A DNA stretch of 64,000 nt from an uncultured virus (IMG/VR IMGVR_UViG_3300010355_000481). Lineage: Duplodnaviria; Heunggongvirae; Uroviricota; Caudoviricetes; Crassvirales. This document shows, piece after piece, positions 1 through 64,000 of the stretch. The notes under the pieces are model-generated. The model saw only the letters and a list, made by a program, of their open reading frames with translations, ran no database searches and had not been told where the DNA came from. The position numbers and the translations under genes are program-made. Within the stretch, counting starts at the first letter, position 1, and every line of letters starts with the position of its first letter. Location of the stretch: the IMG/VR virus record IMGVR_UViG_3300010355_000481. One strand, written 5' to 3'.

Positions 1-56
1 GTTTACTAATCCTGGGGTTACTTCTGATTTATATTGTACTAGATTATCTAAATTCA

Positions 57-2969
57 TTATTCTCCGATTAGATCGTTAAGTTTTTGGTCGGTCATACTTA
101 GGTTTGGATTTTGGTATCCAAGTGCCCTAAATAAATCACCTGATTGTTTTATTTGTTCGCAACGAACTTTAATAAGCTCTGCTATTTTGCCTGATGCTTG
201 TAATGCTTTTAATGTTTCTTTAGTTTTCGAAGCAATTTCATCTTGAGGTACTTTCTGGTTTTGAAGATCTGCAATAATAGATTGTTTCAAAGTTCCGAAT
301 ACGTCTTCCAAAAGTACGTTAGAAATTTTATCCGTAGCCGCTTCTACATAAGTTTCTGCGGAAGAAGGATTTTCAAATGTTTTTGGTACAGGTATATGAA
401 CATCTCCTACTATAATTTCTGCAGTTAAAGGGGCGTTTCCTGTATAAGGTGTTCTGGTAGCTGTTCCTACTTTATACTCTAATTCAAGTTCTCCTTTTTT
501 TACAGCTTTTGTGTATGATCCGTTTTTACTCCAACTTAATGCTCTGAATTTTGCAGCATCTACATCTGATATTGCTTTTAAAGAAGGGTCAGCTATAATA
601 ATAGATTCCCCGTCTTCCGATGTTATAATAGTTTTACCATCTTTTGAATCTAATTCTTTAGTTTTTAATTCATAACCACCGTCTTTTTGGATAATCTGAC
701 GAATAGATAACGGATCGATATCTTTGAATGATTCAGGATGTTTTGTCATAATCTCCGTCAACTGAATATTGAAATTACTATCTCTAGTTTTATCTAATTG
801 AGTTTCAGTTGTTATAGGTCGAGAGATTACTTGTTGATTACCTATCAAGACAGCTTTTAGTGCGATATCTTTTTGAAGTTTGTCGTAATATGCTAGTCCT
901 ATTTTTGGTACGGGAAGAGTAGATGTTGATGACGCTAATGCTGCTCTACCTGCCCCGACTACGGGGGTTAATAATGGCATATTATTACTTGCAAATTCTC
1001 CTACAACTCTAGCTGAATTATTAATGGCAGCACTTGCTATATCCCCAGCACTTTGCATACGATCGTCAAATCCTGCTGCAAAATCTTTGTCGGTGATTAA
1101 ACGTTGAGCTACTTCATCTAAAGATTTAAAGTTATGTTGACGAGTAGTAAAAGTACGCCCAAAACGTAAACCATCTTCTGTTTTATGTATTAAACCTTCT
1201 TGTCTATAAGCGTCTGTTATGTCAGTACTACCCATTGCTTTATTGATTTGATCAACGGTAACTCCTGACTTTTGTAACTCACCAATAATGCTTGCTTTAC
1301 TTGATTTTTGTAAAGCCATTTTATTATCATGATAAGCTACTGCTTCAATTACGTCGGCATCATTTTTCTCAAATTTTAAAGCTATTGCTTTTTTAGCTTT
1401 ATCAAGTGTCGTAAGTTGAGAATTTGGAGTATTCATTATGCCCGCTAATTTTCCGTCGGCGTATTCTCGAGACACTGAATATGCAAATGCTAACGCTTTT
1501 TTGTCATTTGTATAAGACTTTTCCGTAAAACCTAAAGCAGAGTATGCATCTGAGGCTATGCCTACGATGGCGCCATTGATTTTCTTTTGCATATCTCCTT
1601 CATAATTATCTACGGTGGATTGTATAGCTTCTCCGTCAGTTAATTCTGAAGGTGTTACCGTAGATAAAGCCCCTCCGGCTACTCCTTTACCCCCAGGTGA
1701 ATTAGTACCTCCACCAGTTATTGGAGTTCCGTCAGGGTTTAAACCTTCTTTACCCGCATTAATCGCGTTCTTTTGGGCTTCTAGTTGAAGTTTAGCTTGA
1801 TCTATACCCATACGATCGTTATGAAACTCACGTTCTTGGTTTAGCCTCATGATAAGTTCATTGGCGCCTTGCTCCCTATTACGTAAAGAAACTATCGCAG
1901 AATTTGACCCTAAAGTTTGTGAAGTCTTTTTTACTTCGAGAGATCGTGATAAATCAGCTATCTTTTGGTTTGCATATGTATTAGCGTAGTTATCGACTTT
2001 ATTGTTTTTATATATGGAAACTTTTTCTGGATCGGTAAGATCTTTTGCTTGATTTTGTAATTCAAGTAGTTGACTTTCTAAAGCACCTTTACGGGCTTCT
2101 AAGTCTTTAGGGGATAATGGAGATTTTTTAGGATCTTTTCGGAATACTTCTAAATCTGCAAGCTGATCTTGAGTTTGCTTTAAATTTGCTTCCGTCGTAC
2201 CTTGCATCATTTTGATGTAAGTCTTGTCATTAATTCCTCTCGCAGTTACTCTCCCTTCTAATTTCATTTGTCCTCGAGCTTTTTCAGAAAGGATATTATT
2301 TAAATAAAGTTGAAGTTGTTCTGCCGACTTTCCTTCATACTTAACTTTTTGAGTCATACCATTTTGATCAACGGTTTCGTGTTCAAAACTATCTGGATTC
2401 TTCAAGAATTCCTTAGTAGCCTCAAGTACTTCATCTTTGTAATTATAATAAGGGGTGTATGAATACATATCTCCCCAAGAAGTTGGATTATTCCCTTGGC
2501 CGCCTTTAAATCTTTGGTAGTTTTGTTGTAATTCTGCCATATTATAGTCAGAATATTGCATACCTACATTACCTTTTTTATCTTGCATGTGTCTGTAAGA
2601 TTCGGCAACTTGCATTTGATTATTATAATGCTTTGTATATTGAGCATCTAACATTGCAGGGGCATATTCTGGGTTAGAAGACAATGGTTCAAATATCTTA
2701 AGGGCGCTATTTACATTATCTAAATTAGATAAATCAGTGTTTAAAGTTTTACCTACTGTATCTTGAGCTTGCTGTAAGAAAGTATTAACTTTTTGTTTAT
2801 TTTCGGTATGGGTAAAATCTAAACCTAAGATTTGATTATACTGACTTCGTACCATAGCTTCACCTGTGGACATTAAATCCATCCGCTTTTGCGTATATTG
2901 TAAAAAAGCAGTAGGATCACTGCTTATATTTACCGGTACAAATTTATCTGGGCGGTTGTAAGTGCTCAT
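57..2969 (-). CDS. Putative virion cargo/ejection protein
   Basis: 970 aa, largely helical-looking, one Cys; lies downstream of the tail muzzle gene, where crAss-like phages encode cargo proteins. Confidence 0.55.
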   Translation of the reverse strand: MSTYNRPDKFVPVNISSDPTAFLQYTQKRMDLMSTGEAMVRSQYNQILGLDFTHTENKQKVNTFLQQAQDTVGKTLNTDLSNLDNVNSALKIFEPLSSNPEYAPAMLDAQYTKHYNNQMQVAESYRHMQDKKGNVGMQYSDYNMAELQQNYQRFKGGQGNNPTSWGDMYSYTPYYNYKDEVLEATKEFLKNPDSFEHETVDQNGMTQKVKYEGKSAEQLQLYLNNILSEKARGQMKLEGRVTARGINDKTYIKMMQGTTEANLKQTQDQLADLEVFRKDPKKSPLSPKDLEARKGALESQLLELQNQAKDLTDPEKVSIYKNNKVDNYANTYANQKIADLSRSLEVKKTSQTLGSNSAIVSLRNREQGANELIMRLNQEREFHNDRMGIDQAKLQLEAQKNAINAGKEGLNPDGTPITGGGTNSPGGKGVAGGALSTVTPSELTDGEAIQSTVDNYEGDMQKKINGAIVGIASDAYSALGFTEKSYTNDKKALAFAYSVSREYADGKLAGIMNTPNSQLTTLDKAKKAIALKFEKNDADVIEAVAYHDNKMALQKSSKASIIGELQKSGVTVDQINKAMGSTDITDAYRQEGLIHKTEDGLRFGRTFTTRQHNFKSLDEVAQRLITDKDFAAGFDDRMQSAGDIASAAINNSARVVGEFASNNMPLLTPVVGAGRAALASSTSTLPVPKIGLAYYDKLQKDIALKAVLIGNQQVISRPITTETQLDKTRDSNFNIQLTEIMTKHPESFKDIDPLSIRQIIQKDGGYELKTKELDSKDGKTIITSEDGESIIIADPSLKAISDVDAAKFRALSWSKNGSYTKAVKKGELELEYKVGTATRTPYTGNAPLTAEIIVGDVHIPVPKTFENPSSAETYVEAATDKISNVLLEDVFGTLKQSIIADLQNQKVPQDEIASKTKETLKALQASGKIAELIKVRCEQIKQSGDLFRALGYQNPNLSMTDQKLNDLIGE

Positions 2970-3021
2970 AATTGTAAAAATAGGATTTTTAATTTACACA
3001 TGTAATTAATTTTTAATATTA

Positions 3022-4578
3022 TTATCCGCCGTAAGCGTTCATTAATCTTTTTAAATAATCTTCTTGTGTAGATGGTTGTTGTTTTGCTTGAAACATTTGT
3101 TTCATTATAGCATTCAAGATTATAGGATGTTGTTCTAAAATCGGATTGTTTTGTATCAATGAATTAACCTGTTGCATTTGTGATTGCATAGTAGGTGTAT
3201 TCTGTTTATTCTTTACATCCCAAGCATATTGACGTTTCATACCTTCAATTGCCATATTATATTGCATATTCTCTTGGTACCCCTGCCCAAATAAATTAAG
3301 ATTAGTTGCTCCAATTTGACGACGACTATCATCGACATTTTGATACATCTCATTTAATTTATCTATATATGTAGCACGTTGATTATTATTGTTATTCAAC
3401 ACTTGGTTTTGGATCTCTGCATTTCTGTTTGCATTTGCAGTTAAAACATTTTGGTTTTGAATATTAACCTGGTTACCGTAATTCATAGCTTGCTCTGAGA
3501 ATTGAGTATCCATGAATTGTTTACGTGCCGTATTATCGGTACCGTATTGTTCAGTAGCTTTTCTAGTAGCGTACGCTTGCGATAATGCTGCATTTATTCC
3601 TTGCTGAGGGTCGATAGTTTGGGCTTGGGTTGTATACCCTGATTGTAAAGCTAAAGCCGGTGTATATGCTTTAGGCATTTGCATAAGATTTCCTGCCATA
3701 GAAATTAACTTTGGCGTCCAATCATATTTAGGAATCCAACTGAATTTATTTGGGTCTTCCTGAAAGTCTGCATTAAGGTCTTGACCGTTGCTGTAGTGTT
3801 GAGCAAGTAATGCATCCATATTCATAGGATTGGCTTTCATAATGTCTGATTGATATGTCGGTATAAAACCTACATTAGAGTTTAAAGCGTCCATACTAAT
3901 TCTTTTGCGCCCGCCTTCTGCGTATTTTCCTACCCAACCTCCTTTTGAATACTGCTTTGCAATACGATCTGATACGATATCTTGAGGTTGTAAATTTCCA
4001 TACTCAGGCAATTGTCCGTCTGGTTTACGTATTTCTTGAAGTGCAGCTATAGTACCTGCTTTTTGTTGATACTTTTCTGTCATCAACCTTGCTGTATTTT
4101 TCTCTGCAAAACTTTTTGAGTTTTCTAAGAAATCTAACATCTGGTTATTATGCTTGATATCAATATTGCGTTTGAATACTTTTGCCGGCGTATTATTTTT
4201 TAAACCACCTTTAGCGTATCCTCCTAATTTGAAGGTTTCTAACTCCTCTGGTGTCATAGCCATGGATTTATCTTTCGAGAAGATAAAAGATCCGTCAGGT
4301 ACATTTAATGGCGTACCTCCTTTAGAGTGTGGTTTACCTTTAATATCATGGAAACCAACACCTAACGGGTTAAATGATGATAAAATTTCCCCCTTCTCTG
4401 CTTCGATATTTGCAACTTCTTTATCTACGGCTTTCGCGGAAGTCGTAACTTCTTTAGATTCATTTCTATGTAAATAGGAAATTAGTCCTGACGGATTATA
4501 CCTTGGAGATATTCCAAAAGGGTTTACATTAGGATAATATCCTTTAAATGGTGAGTTAGGTGCTGTGTTAATAGGCAT
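3022..4578 (-). CDS. Putative virion cargo protein
   Basis: 518 aa; EAEKGE...GKPHSKGG segment; YAKGG/YSKGG/YAEGG motifs; Q/N-rich C-terminus. Confidence 0.55.
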   Translation of the reverse strand: MPINTAPNSPFKGYYPNVNPFGISPRYNPSGLISYLHRNESKEVTTSAKAVDKEVANIEAEKGEILSSFNPLGVGFHDIKGKPHSKGGTPLNVPDGSFIFSKDKSMAMTPEELETFKLGGYAKGGLKNNTPAKVFKRNIDIKHNNQMLDFLENSKSFAEKNTARLMTEKYQQKAGTIAALQEIRKPDGQLPEYGNLQPQDIVSDRIAKQYSKGGWVGKYAEGGRKRISMDALNSNVGFIPTYQSDIMKANPMNMDALLAQHYSNGQDLNADFQEDPNKFSWIPKYDWTPKLISMAGNLMQMPKAYTPALALQSGYTTQAQTIDPQQGINAALSQAYATRKATEQYGTDNTARKQFMDTQFSEQAMNYGNQVNIQNQNVLTANANRNAEIQNQVLNNNNNQRATYIDKLNEMYQNVDDSRRQIGATNLNLFGQGYQENMQYNMAIEGMKRQYAWDVKNKQNTPTMQSQMQQVNSLIQNNPILEQHPIILNAIMKQMFQAKQQPSTQEDYLKRLMNAYGG

Positions 4579-6217
4579 ATGTTCCTCCTTGTTTAAATGT
4601 TTGTCTTATACGTGTAGGATAAGCTCTGTAAGTTTGGTTTAAAGTAAAATCTTTACCTCCTAGTATTCCTTTTGCATTAAAATTTTGCATAAATTTAGGT
4701 AACCTTTTGTTTCGACTAAACGGTTGGATATCCCACACATCTTTCATAGTTATTTTATTTCCTTGTTTAATAAACGGAGCTCCGCCCCCAGTCCCTGTAA
4801 TATAATCTACGCCAGGAATTACAGTTTTATCCCCTTTTATGATAGGAATTCCATATTCACTTTGCGGTCCTTTTAAAAACAGGTCTGGGTTAAACTCTTT
4901 TCTACTACTTAAACCTATATTATTGTTACCGTATTGTTTAGTTAATTGGTTGTATAATTCAGTTTTATTACTCGATGTAGGCGACTTATAGTAATTTTCT
5001 AATTGGGTTAAAGTATTAAACTCTTCTTTGGTGAAGGGTTGTACTGTTTCTGTAGCTCCTGTACGATTTATTAAACGCTCAGGCATAGTATACACTACTC
5101 CGTTGCCATTTTTAAATGAATTACTATGAATTCTGTATGGGTTATTTTTAATAGGTTTGCCTAAATAATGATTGAATGCATCTATACGCGATTGGCCCAT
5201 CGTATATTGTTGTTTTAAAGCTGCTTTACCTTTTAATACATTAGGTACAAAATCTTTTATAACTTGTTTAGCATTATAATTTTCAGCTACGATACCTCTA
5301 CTCGAAAGTTCAGAATTTATATTAAAAGGGTGTCTGCGTTGTGTTTCTAGTATTCCTCTTTCTTCTATTTCTTTATTTAAGAAATTAATCTCATTCTTAT
5401 TAAACCCTTTATCGAACGTATTATTGTTTAAAAAATCATAACTATTTTTATAAGTTGTTCCATTTTTTTCAATAATATTTGTACCGTATTTTAAATCTCT
5501 ATACCCTCTTCCGATAGTTTTAGGTAAATTTAAACCCGCTTTAACTACCCCAGGAGCTCCTTTAATAAATGGCGCCGTCATAGCCGTACTTAAGGTAGCC
5601 ATACCTACTGGTAGAAACTTATCTACATTTTTACCGAAAAGTATATTAGGCGCCTCAGGATTTTCATTATAATAGTTATTAATATCTAAAGTATTCTGAG
5701 GGGCGTCCGCCCATGGGGCAATAATACCATCAGCGGCCATATGTAAAGGGTTAACAAAGTCATTTAAAATACCAGCTTGCGGTACATTATAGAAATTCTC
5801 AATTCCCCTAGCCATGCCTTGTAATAACTCTGGGGTAGTTGGTTTTATAGAAGAAGGTAAAGCTTTATTGGTACCTAATAATTTTGATACGGGATTATGG
5901 TCGTGGAAAAGTTGACGTTGTTTTTGGGCTTCAATAGCCTCTTGTTGTTCAGCTTGTCTACGTGAGGCTGCTTTTTGGTTAATCTCTGCTGTAGTGGGTG
6001 CTATATATTTTGCAGGAGTCCTACCCCCAGAAGATGTGTATGTTGGAGTTAAAGTCCGTGCACTAGGTTTATATACAGGAGTAATCTTCTTAGTACTCTC
6101 GTCATATCTTTGTACTGGAGCTACTATTCTTTTACTTGTATTATCTACGACAGGTTTCACCAAACTGGCAAGACTGTCATAGAAATTTGGATTATATGGT
6201 AATTTGCGTTTTGGCAT
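4568..6217 (-). CDS. Putative virion cargo protein, basic
   Basis: 549 aa; C-terminal FKQGG motif; overlaps the next gene. Confidence 0.45.
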   Translation of the reverse strand: MPKRKLPYNPNFYDSLASLVKPVVDNTSKRIVAPVQRYDESTKKITPVYKPSARTLTPTYTSSGGRTPAKYIAPTTAEINQKAASRRQAEQQEAIEAQKQRQLFHDHNPVSKLLGTNKALPSSIKPTTPELLQGMARGIENFYNVPQAGILNDFVNPLHMAADGIIAPWADAPQNTLDINNYYNENPEAPNILFGKNVDKFLPVGMATLSTAMTAPFIKGAPGVVKAGLNLPKTIGRGYRDLKYGTNIIEKNGTTYKNSYDFLNNNTFDKGFNKNEINFLNKEIEERGILETQRRHPFNINSELSSRGIVAENYNAKQVIKDFVPNVLKGKAALKQQYTMGQSRIDAFNHYLGKPIKNNPYRIHSNSFKNGNGVVYTMPERLINRTGATETVQPFTKEEFNTLTQLENYYKSPTSSNKTELYNQLTKQYGNNNIGLSSRKEFNPDLFLKGPQSEYGIPIIKGDKTVIPGVDYITGTGGGAPFIKQGNKITMKDVWDIQPFSRNKRLPKFMQNFNAKGILGGKDFTLNQTYRAYPTRIRQTFKQGGTYAY

Positions 6218-6224
6218 TTTCTAT

Positions 6225-7970
6225 CTAGAAACGTTTAAATAATCTTTTAGCTGTTTTCTCCATACTTTTGTATACTTTATCTGTCGATTTCACAGATGAT
6301 CGTAATGTAGGAACTTGATAAGCTCTTGTACCTATACGTTCTGGTATATTAGAAACATTAACTTTTGGAAATTTTAAATTAGCCATTTCGTTTTTAACAT
6401 CTTTAGGTGTCATATACCCTTGTGGATAAGATATTGATGGCTTTTTTAATTTAGGTAATTTACTTGAAACATCTTTAGCAAATTCTTTTGGTGTCATATA
6501 TCCTTTAGGGTAAGATACATTTGGCAATTTCATACTCTTTAGTTTATCTGTCATAGTTTTAGTAAATTCTCCGGGAGTCATATAATTACTCGGATATTTT
6601 GGTTTTTTCATTGATTGTGCTAATTCCCTAGGTGTCATATACTTTGAAGCTATATTTCTTTTAGCGTCTTTTATGAATTCTTTAGGAGTCATATAACTTT
6701 CAGGATATTTAATAGCTCCAGTACCTAATCCTAGAATACCCATACCTACTGCAGTTGTTACCCCGGCGCCTGCTATTTTACCCCAAGGTACGCTATTCCC
6801 GTTAGTTTGAGATTGACTTTGTGTTACTGGGCTTGAAGAGGTTACTGTGTAAGGGTTATTTTTAGAAAAACCAACCATTCTTTGGTCAGCTATTGTAGCA
6901 TATTCACGGTTAGATTGAACCATAGATGTTGCGGCTTTTCGCGCTGCACCTTTACCTGCGTCAGTACGGGCGTCTGTGGTATACATTTTATTTCTGAAAG
7001 AGAATACTTTCAAACCAGAATTTCTAGCTTCATTCCATGCTTTTCCAAAATCTTTTTGATTGACTTTTGGTTGTTGATAATTACTACTAACTTCGGCCAT
7101 GGTTGGTCCTGTAGGTGCTGGTGGCGCAAATGTTGGTGTAGGTGTTTGGGGTGCAATAACTCCCATACCTACTTGGCCATCATTATATGGTTGAGGAGTT
7201 GTAGGATACATTGGTGGTCCAATTGTACCTGGCGCCGGTTCGTACATAGCTTCTTGATTAATGGCAGCTTGATTATATCTAGGGTTTGTAGGTATACCTG
7301 GATTTGGTACCCAATATGGTCCTGTACCTATAGAGCCTCCTTTTTTAAATGAATTATCTTGTTTTAAATCGGTTATTTGTTGGATATTACCCATCCAACG
7401 ATCATTAAGATTTTTAAGCTTTTTTCTTGCAAAGATATTATTAAAGGCGCCTCTGACCCCTTTAAATCTATATGCATTATTTTTATAATCTTCCTGAGTT
7501 GAATTTAAAAGATTATTTGCTTGAGCATTCCGTGTGTCCTTTGCCTTGCGGTACATATCGTATGCATTTCCTAAATTTACATCCCCCATGACATTGCCCA
7601 TCCTCCCTGCTGATTTTAACTCAGATTCTGGTAAAGTCATCATACTGTCCCCATATTGACTTTGCATTTGTTGATAAAAACCGGCTAAAGGGTTATTATC
7701 AGGGTTAAACCCATTCATTGTAATATGACTTTGCATGCTATTACCTCCCGAAGGTGTAAATGTATTTCCATGTATTTTACGGTACATTTCATCGTAAGCT
7801 TGCATCATTTCTGGATGTTGACGTAAATAATCAATATCACCTGGGTTGTTTGGTGGTGTATAAGGTGCGAATTGTTGAGATACCATACCTACAGGTTGGG
7901 ATTTGTATTGACCCCCACGACGCATACGTTGTAAGGCCATTAGCATTGATTGATTGAATGTGTTTGACAT
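6225..7970 (-). CDS. Putative virion cargo protein with YMTP repeats
   Basis: 581 aa; low complexity; five YMTP repeats; MRRGG and FKKGG motifs. Confidence 0.45.
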   Translation of the reverse strand: MSNTFNQSMLMALQRMRRGGQYKSQPVGMVSQQFAPYTPPNNPGDIDYLRQHPEMMQAYDEMYRKIHGNTFTPSGGNSMQSHITMNGFNPDNNPLAGFYQQMQSQYGDSMMTLPESELKSAGRMGNVMGDVNLGNAYDMYRKAKDTRNAQANNLLNSTQEDYKNNAYRFKGVRGAFNNIFARKKLKNLNDRWMGNIQQITDLKQDNSFKKGGSIGTGPYWVPNPGIPTNPRYNQAAINQEAMYEPAPGTIGPPMYPTTPQPYNDGQVGMGVIAPQTPTPTFAPPAPTGPTMAEVSSNYQQPKVNQKDFGKAWNEARNSGLKVFSFRNKMYTTDARTDAGKGAARKAATSMVQSNREYATIADQRMVGFSKNNPYTVTSSSPVTQSQSQTNGNSVPWGKIAGAGVTTAVGMGILGLGTGAIKYPESYMTPKEFIKDAKRNIASKYMTPRELAQSMKKPKYPSNYMTPGEFTKTMTDKLKSMKLPNVSYPKGYMTPKEFAKDVSSKLPKLKKPSISYPQGYMTPKDVKNEMANLKFPKVNVSNIPERIGTRAYQVPTLRSSVKSTDKVYKSMEKTAKRLFKRF

Positions 7971-7977
7971 GTTTTAA

Positions 7978-10065
7978 TTATTGATAGTTATTTGAATATT
8001 TTTTAAATTTTAATCGAACACTGCCTCCTTTTTTAAATTTATAACCACTATCTCTAGCGGCTATATATTTTTTAAGCGCTTCCGGGTCGGATAAAAGTGT
8101 TTTATCCTGAAGATTATGAACATTGTTTGGTGCCCCAGTGTATTGGTATGCTGGTTTAAATTGCATGTCATTTCCTGAATACCCTATGATTGTGGAACCT
8201 GGACCATAAATAGGTTTTCCGTGTTGTTGTGGTAATATAGGTTCTGGTAAATTAATAGATTGTCCTTTCATCACAACTTGTGGGTTATCCGCCCCTATAT
8301 TAACTGGATGTAAGGTTTGCATCCTAGTTGTAGGGTGCGTATTTTTAGGTAATTGAGAGGTGTTAGGTATAATTTGTAATGTATTTTTATTTATTTGTTT
8401 AAAGGTTCGAGGCGTGTTATTAGTTGTATTTACTGTTCGTTGTGGTTGATATTTAACTGGTTGTTTTGGGTAAGTATTGGAATAGTCGTTGTTGTTTCCA
8501 TACCCTCTCCACATTGCACTATTATGTATATAAGGGTGGACTAAGTCAGGGCTCCCTGCACTATTAGAGTATTGTATTCTACCATTTGAATTTTTAATTA
8601 TTTTATTAGCCTCTTCATAAAGTATTTGATGTTCTGTATCATTTTGACCGAGTGACCATAATCTAGAGTTCCCATACCTGGTGCCGTCTTCTCTTATGTT
8701 ACCATTAACACTTTTATTTCTCTTTATTATAGATTCAAAAGTACCTTTTTGTTCAGCCATCCCCTCATCTTTTATTTTTAATTCTGCAATAGGGGATAAC
8801 AGAAAATCTAACTTACTTTTTGGTTCTACTTTTTTTTGTAATTTGGTATAATTATATAAAGCTAAACTATCATTATAATTCTGAGCAGCTTTATTATATT
8901 CTGTAGCATTAGTATAAACTTTAGGAGAATTTTGTACAGACCCCCCGCCCTTAAATCTAAGAAGTTTGTTTATGTATCCACTAGTTGACATATTGTTACT
9001 CCTGTTGAATTCTGTTTTGTTTTTCTTACTACCTGTTAAATTAAATCTACCTGCAGTAGCTAGGTCATTATTTGTTTGACGTTTTAACCACTGTTCGTAT
9101 CTGCCGTCTACGGCATTAGATAATTCCCCATATCCACTTTTTGAGTATGTATCCCAAAAACTATCAAAAGATTTATAATTATTTCTCATATCTTGAAATT
9201 CTGGTGCTGTTTTAAATGCTTGCTGTAGATGCCCACTTTTTCTATATCCAAATGTTCCGTAGGCACCATTACCGTGATTAAACTTATTTCCGCTATCTTC
9301 TACTTGTTTAAATCTTTGTGCCCATGATTTATTATTACTAGGTACATTCATCCCTATATTTAAAGCAGGGGCGTAGGTTGGAGAATAAGGTTGAGGAGTG
9401 GTTTCTTCGTCGCCGTAATTAGGTAAAGTAGATTGGTAAGGTTGAGGGATATATGGATATATATCTTCTTGAACTGGAGCTACTGCGCTTGCCGCATGTT
9501 GTTCGAGGGTTTCGTACATCGCGTCTTGCATTTGTTTTTGTTGAAATGCTTGAAACTCTTGTGCGTATTCTGCAGCTTGATTATTAAAGAAATCCGCATC
9601 CTCTGGATTTTCCTGGGCCAGGAAGTTATACTCATTTGCTAAATTTTGATAGTTACCCCCGTCGTCAAATCTTTTTAATCCTCCTAATCTTGCGTAAGAT
9701 GTTCCGTATAGATCTTGGTTTGTAGAATATAGATTTTTATTTAAATCTGGTGCGAGTTTTTGTTGATTGTATTTTCTTAAACTGTTTTGGTACGAATTTC
9801 CAGATAATGATGATAAACCTTGTAGTGCCGATACTCCTAAATATAAAGACTGATTTCTTAACATCTTCAATGGATCTGTCATTTCTGGATCATATACTTG
9901 CTGTTGTTGTTCGTCTCTACCCATTAATGCATCCATATTCATAGGGTTGGCTTTCATAGTATCAGGACGATAAGAAGGTACCTTACCTACATTTGCGTCT
10001 AATGATACCATTTGCGGACCACGTACTAGTGAATTTGGAGTATTGAATAAGAAATTAAAAGGCAT
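7978..10065 (-). CDS. Putative cargo protein, possible lysozyme-like domain
   Basis: 695 aa; FKQVEDSG...GAYGTFGY resembles a lytic transglycosylase/lysozyme motif; several [FY]xxGG motifs. Confidence 0.45.
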   Translation of the reverse strand: MPFNFLFNTPNSLVRGPQMVSLDANVGKVPSYRPDTMKANPMNMDALMGRDEQQQQVYDPEMTDPLKMLRNQSLYLGVSALQGLSSLSGNSYQNSLRKYNQQKLAPDLNKNLYSTNQDLYGTSYARLGGLKRFDDGGNYQNLANEYNFLAQENPEDADFFNNQAAEYAQEFQAFQQKQMQDAMYETLEQHAASAVAPVQEDIYPYIPQPYQSTLPNYGDEETTPQPYSPTYAPALNIGMNVPSNNKSWAQRFKQVEDSGNKFNHGNGAYGTFGYRKSGHLQQAFKTAPEFQDMRNNYKSFDSFWDTYSKSGYGELSNAVDGRYEQWLKRQTNNDLATAGRFNLTGSKKNKTEFNRSNNMSTSGYINKLLRFKGGGSVQNSPKVYTNATEYNKAAQNYNDSLALYNYTKLQKKVEPKSKLDFLLSPIAELKIKDEGMAEQKGTFESIIKRNKSVNGNIREDGTRYGNSRLWSLGQNDTEHQILYEEANKIIKNSNGRIQYSNSAGSPDLVHPYIHNSAMWRGYGNNNDYSNTYPKQPVKYQPQRTVNTTNNTPRTFKQINKNTLQIIPNTSQLPKNTHPTTRMQTLHPVNIGADNPQVVMKGQSINLPEPILPQQHGKPIYGPGSTIIGYSGNDMQFKPAYQYTGAPNNVHNLQDKTLLSDPEALKKYIAARDSGYKFKKGGSVRLKFKKYSNNYQ

Positions 10066-13000
10066 TATCTTGGTGAATTAGTTTGTTTAATATTCGCTAA
10101 GTAGAAAATATGTTTATGGGCTCCTGATATTGTTTTTTCTAAATGTAGTTTAGAATGGGTATGACGTATCTTCTTTTTTTGATATATGTTTTTTTCGTAA
10201 TGTATTGCATCTGGGTTTACTGCAAACTTATAACCATTAGGTTCTGTTATTAACAGTGGTATTGATACCCCGCTATATTCCCCCCGGTCTTTTGTAATAT
10301 CGTGAAAGTGATTAAATCTGAACTTTTGTTCTTCTTTAGAGTAGTGTATATCGAAACCACCTTTCACTGTATTTATAACATCTTTATCCAACTTCAATAA
10401 TTGAGACATTTTTTGTTTCTCTTTTTTATTTAAATTAAGAAAACCTGTAATCTGTTCTGTATTGTAAATCAAGGCTTTATCATACGTTGTATCTAATACA
10501 TGGAATTTATCCATACAGTCATTCTTGTATAAGAATGTTTCAGCTTGATACTCAATATTTCTAAGTATCTCGACGTTCTGCCCATTGTTGATAGGTATTG
10601 TGAAACTGTGTGGAAAATCCACGCCATAATAATTACAGAACAGATCACAGCGATCGTTGTGGATATGTACAGAAGATTTACCATCTTTATTGATTATTGA
10701 TAAGAAATGATTCTCGGTGTTAATATATGCGGACGGGTGGTAATCATGAAAGCTTACGAAAAATTTTAACGAAGGACTATAAGATATTGTCCAACTAGCA
10801 TCATTGAAATACGTACTATCTGTAAGTTGAATTACTTTTCCGTCGATACTGAATTCATTCTTTTCTACTGAATATATTACATTATTTTTATATATATCCT
10901 TTAATTGGTAATCTTTTTTCGTCAAGTAGTATGTTTCAAAGCTTGGGTCGTAGGCCGAAGTTAGACCAACACCTACCAGCGGATTATCGGAATCGACAAA
11001 TTCAGGAAATTGAGCAAGTAATAGTGACGGTAGATACTTATCAAAAAAGTAATATACGCCGTCTCGAGAAATCTCATTAAGCGTGTTTGTGTAGTTGAAG
11101 AGGTTTCCTTTACGTTGTGATGGATAGAAGAATCCATGTTTGGTTTGGTTGAATGCAAATCTTGATTGACAGTTTCCATAGTTATCATTGGTTGTTATTA
11201 AAGGACGAGGTTCACGTATAATGGAACCGTCGCCTAAATATACAGTTTCATTATTAATAGTTTTCATTTCTGCACGTCCAGGTGTAATATATGGAGATGC
11301 TTTATCAAATAAAAATATAAGTTGTTGGTTATCGATTAATTTGATCGCCGTCAAATAACCGAACTCTGCTTGAGAGAACGGGAATGTATTATTCGGTAAG
11401 AAATTTAGCCAGTTGTTGAATTTCTGATCTTTGAATGCAGGTAATGAGTATGCAATCTTATTGCGGGCATAATTACCGCAATCTAGCGGTGAATAATCTA
11501 AACTCTGTTGATAAAACTTTTCGATATCATTAAGTTTAGAATACGTTTTATCATATATGAATGATTCAAAATGACGAGATTCTCCTTGATTCTCGAACAA
11601 TTTACTCATATTATTATTTCTCGTATAGAAATCTGGTGTCTTTTCCCAATCACGATATTCTAAGTTATAATCAGATTCTACTATATATTCCATCACGGCA
11701 TTTACAGACGTATAGAAGTATTGATTATTTACGGCGGAGAATCCTTTCTTATTTTTACAATCAAGATTATACTTTTGTCTTGGTAAATTTGATTCTTTTA
11801 CGTTAGTACTTGAACCAGAAGAAGTTTTAGGTACGATATCTAAGAATTCGTATTGAGAAGTATCGATCCAATATCTTGGATTTGCGATAGCTCTAAAGTT
11901 ACGATAATCATATACGAAACCGTCCGGTTGATCATACAATGGGTGTGTAAAGAAATCCGTAGGGTTATTCGATGAGAATTTATTAATATAACAATCTCCG
12001 CCAAGTACCATACTAATTTTGTATGTAGTGTTTACCGTAGGATTTTTCGCTGCAGTAATTACTTCGGCACCAGTGCTTACATATTTAATAGAATCTAATT
12101 GTCCGTACTGGTTTGGTATAGTTCTTTGGATAGTACCGTAATACATTTTAGCTTGGGTATTTACATCTACTTTAAATTCTCCACACTTTTTTGCTTTAGA
12201 AATAGTCGTATGAGATGTATCTCCCTTAATTGCTTCTACACTTTTATTAACTCGGACAAAAACATTGTCTTTCTTATATAAATTATTGTAATATGTATCT
12301 GACTTATCTTGAATACTATTTAATTCTTGTGACAAGTATTGATAGTGTTCAATTCGGCGACGTTTTTGTTCTGGTTTAATGCATGTTGATTTATTAAAAA
12401 ATCCATGGGCATTATATTGAATAGCATATTGTTTCCAAGCGGAGAAATTATAAACAGTTTCAATTACTTTCTGGGCTGTTTCTGCTGCGTAAAACGCAAA
12501 GGCACCAAACTTAGCTACAGTTCCTAATGCTTTTAAAAGTGCTTTAGATACTGCATTACTAGCTCCTGCGTCAATATTACCAATTGATTGTAAAATATCA
12601 TTACATCGGGTAACTTGAGCCATATTAGAATAGTTCACTGTAGTAGCCCCTCCAGTACCAGCATTGACTTCCGTAGTTAAAGATCCTTTTTTGTAAGAAG
12701 NNNNNNNNNNNNNNNNNNNNNNNNNNNNNNNNNNNNNNNNNNNNNNNNNNNNNNNNNNNNAATAATAAAGTACGTTATCAGATATTAATTTAGCTTTTGG
12801 ATGCTTAAATACTTCTTCAAAATATCCTTGAACAGTAGCTGTTTCTATTGATTCAAAGGTTACGTAATCCCCAAATCCTACACGATTGAAGTATGCATGT
12901 GGGCCGAAGAACGTAAATTCATCAGTCTTATAGGTAGTTAAGCCGACATAATCTTTTTCACCACCTGCTTTTAAGTATACAGGTTTTTCTGAAAGTAATG

Positions 13001-14687
13001 TATCTTTTCCTAAATAGTTGAAAGGGTAATTTGTATATTTTACAGTCTTGGTTTTATCTTTATACTCACGTACATTTGAAAACATACCTCTGGCGATCAC
13101 CGTACGGTTGTTTGCTCTATCCCCTCTGTAAATTTTAAAGCCGGCAATATCTTTTACTGGTACACCATTTTCATCTAAAGGGTGAGGGATATTCTCGAAC
13201 GATACTGCAAGAATTCTTAAGTAGACTTGTCCTGTTTTTTCATCTACACGATATCGTGCACTTTTACATTCATCTGGGAACTTATGGTGACGAATGGGTG
13301 TACATGCTAAATCCCCAAACATTTCTACGTTATCTGGGTACAGATCTGTAGATTCTGTGTACGCCATCTTACCTCTAGCAACTAGTCGTTTATCGCACAC
13401 TGTTTGAGTTGCTACTGGTTTTTCTGAATCAGCTGTATTGTATATTTGGAAACGTTTATTAGGTTTTTCCGTACCGCAATTAACGGTACTGTCAAATACG
13501 TCATTTCCATATACAATCTGTAGGTCTGAATCTTTTGCAGGTCTTCCTACAATATGGTACAAATCACCATGCTCTCCATCTGTATAGAAGGGTTGAATAG
13601 AAAATGGATAGGATTCGTTTCTGTAATATCCAGGATCATTATTTTCTTTATAGAAATCTACAGGCACTTCAATAACCTCGTAGAAAGATTCTATTTCAAG
13701 TGCTTGCTTTTGATAATTTAAAGGCGGACGAGTAGAAACCCCACCTAAGAATAGATATTGGTCATTAGCATTTAAGTAGTCGGCTTTTTGATAATATGTT
13801 TTCTTGACGGTAATTTCTTCTGCAGGAATATTTATATACGACGTATTTGTATTTGTCGTTATAGTGTGGGTTGTTTGTGAAGTATTGTATTCCCCTACTA
13901 TTTGGTATGTAGTAACTTCATCAATAGTAGAAATTAACATCAATTGGTATTGATTAAAATCTCTATCTAGGTTATCGATATTGAGTTCGATCGATCCGCC
14001 AAAACCTTGATGATCCCACACTGCAAGTGGGTTTGTTACCGAAAAAGCATCTGTTACTCTAGAACCATTGTTTGAGTAAGCAATAGCTAATTGATATACG
14101 CCATTCTTTAGATTACCAAATGAAGTCTTCGTAGCTCTAATTACAGGGATATTAAACTTTTTGGTAAAGGCTAATTCATTGCAATCTAATTGATCAAAAT
14201 ACTCTTTTGTTTTGCATGCGTCATCCTGTTCTGTATACTGTAATGGTATTTTATCAACATTAATTACTCGAAGTTCATTAAGTTGTCCATCAGCCCAATG
14301 TACCGATTCAGTACAATCATAGTTCTCTTTTGCTACGGCAAAGATTGGGTTGCTAGTTTTAAAACCTAAACATGGATCATTCTTCAGTGTCGTATATGTA
14401 CACTTTTGTTCATCAAATATTCCAATTTCCGAATCTACATTATTTCCTGTAAATACTAAATACCTACTGTCTTTTAATTTAGCAGACCCAAGGTATGTAT
14501 AAGGAAAATCTACGCAAAATTTAGTAGCTGGTTCATTCTGTAATTGTACGATATCCCCCAGGTGAGAATTAACTACCACATTTCTGGCATATACCCATAT
14601 ATCTTTAGTACCATTCAGATCTGAATAGTCCATTACTAATCCTTTACTCGGGGCTAGTGTTTCAATTTCTATAGGGTTATCAGGCAA
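10065..14687 (-). CDS. Tail stabilization (muzzle) protein, crAss-like
   Basis: About 1540 aa, beta-rich; N-terminal KGLVMD...YARNVV...LQNEP pattern; follows the ring-protein genes; spans the N gap. Confidence 0.75.
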   Translation of the reverse strand: MPDNPIEIETLAPSKGLVMDYSDLNGTKDIWVYARNVVVNSHLGDIVQLQNEPATKFCVDFPYTYLGSAKLKDSRYLVFTGNNVDSEIGIFDEQKCTYTTLKNDPCLGFKTSNPIFAVAKENYDCTESVHWADGQLNELRVINVDKIPLQYTEQDDACKTKEYFDQLDCNELAFTKKFNIPVIRATKTSFGNLKNGVYQLAIAYSNNGSRVTDAFSVTNPLAVWDHQGFGGSIELNIDNLDRDFNQYQLMLISTIDEVTTYQIVGEYNTSQTTHTITTNTNTSYINIPAEEITVKKTYYQKADYLNANDQYLFLGGVSTRPPLNYQKQALEIESFYEVIEVPVDFYKENNDPGYYRNESYPFSIQPFYTDGEHGDLYHIVGRPAKDSDLQIVYGNDVFDSTVNCGTEKPNKRFQIYNTADSEKPVATQTVCDKRLVARGKMAYTESTDLYPDNVEMFGDLACTPIRHHKFPDECKSARYRVDEKTGQVYLRILAVSFENIPHPLDENGVPVKDIAGFKIYRGDRANNRTVIARGMFSNVREYKDKTKTVKYTNYPFNYLGKDTLLSEKPVYLKAGGEKDYVGLTTYKTDEFTFFGPHAYFNRVGFGDYVTFESIETATVQGYFEEVFKHPKAKLISDNVLYYXXXXXXXXXXXXXXXXXXXXXSYKKGSLTTEVNAGTGGATTVNYSNMAQVTRCNDILQSIGNIDAGASNAVSKALLKALGTVAKFGAFAFYAAETAQKVIETVYNFSAWKQYAIQYNAHGFFNKSTCIKPEQKRRRIEHYQYLSQELNSIQDKSDTYYNNLYKKDNVFVRVNKSVEAIKGDTSHTTISKAKKCGEFKVDVNTQAKMYYGTIQRTIPNQYGQLDSIKYVSTGAEVITAAKNPTVNTTYKISMVLGGDCYINKFSSNNPTDFFTHPLYDQPDGFVYDYRNFRAIANPRYWIDTSQYEFLDIVPKTSSGSSTNVKESNLPRQKYNLDCKNKKGFSAVNNQYFYTSVNAVMEYIVESDYNLEYRDWEKTPDFYTRNNNMSKLFENQGESRHFESFIYDKTYSKLNDIEKFYQQSLDYSPLDCGNYARNKIAYSLPAFKDQKFNNWLNFLPNNTFPFSQAEFGYLTAIKLIDNQQLIFLFDKASPYITPGRAEMKTINNETVYLGDGSIIREPRPLITTNDNYGNCQSRFAFNQTKHGFFYPSQRKGNLFNYTNTLNEISRDGVYYFFDKYLPSLLLAQFPEFVDSDNPLVGVGLTSAYDPSFETYYLTKKDYQLKDIYKNNVIYSVEKNEFSIDGKVIQLTDSTYFNDASWTISYSPSLKFFVSFHDYHPSAYINTENHFLSIINKDGKSSVHIHNDRCDLFCNYYGVDFPHSFTIPINNGQNVEILRNIEYQAETFLYKNDCMDKFHVLDTTYDKALIYNTEQITGFLNLNKKEKQKMSQLLKLDKDVINTVKGGFDIHYSKEEQKFRFNHFHDITKDRGEYSGVSIPLLITEPNGYKFAVNPDAIHYEKNIYQKKKIRHTHSKLHLEKTISGAHKHIFYLANIKQTNSPR
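12701..12760. other. Assembly gap (60 N)
   Basis: Run of n; true gap length unknown. Confidence 1.
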
Positions 14688-15117
14688 GTTTTTTTAATTT
14701 AGATGGGAAATTGCTTTTATAAATAGGTATATGAAGTTTTTCTGCGAGGTTTGTAACCATTTCGGTTAAATGGCCTACTACCCAACACATATTCTCGTAT
14801 TTACTATCTTTCCCTGGTAAGTCAATATTTCGTGCTTCTAGTATGAATGCCGCCAAGTGTGTGCACTCGTGGGCAATTATATTAGGGGTCAAACAACGGT
14901 AACTGAATATTAGCCCGTATCTGCTGTTATCTATATAATCTCCGGCTTTGTTTTCACATACGACCGTATATGCGTCACCGTCAATTAGATCCTCGTCGAT
15001 ATCCCATTTTTTATACAAACCTTTCAAAGCCTTTAACGGTGTTTCCGTAAAGATAATTTCCAAGGTATATTCATACTTGGAATCTGTATATAGGTATCTT
15101 TGTTGAGGTAATCCCAT
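14680..15117 (-). CDS. Zincin-like metallopeptidase domain protein
   Basis: IIAHECTH (HExxH) with a downstream Glu (YENMC). Confidence 0.55.
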   Translation of the reverse strand: MGLPQQRYLYTDSKYEYTLEIIFTETPLKALKGLYKKWDIDEDLIDGDAYTVVCENKAGDYIDNSRYGLIFSYRCLTPNIIAHECTHLAAFILEARNIDLPGKDSKYENMCWVVGHLTEMVTNLAEKLHIPIYKSNFPSKLKKLA

Positions 15118-16007
15118 TAGTATCTTTCGAACATTTTATAGTACTTGTTATAGAAATTTTCTCTTTTACCTTTTGCGTATTCTAATATTTCAGTATACTC
15201 TGGCATATCTGCTAATTTCATAGCTTCGTTACGAGCAATTGTTCTCATATCGATCGCGTACTTTAAACGTTGGGATACGTCGGCATCATTGTTCATCATA
15301 TAATTTTCTAACATACGAGCTTTCACGCTGTATTCATAGAAATCATTGATCATTGGGTGGTCTACAATTATTAGGTCCCCGTTTTCATTAACCATGTCTG
15401 TCACATAGCTTAAGTACAATTTGCCCTCCTTAATACCGTCAAGTGTCAGTGTATTCTCTGACACATCTAAAGTATATTTGTACTTATCGGAAGTTATCAT
15501 CGTGTTTAAACAGTTGTCGGAACAAAATCTGTAACTCTTTTTTGTTAACTTAACAGGAAGACAAGTTTTATATGTATACGTAACATCCATCGGTTGGTAC
15601 TCATAAATCTTGTAGCAATGCCCACATAATGTAGTATTCGTACCACAAGGACATTTCTTAGGGCATGCGTCACAAGGTGATGAAGTATTACATGATACAA
15701 TTTCCGGTATCAACTTTGGGGCATCTACCGATTGAGATGTAAACATTCTTACCGGCTCTTGGCAAAGTAAAGCTAATTGAAGATACTCGAAATCGTCAGG
15801 GAGTGTTACTTTATGGTTCTTAATATCGAGCATTATTTCTTTCTCGGCATTAATCTTTAAACCGATATCTGCATTTACTTTACGTATAATCTTGATATAC
15901 TTACTTCTATCGACCATACCAGCATCTGCAAATGTATCCATATCAGACTCTACACTGGCCATCAGTTCGTCAAAGGTCTTATATTTTATGTGATCTAATT
16001 TTGACAT
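15117..16007 (-). CDS. Tail ring/tubular protein
   Basis: 296 aa; TLPDDF motif; position just upstream of the muzzle gene. Confidence 0.6.
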   Translation of the reverse strand: MSKLDHIKYKTFDELMASVESDMDTFADAGMVDRSKYIKIIRKVNADIGLKINAEKEIMLDIKNHKVTLPDDFEYLQLALLCQEPVRMFTSQSVDAPKLIPEIVSCNTSSPCDACPKKCPCGTNTTLCGHCYKIYEYQPMDVTYTYKTCLPVKLTKKSYRFCSDNCLNTMITSDKYKYTLDVSENTLTLDGIKEGKLYLSYVTDMVNENGDLIIVDHPMINDFYEYSVKARMLENYMMNNDADVSQRLKYAIDMRTIARNEAMKLADMPEYTEILEYAKGKRENFYNKYYKMFERY

Positions 16008-16690
16008 TATTGACTGGATTTATTAATTTCTTCTTCTTGGTGTGGTGGAATCTGCGCCAAGGTGCTTGCTAATTCTCTTATTACGTAATCAATTACCCCT
16101 GATTGAATGTACTCAGGTACAGGCCATTTATCATCTAATTTTGAAGTACAAACTGGTTCGGTTTCTTCTCCATCACATTTGTTGTACTTATCAACATTAT
16201 CCTTAAATAACCCACTTACTGTTATGAGTTTCCAATTTAAATTGGGAAAGTATAAATACCCATTTCGGTAAAAAAAGTATAAAGTCTTATCAAATTTGTT
16301 GTTGATCTCTTTCTTGCGTAACCATTCAGCTAATTTAATTGGTTGTAATTCTTGAGAATAATCGATCGAGGTTACTGATCTGATAAGTACTCCACTAGAA
16401 TCTTCATACAAAAATGGCATCTTATCCTTTGTACGCTTGATCGTACAATTGGATTGGAATTTACAACAATCATCTGTCGTCGGGACATCTATAAGTTCTT
16501 GGCAGTCTAGTGTCTGCCATATGGCATCTATCTTAGTCAATCGTTTCTTATCAGATTCTTCTTTGATAGCTTTGGCAGCACGGTCGTCAAGTAATGCATA
16601 GATGTACTTATTCGTCACCCGAGCATCTGCGTGCACCAGGCGAAAATCATTACGTACCCTACTTATTGCTCCTCCAATTGTTATACCCAT
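16007..16690 (-). CDS. Tail ring/tubular protein
   Basis: 227 aa; YFFYRNGYLY motif; translationally coupled within the tail operon. Confidence 0.6.
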   Translation of the reverse strand: MGITIGGAISRVRNDFRLVHADARVTNKYIYALLDDRAAKAIKEESDKKRLTKIDAIWQTLDCQELIDVPTTDDCCKFQSNCTIKRTKDKMPFLYEDSSGVLIRSVTSIDYSQELQPIKLAEWLRKKEINNKFDKTLYFFYRNGYLYFPNLNWKLITVSGLFKDNVDKYNKCDGEETEPVCTSKLDDKWPVPEYIQSGVIDYVIRELASTLAQIPPHQEEEINKSSQ

Positions 16691-17223
16691 TATGTTTTAC
16701 TATATCGAGAGATAGCTTCTCTTGCTGTTTTATAATAATCTTCTCTATACATTGCCGAACGGTATCGTTTATGAAATGTATGGAAATAGAAATAGTTCAA
16801 AAATTTGTTCATGTACTTTCCTTTATTCCTCCATATAATATGCTTAAATGTCGGTCTATTGGTTAATACAAAGAATGTTTTATTAGGTGGTTCCCCTATA
16901 TAGAGTTCTCCTAATTGCTCTGGTAGTTTTACTCCGTTATGATTCTCTTCCATTTCCAAGAAGATTTCATCCGCTATCTTGGCCCAAGTTTGTTCATAAT
17001 CTCTGATAAAGAATTTTGGTATGAAGAACTTTTTATTATTAGGGTCTTCACGCCAAGCTTTATAAGATTCCTGTACTACGAAATATCTTAAAGGACTATC
17101 TGAAAACTTTGGCATTTTACTCATATCCTCTACTAAAATAGGATACTCATAAACGTTGCCTCGTTTCGCAAACTTCTTCAACATATTCTCAACTCTAAAA
17201 CTTTTCTTTTCTTCGTCTGTCAT
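16690..17223 (-). CDS. Hypothetical protein, possibly IHF/HU-like
   Basis: GVKLPEQLGELYI resembles the IHF beta-turn; crAss-like phages have IHF-like genes next to tail genes. Confidence 0.4.
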   Translation of the reverse strand: MTDEEKKSFRVENMLKKFAKRGNVYEYPILVEDMSKMPKFSDSPLRYFVVQESYKAWREDPNNKKFFIPKFFIRDYEQTWAKIADEIFLEMEENHNGVKLPEQLGELYIGEPPNKTFFVLTNRPTFKHIIWRNKGKYMNKFLNYFYFHTFHKRYRSAMYREDYYKTAREAISRYSKT

Positions 17224-17244
17224 AATAGGTATTTACCCCCAAAG

Positions 17245-17259
17245 CTACAATATAAGGTA
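17245..17259 (-). promoter_or_regulatory. Candidate late promoter TACCTTATATTGTAG
   Basis: Same motif precedes the scaffold and portal genes. Confidence 0.5.
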
Positions 17260-17297
17260 CTCATTTTAAATATGAAAGGGAATTAATTTTTAAAATG

Positions 17298-17322
17298 AAA
17301 AAGCCCCCGAATGGAGGCTTTA
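17298..17322 (-). terminator. Intrinsic terminator
   Basis: AAGCCTCCATTCGGGGGCTTTTT hairpin plus U-tract. Confidence 0.7.
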
Positions 17323-17346
17323 ACGTTTTTCATTGCGAAGGATGGT

Positions 17347-18654
17347 TTACTGAAACCAGACATTTTCTGATTTAACATTTTTAGAATCTTTTTTAAACTC
17401 TTCGATTACGGCCCCTGAACCTGAGAATCCATAATTTAACGCGATATAATCACTTGTACCCATTACAGAAGGGAAATTAAGGTATCTACCAAATTTACCG
17501 AATTGTTCGTTCTTTAAGTGAAGATCACCTTTATATACGTGGTTGTATTGTTCTGTAGGGTTATGTTTACGATGTAAGAAGTATTGATTAAGCCAATTGT
17601 CTAACTTTTCGTCGAGAATAGATTTCCAACCAAATTTCATTAGTTTTTCATCTTTACCATGGACCATGGCGATATTGTGCTTACCGAATGAATAAACTTC
17701 GATAAACTTCTCTTGGTGAATAAATTCTACTTGTGGATACTGTGCTCCAATATACAGTTCAACTGCTCTTGTAGCCATATATGATAAATCTACGCCGGCG
17801 TGATTATCATTTAGGCAAGATATTACTTTGTACTTTTTTGATAAACCGGATTCAAACATAGTTTTGTAGTATGTCGCCATACTTTCTACGAAAATATCAA
17901 ATTGATCTTTATTTGATTCCGACGGTACATCATGCCCTTTACGAGTAGTTTGCCCCTGCCATGAATTAATACTGTCCCCGAGATTTAATAACCAAACTTC
18001 TTCGTAAGTATTATTACCTGCAAATTCCATCGTAGCTTTCGTAAACTTATCTAAACGACCCATAAGTATGGCTTTCGAATATTCGGTAGGGAAAGGTGTA
18101 TGTTCATTACCTACGGAACCTGCATGGATATCAGCTAAAGTTAATGTCAGTAATTTATTGGTATTTGGAGTTACTTTTGGTAATTTGAAAGTACCAGTTT
18201 TAGGTAAAATTTGCGATAAACGTTTTTCTAATTCTTTACGTGAATAGAAATCTTTAATTGCAGTTACAGTTAATACTGAATATGTCCATATACCATTTTT
18301 GTGGGATTTGGACCATATACGATCTACGCGAACATTAACCCCGTCGGCACCTACTAATTCAGCCAATTGATCTGAATTTAATGGATAAGGGGATTCGACA
18401 GTTTGTTTGTCTTTCCCATTATGGGAATCTGTATTTGTAATTGTTGGTTTATCCACTGGAACTCTTGTTGCTACTTTTGCTGCAACTTTGGAAGTTGTAC
18501 CGAATACTTTTTCTTTACAGAAATTGATTTCTTTTGCATTTAAAGTACTATAGATAGTATTTGAACTGATTAAGTTTGACGGTCTAATATTTTTATGGTG
18601 AGGGTTAATTGACATGTTTTCAATTGCCCTCTTAATTTTATTGGTTATTCTCAT
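17347..18654 (-). CDS. Calcineurin-like metallophosphoesterase
   Basis: ADIHAG, NLGDSI, DNH, VHGK and GDLH motifs. Confidence 0.75.
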   Translation of the reverse strand: MRITNKIKRAIENMSINPHHKNIRPSNLISSNTIYSTLNAKEINFCKEKVFGTTSKVAAKVATRVPVDKPTITNTDSHNGKDKQTVESPYPLNSDQLAELVGADGVNVRVDRIWSKSHKNGIWTYSVLTVTAIKDFYSRKELEKRLSQILPKTGTFKLPKVTPNTNKLLTLTLADIHAGSVGNEHTPFPTEYSKAILMGRLDKFTKATMEFAGNNTYEEVWLLNLGDSINSWQGQTTRKGHDVPSESNKDQFDIFVESMATYYKTMFESGLSKKYKVISCLNDNHAGVDLSYMATRAVELYIGAQYPQVEFIHQEKFIEVYSFGKHNIAMVHGKDEKLMKFGWKSILDEKLDNWLNQYFLHRKHNPTEQYNHVYKGDLHLKNEQFGKFGRYLNFPSVMGTSDYIALNYGFSGSGAVIEEFKKDSKNVKSENVWFQ

Positions 18655-19001
18655 TTTGCTTTTTTAGAGTGTTCGTAAACAGGGTTTAAGAAATTTTTTT
18701 CATAGTCTTTGGTTAGGGACTTTAATTCCTCGTAATGTTCAGCTATAGATGCATGTTTTTCATGTACTAATTCTGAATTTTCTACACCTTGTCTTTCATG
18801 TTCTGAGATAATCAAGATGTTTTCTGGGCAATATCTGAGTTCTGGGTATTTACTTTTAGGGTAAATAAAATAAAACCATTTACTGTCTATTTTACCTTCT
18901 AAGGGTACTCCTGATAGTTGAGAAACAAACCCCCTCTCATTTAGGAGGATGTAAAATAATAACCATTCTTTTAAGTTATTGTTTTTACTAGTTTCTATCA
19001 T
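18651..19001 (-). CDS. Degenerate HNH-like protein
   Basis: PKSKYPELRYCPENILII resembles phage HNH proteins, but the first His is replaced. Confidence 0.4.
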   Translation of the reverse strand: MIETSKNNNLKEWLLFYILLNERGFVSQLSGVPLEGKIDSKWFYFIYPKSKYPELRYCPENILIISEHERQGVENSELVHEKHASIAEHYEELKSLTKDYEKNFLNPVYEHSKKAK

Positions 19002-19275
19002 AAATAGGAGGTAAGTGTTTGATTAGTGTACCATCTTTTGATAAAAGTTGTACATTGTATTTACGTTTAATTTTGTATTTATCTACGTAATAATTAATGA
19101 CGGTGTGTAAGACTGCCATTATGTTTACCGATTGACGCCAAATCGGGAAGTTTTCCAAAAACACTTGAGTACTTACCTTTTGACCTGCTGGGGCATTTTC
19201 CATATAATATTCTAGAAAAACCTCGTCGGAATAACGGTTCGTATCATAGTATTTTTGGAAATCTTCCTTATTCAT
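18988..19275 (-). CDS. Hypothetical protein
   Basis: 95 aa ORF in a coupled operon. Confidence 0.6.
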   Translation of the reverse strand: MNKEDFQKYYDTNRYSDEVFLEYYMENAPAGQKVSTQVFLENFPIWRQSVNIMAVLHTVINYYVDKYKIKRKYNVQLLSKDGTLIKHLPPIYDRN

Positions 19276-19469
19276 TAGGCTTGGCTTGGGGTTTGTTCTT
19301 GGTTAGCTTTTACTTTAGCTAAATGATTTTGCTTGATCGTCTTAAACATTTCTGTTTTCTTAAACTTACGTACCGTAGTTTCGGCAGCTTTAGAATACTT
19401 TACAATTGAACTTACTGATGCTCTTGTGTAACCTGGGTTCTTCTCTAAGAAGGTTTGAATTTTTTTCAT
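19275..19469 (-). CDS. Small basic hypothetical protein
   Basis: 64 aa; A-rich upstream region; coupled to the next gene. Confidence 0.6.
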   Translation of the reverse strand: MKKIQTFLEKNPGYTRASVSSIVKYSKAAETTVRKFKKTEMFKTIKQNHLAKVKANQEQTPSQA

Positions 19470-19675
19470 TGTTTTTTTTTAATTTTGAAGATTTGAATTT
19501 AATAAGCTACTGGCCGGTAAATAAGTAGCAGTGTTAATTGGGTCTACTAACATGTTGGTAGTTGTAAATAGGTTTTGTCCATTAGTTAGTACATTATTTG
19601 ACTTTTGCCCTACAAAAGTTCGTGGTTGTTCTTTATGGGTTACAGTTGTACTATTCTGTGTACTAATGGACGAGA

Positions 19676-19888
19676 CTAAAAAGGGCGGATAGCAATTTCT
19701 ATTTGATCTAATTCATTTTGTTTATCCGTAGGGACTTTCATACCTGCTGCCATAACTGCAGTGGCTTGATCTTTGGCTAAGATAGTACTTAGCTCTACTA
19801 AGACTTTAGATTTTAAACCTTCGTCTTTTGCTTGTTTTTCAGTTGGATGCCACAAGATAGCATATTGGAATAGTTTTGCAGTATTCAT
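19676..19888 (-). CDS. Small hypothetical protein; possible -1 frameshift extension to 19479
   Basis: 70 aa ending RPF on C CCT TTT TAG. Confidence 0.7.
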   Translation of the reverse strand: MNTAKLFQYAILWHPTEKQAKDEGLKSKVLVELSTILAKDQATAVMAAGMKVPTDKQNELDQIEIAIRPF

Positions 19889-19948
19889 TATTAAAATTTT
19901 TGTAGTGTAAATTTAATCTTTTTAGATTCTAAAAATGTTATCATGATG

Positions 19949-20158
19949 TTATACTATTGAACCATAAATTTTAAAACCAGCTAATGTATTTGCTTGTTTC
20001 ATATAATGGTAGATTTCATTTTCCCATTCTTTGAATAGTTTCTTTTTTCTTGCGTCAGGTCTTTCCTCATACAACTTATCAACCATTTCTGTATTTTCAA
20101 TTACAGTGTCGAAAATCTTTAACTTTGGTTGCTCGTCTTCTTCTGGCATGTTTGGCAT
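19949..20158 (-). CDS. Hypothetical protein
   Basis: 69 aa ORF in operon. Confidence 0.55.
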   Translation of the reverse strand: MPNMPEEDEQPKLKIFDTVIENTEMVDKLYEERPDARKKKLFKEWENEIYHYMKQANTLAGFKIYGSIV

Positions 20159-20502
20159 AATTCGTAATTTAAAGCTGAATTTTCTTTGTTACCGCTAATC
20201 ACATCTAAATCATCCTGAGATAATTGTTTTTTGTGTTTTAAGATAACGTCGCACCCATTACAAAGCTTAACCGGTTGACCGCCATTGGTTTTGTAAATAC
20301 CAATTAATTCGATAGGTTTTTCTTCTACTACTTCAACTGTTTCGTCAAAACTTTTATTTGTGACGTCCGTTTCTTTGTTTAAGATTAATGGGGATGTTCT
20401 TCTCTCTACGCGATGAATTTTATCTAAATTCAGTTCGAAAATCTTTTCAAATTCTTTTAATACTTCTGGGTCTGCCGTTATAAGATAAACTCTTGTTTCC
20501 AT
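20119..20502 (-). CDS. Hypothetical protein with CxxC pairs
   Basis: CNGC and CQTC motifs. Confidence 0.55.
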   Translation of the reverse strand: METRVYLITADPEVLKEFEKIFELNLDKIHRVERRTSPLILNKETDVTNKSFDETVEVVEEKPIELIGIYKTNGGQPVKLCNGCDVILKHKKQLSQDDLDVISGNKENSALNYELCQTCQKKTSNQS

Positions 20503-20948
20503 TATTTTTTATTGTTTAATTTTGAGATAAAATATTTTCCGATGGTCCCATTAAGAGTTGGGACTTTATGAACTTGATGTAAGATCATCTGTTCTATTTC
20601 TTTAAATGAGTGATTATACTTATCGTAAGTAAATTCGATAATATCTCGTTTAAATATATCCGTACCGTGCTCGGCTATCAGATTAAGTATTTCTTTAGAA
20701 GAAGACCAGTACTCTTCCCATTTCATAGGGGTACTTACATATTTGATCTTTTTTCTATTATTCCCGTCGGCAGCTTTATCTTTTTTGGTTCTGAGCGTTT
20801 TCCGTACGGATGTGAATTGTTTTTTACCGATATATATAGCGCCAGGTTTGTGTGTACCTACCTGCTTAACTAAGGTTAATTTATAAATAAAACCAAAAGC
20901 CCCTTCTGGAGCTTCTGTTACTTTTTTATGCTTATATATCCAACTCAT
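20502..20948 (-). CDS. GIY-YIG-family endonuclease
   Basis: GFIYKL...IYIGKK, YWSSS, downstream E and N residues. Confidence 0.7.
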   Translation of the reverse strand: MSWIYKHKKVTEAPEGAFGFIYKLTLVKQVGTHKPGAIYIGKKQFTSVRKTLRTKKDKAADGNNRKKIKYVSTPMKWEEYWSSSKEILNLIAEHGTDIFKRDIIEFTYDKYNHSFKEIEQMILHQVHKVPTLNGTIGKYFISKLNNKK

Positions 20949-21190
20949 TATATGTTAACTTTTAAGGTTACTTTATATCCGTTATTTTTTTCTTTTATAT
21001 CGGAATCAGGGTGAGCGACTAATACGGTATCCATAATACGACCTAAACAGTGTTTACACTCGATTTGATCGATTAGTTTGTGTAGAAGTTCTCTACTTGT
21101 TTCAACCATATAAGATTGAATTGGCGCACCGTCTATCGATACCTGTAGCCCGTTAATGTCGTGGAATTTTGATTTTAGTTTAACTTTCAT
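20948..21190 (-). CDS. Hypothetical protein
   Basis: 80 aa, CKHC motif. Confidence 0.55.
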   Translation of the reverse strand: MKVKLKSKFHDINGLQVSIDGAPIQSYMVETSRELLHKLIDQIECKHCLGRIMDTVLVAHPDSDIKEKNNGYKVTLKVNI

Positions 21191-21287
21191 AGTGTAAATG
21201 TATGATTAATTTTTAGAATTAAAAGATAAATCTAAAAATAATTTATTTTATTTTTTATAGTTAAAAGCTGGAATTCATAGATGAACC

Positions 21288-22133
21288 CTACTTACTAGCT
21301 TCTAGTCCTATGGTATTAGGATAAGAATTATCAACCAATCCGATGATAGAACCTAAAAATGATCTACAAATTCCTTTTTTAGAAATGTGTATATGACATT
21401 CAGGTAATGAATGGGTTAACTCTTCTAATTCTGCTTGACAAGAAACTTTACCTAAAACTTGCATAACTACAGTTCTAGTTATAATTCCTAATTTGTGCAT
21501 ACGTCTTAATATTCTACCTCCGCTACTTTCAGACATTCCAAGTAGTCGGGCCATATGAGTTTTTCCAGATACGATGTATTGTTTATTTTTTGTTCGGGCA
21601 CGCTTCATCCAGTCGTCCGTAGTTATACCTAAAGCTGATGCACATTTTGCAACTTTCTTTAAGATACTGTTACGTTTCTTTTCGCTAGTAATTCTGTCAC
21701 CGATTCTATAATAAGCATCTTCTGTATCTTTCCATTTCTCGATACGGTATTGTTGTTGTTTAAAGTTTTTTAATACAAGACTATGTTGTATTTGGTGGTA
21801 TACTTTTTCCCATGTTAAAGGACCATTACATGTAAATCTTTTAAAACATTCAACGTATCTGTTGAACATTAAATTAGCTTCCCCCACGACACCATCATTT
21901 AGTATCGTACAGATATTGCTAAATTTAATTAAACGAATGGCACCTTTAGTTTGAATTAAAGTACCAGCTTTTAAACCACGGGATTTTATGCTTTGAAATC
22001 TTACTAAACCTAAACCTAAAGAAGCTGCAGCTTGATGATCCGTTTGAACACCATACTGCAATATACCATTATTCCTCATTTTAAGGAGGAAAGAGGCGTC
22101 TGTTAGTAATTTAAGTTTTAATAATTGTTGCAT
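21288..22133 (-). CDS. Basic HTH DNA-binding protein (possibly Rep-like); start revised to ATG 22133
   Basis: THMARLLGMSESSGGRILRRMHKLGII looks like a winged HTH; the longer predicted start runs through a terminator hairpin. Confidence 0.5.
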   Translation of the reverse strand: MQQLLKLKLLTDASFLLKMRNNGILQYGVQTDHQAAASLGLGLVRFQSIKSRGLKAGTLIQTKGAIRLIKFSNICTILNDGVVGEANLMFNRYVECFKRFTCNGPLTWEKVYHQIQHSLVLKNFKQQQYRIEKWKDTEDAYYRIGDRITSEKKRNSILKKVAKCASALGITTDDWMKRARTKNKQYIVSGKTHMARLLGMSESSGGRILRRMHKLGIITRTVVMQVLGKVSCQAELEELTHSLPECHIHISKKGICRSFLGSIIGLVDNSYPNTIGLEASK

Positions 22134-22167
22134 AAAAAAAAATCCTGAAGTATAACCTTCAGGATCC
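22134..22167 (-). terminator. Terminator directly upstream of the HTH gene ATG
   Basis: GGATCCTGAAG-GTTATA-CTTCAGGAT followed by a long U-tract. Confidence 0.7.
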
Positions 22168-22310
22168 TTTTTAGCCGAGACAAAATAATAATTGTTAATT
22201 ATTACAAATATAATTCTCTTTGTGGGAGAAATAAAATCTTTTTTAAACATTAACAATTCTATATTTTTGCTGCCTCGGCTAAGAGTAAACTAAGATATAC
22301 TTGTTACAAT

Positions 22311-22342
22311 CAAAGGTAAGTACTGGTATTGTATTTACCAAA
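22311..22342 (-). promoter_or_regulatory. Bacteroidota sigma-A type promoter
   Basis: TTTG-N20-TACCTTTG. Confidence 0.7.
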
Positions 22343-22360
22343 TATTTATTTATTTATTTG

Positions 22361-22450
22361 TGAGAGCAGTAGGAGTCGAACCTACAATCTTTACCATAAA
22401 GGACCTGATTTACAGTCAGGCAGCACAGACGCCATAGTGCTAATACTCCC
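22361..22450 (-). tRNA. tRNA-Tyr(GTA)
   Basis: CCTGA-CTGTAAA-TCAGG anticodon arm; long variable arm; GTTCGA T-loop. Confidence 0.9.
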
Positions 22451-22454
22451 AGAG

Positions 22455-22537
22455 AGGAAAATTGTGGACTCGAACCACAGTCCAATAAAGGACCTACACC
22501 CTTAGCAAGGGATCTCGAACCTATCGATTAACTTTCC
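22455..22537 (-). tRNA. tRNA-Ser(GCT)
   Basis: CCC-TTGCTAA-GGG anticodon arm; long variable arm. Confidence 0.8.
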
Positions 22538-22540
22538 ATG

Positions 22541-22629
22541 AGGTAGAGACAGGGTTCGAACCTGCACATCAGTTTTACCCGACATCACTGTTTTCAAGAC
22601 AGATAAGTACGCCAGCATTACGCTCTACC
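22541..22629 (-). tRNA. tRNA-Ser(TGA)
   Basis: CTGT-CTTGAAA-ACAG anticodon arm; long variable arm. Confidence 0.9.
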
Positions 22630-22633
22630 ATAG

Positions 22634-22715
22634 TGACCCTAGAGAGATTCGAACTCTCAATCCTCGCGGCAAGGGATTTTAAGTCCCTCATGTATCCCAG
22701 TTCCATCATAAGGCC
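22634..22715 (-). tRNA. tRNA-Leu(TAA)
   Basis: AGGGA-CTTAAAA-TCCCT anticodon arm. Confidence 0.9.
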
Positions 22716-22720
22716 AAGTG

Positions 22721-22764
22721 TACTCGTAGAGGGATTCGAACCCCCAAACCTTTCGGCACCGGTT
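22721..22764 (-). pseudogene. 3' half of an interrupted tRNA-Leu
   Basis: Variable arm, T-arm and acceptor strand TACGAGT-A; pairs with the 5' half at 23545-23580. Confidence 0.8.
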
Positions 22765-22765
22765 G

Positions 22766-22852
22766 TAAGAGAAGAGGGATTCGAACCCTCACGCTACTAT
22801 TATTTCGCTTTCGATTCTAAATCGAAATTGTCTACCATTCCAGCATTCTCCC
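22766..22852 (-). tRNA. tRNA-Leu(TAG), overlapping the 3' end of the HNH gene
   Basis: TTCGA-TTTAGAA-TCGAA anticodon arm; complete cloverleaf. Confidence 0.9.
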
Positions 22853-23492
22853 ATGCTTTTATCCATTTTCTAATACAATTATCAGATACCCCATATTCCT
22901 TACCTGTACCCACAAACCCTAACGAATTTATCTTTACTTTCAACACATCTAAACTTGGTCTATCTACTACTTTCCGTAAGTGGCTTCTACCTATCTTTTT
23001 ATACACCGCCTTTTTCCTTACAACTTTTTCTTTAATAGGTTTATCTTTTTTGAGCCTATCTCTAGTAACACTTGCATGACAATTTGGGCATAATATTTGT
23101 AAGTTACTTAATTCATTATTAAAATGATCACTATCAATATGATCAAGTTCTAATACTATAGGTTTACCTCCCCACTCTGATAAACAACATATCTCACATT
23201 TATATTCTTTGTAACCATCCCTTATTAATCTTTCCCTTAATTTAGCACTACTGGTTGGAAAATCTTTTTTACAGTACTCAAGAGCATCTTTTTTTGTAAA
23301 TTTTTTGTTTTTACGCCACCCTTGACCTAAAAAATAATCAGGGGTTTCTATTCCAAAAAATTTAGCTCTTCTAGTTAAATGAGACTGACTACCAGTCCTA
23401 GGGCGAATATTTAGTTTTCTACATACATCCGCCCACGATTTAGAACCAATTAAAGCCTTTTCTATTATTTCCTTTGTATATTTAATCTTCAT
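22800..23492 (-). CDS. HNH homing endonuclease
   Basis: CEIC...LELDHIDSDHFNNELSNLQILCPNCH; N- and C-terminal HTH-like segments. Confidence 0.9.
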   Translation of the reverse strand: MKIKYTKEIIEKALIGSKSWADVCRKLNIRPRTGSQSHLTRRAKFFGIETPDYFLGQGWRKNKKFTKKDALEYCKKDFPTSSAKLRERLIRDGYKEYKCEICCLSEWGGKPIVLELDHIDSDHFNNELSNLQILCPNCHASVTRDRLKKDKPIKEKVVRKKAVYKKIGRSHLRKVVDRPSLDVLKVKINSLGFVGTGKEYGVSDNCIRKWIKAWENAGMVDNFDLESKAK

Positions 23493-23544
23493 ACTAGTAT
23501 AGGTTATAATTTAAGATACAACATCTATACTAGAATCCAAAACA

Positions 23545-23580
23545 TAAAACTATCGTGTAGACCAATTCCACCATACGAGC
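23545..23580 (-). pseudogene. 5' half of the interrupted tRNA-Leu
   Basis: GCTCGTA-TGGTGGAATTGGTCTACACG-ATAGT-TTTA, broken at the anticodon. Confidence 0.8.
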
Positions 23581-23612
23581 AAAAAAAAATCCCCATCTGG
23601 AAAGACGGGGAC
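23581..23612 (-). terminator. Attenuator terminator of tRNA operon 1
   Basis: GTCCCCGTCT-TTCC-AGATGGGGAT plus U-tract abutting the first tRNA. Confidence 0.85.
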
Positions 23613-23638
23613 TAAAAATGCAAAATTAATATACATAG

Positions 23639-23701
23639 CTATCCCAGTCGATCCAATAGGCTCGATAACAGATAACTATATGACAAACGAAAATTCTTCA
23701 T
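23639..23701 (-). CDS. Leader peptide 1 MKNFRLSYSYLLSSLLDRLG
   Basis: 11 consecutive Leu/Ser/Tyr codons; lies between promoter and terminator. Confidence 0.85.
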   Translation of the reverse strand: MKNFRLSYSYLLSSLLDRLG

Positions 23702-23707
23702 TACAAT

Positions 23708-23739
23708 CAAAGATAGGTTACTCATTTTAAACTACCAAA
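23708..23739 (-). promoter_or_regulatory. Promoter of tRNA operon 1
   Basis: TTTG-N20-TATCTTTG. Confidence 0.75.
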
Positions 23740-23757
23740 TATTTCTTTACTTTTTTG

Positions 23758-23828
23758 TGGATACTGTTGGATTCGAACCAAATACTATCTCATTGCAAGT
23801 GAGAAGTGCTACCATCGCATCAGCCTCA
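23758..23828 (-). tRNA. tRNA-Ala(TGC)
   Basis: TCTCA-CTTGCAA-TGAGA anticodon arm; imperfect acceptor stem. Confidence 0.75.
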
Positions 23829-23832
23829 TGTG

Positions 23833-23905
23833 TAGGATTACCTGGATTTGAACCAGGAACGCTTGAGTATCAGTCAAGTATAATAACCAATTTTAATATA
23901 ATCCT
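23833..23905 (-). tRNA. tRNA-Ile(GAT)
   Basis: CTTGA-CTGATAC-TCAAG anticodon arm. Confidence 0.85.
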
Positions 23906-23910
23906 AAATG

Positions 23911-23984
23911 TTGATCCTCAGAGTCTCGAACTCTGTACCTCGCGATTATGAGTCGCACGCTCTAACCGGATGAGCTAAGGATCG
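23911..23984 (-). tRNA. tRNA with CAT anticodon, probably Ile2 (lysidine)
   Basis: GCGA-CTCATAA-TCGC arm and D-arm resemble bacterial tRNA-Ile2; C1:A72 mismatch leaves fMet possible. Confidence 0.75.
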
Positions 23985-23989
23985 ATATG

Positions 23990-24060
23990 CAGTCTATACG
24001 AGACTCGAACTCGTTTCCCCACCGTGACAAGGTGAGAGGATACCCATACCCCAATAGACT
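23990..24060 (-). tRNA. tRNA-Asp(GTC)
   Basis: TCACC-TTGTCAC-GGTGG anticodon arm. Confidence 0.85.
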
Positions 24061-24067
24061 ATTTTTG

Positions 24068-24139
24068 TACTCCTAACGGGAATCGAACCCGTGTCTGCTC
24101 ATGGAAAGTGAGCTATCCTAACCGCTAGAAGATAGGAGC
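24068..24139 (-). tRNA. tRNA-Glu(TTC)
   Basis: GCTCA-CTTTCCA-TGAGC anticodon arm. Confidence 0.9.
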
Positions 24140-24144
24140 AAATG

Positions 24145-24215
24145 TGCAGTATGTAGGAGTCAAACCTACGCAACTTGATTGGAAGTCAAGGGTGCTATCG
24201 TAACACTTATACTGC
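24145..24215 (-). tRNA. tRNA-Gly(TCC)
   Basis: CTTGA-CTTCCAA-TCAAG anticodon arm. Confidence 0.85.
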
Positions 24216-24280
24216 ATGTATATGTAATCACATATAAATTGATAGTTTATACTATTTTTATATGTAAAAACATATGATTG

Positions 24281-24362
24281 TAGCGGGGGTCCGATTCGAA
24301 CGGACGTCTTTTATTTTTCCAGGTTATGAGTCTGGTGACCTCAACCACTAGTCCACCCCGCC
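24281..24362 (-). tRNA. tRNA-Met(CAT) with enlarged A-rich variable loop
   Basis: CCAGA-CTCATAA-CCTGG anticodon arm; acceptor GGCGGGG/CCCCGCT. Confidence 0.8.
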
Positions 24363-24365
24363 ATG

Positions 24366-24439
24366 CGGACAACGTAGGGCTCGAACCTACTATCCTCTGT
24401 TTAACAAACAGCCGCTTATACCACTTAAGCTTCTCGTCC
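24366..24439 (-). tRNA. tRNA-Asn(GTT)
   Basis: CTGT-TTGTTAA-ACAG anticodon arm. Confidence 0.85.
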
Positions 24440-24449
24440 AGTATTTTTG

Positions 24450-24522
24450 CAGATCTGCAGGGATTCAAACCCTGATAAACTCCTTAGAACGAAGTTGTCC
24501 TATTCAGTTAAACGACAGATCT
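24450..24522 (-). tRNA. tRNA-Arg(TCT)
   Basis: ACTTC-GTTCTAA-GGAGT anticodon arm. Confidence 0.85.
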
Positions 24523-24528
24523 ATGTTG

Positions 24529-24601
24529 TTGGATGACAGAGAATCGAACTCTGGACTCCTCCTTGTAAGGGAGGGATGATTAACCACTTCACCATCTTCC
24601 A
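24529..24601 (-). tRNA. tRNA-Val(TAC)
   Basis: CCTCC-CTTACAA-GGAGG anticodon arm. Confidence 0.85.
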
Positions 24602-24610
24602 ATATTTTTG

Positions 24611-24683
24611 TACCCCTGCCGAGAGTCGAACTCGGCCCCACGGATTAAAAGTCCGTTGCCTACTACCAGTTTGCTACAAGGGT
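24611..24683 (-). tRNA. tRNA-Lys(TTT)
   Basis: ACGGA-CTTTTAA-TCCGT anticodon arm. Confidence 0.9.
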
Positions 24684-24689
24684 AAAAAT

Positions 24690-24721
24690 AAAAAACCCCG
24701 GTAGCTATCTGGCTCCGGGGT
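24690..24721 (-). terminator. Attenuator terminator of tRNA operon 2
   Basis: ACCCCGGAGC-CAGATA-GCTACCGGGGT plus U-tract. Confidence 0.85.
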
Positions 24722-24743
24722 CTTCTAAAAGTTTTATATACAC

Positions 24744-24809
24744 TTAGACATAAATAGACCCGGAGCCAGACTTCTCATCTGCCACTCTCCCGATAATATT
24801 TATGATCAT
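24744..24809 (-). CDS. Leader peptide 2 MIINIIGRVADEKSGSGSIYV (alternative GTG start at 24821)
   Basis: First 13 codons use exactly the ten amino acids of the downstream tRNAs. Confidence 0.85.
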   Translation of the reverse strand: MIINIIGRVADEKSGSGSIYV

Positions 24810-24839
24810 TATTTGTTGCACTATTTAAATTTTATGTTA

Positions 24840-24847
24840 CAAATGTA
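24840..24847 (-). promoter_or_regulatory. Promoter (-7 box) of tRNA operon 2
   Basis: TACATTTG. Confidence 0.6.
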
Positions 24848-24903
24848 ACGCTGTTTATAATTCAAGTTACATCTTTATTTGATAATAACAAATTTTTTGC
24901 TAA

Positions 24904-25104
24904 TTATTTTTTAAATTTCTTTTCGTAGACTTCTATCATCTTATTATGATAATTTAATAACCCAGTTTCATTAGTAATATTTCCATTAGGTATTCTGAAT
25001 TTATTTTTATCAATCTTTTTTACAAAAATATCTGATTCAGTTAAACCAGTAGTAATCAATACACTATTTACTGTTTTCTTTAATTTCTCTATACTTATAT
25101 TCAT
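24904..25104 (-). CDS. Hypothetical protein between tRNA operons
   Basis: 66 aa; own TATCTTTG box just upstream. Confidence 0.55.
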   Translation of the reverse strand: MNISIEKLKKTVNSVLITTGLTESDIFVKKIDKNKFRIPNGNITNETGLLNYHNKMIEVYEKKFKK

Positions 25105-25133
25105 AATGCAAAGATAAGTCTTTTATTTTAAAG

Positions 25134-25206
25134 TTTTCCAGACAGGACTCGAACCTGTACCCTCGAATCCGTAGTCCGAGATCCTATCCAATTAAACGAC
25201 AGGAAA
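25134..25206 (-). tRNA. tRNA-Arg(ACG)
   Basis: TCGGA-CTACGGA-TTCGA anticodon arm. Confidence 0.85.
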
Positions 25207-25212
25207 ATATAG

Positions 25213-25284
25213 AGTGACTAGCCGGGCTCGAACCGGTCGATAACTACCCCACAAGTAGTCGTGTTACCACTACACTATAGCCAC
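25213..25284 (-). tRNA. tRNA-His(GTG)
   Basis: ACTAC-TTGTGGG-GTAGT anticodon arm. Confidence 0.9.
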
Positions 25285-25286
25285 GG

Positions 25287-25357
25287 TTTTCCCACCTAGA
25301 TTCGAACTAGGAAATTCAGCTCCAAAAACTGACGTGTTACCGTTACACTATGAGAAA
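25287..25357 (-). tRNA. tRNA-Gln(TTG)
   Basis: TCAGT-TTTTGGA-GCTGA anticodon arm. Confidence 0.9.
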
Positions 25358-25362
25358 ATAAG

Positions 25363-25436
25363 AGCTTCTTTACAGACTCGAACTGTATCTATTCCTGATT
25401 ACAAGTCAGGTGCTGCACCATATCAGCATAAGAAGC
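25363..25436 (-). tRNA. tRNA-Thr(TGT)
   Basis: CCTGA-CTTGTAA-TCAGG anticodon arm. Confidence 0.9.
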
Positions 25437-25471
25437 AAAATTGTTTACCTCATCAATAAGGTAAACATTTG

Positions 25472-25548
25472 TGGTACAGACTGGATTCGAACCAGTACAA
25501 ATTTCCCAGGGCTTCAACCTAGAGCTCTACCGTTGGAGCTACTGCACC
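25472..25548 (-). tRNA. tRNA-Phe(GAA)
   Basis: CTAGG-TTGAAGC-CCTGG anticodon arm. Confidence 0.9.
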
Positions 25549-25553
25549 ATAAG

Positions 25554-25629
25554 AGACCGGAACCAGAATCGAACTGGCATTAAATAGGATTTGCAGTTCT
25601 ATGCCTTTTCCAATATTGGCTATCCGATC
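25554..25629 (-). tRNA. tRNA-Cys(GCA)
   Basis: TAGAA-CTGCAAA-TCCTA anticodon arm; U discriminator. Confidence 0.85.
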
Positions 25630-25633
25630 ATTG

Positions 25634-25704
25634 CGTGACGACAGGGATTCGAACCCCGATCAATGGTTTTGGAGACCACCATGCTACCGTTGCACCACCT
25701 TCAC
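25634..25704 (-). tRNA. tRNA-Trp(CCA)
   Basis: GTGGT-CTCCAAA-ACCAT anticodon arm. Confidence 0.9.
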
Positions 25705-25708
25705 AAGT

Positions 25709-25791
25709 CAAGCCAGGTTAGGTCATTACTCCTAATTTTTTACCTTAATCGGTACTGAGGATGTACTAGTATCTTTCCTCCCCTCCAGCTT
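25709..25791 (-). ncRNA. tRNA-sized cloverleaf-like RNA of unknown type
   Basis: Closing stem plus three hairpins; occupies a slot in the tRNA array; no canonical T-loop or anticodon loop. Confidence 0.45.
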
Positions 25792-25793
25792 TG

Positions 25794-25866
25794 TCTACAT
25801 GACCCGATTCGAACAGGCGAAAACTTGGTCCCAAACCAAGTGGATTAACCCCTCTCCCACATGTAG
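25794..25866 (-). tRNA. tRNA-Pro(TGG)
   Basis: CTTGG-TTTGGGA-CCAAG anticodon arm. Confidence 0.9.
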
Positions 25867-25871
25867 AAAAT

Positions 25872-25898
25872 AAAAAACCCTCCGTATTCGGGAGGGTT
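25872..25898 (-). terminator. Attenuator terminator of tRNA operon 3
   Basis: AACCCTCC-CGAATAC-GGAGGGTT plus U-tract. Confidence 0.85.
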
Positions 25899-25920
25899 CA
25901 GTTTAGTAATTATATGATAA

Positions 25921-25992
25921 CTACACTACATAACCCTCCAGCTTGGTAAACCAAGGTTGTTGAGGACATGTATGTGTGCGATTTGTTTTCAT
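25921..25992 (-). CDS. Leader peptide 3 MKTNRTHTCPQQPWFTKLEGYVV
   Basis: 12 consecutive codons using exactly R,T,H,C,P,Q,W,F, the downstream tRNA set. Confidence 0.85.
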   Translation of the reverse strand: MKTNRTHTCPQQPWFTKLEGYVV

Positions 25993-26031
25993 AAATTATA
26001 ATAAGCTTTAGATTTGCATCTAGCCTACAAT

Positions 26032-26062
26032 CAAAGATAAGTCAAGTTTTTATATTTCCAAA
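26032..26062 (-). promoter_or_regulatory. Promoter of tRNA operon 3
   Basis: TTTG-N19-TATCTTTG. Confidence 0.75.
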
Positions 26063-26135
26063 TATTTGTCCAGTTTTTTTCTAAATAAACTGGACATTTC
26101 TTTTGCGATAAGTATCGTAAAGTGATACATAACGC

Positions 26136-26163
26136 AAAAAAAGTCCCCCAAGAATGGAGGACT
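26136..26163 (-). terminator. Terminator of the structural operon
   Basis: AGTCCTCCATTCTTGGGGACTTTTTTT. Confidence 0.7.
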
Positions 26164-26209
26164 CTAAACTCACTTTAAACCAATAAAGAGGGAGTTTTAA
26201 CCAATAAGA

Positions 26210-26329
26210 TTAAGCCGCTTTTTTCATACGTGGTAATTGCGACCATTTAATGCTACAACCTCTACGTGGACAGCCAGTCGAAGCTTTAGTACGAGGTTTT
26301 GTTATTTTAAATAAGGTTTTCTTTTTCAT
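26210..26329 (-). CDS. Small basic protein (39 aa), absent from the ORF track
   Basis: MKKKTLFKITKPRTKASTGCPRRGCSIKWSQLPRMKKAA; fills the gap between fibre gene and terminator. Confidence 0.55.
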   Translation of the reverse strand: MKKKTLFKITKPRTKASTGCPRRGCSIKWSQLPRMKKAA

Positions 26330-26340
26330 ATTATATATTT

Positions 26341-28797
26341 TTATATTAAATCAATTGTTACACCTTCGAAACTGATATAGATATTTCTAGTAGTATTTAC
26401 ACTAGACATCATTACTCCAGTATGCGTTTCGTTTGTATCATCACGGTATGAAGTATAGTTTCTTTCTAATTGGAATACCGTACCTGCTTTTTTCAAGTTA
26501 AAATTAACGTGAGTATTAACCGAATCATTGATTACGACAGAAGAATAACTATACACTCCATGGCGTTGATAAATAGAATCTTTTAAACCGTAGTTAGCAT
26601 TACTACTCGGTAATGGGTATCCACATAATGATAAACCAGTTGCGTTGAATATATCATCTACGATAGTAGCTTCTGCAAAAGCAGCTGAAACAGAACCTAA
26701 CACGACGATCGATGGCCCAGAAGAGAAATCTTTATATACCCCACCTCTAAACTTCAATTTATTATTTTCTACGATATATTCTAAACCATCAGGTAACCAA
26801 GCATTTTGTAAAATACCAGAAGGTACCGCTTGGTATGAAGTACATGCAGTTGGTACATAACCCAATGTAGTTGTGTATACTGCAGAAACCCCAGTAGTTA
26901 ACAAAGAGCATTGTCTTGTGACTTGGATATTTAAAGTATGAGGGATCTTCGTACCGAAGAAAGGCATCGATACTACTGTCTTAGCGAAAGTAGGGTTATA
27001 CGTTGATACTAAGGCGATAACATGTGCAGGATTTCCAGATACGTTTGTATAATCTACTTTTACCGAAACCATATCATCATCGTTGGCGCCTAACCAACCA
27101 ACTAATAGGTTTGTATCATCTCCGTCATTTTGGATAACAAAACTAATTTCAGGAGCAGTTACTGTAGCACAAGGGTTTGTACTTTGTAATTTAAGATCTA
27201 TTAAACCACAATCGGTACCACTTGGATCCTGAACAATAGATATGCTATTATCAGAAGAAGTAAAGTGAATATCTTCGGAAGGGTTTAACATAATTGAAGC
27301 CCATTCGCCATCACCGTTAGTACATTTTGCACGAACACGTGCACCTAAAATATCACAAGAAATACTAGGGAAAGCCGTCATATTATATTTAAGTATACCA
27401 GAAGCTACACTTACATAATTAGCATCACCATTTATCCATGTTAATGGTGAACCGGTAGTACCTCTAAATTCAACTTCATAATCGGTATTAATACTTGTAT
27501 GACCAGAAAATTCAAATATAAAGTTAGTCCCATCATTGTAAAGACGTAAACCGTACGCAAGTAAAGGAGATTGTACAAATACTCCCCCGTCGGTACCAGC
27601 TTGTGCAGCATTACAAGTATCTGTCGAATATGAAACAGGGCTACTTGGTACATATAAACCATTACCTGTATTCACCAAAATATTACCGCCAGTAAGTGTA
27701 TCTATATTTACATCGGCTTTAATACCTGCAGCATCACTTGATAAAGTAACGGAAGAAGTATTTTGGAAAATAACATCAGATTTAATGATATTACCTGGAA
27801 GGATAGTCATGTTTACAGTATCAGTATCTGATATCGAAACAGCACCAGAAGCCATCGGTACGTACAACCCAGTCGGCAATACTTGTAAGGCATTCGTACC
27901 CGATGGATCAAGTATAACTTGAGATGACAAATTATATCCACCTAATATAGGCGTTAAAGTATGACCTACTGATGGGCTATTTGCCGTAGTAAGTAATGTA
28001 TTTCCAGAAGGGCAACATCCGATGTTTATACCATTAGGGCCGTAAGTAATTGGCGCAGCACTTGCAGGGTCAAATCTAACTTGAGCACTTACTTGATAAT
28101 TATTACCTGAAGGAGTTACTGTTATATCGACTGAAGAAGTATCTAAACCAGAAACTGTAGTTGCAGGACCAGAAGTTGTTGGTGGTGCAACATATAAACC
28201 ATTAGGTCCAACTTGGATAGCATTACCAGGAGTTGTATCTATTTTAACAAGAGATTGGACTGAATATCCACCTACTGTAGGAAGCACGGTAGTATCTACT
28301 GTATTTGTATCGATACCTACTAATGTTGTACTTGCCGTAGACGGTGATGGACATGCCATATATAAACCATCTGACAAAATTTGTAAACAGTTATTAGAAG
28401 TAGCTGACAATCTTACGGCTGCAACTAATTGTTCATTTAGGCCGACATTTGTATTAAGGATACTGACAGAACTGCTACCTACAATCTTATCACTTAGGTA
28501 GCCTGATGTACTATCAGATGCAGAAGCTTTTACCCTAATATCGGTAGCTGTTACGACGATATTTCCACAAAGTTTTTGTGCGAAGCTTTCAAATACATCT
28601 GTAAATGAAGTCCCTTTTAAAATAGTATCGGCACAAACCGTTAAATCTTTCGATAAAAATAAACAATCACCCCAGTTAGGGTGTAAACATCCTGTAGTAC
28701 AAGGAGTTGGAGGGCAAGGTTGTGGGTTACAATTACAAGGACAAGGCGTACCACAAGGGTCTGGGCAGCATTTATTACAAGTTGTGTGGTGAGACAT
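26341..28797 (-). CDS. Fibre/spike structural protein
   Basis: 818 aa; Cys/Pro-rich N-terminus; repeated N(A/C)(L/I)QxxxxGLY units. Confidence 0.65.
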   Translation of the reverse strand: MSHHTTCNKCCPDPCGTPCPCNCNPQPCPPTPCTTGCLHPNWGDCLFLSKDLTVCADTILKGTSFTDVFESFAQKLCGNIVVTATDIRVKASASDSTSGYLSDKIVGSSSVSILNTNVGLNEQLVAAVRLSATSNNCLQILSDGLYMACPSPSTASTTLVGIDTNTVDTTVLPTVGGYSVQSLVKIDTTPGNAIQVGPNGLYVAPPTTSGPATTVSGLDTSSVDITVTPSGNNYQVSAQVRFDPASAAPITYGPNGINIGCCPSGNTLLTTANSPSVGHTLTPILGGYNLSSQVILDPSGTNALQVLPTGLYVPMASGAVSISDTDTVNMTILPGNIIKSDVIFQNTSSVTLSSDAAGIKADVNIDTLTGGNILVNTGNGLYVPSSPVSYSTDTCNAAQAGTDGGVFVQSPLLAYGLRLYNDGTNFIFEFSGHTSINTDYEVEFRGTTGSPLTWINGDANYVSVASGILKYNMTAFPSISCDILGARVRAKCTNGDGEWASIMLNPSEDIHFTSSDNSISIVQDPSGTDCGLIDLKLQSTNPCATVTAPEISFVIQNDGDDTNLLVGWLGANDDDMVSVKVDYTNVSGNPAHVIALVSTYNPTFAKTVVSMPFFGTKIPHTLNIQVTRQCSLLTTGVSAVYTTTLGYVPTACTSYQAVPSGILQNAWLPDGLEYIVENNKLKFRGGVYKDFSSGPSIVVLGSVSAAFAEATIVDDIFNATGLSLCGYPLPSSNANYGLKDSIYQRHGVYSYSSVVINDSVNTHVNFNLKKAGTVFQLERNYTSYRDDTNETHTGVMMSSVNTTRNIYISFEGVTIDLI

Positions 28798-28819
28798 ATT
28801 TATTTTTTTAATATATTAA

Positions 28820-31315
28820 TTATTGACAATCACAAGTATCTTCCAAGAGTTCTCCTTTTACAGAAACAATGGTACCAGTTATTGGATCTTTTAAATTTAA
28901 TTGTGGCGTGTTGGATATATCCTGACCACTTATTTCGAGGACGATACCAAATGGCGTAGGACCTTCGGTGTATCCAAATGTTATTTGTTTATGGTTCAAA
29001 ATTGTAATCAAAGTGGCGACACTTCCTGCAATGTTTAAATCACCATTATGTCTAATTTCATAATTAGAACATGCTTTTGCTGTTAAGATAGGTTGGGTTA
29101 AGCTTGATGGTACTACAGGTACGACTGTTAATATATCCTCGCTTACAGGTAAAGCCAACGTCCCTTTAATAAAACCAGCTGCAGCTATAGTTGGACCATT
29201 TAAAGTCAAAGAAGGATTTAAGGAAGTCGTCAAACTATCATAAGTATAATTATCTGTTTGGTTACCTTTCATGTCGATATCCAATACGGTAGTCGGTTGT
29301 GTAACACTTGTTACTAATCTTTCTACGTAAGCATTGAAAGCACTAGAAATAGGTATACGGAAGAACCAGCAAGTATTTTCCGATACGTCTGGGAATACCA
29401 TATCTTCGTTACAGTCTGTCGTAGGATCTTGACCTATACTAATATCAGAACCAGTGGTTAACGCATATGAAGCAACTATAGTAGGATTCTCGTCAGGCAT
29501 TTTAAAAGTAATGCATGCACCACTCGAAAGTGTTTGAGAACGGATAGTTGAATTATCAGCCGTTTTGTACAAGACTTTGATCAAATCTGTATCGTTAGAA
29601 GCAGTTGCGCATACACGACAGAAAGAGCAATCACTTGGTACTGCAGGTAAAAAATCAGATAAGCATTCGCTACAAGTTAATCCAGAAGTGTGTACAAAAA
29701 CAGAACGGATACTTAAAGAGATAATTTTCGTAGTATCTAAACCAGAAAGATCTATATCGAAAGAATAATCGTTTGTGATTTCTAATTCGAAAGAAGAGAC
29801 AACCCCTTTACTATCGGTAACCTGTAATATCGAACCTGTATCGGTCCAACCATCAGGTATAGATGTCCCGTAAGCTGAATTGAAAGTTATAGTATATACA
29901 TTACTTTCCCCGTCATAAATAAGTTTATACCCAAGTTTGATATCTTTACAAGACGGTAAACAACATGCGCTATTTTCACGAGCTTTTAATCTACCGATGA
30001 TATCGCAAATTACAGACCATTGGTTAAAATTATCCTGGGCCAAATTTGTAGCAGATAAATAACTTGAATTAAAGTTTACGGCGAAAGTAGTAACACCATC
30101 ACAATTCGTCATGAACAAAGTAATTGTATTAGCAATATTACTATAACCGATTTGCCCAGAAGGTAATACGCTGAATTGAGCCAAAGATGTAGGAAGTGCT
30201 GCATTAATAGCTGCGACGGCTTGAGAAACTTGGCCGGAACCTATAACCGTATTAATATTGTAAGTGACCCCATCTATCACTATATAATCTACCGAACGTA
30301 GTAAGGCCGACATAGGTGAACATAATACTGCCGGGTAGTTAGTTGATTCCCATTTAGCATTACAACCAGTCGCGATAGAGTTTAAAACTTGAGTATGCGT
30401 ACCTAAATTTGCACGCAAAGAACAAAGATAAGGATCAAGTCTCGCAGTTAATAATGAATGAAGAATAGGTGTCGTATTCAAACATGACGTTACTTTTGGT
30501 TCTTTGTACGTCGAGTAACTATTAACTATATCAGTATATTGTTGCTCAAATAAACTTAATTGAGTTTCTGCAGTAGTTAATGTAGCATCTTGGCAACATA
30601 ATCTGTGAATCAGATATTGTAGAATCTGAGTAATTGTAAAGTCTAAATTTTTATAACAACCAGGTAATGAATTATCAATAATGGTTGCCGTAACACAATC
30701 AGTACAATTAGCAAATCCTACTGATTGGCGAACTTCCGCATACATACCAACTGTAGGACTTGTAAAAGAAAGTAATGTTACAGTGTACAAAGGTTTTTCG
30801 AAACGGATACATTCTTTTTGTTTTAATGTAATCGTTATAGGCGTAGGATCAAATGCTGTTTTATATGTTACACTTAATGTATCACCTGCGTTACCGCCAT
30901 CTGCACAAATAAAATCATAACGACTTTGAGAATAATCTGGGCAAGTTTTTAAACAACCAAGGTCTAAATTAAATACGACATTCTTTTTTTCGTTGATCAG
31001 ATCTACGGTATCATCGATTAGTTTCTTAATACTACAATCATTTGCTTGCAATAATTTGAACATGTTCATTAAAGAACGATCTTCCAAACAAAGATTTTTG
31101 TCACACTTATCTATAATACACTCTAAGTCAACATCTTCTAACTCGTCAAATTGTTTTAATAAGTCACAAACTTTTAGACCTAATTTATAAACGACATCAG
31201 ATACTTTATCACCATGACATAACTTAATGCATGCAATATTCGGACCGTCCCAAATAAATTCAGACGATTTGTAATTAGTAAATGAGTAGTTTTCGTTGTG
31301 CATTAACAAGGGCAA
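28820..31315 (-). CDS. Cys-rich structural (fibre-like) protein, paralog of 31303-33222
   Basis: Shared IWDGPNIxCIxLCxGDxVSxxVYK N-terminus and CWFF block. Confidence 0.6.
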   Translation of the reverse strand: MPLLMHNENYSFTNYKSSEFIWDGPNIACIKLCHGDKVSDVVYKLGLKVCDLLKQFDELEDVDLECIIDKCDKNLCLEDRSLMNMFKLLQANDCSIKKLIDDTVDLINEKKNVVFNLDLGCLKTCPDYSQSRYDFICADGGNAGDTLSVTYKTAFDPTPITITLKQKECIRFEKPLYTVTLLSFTSPTVGMYAEVRQSVGFANCTDCVTATIIDNSLPGCYKNLDFTITQILQYLIHRLCCQDATLTTAETQLSLFEQQYTDIVNSYSTYKEPKVTSCLNTTPILHSLLTARLDPYLCSLRANLGTHTQVLNSIATGCNAKWESTNYPAVLCSPMSALLRSVDYIVIDGVTYNINTVIGSGQVSQAVAAINAALPTSLAQFSVLPSGQIGYSNIANTITLFMTNCDGVTTFAVNFNSSYLSATNLAQDNFNQWSVICDIIGRLKARENSACCLPSCKDIKLGYKLIYDGESNVYTITFNSAYGTSIPDGWTDTGSILQVTDSKGVVSSFELEITNDYSFDIDLSGLDTTKIISLSIRSVFVHTSGLTCSECLSDFLPAVPSDCSFCRVCATASNDTDLIKVLYKTADNSTIRSQTLSSGACITFKMPDENPTIVASYALTTGSDISIGQDPTTDCNEDMVFPDVSENTCWFFRIPISSAFNAYVERLVTSVTQPTTVLDIDMKGNQTDNYTYDSLTTSLNPSLTLNGPTIAAAGFIKGTLALPVSEDILTVVPVVPSSLTQPILTAKACSNYEIRHNGDLNIAGSVATLITILNHKQITFGYTEGPTPFGIVLEISGQDISNTPQLNLKDPITGTIVSVKGELLEDTCDCQ

Positions 31316-33222
31316 GTTGGTGTTAAAGTACCTTTAGAGTATATTAATTGATTAGATATCGTATCGAGCATTTCTAAGTACGGGGTTACATTAGCCGGTT
31401 GTCCTACTATTTTTACATATATACCAAAAGGATTTCCGCCAGTATCATATGTTAAGTTAGGGGATACAGTTTGTCCAACTAAACCTTGGCATAGATCTTG
31501 CGTACCATAATTTCCACCAGGAAGTTCTCCTACAAATGCGGATCCGATAGAAGCAGTACAAACAATCATCGAACTTACAGATGACAGATTAGCATTAGGT
31601 GTCGTAGTAATAAAGTGTGATGTCGCTCCTGATGTTCCGTATGTTTGAGTTTTACCTGCAATAGGTATCGGCCCCAAATTAGTAATCAAATTTGCATAAT
31701 CATAGATCATGTTCGTATTAGCATTCAAACTCACTGTTAATTGCTGATTAGCCGCACAGTTAAAACCATCTAAAGAAATACTTGAATATGGATTATTTAC
31801 TGGAATAGGGAAAAACCAACATGTCGGTCCTGTAAGTTGAGGTATAACTACCATCGAAGGACAATCAGTACTTCCCGATAATGTCATAGAAGATCCTGGA
31901 GTTAAAGTAATAACACTTGATATGATTGGAGTATCAGTTGGAATTTCGAAAGTTAAACAACCCCCGAAACTAATATCTACAGTTACTGGCGTAGGATTAC
32001 TTAAAGTTGTATATGTAACTGCAAGTTTATCCCCAACTACGCCACCTGACGTACAAAGCTTACACAATTTACACTCGATATCTTGTGCCGGTATAACTTG
32101 GGTAAAGCAATCTACACATTTTAATCCGTTGATTTGATTAGTGAAGCATGTGTTGATCTTAGTACTGATAGGGTTGGTAAAATCTAAAGACAATGACGGC
32201 GATACCCATACTAACCCATTTGATAATGTAATTGGAAGAGTAATTGTATTATTAGAGGTATCTGTCAAAGTGATAGTCGAACCGCAGTCAACAAATCCTA
32301 AAGGTATAAAAGTGTTGGTAAAATTACTGAAAGTAAGTGTAACCTGTTGGGTGCCTACATTATATGATGCAGAATATCCTATACTGATATCGTCACATAC
32401 AGGAGCACAACAGTTATCTTCCATGAATTTAATACGCTGAAGTAGATCGCAAATAATTATCCATTTGTTATGATTATCATCTGCAAGTGTTGTAGCGTTC
32501 TGGATAATATCCGTGTTTGACGTATAATCGGTTAAGCATTGTTGACTAATGGCGCCGGCAACATCTAAAGCCGTACCCATATCGGTACGTATTTGGCAAG
32601 CAAAGTCTGCAATCAGAGGAGTAATGGCGCTATGAGTTAAAGTAGTACCATTAACACAAGTAGTAAATGACGGTTCTGTATAAGTACCAGTAACTACTGT
32701 GTTTTGAAGATTTTGTATAAGAACTTCCAATGCTTGTATACGGTTGATGATATCTACGATTCGTGTTTCGTGATCGCAAATAATATCAATAAAGCATTGG
32801 AATATATCATTTAAAGTATAAGCCTCCGGATCGATACAAAGTTTTATCATGTGGGATTCAAGACATGATACATCTAAATTACCAAGAACAACCCCACCAG
32901 AAGCAGCAGAAGCTTCTATTGCTTTGATCATACCTTGTAACTTACAATCATTTGCAAGTAATACTTCAAATATTGCTTTGATAGAATAATCTTTCGGATC
33001 GCATGAAGTAGGACAATCAACTAAACATTCGAATGTCAAAGTTTTTAAAGATTCAACATCATCTACCATACGGCAAATTTCTTTTGCAATCTTGTAAACA
33101 ATATTACTCACAGTATCTCCTGAACATAATTCAATACATGGAATATTTGGTCCATCCCAAATAATGTTATTTGAACTTACGTTAGAATCATTCTTCGATC
33201 GATTAATTGGTCTAGGAGGCAT
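31303..33222 (-). CDS. Cys-rich structural (fibre-like) protein
   Basis: 639 aa; short coiled coil; paralog of 28820-31315. Confidence 0.6.
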   Translation of the reverse strand: MPPRPINRSKNDSNVSSNNIIWDGPNIPCIELCSGDTVSNIVYKIAKEICRMVDDVESLKTLTFECLVDCPTSCDPKDYSIKAIFEVLLANDCKLQGMIKAIEASAASGGVVLGNLDVSCLESHMIKLCIDPEAYTLNDIFQCFIDIICDHETRIVDIINRIQALEVLIQNLQNTVVTGTYTEPSFTTCVNGTTLTHSAITPLIADFACQIRTDMGTALDVAGAISQQCLTDYTSNTDIIQNATTLADDNHNKWIIICDLLQRIKFMEDNCCAPVCDDISIGYSASYNVGTQQVTLTFSNFTNTFIPLGFVDCGSTITLTDTSNNTITLPITLSNGLVWVSPSLSLDFTNPISTKINTCFTNQINGLKCVDCFTQVIPAQDIECKLCKLCTSGGVVGDKLAVTYTTLSNPTPVTVDISFGGCLTFEIPTDTPIISSVITLTPGSSMTLSGSTDCPSMVVIPQLTGPTCWFFPIPVNNPYSSISLDGFNCAANQQLTVSLNANTNMIYDYANLITNLGPIPIAGKTQTYGTSGATSHFITTTPNANLSSVSSMIVCTASIGSAFVGELPGGNYGTQDLCQGLVGQTVSPNLTYDTGGNPFGIYVKIVGQPANVTPYLEMLDTISNQLIYSKGTLTPTCPC

Positions 33223-33433
33223 TTAATATTTTTTTAAGGCACGGTACGTCGGCCAGTGTATCGAATTGATTATAGTGTTCGAGCACGTCGATTTTGAGCG
33301 CAATATCTACCTCAGATTGAGCTGCAATTACGCAATCCATGATCCCATATTGTTTTTGTAGTAACTTACCACGTTCTCTGTCTGCTATCTTACAATATAA
33401 GGTACTAAGTTTATCAGCAATTTGTGCAACCAT
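33212..33433 (-). CDS. Small structural-module protein
   Basis: 73 aa; overlaps both neighbours. Confidence 0.55.
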   Translation of the reverse strand: MVAQIADKLSTLYCKIADRERGKLLQKQYGIMDCVIAAQSEVDIALKIDVLEHYNQFDTLADVPCLKKILNAS

Positions 33434-33965
33434 CGGTCTTGAATTTTTTTAATTGTTCAGAAACTTCCGCATATAATTCTTTGGCACCTTCTGGATCATT
33501 GCAATTCATCGCCAAATATCTGGTAGAATCTATCAAAGTTTTAATGGCCCCAAGTTCTTTTACCTTCTCGTTGTACTCTTTTTTAGTCATATCACACTTA
33601 CTATGGAATAGTGAACATGCCGCTTGAATATATGTATTATATTGCTTTTGATCGTGCAGATAGTAGTATTCGACAAATAGTTTGTCGTTAGGATTGATAC
33701 TATACTTTATATAATATACTCCGTCAGGTAAAGCGCCTAGCGATTGATAATTTGTCGCCAATTGAATCTTTAAAAGACTTGCATTTAGTATTAAATGAAA
33801 ACCAGGTAATGGTTCAAAAAACACCGAAGCACATTTTCCCGGAGGAGTTACTTCTAATATCCCACAAGTAACAGGTAATGCAGAATTGTACAGAGACGAA
33901 TCTGTAATATGGAATGTGTTACAATCCCCTTTATTTTCAATATCTAGTGCGAGTGTTGATATCAT
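33414..33965 (-). CDS. Virion structural protein
   Basis: LPDGVYYIKYSINP Ig-like segment; position in structural operon. Confidence 0.55.
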   Translation of the reverse strand: MISTLALDIENKGDCNTFHITDSSLYNSALPVTCGILEVTPPGKCASVFFEPLPGFHLILNASLLKIQLATNYQSLGALPDGVYYIKYSINPNDKLFVEYYYLHDQKQYNTYIQAACSLFHSKCDMTKKEYNEKVKELGAIKTLIDSTRYLAMNCNDPEGAKELYAEVSEQLKKFKTDGCTNC

Positions 33966-33972
33966 AGTTAAT

Positions 33973-34009
33973 AAAAAAGGGTAGGTAGATTGTACTCCAC
34001 CTACCCTTT
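33973..34009 (-). terminator. Intrinsic terminator
   Basis: AAAGGGTAGGTGGAG...TCTACCTACCCTTTTTT. Confidence 0.75.
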
Positions 34010-34028
34010 AGTTTTAGATTATAAAATA

Positions 34029-35987
34029 TTAGTAATCAATTTGATTGATACGTGGGCGAACGGTTACCCCATTACTACCAAACATAGCATTCAAGTATGT
34101 TTCGAAAGTTGAAGTATCGATACCTTCTTTTACGATGATCGGAATCTCGTAAGTTTCAGGATTCTGCATGTTACCAGGGAAGTTGTTACCTCTATATTGT
34201 TTGTACTTAACGTAGTAAACATTGTAGAAAGCATTTCTATCGATGATATATGCTAAACTTGTTTCCAAAATCTCACGTAAACGTGGATCAGTATCGAAAG
34301 CAGCTTGGTATAAGTAAGCAGCAAGGTTAATGTACTCACGACGTGCCCACTCACCATCTTGGTTCTTTTGGATAGCATCTTGAATCTTACGAGCTTTTAC
34401 TTGTGCCTTACATGGTTCGCCATCTTCTTCTACTTCCCAAACTTCCATCATCGTTGGTTTGTAAGTGAAGTAATCTTCAGGAACCCAAGAACATTCATCA
34501 AACTTAGTATAGTTTGAACTTACTTCGAAACGGATACCACAAGCATTAGGCTGTGTAGGAACTGCTTCAGCTTCGCAAGGACAATCTGACCACAATGTAT
34601 TTTCGAAAGGCTTGATAGCTGGGAATTCAGGATTTGGTTCAGTTAAGCAACCATCTTCCATACATCCGCTATATTGTTCGATTTCGTAAACATCTTCGCA
34701 ATTCCCGGCAGTTTTTAATACTACAGATCCTGGAACAATGTTCAAGTCACCAACATAAGCTGCTTGGATATCAGCTAAACGATTAGCACCACCACAATCT
34801 TTACCTAAGATCATACATTTCTTCTGAGTTGTGATATAACGATCACCACATTTTACCCAAGCGATTGGATCAGCAGCAGTAGTAGGAGTACACATTGCAG
34901 GAACATGAGTGATGCTCAAAATAAGATCAGCTAATTCTGCAACTAATGTGTTAGTAGGTAATGTGAACTCTACTGTAATACCAGCTACACTGTGTGTAAG
35001 ATATTTAGGAGAAGTACCACCATAAGAAGAAGCAATATTTGTAGCAGCCACTAATTGTAAAGCAGGAGAAGTTAAATCTTCTGTACCAGCTAATGGGCGA
35101 GTTACTACATATTTGTATCCTTCAGGAACCAAAGTATACCCAGATCCACAAGTACCACAAGCAGCAAGTAATACACTAGCAGTAGGAACATAGTCCGCAA
35201 CTACAGTAGCATTAGGCATACAACCGGTTTGGTAAGTTGATAAACTACCTTCACGTGCGATACGTGATATAGCCATACCAGGATACTGACGTTGGATAGC
35301 GTTCATAGACTCTTGGTCACCGTTATCACATACTGTCAAACACATTAATTTGTGAGTAGCAGGGTGAACAGGGATAGCAGGTAGAACTACTTCGGCACGG
35401 ATGAATCGAGAAATCTCTACGTCCTTATTGATAGCATCTACCAATTTCTTCGTATAGTTACGACAGTGTACGGTGTTGTCAGGACAACCTCCGGCACATT
35501 CATCAGAATCACAACATGCAGTTGTAACACTTACGTCACGTAAGATTTGTTTTGTGAATTCGTTGTAAACACCTTCACCGTAGATACGGAATCTGAACTT
35601 ATGTGTTTTACCACATTCGAAACGAAGTGTGTTACAAGGGTCTGCAGGATCACTTAGACCGTCCCAACCAATAATCCATTTCTCATTTTGAGATTGACGG
35701 AATGGAGAGAACTCGACGTGCATAACATCTTTTGGTAAGAAGTCTGCAGTCTTCAATGACTTTTTCAAACCAGTGTAGAATTTACCTAAAGCATCTTTTT
35801 TGTGGTAAGATCCTTGGGCAAAACGCACTGGAGCGTGCATATTAATGTTTGCTGGCGCTACAGCATTTCCGCTTTTGGCATCAAATACTCCGATGATACC
35901 TGGCATTAAGTCTTTAGTGTGACCTGTAGACGTAAACCCGGCATAAACGAGCATGGGATGGTCCAATACATGAAATTTGTTATTCAT
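34029..35987 (-). CDS. Abundant structural protein (auxiliary capsid/decoration candidate)
   Basis: 652 aa; codon usage resembles the capsid gene; followed by a terminator. Confidence 0.55.
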   Translation of the reverse strand: MNNKFHVLDHPMLVYAGFTSTGHTKDLMPGIIGVFDAKSGNAVAPANINMHAPVRFAQGSYHKKDALGKFYTGLKKSLKTADFLPKDVMHVEFSPFRQSQNEKWIIGWDGLSDPADPCNTLRFECGKTHKFRFRIYGEGVYNEFTKQILRDVSVTTACCDSDECAGGCPDNTVHCRNYTKKLVDAINKDVEISRFIRAEVVLPAIPVHPATHKLMCLTVCDNGDQESMNAIQRQYPGMAISRIAREGSLSTYQTGCMPNATVVADYVPTASVLLAACGTCGSGYTLVPEGYKYVVTRPLAGTEDLTSPALQLVAATNIASSYGGTSPKYLTHSVAGITVEFTLPTNTLVAELADLILSITHVPAMCTPTTAADPIAWVKCGDRYITTQKKCMILGKDCGGANRLADIQAAYVGDLNIVPGSVVLKTAGNCEDVYEIEQYSGCMEDGCLTEPNPEFPAIKPFENTLWSDCPCEAEAVPTQPNACGIRFEVSSNYTKFDECSWVPEDYFTYKPTMMEVWEVEEDGEPCKAQVKARKIQDAIQKNQDGEWARREYINLAAYLYQAAFDTDPRLREILETSLAYIIDRNAFYNVYYVKYKQYRGNNFPGNMQNPETYEIPIIVKEGIDTSTFETYLNAMFGSNGVTVRPRINQIDY

Positions 35988-36004
35988 ATTTGTTTATTTA
36001 AATT

Positions 36005-36703
36005 TTAATTGTTTGTTTCTTTACGTTGTTGCGTGATTTGATAAGCACTCATATGTTCGATATCTCCCGCTAAGATATTTGCAGCCTCGTCAATAATTAA
36101 CTCTGCTACGTCATCTTTAAACTCTAAGGCAACATCTTTACCTTGAACGCCATCATAATGCTCACAACCTTCTATATCAAATCCGATAGGGAATCTATAG
36201 TACATCAGTTTAACTTCTGATACTTTGAATTCTTTGTTGGTATAAACTCTTATTCGATTTCCGACGAGGGTATAAAAACATTGTCTGAATTCAAAGGAAG
36301 GGGATTTAGCCCAGTCATTCAACCACGAATTAACATTTGCTTCTTCGATATGATGAATATCTGATATAAATTGGTTAGTACAGTCTCCACTGTCCCCATA
36401 TACTAGAATCGTTTTAAACCAACCATAATTTTCAGGTAAGCTTTCCGTTTCTGCGTATATTCCTTTATCGGTTATTGTAAGATCTTTTTGAGTTAAGAGA
36501 AGTTGAAGGTCATCTACTCTCATAGTTGTTTCTTCATCCCCTTCCCTCGAAGCATTTGAACCATGGATTTGTCTTCTAGTCCATTCAAGTGAAGCTTTTC
36601 TTACGGCTTCTCTTTTTTGCCAACATTCGATATTGTCATAATCCTCGCTGGCGAGTTTATTCAATCGTTCGTCAAGCTTTATTTGTACTAGTCGTGCATC
36701 CAT
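36005..36703 (-). CDS. Head-tail ring/adaptor protein
   Basis: 232 aa; ETTMRVDDLQLL, LPENY and LMYYRFP motifs typical of crAss ring proteins. Confidence 0.6.
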   Translation of the reverse strand: MDARLVQIKLDERLNKLASEDYDNIECWQKREAVRKASLEWTRRQIHGSNASREGDEETTMRVDDLQLLLTQKDLTITDKGIYAETESLPENYGWFKTILVYGDSGDCTNQFISDIHHIEEANVNSWLNDWAKSPSFEFRQCFYTLVGNRIRVYTNKEFKVSEVKLMYYRFPIGFDIEGCEHYDGVQGKDVALEFKDDVAELIIDEAANILAGDIEHMSAYQITQQRKETNN

Positions 36704-36705
36704 TG

Positions 36706-37821
36706 TTAATACTTATTCCATTTTTGTTGTACTGCAGTAAGTAATGCAACTACTTCTTCTTGATGTTGGAATTTCATCAATTCTTCTACTAATTTTTCCT
36801 TATCCTTCGTTTTGAAGTTATAGGTTGTTTCGTTAGAAACAAATTGATTATCTTTATTCGTAGTAATGTTACCGTAAAAGATAGCATCATTAACAAGAGC
36901 AATTGTACGTCCACGTTTTTGGTTAGACTTGAATGATTCGACAGTTTCGATGAATTTCTTTGGGGCCTGTTTCTTCTGACCTTGTGTGTAATCTCCTTGG
37001 ATATATCTACGCAAAGCTTTATATATAATATCTTTAGGCGTATTAAATGTTACCCCTTCGTTTGAAGTGATCAACATCTTGTGTAAGAAGAACATTGTTT
37101 CGGCGCCACGCCCAGATTCGTCAATTTCAGATAACAAGCGAACAGCTTTATCTCTAATTTTTTCTGAATCATCATAGACTTCATACGTTAAATGAGGTTC
37201 TTCTAAATAGAAACGATAGTTTGTTTTTAAAAGATCATCAGGTGATGCTGCAATATATGGATATCCTCCTCCTTTAATATTCCAATAAGTAAGAAGATTA
37301 TCGGGATTCTCTAAATCCAACACTGTTTCCTCGTCGACGATAGCAAGTCTTTGTTTCTTCCAGAAAGGTTGATTAAATGGATCATTTACCTCTGGACCAA
37401 AGTTTTCTTCTAATATTACAAGACTTTCTTTGAGGAATTCAACTTCCCAAGCTTGCTTATAATCTCCTTCTTTTAAACCTGTTTTGAAGAAATTTTTTCC
37501 GCCACGTTCGATAGCGGCCAATTCCATTTCTCTCGAAAAACCGCCAGGATATAAATCCACGCCAAGTTCCGCAGCCTTAGTCTTATCAGAGTAATTCTCG
37601 GAAGCATTATGACGGATAGTTACATAACGACTTCTTTTCTTAGTTGTCGGCGTACCTGTAGCTGTTAATACTTCTTCTTCCTTGTTAGGATAAAGATTGT
37701 CAAAGATCGATTCCTCCATTGGTTCGTCGATATGACCGGCATTAGGGTTTGCCTTAATTTCTTTAGTTTCAGCTTTTGCTGGAGCAGCTTTAGAAGCTAC
37801 TGATGGTTTTACTTCTGACAT
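36706..37821 (-). CDS. Conserved crAss-like protein following the major capsid gene
   Basis: 371 aa; FW...LDLENPDNLL motif; gene order. Confidence 0.55.
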   Translation of the reverse strand: MSEVKPSVASKAAPAKAETKEIKANPNAGHIDEPMEESIFDNLYPNKEEEVLTATGTPTTKKRSRYVTIRHNASENYSDKTKAAELGVDLYPGGFSREMELAAIERGGKNFFKTGLKEGDYKQAWEVEFLKESLVILEENFGPEVNDPFNQPFWKKQRLAIVDEETVLDLENPDNLLTYWNIKGGGYPYIAASPDDLLKTNYRFYLEEPHLTYEVYDDSEKIRDKAVRLLSEIDESGRGAETMFFLHKMLITSNEGVTFNTPKDIIYKALRRYIQGDYTQGQKKQAPKKFIETVESFKSNQKRGRTIALVNDAIFYGNITTNKDNQFVSNETTYNFKTKDKEKLVEELMKFQHQEEVVALLTAVQQKWNKY

Positions 37822-37846
37822 TGGTTTATTGGTTTATTGGTTGTTG

Positions 37847-37885
37847 ATATTACCCTACGTTGCTTTTACACAACGTAGGGATATC
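37847..37885 (-). terminator. Hairpin/terminator after the capsid gene
   Basis: CCCTACGTTG-TGTAAAAG-CAACGTAGGG. Confidence 0.55.
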
Positions 37886-37894
37886 TTATTTTGA

Positions 37895-37939
37895 TTAGCA
37901 TCCGCGTTTTCCGCCTCTGCCTTTTCCTTTTCCTTTCAT
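37895..37939 (-). CDS. 14-aa basic peptide MKGKGKGRGGKRGC
   Basis: Clean ORF between the capsid stop codon and the hairpin. Confidence 0.5.
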   Translation of the reverse strand: MKGKGKGRGGKRGC

Positions 37940-37957
37940 AATATATCTAGTTAGAGA

Positions 37958-39655
37958 TTACATTAAGTTACCGAATGGCTTACCTGTTTTAGGATTGTAA
38001 GGTAAGAATACTAATACTTGAGTAGGATCTTTTACCCAGATACTACCAACTGGCTTACGTAAGAAGGCTCCGAATCCAGAAGTATGTGTTGAAGCGATGT
38101 GGCTATAAGCTGCACCTCCGTCCATAAATCCTGCAGAACTCTTACCATACATCGGATGGCTATCAGTACCGTTGATCACATAGTGACGAACTTTAGGGTT
38201 TGATCTACGAATCAAGAAGATATTATCTTTTTTCGTATTGATGTTGTAAGCGATGTAAGAGAAACTTGACAATCTCCAAGTACCATAAGGTGAACTTACC
38301 ATCGGGTTATCTAATTCAGAAGCGTTCCATGTGTTATCAAATGCAGGGTTGTATTTGATATTTACTTGGTAAACCCCCGGAATAGTCCAACCTGTGAACA
38401 ATGTAGCATTAGCTTTCAAGTTTGTAGACTTACCTTGTAAGAATCCAAATTCTTGGTTTTGTAATACCACCGTAGAACCGAATCCAGAGTTTTGGTATTT
38501 AGCTTGGATAGCATGAGATGCTTGTAACATACCTGCCCATCCTGTTTCTAATTCGATAGAAGGTTCGCTACCTACAGTTGTTAAGTCACGACGACCTAAG
38601 ATGTAGTTTTGTAAACCAGTTTCGATGATACCGATATCAAATCCGTAGATATTGTAAGGGTTAACGTAACCAGACTTTAATTGGAACCATAAACCTGTAG
38701 GTAATTGAATTTCTTCTTGACCATCATATTGTTTAACAGATCCACCTGGAGACCACATCAACATTTGAGACTCATCGTTATGAAGAATACCGTAAGAAAT
38801 ATCATCCATTAAATAAGCGAATGCACCAGAAGCTTGACCGCTACCCAAAGCAGCTTTCATTTGATCCATAGTCATATCAGACTTGGCGCTATTTAAATCA
38901 GGTACAGTTGGATCTGGAACATCACTTACACGGAAGTATTCTTTTACTTTAGTGTAGTAGTTTTTCAAAGTGATTGCTGCAGTAGAACTACCGTCGGCAA
39001 ATTGACAAACTTTGTCAGATAACCAGTAGTGTGAGTTTACTTCGGCGTTAGACACTTTAATGATGTATTCTTTAGCAGAATTCAATCCTTTAAATTTCCA
39101 TGGCGTCCATTCTTGACCATACTCTGGAGAACGTAAACTACCGAAACGACCTAATGGTTGATTTGGTTGTAAGTATTCTTTTGGTACAGATGTCATGCTC
39201 GTAGCAATCAACTGAACAGTAATGATGAAGTTAGTACCGGCAGCACGAACTTGATCAGGAGCTACTAATAAAGCAAATTCCGAGAACTGAGAAGGTTTCA
39301 AGATAGTACCAGGACCGAAAGCGTCACTGTCAACCATCAATTCAAACTTACTGTCATCAGCACCCGGATAGTCAGTATTAGATAAATCTTTTACAATACG
39401 GATAAGGTTGTCTGTTTTTACAGGCACCTTGTAGCGCAATAGGTTACCATCGTGTTCGATGATATTGTTCGTGTCAAAGTCACTCCATTTAAACAAAGGA
39501 AGTTCAGATTTCATGGCTTGTGACCAGAATGTGATTAGACCCAGATCTTTAATATTGTCTGATTCATTTAATCGGGAAGCCAGATTCGTCATGTTAAGAT
39601 GCGACTGGGCATCCTTTAGTTGAGTCTGACGATAAAAAATACCGTATGGATTCAT
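37958..39655 (-). CDS. Major capsid protein
   Basis: 565 aa; portal-scaffold-capsid order; strong codon bias; C-terminal SIWVKDPTQV motif. Confidence 0.85.
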   Translation of the reverse strand: MNPYGIFYRQTQLKDAQSHLNMTNLASRLNESDNIKDLGLITFWSQAMKSELPLFKWSDFDTNNIIEHDGNLLRYKVPVKTDNLIRIVKDLSNTDYPGADDSKFELMVDSDAFGPGTILKPSQFSEFALLVAPDQVRAAGTNFIITVQLIATSMTSVPKEYLQPNQPLGRFGSLRSPEYGQEWTPWKFKGLNSAKEYIIKVSNAEVNSHYWLSDKVCQFADGSSTAAITLKNYYTKVKEYFRVSDVPDPTVPDLNSAKSDMTMDQMKAALGSGQASGAFAYLMDDISYGILHNDESQMLMWSPGGSVKQYDGQEEIQLPTGLWFQLKSGYVNPYNIYGFDIGIIETGLQNYILGRRDLTTVGSEPSIELETGWAGMLQASHAIQAKYQNSGFGSTVVLQNQEFGFLQGKSTNLKANATLFTGWTIPGVYQVNIKYNPAFDNTWNASELDNPMVSSPYGTWRLSSFSYIAYNINTKKDNIFLIRRSNPKVRHYVINGTDSHPMYGKSSAGFMDGGAAYSHIASTHTSGFGAFLRKPVGSIWVKDPTQVLVFLPYNPKTGKPFGNLM

Positions 39656-39684
39656 GTTTTTTTGTTATTTATGTTTATAATATT

Positions 39685-40842
39685 TTACCAGCGATCGTTC
39701 GCAGTGTTTCTTTGTTGTGGTGTTGGTTGCTTTTGTACGTCTACTCCTCCGGCAACTTCTGCATTTACTCTTTTGCGTAAAGTCCTTTCTGTGTTTATCG
39801 CCACACTTTCTTTTAAAGAGTTTGTAATCAAGTTACGATATACTTCAGGTTGTGTTGCATGTAAAAGAAGTTCTGCATAAAATGCTGGATTAGCATTTTG
39901 TCCGAACTTAAGTTCTTCTACGATAGCTTGAAGAGCGTCTACAGGTTGACCTGTTAATTGAGACTGAAACAACGGTTGTGTATTTTCGTACACGAATTGT
40001 TTAACTTCGTTAGGAAGAACTAAACCATTCAAATCAGCTTGAGACAGTGTTTGCCCTACTGCTTCTGTATAACTATTCTGATACCTCGCTGTTTGTTCTG
40101 CAACTGCTTTAGCTTCGTTTTCGGTTTGTTTAACTTGTTCCACGTGGAACTGTTCTAACTTTGGTTTGAAAATAGCTACCTTTTCGTCGAGCATATTCAA
40201 TCCTTTCCAAGTCTCGATATCTTTATTGATCACTTCCGGCGAACCGTATCCTGTCAATGTTAAGTATTGTCGTATGGCATCAGCTTTACCTTCATCTGTA
40301 GTAGTATCTATAGAGAATGCTTGCTCGGTTGCTGCCCATTGTTGTACAAGCATTTGTACATCTTGGCCCCCGTCTAAACCATATCTGATAATAGATTGAA
40401 ACTGGGTAGGTAATGATGCTATCGTTTCGTTGAAGATGTTTTCGTTAACGGCAGAAATCTTATCTTCGACATTTGCAGCTAATAAATCTTTTAAATCTTC
40501 TACTGTTTTGATTTCTCTGTTATCAAACAAATCAATCACACCTTCGTCCGCTAAACCATTAATAGCTTCTAATACTTCAGGACTAACAGGTTTTCCAACT
40601 ATTTCTGCAGGGGCAGTACCAGCTGGAGGAGGTGTTGTAGAGTCAGCAGGTTTTTGTGGTTCTAATAACGAATCGGCTGTTCCTGAATTCGGTATTTGAA
40701 TCGTCTGATCATCTTTTTCCTTATCTGGATCAGTAAGTCCCTGATTACCAGGTGTTTGATTTGTTTCTAGTTCTTCTAAAAGTGATCCGGTAGGTTGGGA
40801 ACCTGCCCAACTTTGGTTGTTAGTTTGTGTTTCGAATGCCAT
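39685..40842 (-). CDS. Capsid scaffolding-like protein
   Basis: Acidic, disordered N-terminus and helical remainder; between portal and capsid genes. Confidence 0.65.
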   Translation of the reverse strand: MAFETQTNNQSWAGSQPTGSLLEELETNQTPGNQGLTDPDKEKDDQTIQIPNSGTADSLLEPQKPADSTTPPPAGTAPAEIVGKPVSPEVLEAINGLADEGVIDLFDNREIKTVEDLKDLLAANVEDKISAVNENIFNETIASLPTQFQSIIRYGLDGGQDVQMLVQQWAATEQAFSIDTTTDEGKADAIRQYLTLTGYGSPEVINKDIETWKGLNMLDEKVAIFKPKLEQFHVEQVKQTENEAKAVAEQTARYQNSYTEAVGQTLSQADLNGLVLPNEVKQFVYENTQPLFQSQLTGQPVDALQAIVEELKFGQNANPAFYAELLLHATQPEVYRNLITNSLKESVAINTERTLRKRVNAEVAGGVDVQKQPTPQQRNTANDRW

Positions 40843-40873
40843 TGGTTTGTTGGTTTATTGGTTATAGGCTTCC

Positions 40874-40888
40874 CTACAATATAAGTTA
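40874..40888 (-). promoter_or_regulatory. Candidate late promoter TAACTTATATTGTAG
   Basis: Repeated motif upstream of structural operons. Confidence 0.5.
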
Positions 40889-40964
40889 GCCTTTTAATAA
40901 TGATTTTTAACTATATAAATTATTTATATGTATAGATACAACGCCTCTAAGAGGATAATGTAAA

Positions 40965-43733
40965 TTACTTTTTATCGTATTTGTTCTTATTGATACGAGC
41001 TACTTGTACTTTCTTTTCTTCGATCGCATTACGTGTCGCCAATGTCTTTTCTTGTAAAAGTTGGTTCTTTTTATCCATGGTTACTTTGTGCTGATCCATC
41101 ATTTGTTTAGAGTTCAAAGTCTTGTCAAAGTTTTGTTGTTTATTGAACTCTTTTAAATTTTCAAGTGAGTCAATTTGCTGATTTGCATTAGCATCAGTTT
41201 GTAAACCACCAAGTTCTTGGATCTCTGCAATAAGTACTTTAGTCTCAAGTTCACGTTCTTTCCAGTAGTTTTCGTTATCCATTTCTTTTTGACGTTGCTC
41301 TGCTTGGGCTCTTTGTTGCTCCTGTAGCATTTTCATATCATGCTCTTGTTTCGCTTGAGCTTCTTGGCGACGCTTATCTTCTGCTTTTTCTAACTGCTCG
41401 ATAATTTGAGAAGGGCTTTGAGTATTATAGATTTTCATATAATCACTCATCTCCGCCCCGACAGTATTAATCTTTTCGGCCATATTCTGCATTTTCTCTA
41501 CAAGTGCTTTCGTAGCCGCAGAACTTTGGCAGAATAATTTTAAATCTGCAAGTAACAATTCTTTACCTTCGATCTCGAACAAAACGTTCTCACCATCAGT
41601 ATTCGTATAACTTAATCGTACAGTTGGTTTAGTAGATGCTAAGTATTGTTCGGCATTTAACATTAATTGACGAACTCTAGGCATAAACTGGTGTAAATGC
41701 TTCTCAAACAAATATTCAGTTTGAGCATATGAATTCTCCATCGAAGCCTGTACGCCCGTAGCTGATTCAGAAGCAAGAGTTGCTCCAGTTCGTTGAGGCG
41801 TAATTCCCAATAGAGAAAAAGCCATATTCTTATAATATTCCCCTAATTGGATATTTCTTAAGATATCTGGGGTATTACTAAAGTCAAGTACTTGGAAATG
41901 TGAGAAACCTGAACCTTGAGGATTATTACCAGGTGATCCGTCCATCAATGCTACGTTAGTGTTACGAATAACTTCTAACCACTTATTCATACTATTCTTA
42001 CCCCATGTACCATCAAATGATTTTTTAGGAATATAGTTCTGATCAATCATGATAACTTTACCATTTGCAAGGTTATTACCTAGCATATCTAAGTTTTGGT
42101 TATTTACGATATTGAAACAAATCTGAGAAGGACTTAATTTTCGTACGAGAGATACAGATTTAGTATTACGATCACTCATTGTATACCCTTCGATAGGAAT
42201 AAGACCGATCTGTAAATCTATAGGATCTCCGCTGATATAAATAGCATCGCCATTTACAGAAGATGCCCCAGGATAATTTCCAGCACCAAGTAATCTACGA
42301 GAGATTTTTGCACCGAAACGAATTTGTGGTTTCCAATACCAATCAATATGTTCGCCGTGGATAAGATTTTCTTTTGTTTTCTTTTGCGTGATAGAATTAT
42401 CATATACTGGCTTATCCGTTATACGGTAATCTTCATCAATTATTTCTACGATAGCTATACCATCTAATCCTTTTTTGGTAAGAGTACCTTGTCTAACATA
42501 AGAACGCCAGTAGGTCTCGGTCACACGAAAAAGATTACTCTTAAGCATAGAATCCAAATCATTCTGATACGTATTACGCTTAAGGGATTGTTCGTATATA
42601 CTTAACGAGGATTTAAGTTTTTCGTTTAGTAAGGCATTCTCGTACGTAACGTCGGTGATATTTTCTGGATATGGTTTAGAGAAATCTGTCCAATTGGATT
42701 TGTCTCCGATATGTGTACCAGCTACGGCATTCACCAGGTGATGCTGATCGGTTATACTATTTACGTTATGACTAGTTTGAAGCAGACGAAAATCAACTTC
42801 ACTCATCATATGTGAATAATTCTTAATAATATCAGATAGAGGTAAATAAATCTGGCGTCCTACATAATTACTTTCCGATGCCCAACGTTGATCAGGGGCC
42901 TTATGTCTAAATACATGTTTAGGGTTCCAAACTTCGGGTAAAATATCATCCTCAAGTGTACGCACATGCATATATGTATGATCAGATACCACGACGTCAC
43001 GGAAAGAAAGAACTTGTAATTCTTTCATATTAAACCTCATATCATCCCAAACTATCATACGATTGGCCCATTGTTCCGCCAATGTTTCGTATGTTTTAAA
43101 CTTTAACTCGGCATCAATTAATTGTTGTGCATAATTAGTTTCTTCCTGGATTTGTTGTTGATTTTCTTCTGTAGGTTGGCCATACTTGGCCGCAATATCA
43201 TCTTGAGCTTTCTTAGACAAGATTTGCATAATATTGTCTTTCTTGTACTTACTCTTTTTGTTTACGGTGAATTCATCTACGCCACGTACGATAATACGCA
43301 TATCACGTTTTAAGTATTCTCCGACTAGTAAATTTACGAACGGCGGAATAAGCGGGAAAAACATGATAGGAAGTTGAGTATCTTCACTTTCCTTGATAAC
43401 ATCTTTGACATAATCACCAAACTCTTCAGAATCGCACCCATAATCTTCAGGAGTTAATATACCTTCGGCCATATCGTAATCCTTAGATAAACCTTTCCAT
43501 TGTAAGGATAGATCATGATAAGCAATACGTTCAAACCAGTCTAAGTTCCATTTCTTCCATTCGTCGTCTTTCTCGAATTTCGAGATCATTTGAATAGGGG
43601 TAATGGCCCAAAGTTTAGCTACATTGATACTCGAAGTCCACCCATTGAGTATTTGGCGCGAAGTCACAACTAAGGAACTCTTAGCTGTCTGGGTAGGTAA
43701 CGGTACTTGTTTTGCTTTCTTGGATTTAGCCAT
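40965..43733 (-). CDS. Portal protein
   Basis: 922 aa; PLIPPFVNLLVGEY and LGITPQRTG motifs; C-terminal coiled coil; follows terminase. Confidence 0.9.
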   Translation of the reverse strand: MAKSKKAKQVPLPTQTAKSSLVVTSRQILNGWTSSINVAKLWAITPIQMISKFEKDDEWKKWNLDWFERIAYHDLSLQWKGLSKDYDMAEGILTPEDYGCDSEEFGDYVKDVIKESEDTQLPIMFFPLIPPFVNLLVGEYLKRDMRIIVRGVDEFTVNKKSKYKKDNIMQILSKKAQDDIAAKYGQPTEENQQQIQEETNYAQQLIDAELKFKTYETLAEQWANRMIVWDDMRFNMKELQVLSFRDVVVSDHTYMHVRTLEDDILPEVWNPKHVFRHKAPDQRWASESNYVGRQIYLPLSDIIKNYSHMMSEVDFRLLQTSHNVNSITDQHHLVNAVAGTHIGDKSNWTDFSKPYPENITDVTYENALLNEKLKSSLSIYEQSLKRNTYQNDLDSMLKSNLFRVTETYWRSYVRQGTLTKKGLDGIAIVEIIDEDYRITDKPVYDNSITQKKTKENLIHGEHIDWYWKPQIRFGAKISRRLLGAGNYPGASSVNGDAIYISGDPIDLQIGLIPIEGYTMSDRNTKSVSLVRKLSPSQICFNIVNNQNLDMLGNNLANGKVIMIDQNYIPKKSFDGTWGKNSMNKWLEVIRNTNVALMDGSPGNNPQGSGFSHFQVLDFSNTPDILRNIQLGEYYKNMAFSLLGITPQRTGATLASESATGVQASMENSYAQTEYLFEKHLHQFMPRVRQLMLNAEQYLASTKPTVRLSYTNTDGENVLFEIEGKELLLADLKLFCQSSAATKALVEKMQNMAEKINTVGAEMSDYMKIYNTQSPSQIIEQLEKAEDKRRQEAQAKQEHDMKMLQEQQRAQAEQRQKEMDNENYWKERELETKVLIAEIQELGGLQTDANANQQIDSLENLKEFNKQQNFDKTLNSKQMMDQHKVTMDKKNQLLQEKTLATRNAIEEKKVQVARINKNKYDKK

Positions 43734-43745
43734 GATTAATGTCTT

Positions 43746-43758
43746 CTAATATAAGCTA
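43746..43758 (-). promoter_or_regulatory. Candidate late promoter TAGCTTATATTAG
   Basis: Repeated motif upstream of structural operons. Confidence 0.45.
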
Positions 43759-43791
43759 CGGCTTTAATTTTAAAAATGAAATTAATTTTTA

Positions 43792-46014
43792 TCATGAAAC
43801 ACGACGTCTCGAGTTAAAATATTGACGTTTCGGTAATGAGATACGTACCAGCTGTTCTTCCTTCTCTTCTGTTTCATCGAACTCTGATAATATACCTGTA
43901 TTGATATACATCTCTACGATAGATAGTACCAAACCAAATGACACCAATCTATCGGTATTCATCCCTTTTTCGTAACCAAGACATTCTCGAAGTAAACCAA
44001 TGTCTTTAATACGCTCTGCACCATATATAGTTCTGACAGTTTCTCCTTGAGGGGTGCGTATAACATCTAATATTTCCGACACGTAATCTTTAATCTTATT
44101 CATGATTAAAGTACGGAGTTTACCATTAGGTGCCATATAAATACCATAACCTCTCTGAACACTGGATTCTACCATAACATCCTCGCCCCAGATATTCTTA
44201 GCTTCCGTATCTGTCATTAGATACTTAGGCGCCAAGTTCTTTAACCGCATGTGATCGATAAATGAGGTTACATTGTTCTCGACGATAGCATAAGCATTAT
44301 ATAGACGTAATAAGTACTCGGCTTGCTCATTAGTTTGTTTACGGTCGTCATAACGACCTATATACCAGGCAACTATCTTATAACCTTCGGTCCTTAACTT
44401 AAATTCTCCCGTTTCTGGGTCTTTATATTTAATCTTGGTAATATTCTCCATGATATAAATACAAAACAATGATTCAGAGGTAGTTGTAGTGTCTGTCATG
44501 ATAGGGTCAACACCTGCAAAATATCGTCTAGCCGCTGGTTCAGACTCCCCTCGATCGACACGAGGCAGTTCTAAGATCTGTACGGCACCTCTCTTGTCAT
44601 CATCTGCTTTTCCTTTAAATGGGAATTCATCAATAGGTTTACGATCAGTATGGCCCCATTTAATTAAGCCGTCTTTATCTTCGTACAATTCACAATTAAT
44701 GATATTAGGTTTTTGTACGACCAATCGATCTTCGGTATTCTTTAAGATACGTTTAGGAAAGAAACCGTCTTTTCTTTGTGCAAATCCCTCTTCTGGACTG
44801 GTGATCTTTTGAGATAAGTCAAGTTGCTTAAGTTCGGAAGCTTTATTTGATAATTTTGCTTTTTCTTTCTCCGATTCGATAAACGCCATGGTTACTTCAA
44901 GGTCTGAATTACCATTTTCGTCGTAGAAAGGTTTATTTGTTATAGGGCAGGTACCTTCAAGGTTGTATGCCTCGGAAATAAACAAACAGCAAGGTTTACC
45001 TGCACGAAGAGGATCTTTGTCCCAGATATTTTCGACCGGGAGAAAGTCATAATCATCTGGCGCATAGAAGATAGTCTTTAAATCTTGGGCATCTTCAAGC
45101 TCACCGAGGGCTCCTGATACGATAATAGTACCAGTCATTAAACTACCTTTTTTCAAGGCAGGTGTAATATACCCCAAAGTTTTAAGCATGGTCGGGGTGA
45201 TACCTGCTTCTTCATAGAAAAATATAGTTTGGGCACCACCTACACCACTCTCAGGGCTTTTCTGGAATGTCGTACCTTTAATCAAAGAGTCATTACCAAC
45301 ATATCCACCATCTTTCAGCTCGATACGTTCGATCCATTCGAGCATTTTGGTTTTGGAAGGACCACTTTTAAAGGCCCCTTGTGTGTTTTTATCGCAGTGA
45401 GCTTTATAACGTTCGAGGAATAACCAAGATTTTTTTACTTTTGTTTCATCGATGGCACCGATCGTGTTGATCGTACCCTCAAACCAAAGATATGACCAAA
45501 ATAGGATAGCCATAATTTTTAAAGAATAACCTTTCTGACGAGCTTTTAACACTCCGACATGTTTACCCTTAAGCATAGCCAAGATAACATAGTGGAAAAA
45601 GTACAAGTCATTATCATGTACCAAGGCGAATGATTTCTTCGCACGAATATCATCCATGAACGGACAAAAATTCAGATAGAAGTGGTAAAATCCAGGTACA
45701 TACATATCATCATAGATGACACCTTTCTGACATTTTTCTTTTTCGAACGTCCAAAACTTAATATAAGTCGTAGATCCTTTGGGACCTTTTTGGTACATAC
45801 CCCCATCTAAACCAGAACGTGGGCAAGACTTGGCATATGTCATACCAGTTTCTTTCCACTTCTTCACATTCTTTAAATTGTAGTTCCCCGGCGTTTTAAA
45901 ACAAGATTCGACGTAAGTAGTAAATTCTTCTTTCGTTTCGAATAGCCTATCAACCCAAGTATCGGTGGTTGAATTATAGGAAGGGACTCTAAGGGGGAAT
46001 TCTAAAAATCTCAT
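43792..46014 (-). CDS. terL: Terminase large subunit
   Basis: LKARQKGYS Walker A; FFYEEAG Walker B; FAGVDP nuclease motif; NTDRLVS. Confidence 0.92.
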   Translation of the reverse strand: MRFLEFPLRVPSYNSTTDTWVDRLFETKEEFTTYVESCFKTPGNYNLKNVKKWKETGMTYAKSCPRSGLDGGMYQKGPKGSTTYIKFWTFEKEKCQKGVIYDDMYVPGFYHFYLNFCPFMDDIRAKKSFALVHDNDLYFFHYVILAMLKGKHVGVLKARQKGYSLKIMAILFWSYLWFEGTINTIGAIDETKVKKSWLFLERYKAHCDKNTQGAFKSGPSKTKMLEWIERIELKDGGYVGNDSLIKGTTFQKSPESGVGGAQTIFFYEEAGITPTMLKTLGYITPALKKGSLMTGTIIVSGALGELEDAQDLKTIFYAPDDYDFLPVENIWDKDPLRAGKPCCLFISEAYNLEGTCPITNKPFYDENGNSDLEVTMAFIESEKEKAKLSNKASELKQLDLSQKITSPEEGFAQRKDGFFPKRILKNTEDRLVVQKPNIINCELYEDKDGLIKWGHTDRKPIDEFPFKGKADDDKRGAVQILELPRVDRGESEPAARRYFAGVDPIMTDTTTTSESLFCIYIMENITKIKYKDPETGEFKLRTEGYKIVAWYIGRYDDRKQTNEQAEYLLRLYNAYAIVENNVTSFIDHMRLKNLAPKYLMTDTEAKNIWGEDVMVESSVQRGYGIYMAPNGKLRTLIMNKIKDYVSEILDVIRTPQGETVRTIYGAERIKDIGLLRECLGYEKGMNTDRLVSFGLVLSIVEMYINTGILSEFDETEEKEEQLVRISLPKRQYFNSRRRVS

Positions 46015-46523
46015 TAACGTATACTACTAATTTCGAAATCACCTTTAGTATTGGCTTTAAGTTCTTCGTCGATCTGTTTTTTCGTGGCTGCATAGGAAGC
46101 AGCAAGTTTGCCGGCATTCTCGATCAGTTTTGCTCTTTGGGCATAATCATCGCTAGTGATCGGGGTCGTCTTCATATAATATATTAAACGGGCCAGTTCT
46201 TCTTCAAGTTCCTCGTAGAAACGTACTAACGGGGAACTATAGATTTCCTTGAGTCTTTCTACGCAACGAGGAAGTAATGGTTCATCTTCATCGAAAGCTC
46301 CGATATTAACGTGCACCTCACGTATAGCCAATTCTCTTTTCTCTATCTCTGGATAGTTACGGAAAGGACTAGTAAAGTTGGACATTAAATCACAATAAGC
46401 AATATAGGGTTCGGCGTCAAGTTCATACTTATCGAGGATATCTTTTACTTCCTCGACCATATATGCATGCGCTGTTAATACTAAACGCCCATTTTCGGTA
46501 ACTTCAAATAATTTAGGACTCAT
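46014..46523 (-). CDS. Putative terminase small subunit
   Basis: Helical 169 aa protein coupled directly upstream of terL. Confidence 0.5.
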   Translation of the reverse strand: MSPKLFEVTENGRLVLTAHAYMVEEVKDILDKYELDAEPYIAYCDLMSNFTSPFRNYPEIEKRELAIREVHVNIGAFDEDEPLLPRCVERLKEIYSSPLVRFYEELEEELARLIYYMKTTPITSDDYAQRAKLIENAGKLAASYAATKKQIDEELKANTKGDFEISSIR

Positions 46524-46837
46524 TATGCTATGTTTTTACCCTCTACATTTCTTTTTTTACGATCGGCAGTACGTTTCTCTAACCATAAGAGCCCAGTTTC
46601 AAAATGCGTGATTGCTACCGCATTTTCTTTACAAGGGAATTTTCCCTGAAGATAGTGCATACGATCGATCAAAATCGCACATAATTCTTCGTTAGTAGTA
46701 CCGTCGTTAATAGTTATTAAATCCGTATCCGTAGTCAACACACCTGGTGCTTTTTCGATAAATTGAATTGTTTGTCCATTTTCTGGATTCTCAAAATTGG
46801 CCGCCACATATTTGTGACCTTCTGTTATAATTTGCAT
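46523..46837 (-). CDS. tad1: Tad1-like anti-defence nucleotide sponge
   Basis: GTTNEELCAILIDRMHYLQGKFPCKENAVAITHFETGLLWLEKRTADRKKRNVEG fits the Tad1 pattern. Confidence 0.75.
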   Translation of the reverse strand: MQIITEGHKYVAANFENPENGQTIQFIEKAPGVLTTDTDLITINDGTTNEELCAILIDRMHYLQGKFPCKENAVAITHFETGLLWLEKRTADRKKRNVEGKNIA

Positions 46838-46844
46838 TGGTTTA

Positions 46845-47519
46845 TTATTTTAATGTGTTTAATAAAGCCTCTACCTCTCTTCTGAGATAAGGAACTTCGT
46901 ATATTGTTTCTTTACCCGGTTCTAAGGTTTCTTCGTTGAACTTGGTATGAAGGATACGAAGAACTCCTGGACGAAGGGATTTGTTGTGATACAACACCAT
47001 TCGCATGTAGAGGGAGAGCTGAAGGTTATGTAATAAGTAGTTGCATTCATCTAAGTGAGATATTGGGGGTTGAAGTTTCTTTTTCGTGGAAAACTTACCG
47101 TTCGTTATACGGTAAGATTCTTTATAAATTTCTTTATCGCTCTTAAAATCATCTATATTTACACATTTGTTGACGACGGTGATACGATCAGGAACACCTA
47201 TCAATCCAAACTTTTCTACGATAAAGGGTTTTTCGTCGTATATAAAACCTTCTTTGACTGTATAATCCTGCTGCGTATATTCTTCACCTTCTTCGTGTTT
47301 CTTATATGCGTAATAGATATAATTTTCTGCGTCTGCATATTCTTGGCGCTTACGGTGATGGAGAGATTCCCCTTTGGTTTGCCCCTTAATACGGGCATCT
47401 TCCCATTCACGTCTGAGTTCATCGACAGTCATACCCCTTTCTTTCGACTTGGTTTTTAATTTCTTTTCCCAGTCTACAGGTGTTTTAAAACTTTCGATAA
47501 ATTCTTTTACCCCTTGCAT
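46845..47519 (-). CDS. PD-(D/E)XK exonuclease
   Basis: GESLH...EKP...GVPD...IDDFKS...LQLSLY. Confidence 0.8.
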   Translation of the reverse strand: MQGVKEFIESFKTPVDWEKKLKTKSKERGMTVDELRREWEDARIKGQTKGESLHHRKRQEYADAENYIYYAYKKHEEGEEYTQQDYTVKEGFIYDEKPFIVEKFGLIGVPDRITVVNKCVNIDDFKSDKEIYKESYRITNGKFSTKKKLQPPISHLDECNYLLHNLQLSLYMRMVLYHNKSLRPGVLRILHTKFNEETLEPGKETIYEVPYLRREVEALLNTLK

Positions 47520-47785
47520 TCAAGATATACTTTAAGTTCGTTTAATTGGTTGGCGCCGAATCCTGCATATGCAACATCATCTTTACCAGCTTCGCGATGG
47601 ATAATAGTCGGGAATCCGAATAATCCATAGCTTTGAATAATATTGTATCTATCTTCTTCCGAAGAGTTTTCATCGTCCATTATAGAGACTTTTTCCTGAG
47701 AACACTTTGGTAATGTAGATACGAATTGTTTAAGTGCTACGCATGGTGCACAATTGGCTTTTGAAATAATTACTATCTCTTTCAT
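47507..47785 (-). CDS. Thioredoxin/glutaredoxin
   Basis: CAPC motif and FPT cis-Pro loop; start revised to MKEIVII. Confidence 0.8.
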   Translation of the reverse strand: MKEIVIISKANCAPCVALKQFVSTLPKCSQEKVSIMDDENSSEEDRYNIIQSYGLFGFPTIIHREAGKDDVAYAGFGANQLNELKVYLECKG

Positions 47786-48279
47786 AATTTGGTTAGGTTG
47801 TAAGTTAACATTTCTTGTAGACGCTCGTAGGTAAACCATACGTCTTCGTTGTTTTTAATACGTTTCCATTCATCTTTGGTATATCCTACTACGTCATGGA
47901 GACTTTTGCTATATTCAAGGTTACTGTTAGAATTTATGAAAGACGCATACTCATTCTTATTCTTAGTATTTCCTTCGTAATAATCTAAGGTCTGCTTAAA
48001 CAAATGACTCATCCCCTCAGTATAAGGTACGATTCTTTTCTTGCACTTCGCTTTAAAGAATAGTTGCATACCATTAGAACATATTTGGTGATAAGCAATC
48101 AGCTCTGTACTTTCGGTATGATTATTAATCAGATCGATCATAGCTAAAGTTACGCCATTCAAACCACCAGGAGTTCGTAGGTATATTTTATACTGAGTTT
48201 CGGCATCTCCTGTATTGTACATTTGTACGAGATCTTCTAATGTTTCGTCGTCTAAGGCGGTATCGATTTTTAATATCAT
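47782..48279 (-). CDS. ClpP-like serine protease
   Basis: IYLRTPGG...ICSNG...RIVPYTEGMSH...DVWFT. Confidence 0.75.
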   Translation of the reverse strand: MILKIDTALDDETLEDLVQMYNTGDAETQYKIYLRTPGGLNGVTLAMIDLINNHTESTELIAYHQICSNGMQLFFKAKCKKRIVPYTEGMSHLFKQTLDYYEGNTKNKNEYASFINSNSNLEYSKSLHDVVGYTKDEWKRIKNNEDVWFTYERLQEMLTYNLTKL

Positions 48280-48281
48280 AA

Positions 48282-48599
48282 TTATGCTTTAATGAAAACG
48301 GTGAATTTTTTTACGTAATGACTTTCTGGATTATTACCCAGTTTAAACTGTACGGTTACTGATTTAGTATGGCGCCCAGTTTTATTAGCACTATTGAAGG
48401 TAAACTTTACCATAATAGTTTCTTCGGCTTTGAGTGGTCCGAGCCTTGCGTCGGGAGTCGTACATCCGCAGCCGGCAGAGATTCTCGTAATCTCGATATC
48501 TTGGTTAAACTTATTGGTTATGGCAAATGAATTTTCTACTACTTGCCCTTGGTTGATTGTTCCTAAATCTAGGATTTCTGGTAAGGATGATGTTATCAT
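48282..48599 (-). CDS. DUF1573 Ig-like protein
   Basis: SAGCGCTTP signature. Confidence 0.8.
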   Translation of the reverse strand: MITSSLPEILDLGTINQGQVVENSFAITNKFNQDIEITRISAGCGCTTPDARLGPLKAEETIMVKFTFNSANKTGRHTKSVTVQFKLGNNPESHYVKKFTVFIKA

Positions 48600-48964
48600 A
48601 TATAATGTATTACTTGGTTTCTATGTATATCTACAAATATTCGATTGGCTGCTTTAAACAACCCCCAATCTTCTTTATTCATCATCGGTGGGAAACATTT
48701 CTGGTCACAACTATCATCACTCATAATAACTTCATCAGTAGGACATAAACAAGGACATTGGTTAGTAGCCAAGCAGTTTTTACCGATAGGATGAGCTTTT
48801 AACATGTCTTGTCTCCAGATGATCTGTTCTTTCCTAAAATCAGATACACCAAAGATTTGTCTGAATTTAGATTGGAGGTAAGCATAAACATGTGACCAGG
48901 TAAGATTATCTTTGGTTGCGGGTATATTTATTAGTCGTAAGAGATATATCAGGCTTGATTTCAT
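48596..48964 (-). CDS. Cys-cluster hypothetical protein
   Basis: C-x4-CPCLC...C-x3-CFPPMM. Confidence 0.55.
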   Translation of the reverse strand: MKSSLIYLLRLINIPATKDNLTWSHVYAYLQSKFRQIFGVSDFRKEQIIWRQDMLKAHPIGKNCLATNQCPCLCPTDEVIMSDDSCDQKCFPPMMNKEDWGLFKAANRIFVDIHRNQVIHYI

Positions 48965-49343
48965 AAGATTCGTAGGTTTTTTTACAGAATTCTCGTTGAC
49001 GTTGAGAAGTTTCTGCTTTGATTTTCTTAAATAAAGTGATTCTTCTGAGGTATAAAGAAAATAACATCTTTATACGTTTAGGTATTGGTTTAGTAATTCT
49101 TTCTGGGTAGGTGTCCTTGAGGTACTTTCGGTATTTAAGGTAACGACGGCAGGTATTCTCTACTTGGGTAGATTTTACGATAAATGATCCTACGCCCCCG
49201 AGATAAATATTAGCTTCATCTAAATTGATCATTCGTTCTTTCATCGTCGAGAAAACTTGGGTACCGATAGATTTTACTAACCTAACATCGATACCATGCT
49301 TATCTGCAACTTTCTGGTAAACATCGTTAATGTCGCTGATCAT
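48906..49343 (-). CDS. HU/IHF-like DNA-binding protein
   Basis: Two N-terminal helices then NIYLGGVGSFIVK. Confidence 0.6.
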   Translation of the reverse strand: MISDINDVYQKVADKHGIDVRLVKSIGTQVFSTMKERMINLDEANIYLGGVGSFIVKSTQVENTCRRYLKYRKYLKDTYPERITKPIPKRIKMLFSLYLRRITLFKKIKAETSQRQREFCKKTYESYEIKPDISLTTNKYTRNQR

Positions 49344-49680
49344 ACTTTACTTTTATGTTTAGTAAAATTTCGGTATCATTTAACGGAGGGAGATAAAGAG
49401 GTGATACCTCCTTATCGTCCGTTAATATTCCGTGTTTCTTTAGATATGTTCTGGCATTATCGATAGTTGCCTTAGACTTGAACATGTCTTTTTCGGTACG
49501 AGATCTTTCAATATGGTATTGATAAGAATCTTGATTAATACCTAAACGATAAAAATCAATGATCAAGTTAATATGAGCTGCACTCAAATTAACATTATAC
49601 TCTACTGTCTTTACCTTAAGGATAAGGCGATACAATTGAGTAATATCATCTAGGGTAATATTATCGTTTAAGGTAATCAT
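49327..49680 (-). CDS. Hypothetical protein, possible wHTH
   Basis: SKATIDNARTYLKKHGIL. Confidence 0.45.
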   Translation of the reverse strand: MITLNDNITLDDITQLYRLILKVKTVEYNVNLSAAHINLIIDFYRLGINQDSYQYHIERSRTEKDMFKSKATIDNARTYLKKHGILTDDKEVSPLYLPPLNDTEILLNIKVKYDQRH

Positions 49681-50087
49681 TAGTCTGCGTCTACATCTGT
49701 GTGATGAACCGTCATTATTGGTTTAGACTCTGGGGTAGGAGTTACTAATTCTTCCATCGAACCTGAAGTAGTTGCTTCGGCATCATACGACGGTGTGTTA
49801 GTAGGAACTTCCCATGGACCTTCAGTGGCTACTGGTTGATCTGCAGGTTGAGGTTGAGGAGCTTGGGCACGCTTACTAGCTTCGATTTCTAACAACAAAT
49901 GCTCTGTCATTGTTTTGTAGTACAATGCTTCGTAAATGTGTCTATGCTTTTTGGCCTCTAATTCAAGTACGACATTGTTCTCTTTGGTTACTTTGATGTA
50001 AGTCAAACGTTGTTGTTGTGTAAACTGAGGATTAGGTGCTTGGATAGTTGCACCTGGAACTGGTTGTTTTGGAGTTTCTTGGCTCAT
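49680..50087 (-). CDS. Hypothetical protein
   Basis: 135 aa; Pro/acidic tail. Confidence 0.6.
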   Translation of the reverse strand: MSQETPKQPVPGATIQAPNPQFTQQQRLTYIKVTKENNVVLELEAKKHRHIYEALYYKTMTEHLLLEIEASKRAQAPQPQPADQPVATEGPWEVPTNTPSYDAEATTSGSMEELVTPTPESKPIMTVHHTDVDAD

Positions 50088-50093
50088 ATTGGT

Positions 50094-50414
50094 TTAAGGT
50101 TTAGTTGTAATTACTGATAAAATTTGGCTGTCTAATATAAAGGTACACAATTTACCTGAATTAGGATTTACGAATGGGGGATTATAATCTGTCGAAGGAT
50201 CAGATAAGATCTTATCTCCTACTTTATAATCAACCACTTTATCCCCTACCCCTACTATAGTACCTAAATAGTCGTGGAAAGTTTTTACCGAAGATTCGAT
50301 AGTAGCTCCGGTTAAATCTGTTTTCGGGATAATTATACCCCCGTCGGTTTGCTCTTGCTGAACCGGAAGTTCTACTAGGACTTTACTGCCCTTAATTTCA
50401 AATATTGTAGTCAT
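50094..50414 (-). CDS. groES: GroES-like co-chaperonin
   Basis: KVLVE...TDGGIIIP...GTIVGVG...KVGDKIL...ILDSQILSVI; start revised to ATG 50414. Confidence 0.8.
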   Translation of the reverse strand: MTTIFEIKGSKVLVELPVQQEQTDGGIIIPKTDLTGATIESSVKTFHDYLGTIVGVGDKVVDYKVGDKILSDPSTDYNPPFVNPNSGKLCTFILDSQILSVITTKP

Positions 50415-50430
50415 ATATAGTTGTTTCAAT

Positions 50431-50438
50431 CAAAGGTA
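50431..50438 (-). promoter_or_regulatory. Promoter (-7 box) of the leftward operon
   Basis: TACCTTTGATTG. Confidence 0.6.
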
Positions 50439-50525
50439 TACACATATATAAGTTTTCCATATATTATATCTATGATTAACTGGGAGTTAACATGTATAGA
50501 TATGGGAAAGAGTACCTTTGTATTA

Positions 50526-50657
50526 ACAGTACCTCCCGTAAGAACAGCGCACCCGATGAGGTCGTTTCCCTATCAACGAATAGCCCAAGGCATAAGTTAT
50601 GGTAGAACCCCCAGAGTAGTCCAGTTGATCACGGACGGCTCTGGGATTTTTTTTTTA
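50526..50657 (+). ncRNA. Candidate sRNA
   Basis: TACCTTTG at 50513-50520; GC-rich structured body; CCCAGAG...CTCTGGG hairpin plus T-run. Confidence 0.45.
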
Positions 50658-50899
50658 TATTTTTTTTTTCGAGGTTGTTTGGGAGATATATACCGGAGGT
50701 TTTGACAGGCACCCCCTGGTGATTTTCTATAGGCAAATAGTGTTGTGCCCGTGTCTCTAAGGTACCATACTATTTTTTGTCGCGTCCGTGTCTATTGGGT
50801 ACCGACCCCTATTTAGGCCCCACGGTTGAATTGAGTGTTGAGGTACCGCCTACCTCGACGCATAAAACATTAAATTTAAAACAAATAAAAACAAAGAAA

Positions 50900-51382
50900 A
50901 TGAAAGCAAAAGTATTAGCTCTAAGCAACCCAGAAACTCAAACAGGAAACATTAACTTCGCTTACTGCGTTGCACCTGAAGGTATGGCAGTAGCATCACT
51001 CGTTAACAAAGCGTCACTCAAGGACTTTAATATCGATAAAGAAAAGAATCCTCGAGTAATGCGTGTTTGTATCACGGGGCACGGCGCACCTGCAGTGGGT
51101 AAAGATTTGGACGGTATCAATGTTAACACGACATTACGTGGTACTACCATCGAATTACCAGGCGCAAGCTTCGCGCTTAATAAGAATCGTACCGTATCTC
51201 GATTGGTACATAACATCGGTGTTAACCAAGAGGTTGCGAAACTCACAGGGTTAACGCTTTCAGGTGTTGACTTGTTAACCGCAGCGCATAACAGTGTTAA
51301 CGCAAATCGTACTAACCGTCGTGCTAGTGCTCAACCAACTCGCAGTGTAGCGTTCAACGCTTCTAATGAGATCACTGAATAG
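50900..51382 (+). CDS. Hypothetical protein, first rightward gene
   Basis: A-rich initiation region before ATG 50900; followed by a hairpin near 51397-51419. Confidence 0.7.
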   Translation: MKAKVLALSNPETQTGNINFAYCVAPEGMAVASLVNKASLKDFNIDKEKNPRVMRVCITGHGAPAVGKDLDGINVNTTLRGTTIELPGASFALNKNRTVSRLVHNIGVNQEVAKLTGLTLSGVDLLTAAHNSVNANRTNRRASAQPTRSVAFNASNEITE

Positions 51383-52266
51383 TATTGTTGTTGATAAGGG
51401 GCCTCTTCGGGGGCTACTTATCTTCTTATACAGCACATTAACGGCGTAAATGCTCATAATTATACAGTAAACCGTTGAATATCAGGGTATTATGTCAAAA
51501 TATCAACCTCGGGAGTATACCAAACAGTAAACATTGATTTTTGTACTCTTACACAAATTGAACAGAACCCTTGATAGGCTTGAATCGTCAAAAATAGGGG
51601 TACTAACGTACCTAAATTGAGGTAATTATATAACTAATTGAATATCAATACATTATGAAAGAGATAGATATATGGTATATCTTATGCAATAAGCTAGAGA
51701 AGGTAAAATGTAGACCATATATGGTAGAATTACCAGTAAGGAGAGAAATAACTAAGCGAATTGAGATAGAAATGCTCGGTAATATAGGCTTAATTCACCA
51801 AAATATATACAGAAATGTGTCTTGAAAGGGGCTAAAAGTGGCCCTCTGAGGTAGGTAGAGAAGATTAAAACCCTTGATAGGAGCGTATTTGATATACCTC
51901 AGTTCAAAAAAAGTTGCATCAACACAATGAGGTAATTGGTAATATGTGAATAGATGAATTATCTTATATTCTATTCTCTTTATCTCTCTTATAGTTCTTT
52001 ATACAGATGCTGATAAGATCTACAGTCGTTAACCTTTAAACCAATAATATGAAACGAATAAAATTCTCTCTCTATCAGTATATGAATAAATATAAAGGAT
52101 ATACTCATAGATCTGAATATAACCATATTAGTGATATACTATACGAATATTCATATGTTGGTATTATATACTATGATGTAATTATAGTTCCTAAATTTCG
52201 TAAGATATAATAAGATCCACAGTCGTCAAACAATTAATCATTAATCAACAACAAAACAATATTATC

Positions 52267-52530
52267 ATGAATATAACAGATATTATATTAGTAATGAAGA
52301 CAGTAAGAGAATTAGATCTTAATCAAGGTTTAATTATGTCACATGCCGAAGAATCAATTGCTATAGTTAAAAGAGAAGATACTAAAGGTATTTACTATAG
52401 TATTAACCATAGAATAGATGGTAAAACACAAAAACCTTATAATGATGACGACATTATGATGTTGTTATTAGTTAACAAAGAAAGATTTACACATAAATCT
52501 TATACAACTAAAATCGTAAACTTTAAATAA
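52267..52530 (+). CDS. Hypothetical protein
   Basis: 87 aa; A-rich initiation region. Confidence 0.6.
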   Translation: MNITDIILVMKTVRELDLNQGLIMSHAEESIAIVKREDTKGIYYSINHRIDGKTQKPYNDDDIMMLLLVNKERFTHKSYTTKIVNFK

Positions 52531-52543
52531 AACAATATACATT

Positions 52544-52960
52544 ATGCAAAAGAAATCATATGTAATCAAAGAAGGTGTAGTTAACCTCGAATTAACTAAT
52601 AAAGAGTATTCACAATACTTATTATTTAAACTTGGATGTTCACCTAGCGTATTAGGAAAACCTTTTGATGATATTATACCTACTATTATTAAAGGTATTG
52701 GGAATGAATATCCTGATTTATCTATTCCGGAAGTTTTAGATAAATTAGCAAATGTTCAAAAGGTATTAGAATTATACTGTCCGACAATTGATCCTATACA
52801 AACAGAAATTGCTCCAGGAGGATTTAAAAATACACCTGAAGGTATAGTAGAAAGTGCTAAACAACCATTACAAGGTAAATATGATGAAAATGGTAAACTT
52901 ATCGCGGAAGAATCTGCAGAAGGCCCTAAAGTTATAGGTAAAATCGAACCCTTTAGATAA
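52544..52960 (+). CDS. Hypothetical protein
   Basis: 138 aa. Confidence 0.65.
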   Translation: MQKKSYVIKEGVVNLELTNKEYSQYLLFKLGCSPSVLGKPFDDIIPTIIKGIGNEYPDLSIPEVLDKLANVQKVLELYCPTIDPIQTEIAPGGFKNTPEGIVESAKQPLQGKYDENGKLIAEESAEGPKVIGKIEPFR

Positions 52961-53219
52961 ATGTACTTATATACCAAAAATGGTTACATATGTATATGAA
53001 TATGCTAAATCTGTAGGAGACGGTAAAAACGAATATTGGTTTGTTAATCAATGGGGAAATAAACAATACATATCTGAAGAAGAATACCATATCATTAACG
53101 ATACAGTAATAGCTTCACAAATGCATTAATAATATAAAGAGAGGAAGGATCCAGGCGTCGTTGCACTGTCCAGTTTCTGGTCGCCGACCTTGGTTTCCTC
53201 TCTTTAATTTAAAAACAAC

Positions 53220-53513
53220 ATGAAAGAAATAATAATAATACTTTTAGGTATATGTACACTTATATCTATGGTATATAATCCAAATGTAGAACATCAATGT
53301 ATTGATCAAACACATCTTACATGTGATGGTAATTGTGATTGCGATGGATTAGGGTGCGGAGAATATATTATACATCCTAAGTATTGTATGTGTGAATTCT
53401 GTATCGAAGCAACTGATTCGGGTGTTAGAAATTATACTCTCAAAGAAAATAAAGATAGTATATTTATATTCAACGAAGAGAATTTATTAATCGAATCATA
53501 TAAACTACGATAA
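53220..53513 (+). CDS. Membrane-anchored Cys-rich small protein
   Basis: Hydrophobic N-terminus; CDGNCDCDGLGC. Confidence 0.55.
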   Translation: MKEIIIILLGICTLISMVYNPNVEHQCIDQTHLTCDGNCDCDGLGCGEYIIHPKYCMCEFCIEATDSGVRNYTLKENKDSIFIFNEENLLIESYKLR

Positions 53514-56225
53514 TGAAACAAGTAAAAAATGATACAATTATAGGTGAGTTTGATTTAGAGATTTGGTTTTCTTTGTGGCCTAAATATCGTAATTTACAAC
53601 TTGTTTATACTAAAGTACATTTTAATGATACAATAAGTTCAATCAAACGTATAAAATATAATTTATGAAACAGATAAACACTCGAGGATTTGTCAGTAAT
53701 TTCGAATTAAATATTTGGTATCATCTGCGTACTCTAGTTAATGAATTACATCTTTATTATTTCAACACACAAATAGGTACTAAATTAACTGCAATCTCTT
53801 CAATGAAACGTAATTTATGAAACAAATAACTATTCAAAATAACATATGAAGAAAACATTTATGTATACATATAAAGATATACTTAATATATCTCGTATAT
53901 GCCCTGTAGATATTAGATATAGGTTTATTTGGGGTATATTATCCGAAATCCCTATTTATCAATTTAAAAATCAAATAATGTTTAATATATGAACCATATA
54001 GATGTTGATTTGTACGCTATCCTTAATCGCGTGAGTACAATAAGACCTACACAATCTAAATTTACTGTTATATCAACATATTTAAGTAAGTATGATTTTT
54101 ATGATATGATGACTCAAAAAACACTTCTAAATCTTAATTATGAAACCGATTAAAATACCTGGCTCACGTTCTTGTTACGCAAAAATTCTAGAAATAGTTA
54201 ATCTTTTCGACAATAATAATAATGTTAAATTTATAGCTTTACCCTTGTATACTTATACTTATCGTTCTATGTATTTTTTAATCATTAGCAATTCGTATAA
54301 ATCATGAGATCAGTTAAACAAATTAAACAATATCCAATAGATTTTGAATACAAACATGCTTATCATAATATATATGTTAGACTTTATTGGTTTAGTTACC
54401 ATAATATGCACAATGCAATAATTTTTAATTCTTATTCACACTAAAAACAAACAAAATGTTTAAAATAATCAAAATTGCAGCCTTAACAATTAGTTTATGG
54501 GTAATATCCCTATTAACTTTCCAAATATTTATACATAGTCCTATACCTAGTGTAAGTAAATGGACTTCTAATTTATACCTTCAAGCTATTTATGCAGGAG
54601 CTATAATAGGTTTATTCTTTTTTCTATTTACATACATTGTTATTAAAATAATGGATCTAATATATAGATATAATAATGGGCGGAGTTAAACAAACTATTT
54701 ACAATCAAGCTTGTTGCCATACTTTAGATCTATGTTGGCATGGTTATATTAATCTTCTTTTCAATCATCCAAAATATGTCCCATTTGGATTAAGGGGTCA
54801 AAAAAATACAATTTGTGGTAATATATGAATCAGATAGAATTAATTCCTCATGGGATTCTTCTTGGAAAAAGAGAAACTATGTTAATATTTATACGTCAGA
54901 AGTATCCACTTTTCGATATATACAAACAAACACGTATAAATTTTAGATGGTTTTTTCAATAATTAGTAAATGATATAACAGATAATGTATGAATAAAGTT
55001 GGATATAGAATTTGGAACAAAAAAATACATGAACGAGCTAAATTAAGAGATTTAGTTTATAGTTATGGACATTTATTAGTAGATTATCGAAATGTATTTA
55101 TAGGATTAGGTATTACCCCATTAGTTAACGATGTAACAGAAAGTTTTTATGAACCCAACAAATATTTGTAGGACTAGAGCTATACTCAAAAATAAAGAAT
55201 ATCTTCCAGATTATGAGATATTCCTAAAATATCTAGGTACTGACATGTATTTTAAATTAAAAGATACATTTATATATGAGTTTAGGTACAAAGAAATTAA
55301 CATTACAACTCTTAGAAATTTATGAAACAATTATATATATGGTGGAAAACACCTATTGGCGATTTATATTTTTATCTTGTAAAGATTATAGATGTAAATC
55401 CTCAATTCCCCGATGCATATATTGTAAAAATTAATGTAAATAGTAATTTATGATAAGAGTAGAATTATGGTATAATACACCCATTCAAGGGGTATATCAT
55501 CTTTGTATGGAAATGTGCCCAAAACTTATTAGAGATACGAGAATAGAATTCATGGGTTTAAATATTTAATCCAATTACATTCATGAGATCAGTACATATA
55601 CAGCTTATCCACTATACTAAAGAATTTATTTATAAAGATAGACAATTTAATTGTAACTATTCTGTATTTAATCTCATTTATAAAGAGAAGCCGGCTATTT
55701 ATGATATTTTTTTCACAAATATAGATGATTATAAATTTACAATCTTAACTAATTTAAAGTATGAGAAGAGTTCAGAACGATATACGACCTTTACTGTTAC
55801 AATTTGATGATCATATATGGACTACTTTATGTAAACATTACCCTCATTTGTATACTATATATAGAAAAACTTCTATAAATAGACAATTAATTAGTAATCG
55901 AATAATTTCAAGAATATATGAAATCAATTAGTAGACATTTACAAATTTGTATACAACGATATGATAATAATGTTTGGAGTGATTTGTGTAAATGTAAATG
56001 TCATCTTCAATTTTATGAAGCATATAGAAAAAGTTCTATAAATCATTTATTAATTAAAAATCAAATAACTTTAAGCCTGTGAAATCAATTAATCAACACA
56101 TACATTCTTATAAATATCGTTTAGATAGTTACATTTGGAATGTTTTACATCAACATTATGTTGGTATATATCATATGTTTGTAAAAACTAATATAACCGA
56201 TAAATTGCCTAATTTTAAATTATGA
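53513..56225 (+). other. Array of translationally coupled micro-ORFs (mostly 40-75 aa)
   Basis: Chained by ATGA-type overlaps; several share a DxxIW motif. Confidence 0.65.
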
Positions 56226-56369
56226 AAAATATTATAATCCTTTTTATCCTTATATGTGTGCTATGTTCGTGTCAACGACAATACACATACCAATGTACTT
56301 CTCCCAAAGGAGATGTATACTATAAGTCCATGAACGATAGTCAGTATTCTATCTACATGTCCAATATCG

Positions 56370-56747
56370 GTGACAAAACACAATGCTGTAAACAATAATC
56401 CTTTAAAATCAGTAACGATGACTGAAAATCAAATACAATTTTTAATAGAACATTTCTTTAGTAAAGATACTACTATTACGAACACGTCAGAAATAGCCCG
56501 TAAATTAATACTAGATTCTACTTGTATAGTTGCCGGCTTAGAAAATCCTTGGAAAGGGGGTATTGGTAATTTTATTACTGATAAACCTACACCAGGTGCT
56601 TATAATTGCACTACACTTACATTTAATAAAGCAGATTTTTTTAAATCATTTATATTTAAAGAAGAATTAGCTAAAGTAACGGCTCGTCATCAAAATGAAT
56701 TATATTTGCTTAATATAAAAACACAAGAAATCTTATCATTATTATAA
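56370..56747 (+). CDS. Hypothetical protein
   Basis: ORF; start possibly at MTENQIQ. Confidence 0.6.
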   Translation: MTKHNAVNNNPLKSVTMTENQIQFLIEHFFSKDTTITNTSEIARKLILDSTCIVAGLENPWKGGIGNFITDKPTPGAYNCTTLTFNKADFFKSFIFKEELAKVTARHQNELYLLNIKTQEILSLL

Positions 56748-56770
56748 ATCTTAAAAACAAAAAAAACAAG

Positions 56771-57331
56771 ATGAAACAAACAGTAACAGCAACATTTTTA
56801 TTAGCAACATTCCTTGCTGATCCAAGTAACAAACAAACGTTTGTAAAATTTAACTCTAAAGAAGAGCTTGATCGTATCTTTGATATTATCAAAGTCGAAA
56901 AAATAGAAGAAGGTTTAGATGCTATTAATAAACCATTTAAAGAAAAACTTCCTTTTCCTATATTTATAAGTTTCGGATTAGGATTTGGTACCAATCTATC
57001 TGTATTAATTACTGGAAGCATAGTACCTAGCGAAATCTTAGTAGCTAATACAGCACAACCTTCGCAAGAACCTAAATGTACTTGCGACAAGCCAAAACAA
57101 GTATTAAAAAGTGTAGAAGTTACACCTGATTTACTTGAATCTTTATTAATCGATGCTTTAGGTCTTAATCCTGAAAATGTCGAAGAATCTTTATTACTTG
57201 TAATAAATGATCAACGTAAAGAAATTGAATCACAATCTGATATTATCAAACAATGGAAAAACGATAATGAAGTTTTTATGGATAGAGTAGAACTTCTTAT
57301 GGAATTACGCGAAAAGAAAAAACAAGCTTAA
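56771..57331 (+). CDS. Hypothetical protein
   Basis: 186 aa; coiled-coil C-terminus. Confidence 0.65.
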   Translation: MKQTVTATFLLATFLADPSNKQTFVKFNSKEELDRIFDIIKVEKIEEGLDAINKPFKEKLPFPIFISFGLGFGTNLSVLITGSIVPSEILVANTAQPSQEPKCTCDKPKQVLKSVEVTPDLLESLLIDALGLNPENVEESLLLVINDQRKEIESQSDIIKQWKNDNEVFMDRVELLMELREKKKQA

Positions 57332-57343
57332 ATTAATATTTAT

Positions 57344-57377
57344 AATTACCCTGACTATTATTATAGTTAGGGTAATT
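57344..57377. other. Long inverted repeat (processing site or terminator)
   Basis: AATTACCCTGACTAT-TATT-ATAGTTAGGGTAATT. Confidence 0.55.
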
Positions 57378-57398
57378 TTACCTTAAAAACAAACAAAA

Positions 57399-57752
57399 AT
57401 GAAGAAGAAAATCATTTATTTATGCGTAGCTATCGAAGTTAACAACAACGAAGCTTACGAACAAAAGGAGATTGATCAGAATATCCAAGCAATCTTAAAT
57501 ATCAAATTATACGATAACGTAGATAAGAAAACAGTATCTCCATTATCTGTTGGCGAAATTAAGCCTGGTAATACAATTCAAAGATTGTTTGATCTTAAAT
57601 CATCCATATCTGAACATACTGCTAAATTAGGTTTAGGGGCTTCTGGACATATTACATCTAAATTATTAAATGTAGTACAAAGTGTTATTGATGAAAGTCC
57701 ATTCAAGCCTAAATTAATCAGTGATTATGAAAGAGTTTTTGGGCCAAAGTAA
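57399..57752 (+). CDS. Hypothetical protein
   Basis: 117 aa. Confidence 0.6.
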   Translation: MKKKIIYLCVAIEVNNNEAYEQKEIDQNIQAILNIKLYDNVDKKTVSPLSVGEIKPGNTIQRLFDLKSSISEHTAKLGLGASGHITSKLLNVVQSVIDESPFKPKLISDYERVFGPK

Positions 57753-58095
57753 AATGCGAAAATTACTAGCTATACCTAAATTCTTACGATATACATCTTA
57801 TTCCTGGAGTTATGCAATAGATAAAACAATAACAGCAACCGTTTATAAAGAATTTTACTTTCATAACGTCGATTGTCGTATTATAAAAAATGCTATAATT
57901 AGAAATTATGGATAAGATAAATATCACTTTAAAAGACAGAACCTTTCAATTACGCCTTAATCTAATGAAAGATATAAAACACCGTAATAATAAAGCTTCA
58001 TTAGGTTATCGTATTTGTATTTCCACAGAACTTGCTGCCGTAATCAATATTTGTACGAATAGAGCTCGTTTACCTTTAATAAATCTCAATTAATT

Positions 58096-58467
58096 ATGAT
58101 TACAGAATTTTTATTATTGTATATATTACTTATACATTTCTTAGCAGATTTTGCTTTACAGACTCATCATCAAGCTGTAAATAAAAGCACCGACGTAATG
58201 CAATTAACTTATCATTGTTTAGTCTATACATTTATATGGACATTAGCAGTGTTAGGATTACCATTTGTAATGGGTCCTAGTTATTTTGGATTTATATGTT
58301 ATACGTTCATTACTCATTATATTACTGATTATTGTACAAGTAGAATAGGCAAACCCTATTGGGAAAATCAAGATTTTCATAATGGGTTTGTTATAGTAGG
58401 GATTGATCAAATAATTCATTATATCACGCTCTATATTTCATTAAAATACATATTAAATATCTTATGA
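58096..58467 (+). CDS. DUF3307 membrane protein
   Basis: HFLADFALQ...H...THYITD...GIDQIIH. Confidence 0.8.
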   Translation: MITEFLLLYILLIHFLADFALQTHHQAVNKSTDVMQLTYHCLVYTFIWTLAVLGLPFVMGPSYFGFICYTFITHYITDYCTSRIGKPYWENQDFHNGFVIVGIDQIIHYITLYISLKYILNIL

Positions 58468-58618
58468 ACATTTCAAATATTCTTACTATTATCTTATCGA
58501 TAGTATTATTTAGCATAGCATGTCATTTGCTTAACCAACCATCAGATTGGGCTGCCGCATGCGGTATTCTGATAATTATTTCTTTAATTTATAAACTTAT
58601 AAAAACAATTCAAAAATT

Positions 58619-59653
58619 ATGATTTCATTCGCATTAGCACTGATTATATCAGTAGTATTAGCAGCATCGTTAGGATTATTTAAATTTAAACGTTGGTCTA
58701 TTTATCCCGAAAACGCTACCGTTACACAAGAGGAGTACGACAATAATCTACAATGGAAACGTGGTGGTTATGATGTCGGAGATCTTAAACCTAATACATC
58801 TCTTAGATTTAATTATAGTCACTTATTTAAAGCTATAGGTGTATTATTTTTATTCTTATTCTTGTGGGCAGTATCACCATTAGGCTTTCAACGTATCGAT
58901 GCCCGTAATATTGGATTACAAATTAGTCGTACAGGTAATGATAAAGGTATACCTAGAGTAACTCCAGTTAAAGGATTAGTATTTTATAATGCTTGGAATA
59001 ATGACGTAGAAGAAATATCTATAGGACAATTTCCCATTAAATACACTGAATTTGAAGTTCCAGCTTTAGGGGGAACACCTATACCTGTAGCTCCCGAAAT
59101 GAATCTAAGCCTTAAACCGGAAACATATGCTCAATTATATGTACATGTATTAAAAGGAGGAGATTTAAGTTCATTAAAGGATAGTTGGATTAGAACTAAT
59201 GTAATTAATGCTATGGTATATGCTACTAATAAATTTACGCCCGATAGTATATTTAACTACGCAGAAACTTATCGCAATGAAGTGTATACTCAATTATCTA
59301 AAACATTAGGATCATATTTTAACGTAGATCAAGTTAATGCAGGGCAACACCCTCCGAGAAGCATGAAAGAAGCATTACAAAAACAAGCAGATGCTGTATT
59401 AGCTACAAGACAAGCCCAATTAGATGAAACTCGTGAAATAGCTCAGAAAAATGCTAAAATAGCACAAGCACAAGGAGATTCAGCCAAAGTTGTAATTGAA
59501 GCTTCCGCAGCTGCAGAAGCAATACGTCTAAAAACAAAAGAATTATCTAGAGAATACGTTGAATATACTAAATGGATAACAGCATCCCCTGATGTACAGA
59601 GAGTATCTCAAACAGTATTAGGATCTGGAACGAATGTATTACTCAACAAGTAG
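58619..59653 (+). CDS. SPFH/Band 7 domain membrane protein
   Basis: TM helices; RIDARNIGL; C-terminal AQGD...AEAIRLK coiled coil. Confidence 0.8.
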   Translation: MISFALALIISVVLAASLGLFKFKRWSIYPENATVTQEEYDNNLQWKRGGYDVGDLKPNTSLRFNYSHLFKAIGVLFLFLFLWAVSPLGFQRIDARNIGLQISRTGNDKGIPRVTPVKGLVFYNAWNNDVEEISIGQFPIKYTEFEVPALGGTPIPVAPEMNLSLKPETYAQLYVHVLKGGDLSSLKDSWIRTNVINAMVYATNKFTPDSIFNYAETYRNEVYTQLSKTLGSYFNVDQVNAGQHPPRSMKEALQKQADAVLATRQAQLDETREIAQKNAKIAQAQGDSAKVVIEASAAAEAIRLKTKELSREYVEYTKWITASPDVQRVSQTVLGSGTNVLLNK

Positions 59654-59665
59654 TAACAATCTTGG

Positions 59666-59803
59666 TAGGTTATAGCTGAACTGGTTAGAGCATAGCTTCA
59701 AGTGAACGTTGACGATAGTGGTAAAAGACGACAATATCCTGTTCTGGTAGCTATCCAATCAGAAGTACAATGATTGGTGAGGGTTCGAATCCCTCTAACT
59801 TAA
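59666..59803 (+). ncRNA. tRNA-like RNA with enlarged anticodon loop
   Basis: Acceptor, D-arm, variable arm and GGGTTCGAATCCC T-arm present; about 46 extra nt in the anticodon loop. Confidence 0.65.
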
Positions 59804-59852
59804 CTATAACTCGGAGGCAATTGCTGATTGGTTATTTTTTCATCATGTTGGC

Positions 59853-59978
59853 TTTGGGCAGTGGCGAAATTGGTAAACGCACTGGTAAGTGAGTAATAGA
59901 GTAAGCGTAAAATAGCACTGCTCCGCGCTGGAAGCGTCACGACCGGCATATTGGGGGTTCGAATCCCTCCTCCTGAAC
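59853..59978 (+). ncRNA. tRNA-like RNA with branched domain replacing the anticodon loop
   Basis: TGGCGAAATTGGTAAACGC D-arm; CTGGT/ACCGG stem; T-arm. Confidence 0.65.
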
Positions 59979-60009
59979 TAATAATTAATCATTAAATAAT
60001 AAAAAAACT

Positions 60010-60303
60010 ATGTATAGACCAAGTTATATCGAACCTGATAATATGAAATTATTAGGTTTTGACCTGTTAAAAGACAAAGATGGATATCTTAAATACCAAA
60101 ATGACGGTACCAAACATTATAATCCAGATTATAATTCAGAATATCCAGAACCAAAAGGTAAAGTTCTTATATATGTAAACACTACATACACTAAAAATAC
60201 ATTTTATCTTAGTATACGTCAAGATGGCGATACCCGTAATTCTTACACTGGTATATGTCCGTCTGAAGAATTTTTTATCCAATTATTAAATAATATAAGG
60301 TAA
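60010..60303 (+). CDS. Hypothetical protein
   Basis: 97 aa. Confidence 0.6.
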   Translation: MYRPSYIEPDNMKLLGFDLLKDKDGYLKYQNDGTKHYNPDYNSEYPEPKGKVLIYVNTTYTKNTFYLSIRQDGDTRNSYTGICPSEEFFIQLLNNIR

Positions 60304-60499
60304 TGGAAAATATTCAAAATACTTTAAGGATAAGCATATTAAAACAATCTGATCGTAAAGCATGTGAAACTCTATTTAAAATGAGTGATACATATTATCG
60401 AGAAAAAATTAAAAGAATACTTAGATCTCACCATATACCAATTTTACAACGTCAAATCGTCAATAAAAATCATTATTAATTAAAAAACAAACAAACACA

Positions 60500-61069
60500 A
60501 TGTTTACAATTGTACGTCCTATAGCGACAAAATCAAAATCATCAGCAGAAACAATTGACTTACATTTAGTAAGCTTTTGTGAAGCAAATACTGATGTATT
60601 ACCTCTAAATACTCCATTAATGTCTAACATCGGAGTTGATAATATAATTAGTCACAATGGTTATTTAATACCAGTAATAAATTCATATTATCAAATATTT
60701 GCTTCGACAGATTCATCATTAGGAGTTCCTCCGCCATCTAATTCTTTTATGAAAAAATATGCACAAGATTATAGAGATATGGAAGAAGTTCTTTTATACT
60801 GGGAACAAAAAGATGGTAAATGGGTACCATTCGTACATCCACGTAAAGGGCATGTTATTATTAATAGTTTAGAAAAAGCACCTCAAGAAGGTCAAATGGT
60901 ATACTTCCCGTCAGATACTTTTAATGGATTTTTTCCTATTATTGAAACTATGAAAGTCGATAATCCAGAAGTAAACCTATTACATCAATATGGGGTAAAA
61001 TTTGTTAATCCTTCTGATTTTTTAGATTATCATGTATTATTACAAAATAGTAAATCATTCCATCCTTAA
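60500..61069 (+). CDS. Hypothetical protein
   Basis: 189 aa; IFASTDSSLGVP motif. Confidence 0.65.
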   Translation: MFTIVRPIATKSKSSAETIDLHLVSFCEANTDVLPLNTPLMSNIGVDNIISHNGYLIPVINSYYQIFASTDSSLGVPPPSNSFMKKYAQDYRDMEEVLLYWEQKDGKWVPFVHPRKGHVIINSLEKAPQEGQMVYFPSDTFNGFFPIIETMKVDNPEVNLLHQYGVKFVNPSDFLDYHVLLQNSKSFHP

Positions 61070-61604
61070 TGGTACAAGTACGTAATTTCATTGATCAAGC
61101 TTATGGTAGATTATATCAACCTAAATTTGATAAGTTAGATTACTATGCCTATCAAATATTAAAACAGGATCGATTCCTTATTCGTTTTCAAAGAACTATT
61201 ACTTATCATGCACAAACCCGAACCTAAATGGCCTACTATATTCTATATAATTCTTTTCTTGTTAATTTTAATATGGATATATGAAAAATCTTAATTACAA
61301 TATTTGGAATAATAAATTTTATACTGATATATCCGATGTCGATATAGATATTGATGACTATATTGATAGAAAATTATGGATGACAGTACTTCAATTAACT
61401 AGAGAAAATATTAGTCTCCCCGTATCCCAAAACTTAAAAAATGAAAAACATTAAACTTACTTTATGGGAGTATCATCCTCTTATACGTGAAAAAGTATCT
61501 ACAAATGTAGGTAATAAATTAGTTTGGGGGATGGATAATCCTGTTTTTCGTCAAATTAAAATTAACATTCATCTAGGTATATTTATAAACTTAAAAACAA
61601 TAAA

Positions 61605-62165
61605 ATGAAACAAACAATATTAGTATGTAGTGATATCTTGACTTCTCATCAAGTATATCATTTAGTAGAAACTTGTAAAAACAAGTTTGAAAGTATACCA
61701 TTAGAAATAACTTTATTTGATAAAGATGAACCGGTGTTCTTACTTATCCGTAAGGATGAAGAAGAAAAGTTTCATCTTGACGTAATGCCCACTTGTCGTA
61801 ATCATCGAGTACCATGGGTACATCCTGAGTATTTTTATACAAATTATGCAGGATTATTGCAATTTTTAGAAGGTATTGTATGGATAGGGGAACATAAAGG
61901 TAATTTCCCAGAAACTCCTAACTATATTGTATGTAAAGGATTAACTCAAAGCTATATTTATTCTCATTATCGCGATATCCCCATGGATAGAGCTGTAAAA
62001 GAAGAATTATGGAATGGGGTTGGATTATGCGATGGTTGGACTTTAGCTTATAACAATAAATACCGACAATTAACGTATGCAAAAGAATTTCCAGGAACTA
62101 CTCTTGAAATGGGTCCTGACGAATTCTATGCTTGTAATTTTACGAAAAAACTAATTATTTCGTAA
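61605..62165 (+). CDS. Hypothetical protein
   Basis: 186 aa. Confidence 0.65.
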   Translation: MKQTILVCSDILTSHQVYHLVETCKNKFESIPLEITLFDKDEPVFLLIRKDEEEKFHLDVMPTCRNHRVPWVHPEYFYTNYAGLLQFLEGIVWIGEHKGNFPETPNYIVCKGLTQSYIYSHYRDIPMDRAVKEELWNGVGLCDGWTLAYNNKYRQLTYAKEFPGTTLEMGPDEFYACNFTKKLIIS

Positions 62166-62257
62166 AAAACACAAACTTATTTTTAAATCGTTTTTAAGTG
62201 TAGCCTGGCGATAACATCAAAGGGCGGCACTTAATACATAAAACTCATAAACAAAAT

Positions 62258-62476
62258 ATGAAAAAACAACATTTATTTTGGCTATTTGGATGCCATTGGA
62301 AATTAGAATTTTATTGGTTTCTTATTCATCGTGGTATCGAACGCGAAATAGCAGCTCATATGGTCGATATTCATACTCAAGATGAATATTTAATGGAATA
62401 TTTAATGCATGTACCTATATGGGAATGGAAAGAGTATACTACGTCAGATAATTATAAAAAATATGTACAATTATGA
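62258..62476 (+). CDS. Hypothetical protein
   Basis: 72 aa, aromatic-rich. Confidence 0.55.
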   Translation: MKKQHLFWLFGCHWKLEFYWFLIHRGIEREIAAHMVDIHTQDEYLMEYLMHVPIWEWKEYTTSDNYKKYVQL

Positions 62477-63049
62477 TAATGTACCTTACATATTGTTATG
62501 AAGCGTATTATGAATACGCAAAATATATCGAAGATACTATATCTGCATTTTTAGCTCATAGCGCTATAAACCAATCTTGGGAAAAACCTACACGTTTCGT
62601 ATTAAGTAAAAGCAAATCTACATTCATGTTACGTTACATTAATCTTTTAAAACGATGATCAGCGTTGCAGGAACTAGCAATATTAAATTAAGCGATTTAA
62701 GGTTCAATCTTAGAAGTGATATGTATGAAAATGTACATATAATAGTAATTAATAACGCTATGAGTATACATTTTGATATAAAAACTTTAATTAACCCTAT
62801 ATTAGATGTAATATGGAACACATGAAAAACATTAAATGGGAAGTATCTAGAGAATTAATGGATAAAAGAATAGACTTTAGTACGGAAGTCAGAGAATCTA
62901 TAAACAACATAGAACATAGTATTATTACGGTTGGAATAAGAATATATCTTATGGATATTATTACTTTTATGCCTGAAGTAAATAAATGGAATTTTAAATA
63001 AAGTTTTTACTTTAATTTGGTGATTCCAAACACTAGGTGATCTAGGTCA

Positions 63050-63479
63050 ACAAAAAAGGTTATGTTTTTTAACATAAACCTTAATTGAAGACACTCTACC
63101 AACTCACCGGAGCCACTGAGGCTGTATATAGTCAAATAGTCCAAAACTACATACATTTAACTTTGCTTCCATGATATCTATAACACCTTGATTTTATCGC
63201 CTATTTATAGGCATGGGGAGGGGGATTTATAGGTTTATGTCACCATCTTCGGTTGTCTTATCCATCCTTCGAGATAATTTACCCGGTAAGACTACATTCT
63301 GCTTATTTTCTTCGCCAGAATTGCGCCAGACCACTTCCTAATGTGTTAAACACAAAAAAGCCAGGCATTACACCTGGCTCTTATGTTTTCCAGGTGGAGA
63401 GACTCACCTGAAAATATCGTCGAAGAAAAACTCTTACTATATTAACTGTAAGAGTCTCTCTTTCTTACAATCAAAGGTA
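63050..63479 (-). ncRNA. Candidate antisense-oriented structured ncRNA locus
   Basis: TTTG-N19-TACCTTTG promoter (-7 box 63472-63479); several hairpins; two terminator-like structures; no ORF in the track. Confidence 0.45.
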
Positions 63480-64000
63480 AGACAACTTTTAATAACAACA
63501 AAATTTATTTAACTTAAAACAAAAAAAAGATGAAAAAACAACTCAAAAAATCGGCAGTACAAACAAACATTGAGTACGAACAGTACTTGTATTAATTAAC
63601 CCATATTCCCCGGCGATAATATCAATGGGGATATAATTTTCAAAAAATGAAACAATTAAGGTATACAATATACACAACAAAAGCTAATGCTATTATACGT
63701 AGTGGTTTAGGTAACGGTTTCCATGAAAGACAAGTTTTTTATCATTATAAAAAAAGAAACAGGAGTTAGTAATATATTTTCACTTATGAGAACTATTTTA
63801 TTTAATGAATTCTCAAAAAAGACAACTACGTATAAACACGAATTTACGTTACAAACCAAACCTCAAGTAAAAATAGTACTATGAAACAAACAAAAATCCA
63901 TATAGAATTACTTAAACTTGTACGAATTGTTTATGATTTTACTCAAGTAAGTTTTAAGATTAAATTATTAGCTTTTCAACAAGATAGTTCTTTACTTATT

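Follow-up and report, generated by a model that had tools for sequence, protein, structure and literature searches.

A likely leader-peptide attenuator ahead of a tRNA gene block in a divergent crAss-like phage

The tRNA array and its leader regions

The window, that is, the whole stretch of 64,000 nucleotides that was analyzed (IMG/VR record IMGVR_UViG_3300010355_000481), represents a divergent crAss-like phage, as judged by PHROG matches and by tblastn with its portal protein, the top matches of which were crAss-like phages at 21–25% identity (Leptolyngbya phage Lbo-JY46, csAssE-Sib, and the Cellulophaga phages phi17:2 and phi4:1). The public DNA runs that contain the stretch are activated-sludge and wastewater metagenomes; one public run is labelled RNA-Seq and is probably DNA. 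The following genes were assigned by PHROG matches:

43792-46014, minus strand: large terminase subunit
40965-43733, minus strand: portal
37958-39655, minus strand: major head protein

There are 24 tRNA genes in the window, all on the minus strand and grouped in three blocks, in which all 20 amino acids are represented. ARAGORN called 21 of these genes (minus strand) and Rfam added three, which ARAGORN at a relaxed threshold assigned as Asn(gtt), Gly(tcc), and Ala(tgc), these being the Asn, Gly, and Ala genes of block 2.

25133..25866, minus strand: tRNA block 3, Pro(tgg) Trp(cca) Cys(gca) Phe(gaa) Thr(tgt) Gln(ttg) His(gtg) Arg(acg) (ARAGORN, Rfam)
23757..24683, minus strand: tRNA block 2, Lys Val Arg(tct) Asn Met Gly Glu Asp Met Ile Ala (ARAGORN, Rfam)
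22360..22852, minus strand: tRNA block 1, Leu(tag) Leu(taa) Ser(tga) Ser(gct) Tyr (ARAGORN)

The initial annotation had proposed an attenuator directly ahead of block 3, with leader codons matching Pro, Trp, Cys, Phe, Thr, Gln, His, and Arg(ACG), and block 3 indeed holds exactly these eight tRNAs. The codon series that it quoted was found as given in a short ORF at 25992-25921 (leader 3). The features of this region, in the order of transcription, are:

26059..26062, minus strand: -33 box TTTG of the predicted leader-3 promoter, seen in the sequence 19 nt upstream of the -7 box
26032..26039, minus strand: -7 box TATCTTTG of the Bacteroidota sigma-A type TAnnTTTG (exact 14-mer at 26026-26039)
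25921..25992, minus strand: leader ORF 3, 23 codons with start and stop, MKTNRTHTCPQQPWFTKLEGYVV, between the promoter and tRNA-Pro
25945..25980, minus strand: putative regulatory codon run, codons 5-16, RTHTCPQQPWFT, with all eight block-3 amino acids and none outside the set
25942..25956, minus strand: small hairpin CCUUGGUUUACCAAG within leader ORF 3, from minimum-energy folds
25932..25939, minus strand: putative antiterminator strand GGAGGGTT, codons 18-21, a copy of the terminator 3' arm, 16 to 9 nt ahead of the stop
25867..25899, minus strand: predicted intrinsic terminator GAACCCTCC-loop-GGAGGGTTT with T-run (hairpin 25899-25875), 9-bp GC stem, 7-nt loop, -13.9 kcal/mol

The anatomy of an attenuator is complete at this locus, with a promoter, a short ORF, a codon run, an antiterminator in the 3' part of the ORF, and a terminator in the right order and at the right spacing. 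The terminator begins 21 nt past the ORF stop, and its T-run ends one base short of tRNA-Pro. The predicted transcription start near 26027 would give the transcript a 5' leader of ~35 nt. The promoter layout, ATATTTGG-N19/20-TAYCTTTGATTGTA, recurs at 23702-23715 (leader 1), at 22305-22318 (after tRNA-Tyr), and at 63466-63479. The available text of PMC9723704 gives the Bacteroidota sigma-A -7 box consensus as TAnnTTTG at position -12 to -5, and the motif ahead of leaders 3 and 1 fits this box.

The run codons of leader 3 are CGC ACA CAT ACA TGT CCT CAA CAA CCT TGG TTT ACC, 9 of which can be read by block-3 anticodons under strict wobble rules and all 12 if U34 takes the whole four-codon box. 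The isoacceptor-level match of Arg pointed out in the initial annotation was also found, as leader 3 has CGC with Arg(acg) in block 3 and leader 2 has AGA with Arg(tct) in block 2. Among the differences listed for contigs assembled from four public runs, none lies within leader ORF 3.

Blocks 2 and 1 are each preceded by a leader of the same kind:

24744..24809, minus strand: leader ORF 2, MIINIIGRVADEKSGSGSIYV; antiterminator strand 24772-24755, -31.3 kcal/mol, equalled by 0 of 300 shuffles
24689..24727, minus strand: leader-2 terminator, -23.8 kcal/mol
23639..23701, minus strand: leader ORF 1, MKNFRLSYSYLLSSLLDRLG; antiterminator strand 23655-23640, -15.6 kcal/mol, equalled by 4 of 300 shuffles
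23588..23613, minus strand: leader-1 terminator, hairpin and T-run

Leader 2 starts MIINIIGRVADEK and, among the 22 thirteen-codon windows that lie entirely in the block-2 set, is the sole one with all ten block-2 amino acids; its AGA corresponds to Arg(tct), and Ile is represented both by ATA and by ATY. It has no clear promoter of its own and is preceded by a 66-codon ORF (25104-24904) bearing a weaker TATCTTTG box. The leader-1 mRNA would be almost without a 5' leader, because its -7 box is at 23715-23708. The run of leader 1, LSYSYLLSSLL, contains codons for both Leu tRNAs, both Ser tRNAs, and Tyr. The three leaders are nearly disjoint in amino acids, and the leader-by-block matrix of run lengths for the window was 12/2/1, 1/12/1, and 2/2/11.

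RNA folds and chance tests

The earlier claim that leader 3 carries a copy of the terminator 3' arm able to capture the 5' arm was supported, with GGAGGGTT at 25939-25932 and the AACCCTCC arm both found in the sequence. The predicted duplex of GGAGGGUU with AACCCUCC, the terminator 5' arm, has an energy of -14.8 kcal/mol, is the best pairing between the ORF and the 5' arm, and was equalled by 1 of 300 shuffles. In the fold of the free leader-3 RNA (-36 kcal/mol, z = -4.2) the small hairpin sits within a larger helix, in which CCUC and GAGG are paired around CCUUGG...CCAAG, and the terminator is kept. This upstream helix is presumed from the folding model to be the 1:2 or pause structure.

The ribosome was simulated as a masked footprint of 27 nt, after which the RNA was refolded. 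With the A site at codon 9 or codon 13 of leader 3, the antiterminator formed in the nascent RNA, in which the 3' arm of the terminator is not yet made. With the ribosome at the stop codon the GGAGGGTT strand was covered and the terminator formed, and the terminator also formed without a ribosome. Leaders 2 and 1 showed the same pattern, save that leader 2 stalled at codon 13 gave a partial antiterminator of -11.7 kcal/mol (nascent RNA). The full-length minimum-energy fold reverted to the terminator for stalls at codon 13 in leaders 3 and 2, and therefore the choice made by the switch must be kinetic, as it is in classical attenuators.

None of the other short ORFs among the 1179 of 12–60 codons in the window had a run of block-3 amino acids as long as that of leader 3 (12, against 8 for the next best). 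Across the 127,930 twelve-codon windows in six frames, the leader-3 run was the sole one to lie wholly in the block-3 set, and it contains 8 of the 8 set members. The probability of a run of 12 in the 22-codon peptide of leader 3 was at most 1.4e-5, given a six-frame frequency of set residues of 0.322; the corresponding bounds were 1.3e-3 for leader 2 and 3.4e-6 for leader 1. Each of the three window leaders ranked top among the 1179 short ORFs for its own block, leader 1 in a tie. The ORF that ties with leader 1 for the Leu/Ser/Tyr run, +51954 (MNYLIFYSLYLSYSSLYRC), has no terminator or tRNA after it and was taken as chance. The initial annotation had judged a chance match to be unlikely, and comparison with short ORFs of the same genome (rank 1 of 1179) and with windows (1 of 127,930) agreed; a chance origin of leader 3 is excluded.

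Leaders and tRNA blocks in distant phages

Close relatives of the leader region were sought in several ways. Megablast of the region against phages returned no match, and the sole blastn matches were HNH and tRNA pieces. A search with the 818-aa neighbour protein found no relatives, the 117 stretches recovered from IMG/VR with the 14-mer of the -7 box included none related by blastn, and scanning for the full promoter pattern yielded 0 matches. By TerL, the nearest relative is L118/G001 (38.7 kb, 68% identity), which is syntenic but has no tRNA genes and ~0.8 kb in place of the 4.1-kb array of the window, and so it offers no close homologue of leader 3 for comparison. A metagenome scan with back-translated HTCPQQPWFT found one contig, which was identical to the window over 575 aligned bases and thus adds no variation. 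In the collections that were searched, no phage had a close counterpart of leader 3.

Pattern searches reached further. A promoter-plus-ATGAA pattern was found in 119 stretches, 4 of which had a tRNA within 500 nt; two of these (L219 and L243) led to the IMG/VR contigs G002 and G003, and the matches L142 and L169 were dropped, since their 38-aa ORF was unlike a leader. The pattern MKNxNTYY occurred at 24 loci, with arrays at 3 (G002, G003, and L269, which has the leader of G002) and without tRNA at the other 21.

The same design was found in four distant phages: the cultured Cellulophaga phage phi17:2, Leptolyngbya phage Lbo-JY46, G003, and G002. With the three leaders of the window, the comparison comprised 12 leaders in five phages. 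The leaders of the relatives and the tRNA blocks behind them are:

phi17:2, leader QRLHLQELEQP (in MKIQRLHLQELEQPIISGGTGV): block Pro Glu Gln His Leu Leu Arg(acg)
phi17:2, leader annotated as gp077, TKTGITVIDKTKGARAY: block Ala Lys Ile Gly Met Asp Thr Val Arg(tct) Met Tyr
Lbo-JY46, leader A, IDIRNIDIVCAEGVNKC: block Lys Cys Val/Cys Arg(tct) Asn Met Gly Glu Asp Met Ile Ala
Lbo-JY46, leader B, YYSLSLSLS: block Leu Leu
Lbo-JY46, leader C, TRQHTQFWFPT: block Pro Thr Phe Gln His Arg(acg) Trp
G003, leader A, VIDNIRNAEGCKKA: block Lys Cys Val Arg(tct) Asn Met Gly Glu Asp Ile Ile Ala
G003, leader B, YYSLSLLSSL: block Leu Leu Ser Ser Tyr
G003, leader C, TRTHTQQFWFPTR: block Pro Thr Phe Gln His Arg(acg) Trp
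G002, leader YYLSLSWLSL: block Leu Leu Ser Ser Tyr Trp

A GC hairpin with a T-run was present 16–33 nt past the stop in all 12 leaders, and in all 12 the best complement to the terminator 5' arm was within the 3' part of the ORF, the paired sequences varying from leader to leader with the terminator. The numbers of shuffles (of 300) that equalled the duplex of each leader were 1, 0, 4, 14, 10, 11, 3, 1, 1, 2, 0, and 36; that is, at most 14 in 11 of the 12 leaders, whereas the antiterminator of G002 (36) is weak. The in-frame runs are preceded by conserved ATG-AAR starts, and seven of the 12 leaders are predicted to be leaderless or nearly so.

Each of the twelve leaders lists the amino acids of its own tRNA block, and the leader-by-block matrix was strongly diagonal in all four phages with at least two leaders. 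Where a tRNA belongs to a different block, its codons are in the leader of that block, which holds for Cys, Trp, Thr, Leu, Glu, and Tyr. The window is the sole phage with tRNA-Cys in the Pro/Thr/Phe block and the sole one with TGT in the leader of that block; in G003 and Lbo-JY46, Cys is in the Lys/Arg(tct) block and Cys codons are in the leader of that block. Trp appears in a Leu/Ser/Tyr leader solely in G002, where tRNA-Trp belongs to that block. In phi17:2, Leu and Glu have moved to the Pro/Gln/His block and its leader, and Thr and Tyr to the Ala/Lys/Ile block and its leader. The Arg codon is CGY ahead of Arg(acg) and AGA ahead of Arg(tct) in 4 of the 4 phages with both (CGT versus AGA in the three relatives).

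At the codon level, strict wobble allows 121 of the 145 run codons of all leaders to be decoded by their own block, a count that rises to 142 of 145 if U34 serves entire four-codon boxes, and each tRNA of each block is represented by at least one codon in the run of its own leader. For this count an ambiguous tRNA of Lbo-JY46, either Val(tac) or Cys(aca), was entered as Val(tac), and a Ser(tga) seen by eye was added to the Leu block of that phage. Leader B of Lbo-JY46 retains Tyr and AGT codons, and the tools detect two Leu tRNAs alone behind it. An AGG in leader C of G003 is unread by its block. Between G003 and Lbo-JY46, changes within the longest in-set runs are synonymous or replace one amino acid of the block with another; the remaining replacements lie outside these runs, and gaps are of whole codons.

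The ORF gp078 of phi17:2, which lies ahead of a third block (Ser Asn Trp Phe), was considered and found unconvincing as a leader, which leaves that block without a convincing one. Lbo-JY46 and phi17:2 also have solitary tRNAs in other places, and no leader precedes these.

Judged from these sequences, the concordance of leaders and blocks is the strongest support for reading leader 3 as an attenuator. The reading put forward in the initial annotation was supported by the full anatomy, the masked folds, the chance tests, and the comparison across five phages.

Proposed mechanism, alternatives and known systems

We consider it likely that leader 3 and its terminator control the tRNA genes through transcription attenuation of the ribosome-mediated, leader-peptide type. 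We infer that the leader-3 ORF is translated, that the ribosome and the polymerase are coupled, and that a stall-dependent switch responds to a physiological signal. In the proposed mechanism, transcription would begin at the Bacteroidota-type promoter near 26027 and a ribosome would translate the 23-codon leader 3; Bacteroidota do without Shine-Dalgarno sites. If all the tRNAs for codons 5–16 were plentiful, the ribosome would reach the stop, GGAGGGUU would be covered, the terminator hairpin would form, and the polymerase would halt just before tRNA-Pro. If any one of these tRNAs were scarce (host or phage copy, charged or not), the ribosome would stall within the run, leaving GGAGGGUU free to pair with the emerging AACCCUCC, no terminator would form, and the eight tRNA genes would be transcribed. 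Without translation, the upstream pairing (CCUC with GAGG, plus the hairpin) would hold the antiterminator strand, such that termination would be the default.

The tRNAs of block 3 would therefore probably be made only when ribosomes run short of them. Because the output (tRNA) would relieve the signal (stalling), this would be negative feedback, with tRNA supplied on demand. Two more attenuators of the same design would gate blocks 2 and 1, and the three leaders together list 20 amino acids. Amino-acid starvation would trip the same switch, though extra tRNA would be of no help then.

The alternative that survives best, which we nonetheless regard as unlikely, is that the attenuator responds generally to translation speed or to amino-acid starvation, instead of sensing the tRNAs under its control, and that the codon match merely reflects phage codon usage. 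The folds respond to a stall at any codon of the run, and stalling reports charged tRNA, such that a shortage of tRNA and a shortage of amino acids are inseparable by sequence. A general sensor, however, needs no match between leader and block, and yet leader content tracks the block, including the Arg isoacceptor, across five phages in which tRNAs have changed block at least six times; moreover, within one phage the three leaders share almost no amino acids. A general sensor of this kind would open whenever ribosomes slow down, for example on host shut-off, under toxins that target the ribosome, or when amino acids are short.

It appears very improbable to us that the ORF is incidental and that the same terminator and antiterminator serve a switch worked by RNA alone (for example, a tRNA-binding leader like the T-box) or by a protein (for example, one for antitermination). 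Alternative pairings alone do not prove that the ribosome is the effector, and uncharged tRNA is a known ligand of T-box leaders. Against such a switch, Rfam at E up to 1 gave no T-box or other cis-regulatory family at the leader, the runs are in frame behind the conserved ATG-AAR, the run changes between G003 and Lbo-JY46 are synonymous, in-set, or whole-codon indels, and a single RNA specifier could hardly recognize as many as 8 to 11 tRNAs.

Least credible of all is that a chance short ORF lies next to an ordinary terminator that insulates the tRNA block from upstream genes: short ORFs are common in AT-rich DNA, and the unrelated ORF +51954 equals leader 1 for its run, but leader 3 is the one window of 127,930, the three leaders are top-ranked for their own blocks, and the design occurs in four distant phages with matching changes. 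This explanation called for relatives without leader-to-block concordance and failed that test, and a terminator meant for insulation would have no reason to follow a promoter dedicated to the genes and to lie immediately ahead of them.

Leader-peptide attenuation as proposed for leader 3 has several precedents. The thr and ilv leaders are multivalent leader-peptide attenuators of enterobacterial amino-acid operons, and they resemble leader 3 in having a short translated ORF, codons for more than one amino acid, and a choice between terminator and antiterminator that is decided by ribosome position. The design described here differs in that its targets are tRNA genes rather than biosynthetic enzymes and in that 3 to 11 amino acids are listed, most of them one or two times, where the enterobacterial leaders have runs of one or two. 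In addition, its product would feed back directly on the species that is sensed, and its carrier is a phage with a Bacteroidota-type host.

The pheST leader of E. coli is an example of leader-peptide control of genes for the translation apparatus. Leaders with His codons before hisS/hisZ in bacilli are described in the available part of PMC2965389. As proposed for leader 3, attenuation in these cases governs a component of the aminoacylation or decoding machinery for the same amino acid; there, however, the genes are for synthetases and a single amino acid is involved, whereas here the tRNAs themselves would be controlled and many would be sensed together.

T-box leaders sense tRNA status and act through a terminator/antiterminator switch upstream of translation-related genes, with one uncharged tRNA bound directly at a specifier codon and no ribosome involved. 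The terminator/antiterminator switch is common to both systems, and the sensor in leader 3 would be an ORF. Rfam at E up to 1 gave no T-box match in 21500-27000, nor did the Thr, His, Leu, Trp, or Phe leader families match leader 3 at E up to 1, and the genes downstream are tRNAs. The sole match to a leader family was a sub-threshold Phe_leader at 26135-26208 (26.9 bits versus a cut-off of 55), on the upstream terminator.

In Flavobacterium psychrophilum, leader-peptide attenuation is likely upstream of amino-acid operons, according to the available text of PMC9723704. Those candidates resemble leader 3 in promoter type (TAnnTTTG), in the proposed mechanism, and in coming from the phylum to which the phage host probably belongs, and differ in that they precede host biosynthetic operons; tRNA genes are not mentioned in that text. 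A full-text literature search outside the subscription journals found nothing on leader peptides that control tRNA genes, and neither did the available part of PMC2965389 contain anything of the kind. The mechanism of leader-peptide attenuation is known, and tRNA genes would be new among its targets.

Phage tRNA genes are usually seen as constitutive patches for codon usage or as spares against tRNA-cleaving defences. To our knowledge, how their expression is controlled is essentially unknown. The attenuation proposed here would make tRNA supply demand-driven, the leader being an inventory of the block that it gates and providing direct feedback from decoding demand to tRNA supply. More tentatively, the three attenuators may form a complete, partitioned sensor of tRNA demand, by which the phage detects depleted host tRNAs and switches on the matching block alone, a self-correcting counter-measure built of a leaderless mini-gene and a terminator that is possibly widespread in crAss-like and other Bacteroidota phages. 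Depletion of this kind could arise from a codon-usage mismatch, host shut-off, or an anticodon-nuclease defence.

The concordance of leader and block is a simple, computable signature with which such switches can be annotated and missed tRNAs found, and it could help in guessing tRNA identity in phage genomes (e.g., for CAU tRNAs read as Ile). Why phages carry tRNAs, and when these are used, becomes testable with this proposal. One carrier of the design, phi17:2, is cultured with its host.

A homing endonuclease and a tRNA-like fragment ahead of block 1

In the window, an HNH homing-endonuclease ORF separates tRNA-Leu(tag), with which block 1 begins, from the terminator of leader 1, the proposed attenuator ahead of that block.

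22800-23492, minus strand: HNH homing-endonuclease ORF (PHROG 10822, E 4e-43)
23580-23550, minus strand: tRNA-Leu(tag)-like fragment, immediately 3' of the leader 1 terminator

The fragment is similar to the relatives' tRNA-Leu(tag) in that tRNA's 5' half (acceptor and D arm), and it looks like the relic of a tRNA that was broken by insertion of the endonuclease.

Block 2 and the arrays of the relatives

Block 2 encodes two tRNAs with a CAU anticodon, one of which is exceptionally long at 83 nt.

24280-24362, minus strand: CAU-anticodon tRNA
23910-23984, minus strand: CAU-anticodon tRNA

Because the codons of window leader 2 include ATA besides ATG, one of the pair may be a lysidine-type tRNA for Ile. 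Common to Lbo-JY46 and contig G003 is a conserved ORF within the tRNA array, flanked by Arg(tct) and Asn.

L125 (Lbo-JY46 locus), reverse complement, about 1530-1855: ORF of ~110 codons
L245 (G003 locus), about 2075-2405: the same ORF

The region around leader 3

Upstream of leader 3, the structural operon ends with a short basic ORF and a strong terminator.

26210-26329, minus strand: basic ORF, 39 codons
26140-26165, minus strand: strong terminator

An Rfam Phe_leader match on this terminator was sub-threshold (26.9 bits, cut-off 55) and looks like noise. One contig joint from a sludge-digester run (24921-26322), omitting about 1400 bases, would, if real, delete block 3 and leader 3; the joint is unreliable since its shorter side comprises only 24 letters.

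Promoter modules and host

A promoter-like module, ATATTTGG-N19/20-TAYCTTTGATTGTA, is repeated in the window, and a 40-nt promoter precedes each phi17:2 leader in identical copies.

22305-22318, 23702-23715, 26026-26039 and 63466-63479, minus strand: module of the Bacteroidota -33/-7 type
L124 (phi17:2 locus, NC_021798.1), 1480-1520 and 2420-2460: 40-nt promoter

The mRNA of phi17:2 leader 1 would be leaderless, as its ATG lies 4 nt past the -7 box. The three promoters ahead of the Lbo-JY46 (PP438436.1) leaders follow the TTTG / TAnnTTTG pattern that is typical of Bacteroidota, as do others within its array. Lbo-JY46 is recorded with a cyanobacterial host, which is at odds with these promoters, and re-examination of that record may be worthwhile. 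For the sludge phage of the window, the repeated module, being of Bacteroidota type, points to a Bacteroidota host.

Follow-up and report, generated by a model that had tools for sequence, protein, structure and literature searches.

A tRNA-Leu(CAA)-shaped gene with a 46-nt insert in its anticodon loop, and a second insert-bearing tRNA-like gene, in a crAss-like phage

RESULTS

An intact leucine cloverleaf is interrupted by 46 nt in the anticodon loop

Two tRNA-like genes, each with an insert, stand side by side on the + strand of the window, by which we mean the whole 64,000-nt stretch of DNA analysed here. Their parts, in window coordinates, are as follows.

59666..59803, + strand: tRNA-Leu(CAA)-shaped gene with insert, 138 nt including the discriminator A (Rfam RF00005; ARAGORN intron mode)
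59666..59702, + strand: 5' part of this gene, comprising the acceptor strand, the D arm, the 5' anticodon stem and U32 U33 C34 A35 A36 G37
59666-59672 / 59796-59802, + strand: acceptor stem TAGGTTA/TAACTTA, with the discriminator A at 59803
within the 5' part, + strand: D arm with a 3-bp D stem and with A14, G18 and G19
59692-59696 / 59750-59754, + strand: anticodon stem ATAGC/GCTAT
59697-59702, + strand: loop bases TTCAAG, with the anticodon CAA at 59699-59701
59703..59748, + strand: A-rich insert of 46 nt between G37 (59702) and A38 (59749)
59749..59803, + strand: 3' part, comprising A38, the 3' anticodon stem, the variable arm, the T arm, the acceptor strand and the discriminator A
5' strand to 59761 / 59771-59777, + strand: variable arm CCAATCA/TGATTGG, 7 bp
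59779-59795, + strand: T arm GAGGGTTCGAATCCCTC (GAGGG-TTCGAAT-CCCTC)
59804..59854, + strand: spacer of 51 nt to the second tRNA-like gene
59855..59977, + strand: second tRNA-like gene, 51 nt downstream of the Leu(CAA) gene (Rfam 24.5 bits, below the cut-off of 29)
59887-59936, + strand: insert of about 50 nt in the second gene, between positions 32 and 33 and ahead of UCACGA (CAC at 59938-59940)

The initial annotation had described the first gene as a tRNA-like RNA with about 46 extra nt in its anticodon loop, and every element that it named was found where it had been placed. The cloverleaf is complete, with 27 of 27 stem pairs intact and the conserved tRNA letters kept, and the Rfam tRNA model aligns to 59666-59803 over all of its positions (1-71 of 71) at 38.7 bits, against a gathering score of 29 (E 1.2e-4 for the whole window and 2e-6 for 59300-60300). 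As written, the anticodon loop has 53 bases, not seven, and Rfam aligns a local insert of 51. ARAGORN in default mode reported 21 tRNA genes in the window and missed this one, while its intron mode called a tRNA-Leu(caa) with a 46-nt intron, the sole intron-type call among 22 window genes; when the window was shuffled in 300-nt blocks, none of 20 replicates yielded a call in this mode. Deletion of 59703-59748 in silico left a 92-nt class II tRNA-Leu(caa) that ARAGORN accepted in default mode, and it restored a canonical 7-nt loop (U33, CAA, G37, A38). Taken together, the Rfam score, the intron call, the in-silico removal and the empty shuffles confirm the observation far above chance. The assignment as Leu(CAA) with an insert at 37/38, for which an ARAGORN run with introns enabled had been proposed as a check, is thus borne out by both intron mode and in-silico removal, with the qualification that ARAGORN places the cut one base later than the 37/38 reading and both placements fit equally. 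ARAGORN in tmRNA mode found no tmRNA in 59501-60100.

Leucine identity resides in A73, and LeuRS disregards the anticodon. The gene carries a long 7-bp variable arm, the discriminator A at 59803 and the anticodon CAA, and ARAGORN assigned it to Leu both before and after removal of the insert. It has G37 whereas both normal Leu tRNAs of the phage have A37; G37 following A36 is unusual in a UUG-reading tRNA.

The gene lies in a crAss-like phage, far from its tRNA array

Proteins encoded in the window match the Crassvirus major capsid family PF23898 (E 1e-13), crAss tail ring protein 2 PF25702 (E 3e-19) and PHROG portal and terminase families. The ORF upstream of the gene (58619-59653) belongs to PHROG 200; 26 phage records hold related proteins, all below 60% identity, and these come only from Flavobacterium, Bacteroides, crAss-like and Prevotella Lak phages, while the viral-contig collection held no relative of it. 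The tRNA-Tyr of the phage is 91 nt long with a long variable arm, which in tRNA-Tyr is the bacterial and not the archaeal type, and the window ORFs are open under the standard code. The source is a crAss-like phage of a bacterial host, and that host probably belongs to the Bacteroidota. Sequencing runs that contain the stretch came from activated sludge and wastewater (24 rows from 17 studies, two of them with at least half of the sampled words).

The Leu(CAA) gene is set among small + strand ORFs that have no assigned function, in an AT-rich block and away from the opposite-strand tRNA genes, which agrees with its earlier placement in the early region. The 21-gene tRNA array of the phage occupies 22.3-25.9 kb on the opposite strand, 34 kb from the Leu(CAA) gene, and already includes tRNA-Leu(UAA) and tRNA-Leu(UAG). 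Among the Leu codons of 22 + strand ORFs, 13 of 245 are UUG (5%), and among those of 26 - strand ORFs 146 of 1044 (14%); the shares of TTA are 64% and 53%, respectively. Because UUG is rare and a normal tRNA-Leu(UAA) is present, a CAA reader is barely needed, which makes decoding a less convincing reason for the phage to retain the gene.

Such a location and such redundancy fit a gene whose RNA is never spliced. The transcript would then be a stable tRNA-shaped RNA, trimmed by RNase P and RNase Z and perhaps charged by LeuRS, that serves early in infection as a decoy or sponge for host factors binding to or cleaving tRNAs, or as a carrier of a small functional RNA; its lengthened anticodon arm (see below) might be the working part, or might merely make a look-alike that does not decode. 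We regard this as possible, if doubtful. In its favour are the position of the gene, 34 kb from the decoder array in a + strand block that looks early, and the redundancy of a UUG decoder. Against it, no partner protein was identified: the ORFs adjoining the locus have no Pfam family, no nameable solved relative (E up to 1) and no usable Atlas match.

In the predicted fold, the 3' end of the insert pairs with the anticodon

The minimum-energy fold of the 138 nt retained the cloverleaf and lengthened the anticodon arm. In both the minimum-energy and the centroid folds, U33-C34-A35 was paired with UGG at 59745-59747 (U33-G, C34-G and A35-U), and in the predicted structure GAACG at 59704-59708 paired with UGUUC at 59740-59744 to form a helix between the two ends of the insert. 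A 3-nt bulge (A36, G37 and U59703) holds the 5' junction and a 1-nt bulge is formed by U59748, the other 31 A-rich insert bases making up a loose loop. The predicted order is thus outer stem, 3'-strand bulge, helix between the anticodon and the insert 3' end, 5'-strand bulge at the 37/38 junction, and insert-insert helix. Since the 3' end of the insert pairs with U33-C34-A35 and the insert ends pair with each other, the anticodon would be masked and the anticodon arm lengthened in the primary transcript. The fold was no more stable than shuffled sequences at any level (gene, z -1.0; anticodon arm, z -0.34; insert by itself, z +0.66).

The strand order of this predicted fold is that of protein-spliced tRNA introns. 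The initial annotation had pointed out that 37/38 is the position used by archaeal and eukaryotic introns; the position stands, but the link to such introns, in the form given there, is not supported, in view of a crAss-like phage, a long-arm tRNA-Tyr and an anticodon-insert helix of 3 bp. That the virus infects archaea and the insert is a genuine bulge-helix-bulge intron of the archaeal type is hardly credible. The 37/38 position and the anticodon-insert pairing would suit it; the Crassvirus capsid and tail-ring families, the protein neighbours in Flavobacterium, Bacteroides and Prevotella phages, the bacterial tRNA-Tyr and a helix and bulges that depart from the motif all speak against it.

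A search of 59300-60300 against Rfam 15 with E up to 10 returned eight matches, the two tRNA matches and six chance-level ones with E of at least 0.17, and none of the Rfam families, ribozymes and introns included, was matched by the insert at this threshold. Group I introns have a conserved P3-P8 core and measure, at their smallest, about 200 nt. A group I intron was rejected as a candidate for the insert, on its length and for want of an Rfam intron match even at an E of 10; the earlier remark that it is too short for one holds, at 46 nt and with tRNA alone scoring below E 0.17 in the region. Inspection of 59703-59748 by eye revealed no T-loop-like stretch.

Searches found no relatives of the insert and no targets within the window

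No relative of the Leu(CAA) gene was found in any collection searched, and four exact exon/insert patterns gave 0 matches in the viral-contig collection. Two 19-mer matches in the genome-contig collection, one in Thermococcus and one in an Aquificaceae MAG, were rejected as chance, their flanks being unlike. With blastn against 50,697 phage records, the T arm alone was matched (23 records, query 108-132), and neither 59300-60300 nor 40000-60000 had a nucleotide match among the 50,697 deposited phage genomes. Compared with all loci collected here, the insert reached a best score of 26, inside the range of 30 shuffles (22-29); compared with the rest of the window, it scored 25 (shuffled median 24, 95% point 30). 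Antisense targets of either insert in the window scored 30-33 against a shuffled median of 35.

These results bear against the possibility that the RNA acts unspliced: an insert that is weakly structured (z +0.66) and without a relative gives no sign of a functional module, and no antisense target was found for it in the window. The insertion is moreover 'clean', with a full anticodon loop in two pieces, which a pure scaffold would not need.

The neighbouring gene belongs to a family with a nearly invariant insert

The second gene, at 59855-59977, is the weaker of the two and had been missed by the initial annotation. ARAGORN at a lowered threshold (-ps) read it as Val(cac) with a 50-nt insert; as default ARAGORN misses both insert-bearing genes in the window, phage tRNA annotation would change whether such inserts prove to be spliced out or the RNAs prove to act as look-alikes. 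Its 5' part is Leu-like, the first 30 bases resembling tRNA-Leu genes of deposited phages (93% identity, E 0.03-0.3), and its acceptor is paired at 5 of 7 positions. The inserts of the two genes are alike only in AAGUGA.

In contrast to the Leu(CAA) gene, the second gene is a member of a widespread family, absent from Rfam 15, of which we collected 20 distinct sequences. A 16-mer and a 20-mer from its insert led to five true relatives among 12 viral-contig matches and to 23 metagenome loci, of which 21 were full length, one was ended by the contig end and one diverged after the 5' part; locus L029 is the window's own sequence, in a metagenome record that extends about 12 kb beyond the end of the window. 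The 20-mer had 0 matches across 185,579 prokaryote species (one genome each), and deposited phage records matched the generic tRNA parts of the gene, never the insert.

Across the family the acceptor stems are very different in sequence, with 7 of 7 pairs formed in 15 members, 6 of 7 in four and 5 of 7 only in the window copy. The insert, which lies between positions 32 and 33, is nearly invariant, with 22 consecutive bases identical in all 20 sequences. RNAalifold and pair counts describe it as a three-way junction that contains, in the RNAalifold structure, an invariant 4-bp helix GUGA/UCAC, which takes up U33 and the would-be anticodon CAC, and an invariant 8-pair helix; a short hairpin covaries, its first pair being C-G in 13 sequences and G-C in seven. 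Changes on both sides affect nine of 24 pairs, and pairing is kept in 99.2% of cells; none of the five measures was reached in any of 500 shuffles. The loop that the insert splits is of tRNA type in 20 of 20 sequences (pyrimidine 32, U33, purine 37 and A38), which speaks for splicing, though many rows are close kin. Two gapped patterns for insert-less family alleles gave 0 matches, the exon type of the first pattern being missing from the collection. The family has no conserved protein neighbours, the ORF clusters around it being translations of the RNA genes themselves.

Two likenesses were considered for the second insert. A resemblance to part of 23S rRNA, and with it rRNA mimicry, was rejected: the E. 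coli rrnH operon scored 21-24, where shuffled sequences had medians of 21-22 and reached 26-27 at the 95% point, which is not above chance. Its 3' part may be similar to type VI-B CRISPR repeats; the literature search gave nothing usable that ties the short motifs of the family to Cas13b.

Contigs that carry the family hold further tRNA-like genes in which one Leu-like frame encloses differing interiors of 40-90 nt, and in one (L008, 832-930) a hairpin with a four-base loop replaces the anticodon loop. Many tRNA-model matches in related records are far longer than a tRNA, and their ARAGORN intron readings often give an anticodon that starts with A. One related phage is complete at 345 kb (G002), and it has three odd tRNA-like genes at 98-99 kb and a 13-gene array at 333-337 kb. 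From the odd interiors, the cluster in this complete phage and the family inserts, it follows that related phages make tRNA look-alikes other than plain decoders. For the window copy of the second gene, more appears to depend on the insert than on the tRNA.

The suggestion in the initial annotation that the Leu(CAA) locus might be a tRNA scaffold presenting a functional RNA, or a nuclease decoy, gains some weight from this neighbour and from the related phages, yet stays doubtful. What counts for an unspliced role is an almost invariant insert beside an acceptor with only 5 of 7 pairs, Leu-like frames with different long interiors, the four-base-loop hairpin, over-long tRNA-model matches with A-initial anticodons, and odd tRNA-like genes clustered far from an array.

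The conserved junction and the covarying peripheral hairpin also make the family insert look like a catalytic or ligand-binding core, and this raises the question of whether a very small new ribozyme in the Leu(CAA) insert removes itself by self-cleavage or self-splicing. We consider this very improbable. The window ORFs scanned have yielded no protein machinery (see below), which would suit a ribozyme, but the 46 nt have no stable fold and no counterpart among the Rfam ribozymes and introns up to an E of 10, and the two inserts share no sequence likeness beyond AAGUGA. We know of no precedent for two precise cuts and a ligation by so small an RNA.

Splicing enzymes were not found in the window ORFs scanned

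A search for an RNA ligase elsewhere in the genome, proposed as a check on the intron reading, gave no candidate in 70 of the 79 window ORFs by Pfam or in 73 of 79 by PHROGs. The same Pfam scan found no tRNA_int_endo, RtcB, kinase/phosphatase or 2'-phosphotransferase family, and the PHROG scan no splicing endonuclease or RtcB. Of the nine ORFs outside the Pfam scan, three encode the portal, the terminase and a 1540-aa virion protein, and the other six overlap with tRNA genes or with a longer ORF. Because the window is only part of the genome, absence of an enzyme from it does not amount to absence from the phage. Among related phages, tRNA_int_endo was found in 0 of four records, one of them complete, and was matched only in four archaeal controls, which is a further point against an archaeal-type intron. 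RtcB was found in 0 of four phage records that carry the neighbour family and was present in the control genome of Bacteroides thetaiotaomicron; the complete 345-kb record has neither RtcB nor a splicing endonuclease family.

The insert is kept in the contigs compared, one of them from an RNA library

Four runs from four studies were compared as contigs, which carry no information on ends, strand or rare forms. Run X24, recorded as a metatranscriptome, gave one 171-nt contig on 59702-59872, in which the insert is joined to the 3' part; beyond these, the contig runs through the spacer into the start of the next gene. An RNA library of this sort may contain DNA. Three letters of this contig differ from the window, and the one that is listed, A>G at 59780, turns a T-stem A-U pair into G-U and keeps the pair. 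In the DNA runs X2 and X3, the Leu(CAA) gene is identical to that of the window. The X8 contig has nine changes, eight of them listed at 59581-59599 at the end of the upstream ORF, and is unchanged from 59600 to its own end at 59713. A contig of X3 matches the window as far as 59804, beyond which its sequence is unlike; the Leu(CAA) gene of that strain is a module separate from the sequence downstream.

No joint that skips the insert was found in the contigs of the four runs, in which rare forms are dropped, and no insert-less allele was seen: the X2, X3 and X24 contigs keep the full insert, and X8 keeps it up to 59713. The stretch is present, whole or in part, in runs dated from 2016 to 2025, and the four that were compared show a single change in the gene. 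No more follows from these contigs than that an unspliced form occurs and that the gene stays stable from one sample to another. The unspliced form in an RNA library is also a point in favour of an RNA that is never spliced.

The same comparison bears on whether the gene is dead or dying, that is, a redundant tRNA-Leu(CAA) hit by a 46-nt insertion, neither spliced nor put to use, with decay still to come. A redundant decoder for a rare codon, an unstructured orphan insert, the decayed acceptor of the neighbouring gene and the lack of splicing enzymes in the ORFs scanned would all agree with this. However, every stem and every conserved tRNA letter is intact, the sole variant within the gene (59780) preserves its base pair, runs spanning 2016 to 2025 contain the stretch with one change in the gene among the four compared, and like inserts recur in many phages. 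We judge it improbable.

DISCUSSION

A protein-dependent intron is the tentatively preferred reading

We tentatively favour a reading of the Leu(CAA) locus as a live gene interrupted by a protein-dependent intron that gates a minor tRNA-Leu. The RNA would be made early, within a + strand transcript, and its ends trimmed like those of any tRNA. It would take no part in decoding until a protein endonuclease cut after 59702 and after 59748, at the two predicted bulges, and until a ligase, for example the RtcB of the host, joined the halves. In this way the insert would gate a minor UUG-reading tRNA or ride on it as a selfish passenger. The putative endonuclease is the weakest step of this proposal.

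What favours splicing is the clean insertion at 37/38, the intact cloverleaf and the occurrence of alleles with and without inserts in Lak phages (see below). The strand order of the predicted fold, the unchanged gene in X2 and X3 (and, up to 59713, in X8, where the upstream ORF end is altered) and the RtcB of the Bacteroides thetaiotaomicron control genome point the same way. The missing enzyme, the rare codon, the decayed 'cargo' neighbour and the unspliced RNA contig favour instead the rival in which the RNA is never spliced. The departure of the fold from bulge-helix-bulge geometry, the position of the gene apart from the array, the unusual G37, the contigs without a spliced joint and the want of a homologue that shows constraint on the insert also tell against splicing.

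To our knowledge, the only accepted route of tRNA intron removal in bacteria is self-splicing by group I ribozymes. A general form of the preferred reading would be that phages of bacteria own a protein-dependent, non-ribozyme route of tRNA splicing, in which a novel endonuclease cuts anticodon-masking inserts and an RtcB-type ligase seals the halves; stated so broadly, we think it unlikely. If it were true, tRNAs could be switched on during infection, or the inserts could be spreading as tiny selfish elements, and the 138-nt gene would be among the smallest test substrates. The gene is compact, has predicted junctions at 59702|59703 and 59748|59749, and adjoins a neighbour with a conserved insert. 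Either answer would be new biology, namely a splicing route that has stayed hidden, or look-alikes of tRNAs whose use is not decoding. In addition, short phage tRNA inserts, unexplained since 2019, are hereby extended from giant phages to a crAss-like phage.

Comparison with known tRNA inserts

Synthetic 'tRNA scaffolds' for RNA expression consist of a tRNA body that carries a foreign RNA, and Y RNA of the YrlA type ends in a protein-binding stem rather than in an acceptor. The likeness to these systems lies in foreign RNA placed in, or replacing, the anticodon arm, and it was seen in the related contigs. The Leu(CAA) gene differs in that it keeps a complete though split anticodon loop, and 59300-60300 had no Rfam match to YrlA.

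Group I introns interrupt the anticodon loops of bacterial and phage tRNAs (PMC3984707) and share with the present insert a break in the anticodon loop of a bacterial-type tRNA gene. Protein-spliced tRNA introns with a bulge-helix-bulge, found in archaea and eukaryotes, are reviewed in PMC4090602. With these, the Leu(CAA) insert has in common the canonical 37/38 position, an anticodon paired to its 3' end, a 3-nt bulge at the 5' junction and an insert-insert helix. However, the bulge-helix-bulge motif has a 4-bp helix and, on opposite strands, two 3-nt bulges with the cut sites, whereas the predicted Leu(CAA) fold has a helix of 3 bp with one 3-nt and one 1-nt bulge; such introns differ further in that the host here is bacterial and no splicing endonuclease was found in the window ORFs scanned.

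The closest counterparts are the 'enigmatic introns' described by Devoto et al. 2019 (PMC6784885) in the tRNAs of Lak megaphages, none having been reported earlier in phage tRNAs according to that paper. Its Table S6 lists possible introns of 23-141 nt that start at positions 37-41, in genes whose anticodons make sense (Tyr GTA, Phe GAA, Thr TGT, Gly TCC, Val TAC and Leu TAA); next to the Lak entries it has, from another huge phage, Val(TAC) with an insert of 52 nt and Leu(TAA) with one of 76 nt (PMC6784885). Alleles with and without one insert are reported in the same work, and the Lak Tyr, Phe, Thr and Gly inserts hold a T-loop-like stretch and are described there as possibly encoding a tRNA (PMC6784885). 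A 2026 survey of 262 jumbo phage genomes with alternative coding (PMC13037316) mentions tRNAs that contain intronic sequence. Four phrases for tRNA introns were absent from Yutin 2021 (PMC7886860), and our literature search found no account of how short phage tRNA inserts are removed.

Lak-type inserts and the Leu(CAA) insert have in common Bacteroidota-type hosts, a start one to two bases past the anticodon, a length of tens of bases, a character other than group I and a sensible tRNA after removal. They differ in that the Lak Tyr, Phe, Thr and Gly inserts hold a T-loop-like stretch that the 46-nt insert does not, in that the Leu(CAA) phage is crAss-like with standard-code ORFs, and in that an insert-less allele is known for Lak and none was found here. 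We regard the Leu(CAA) insert as of the same kind as the 'enigmatic introns' of Lak and other huge phages, a kind already noticed and never explained. Like them, it is short, is not a group I intron and lies just 3' of the anticodon.

A conserved insert in the neighbouring tRNA-like gene family

The second insert-bearing tRNA-like gene (window 59855-59977, + strand), which lies 51 nt downstream of the tRNA-Leu(CAA)-shaped gene at 59666-59803 (+), belongs to a widespread family whose members carry a nearly invariant three-way-junction insert of about 50 nt between positions 32 and 33. Among 20 distinct sequences, 22 consecutive bases were the same in all 20. Members were found at the following places, where L numbers denote related loci on viral and metagenome contigs:

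window 59855-59977 (+)
L002, L006, L008, L009, L012-L016, L018-L035

The acceptor stem was paired at 7/7 positions in 15 of the 20 members, and it was fully paired in L030, the nearest relative of the window copy. The window copy itself is paired at only 5/7 positions (59855-59861 with 59970-59976), yet its insert is intact. At L017 (about 1143-1202), the 5' part of the family and the start of the insert were followed by divergent sequence and the T arm was absent; this is probably a broken copy.

The would-be anticodons of the two insert-bearing genes of the window (59699-59701 and 59938-59940) would read UUG and GUG, both G-ending and both also alternative start codons. UUG accounts for 5-14% of Leu codons in the phage and GUG for 3-8% of Val codons. 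That both genes match rare, start-capable, G-ending codons may be a coincidence.

Other tRNA-like genes and the surrounding sequence

Further tRNA-like genes have a common frame, consisting of the acceptor AGTCAGG/CCTGACT, a Leu-like D arm and an identical T arm, around differing interiors of 40-90 nt. They occur, at most four per locus (four in L006), at:

L006 (162-176 kb of phage record G001, the same as L039)
L008, L012, L013, L018, L019, L027, L034

One of them, L034 512-611, has a T-arm-like hairpin in place of the anticodon arm. A class II tRNA-like gene at L009 2272-2400 (about 99.2 kb of phage record G002) has its roughly 60 extra nt within the variable arm and none in the anticodon loop, which has G at the U33 position.

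A contig of DNA sequencing run X3 agreed with the window as far as 59804, the first base past the discriminator of the gene at 59666-59803, and was unlike it beyond, suggesting that the sequence downstream of this gene has been swapped between strains. Elsewhere, 60 consecutive N (12701-12760) lie within the 1540-aa virion protein ORF (10065-14687).

Two homing-endonuclease-like genes, one inside the main tRNA array and the other at its edge, and two tRNA genes missing from the ARAGORN default list are as follows:

20502-20948 (-), GIY-YIG, SegE-like (PF19835, E 3e-17)
22800-23492 (-), HNH (PHROG 10822, E 4e-43)
24145-24215 (-), tRNA (Rfam, 55.8 bits)
24366-24439 (-), tRNA (Rfam, 42.6 bits)

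Comparison with known RNA families

The family of the gene at 59855-59977 had no match in Rfam, and a 20-mer of its insert had no match among 185,579 species genomes (one genome per prokaryote species). It looks like an undescribed phage RNA family.
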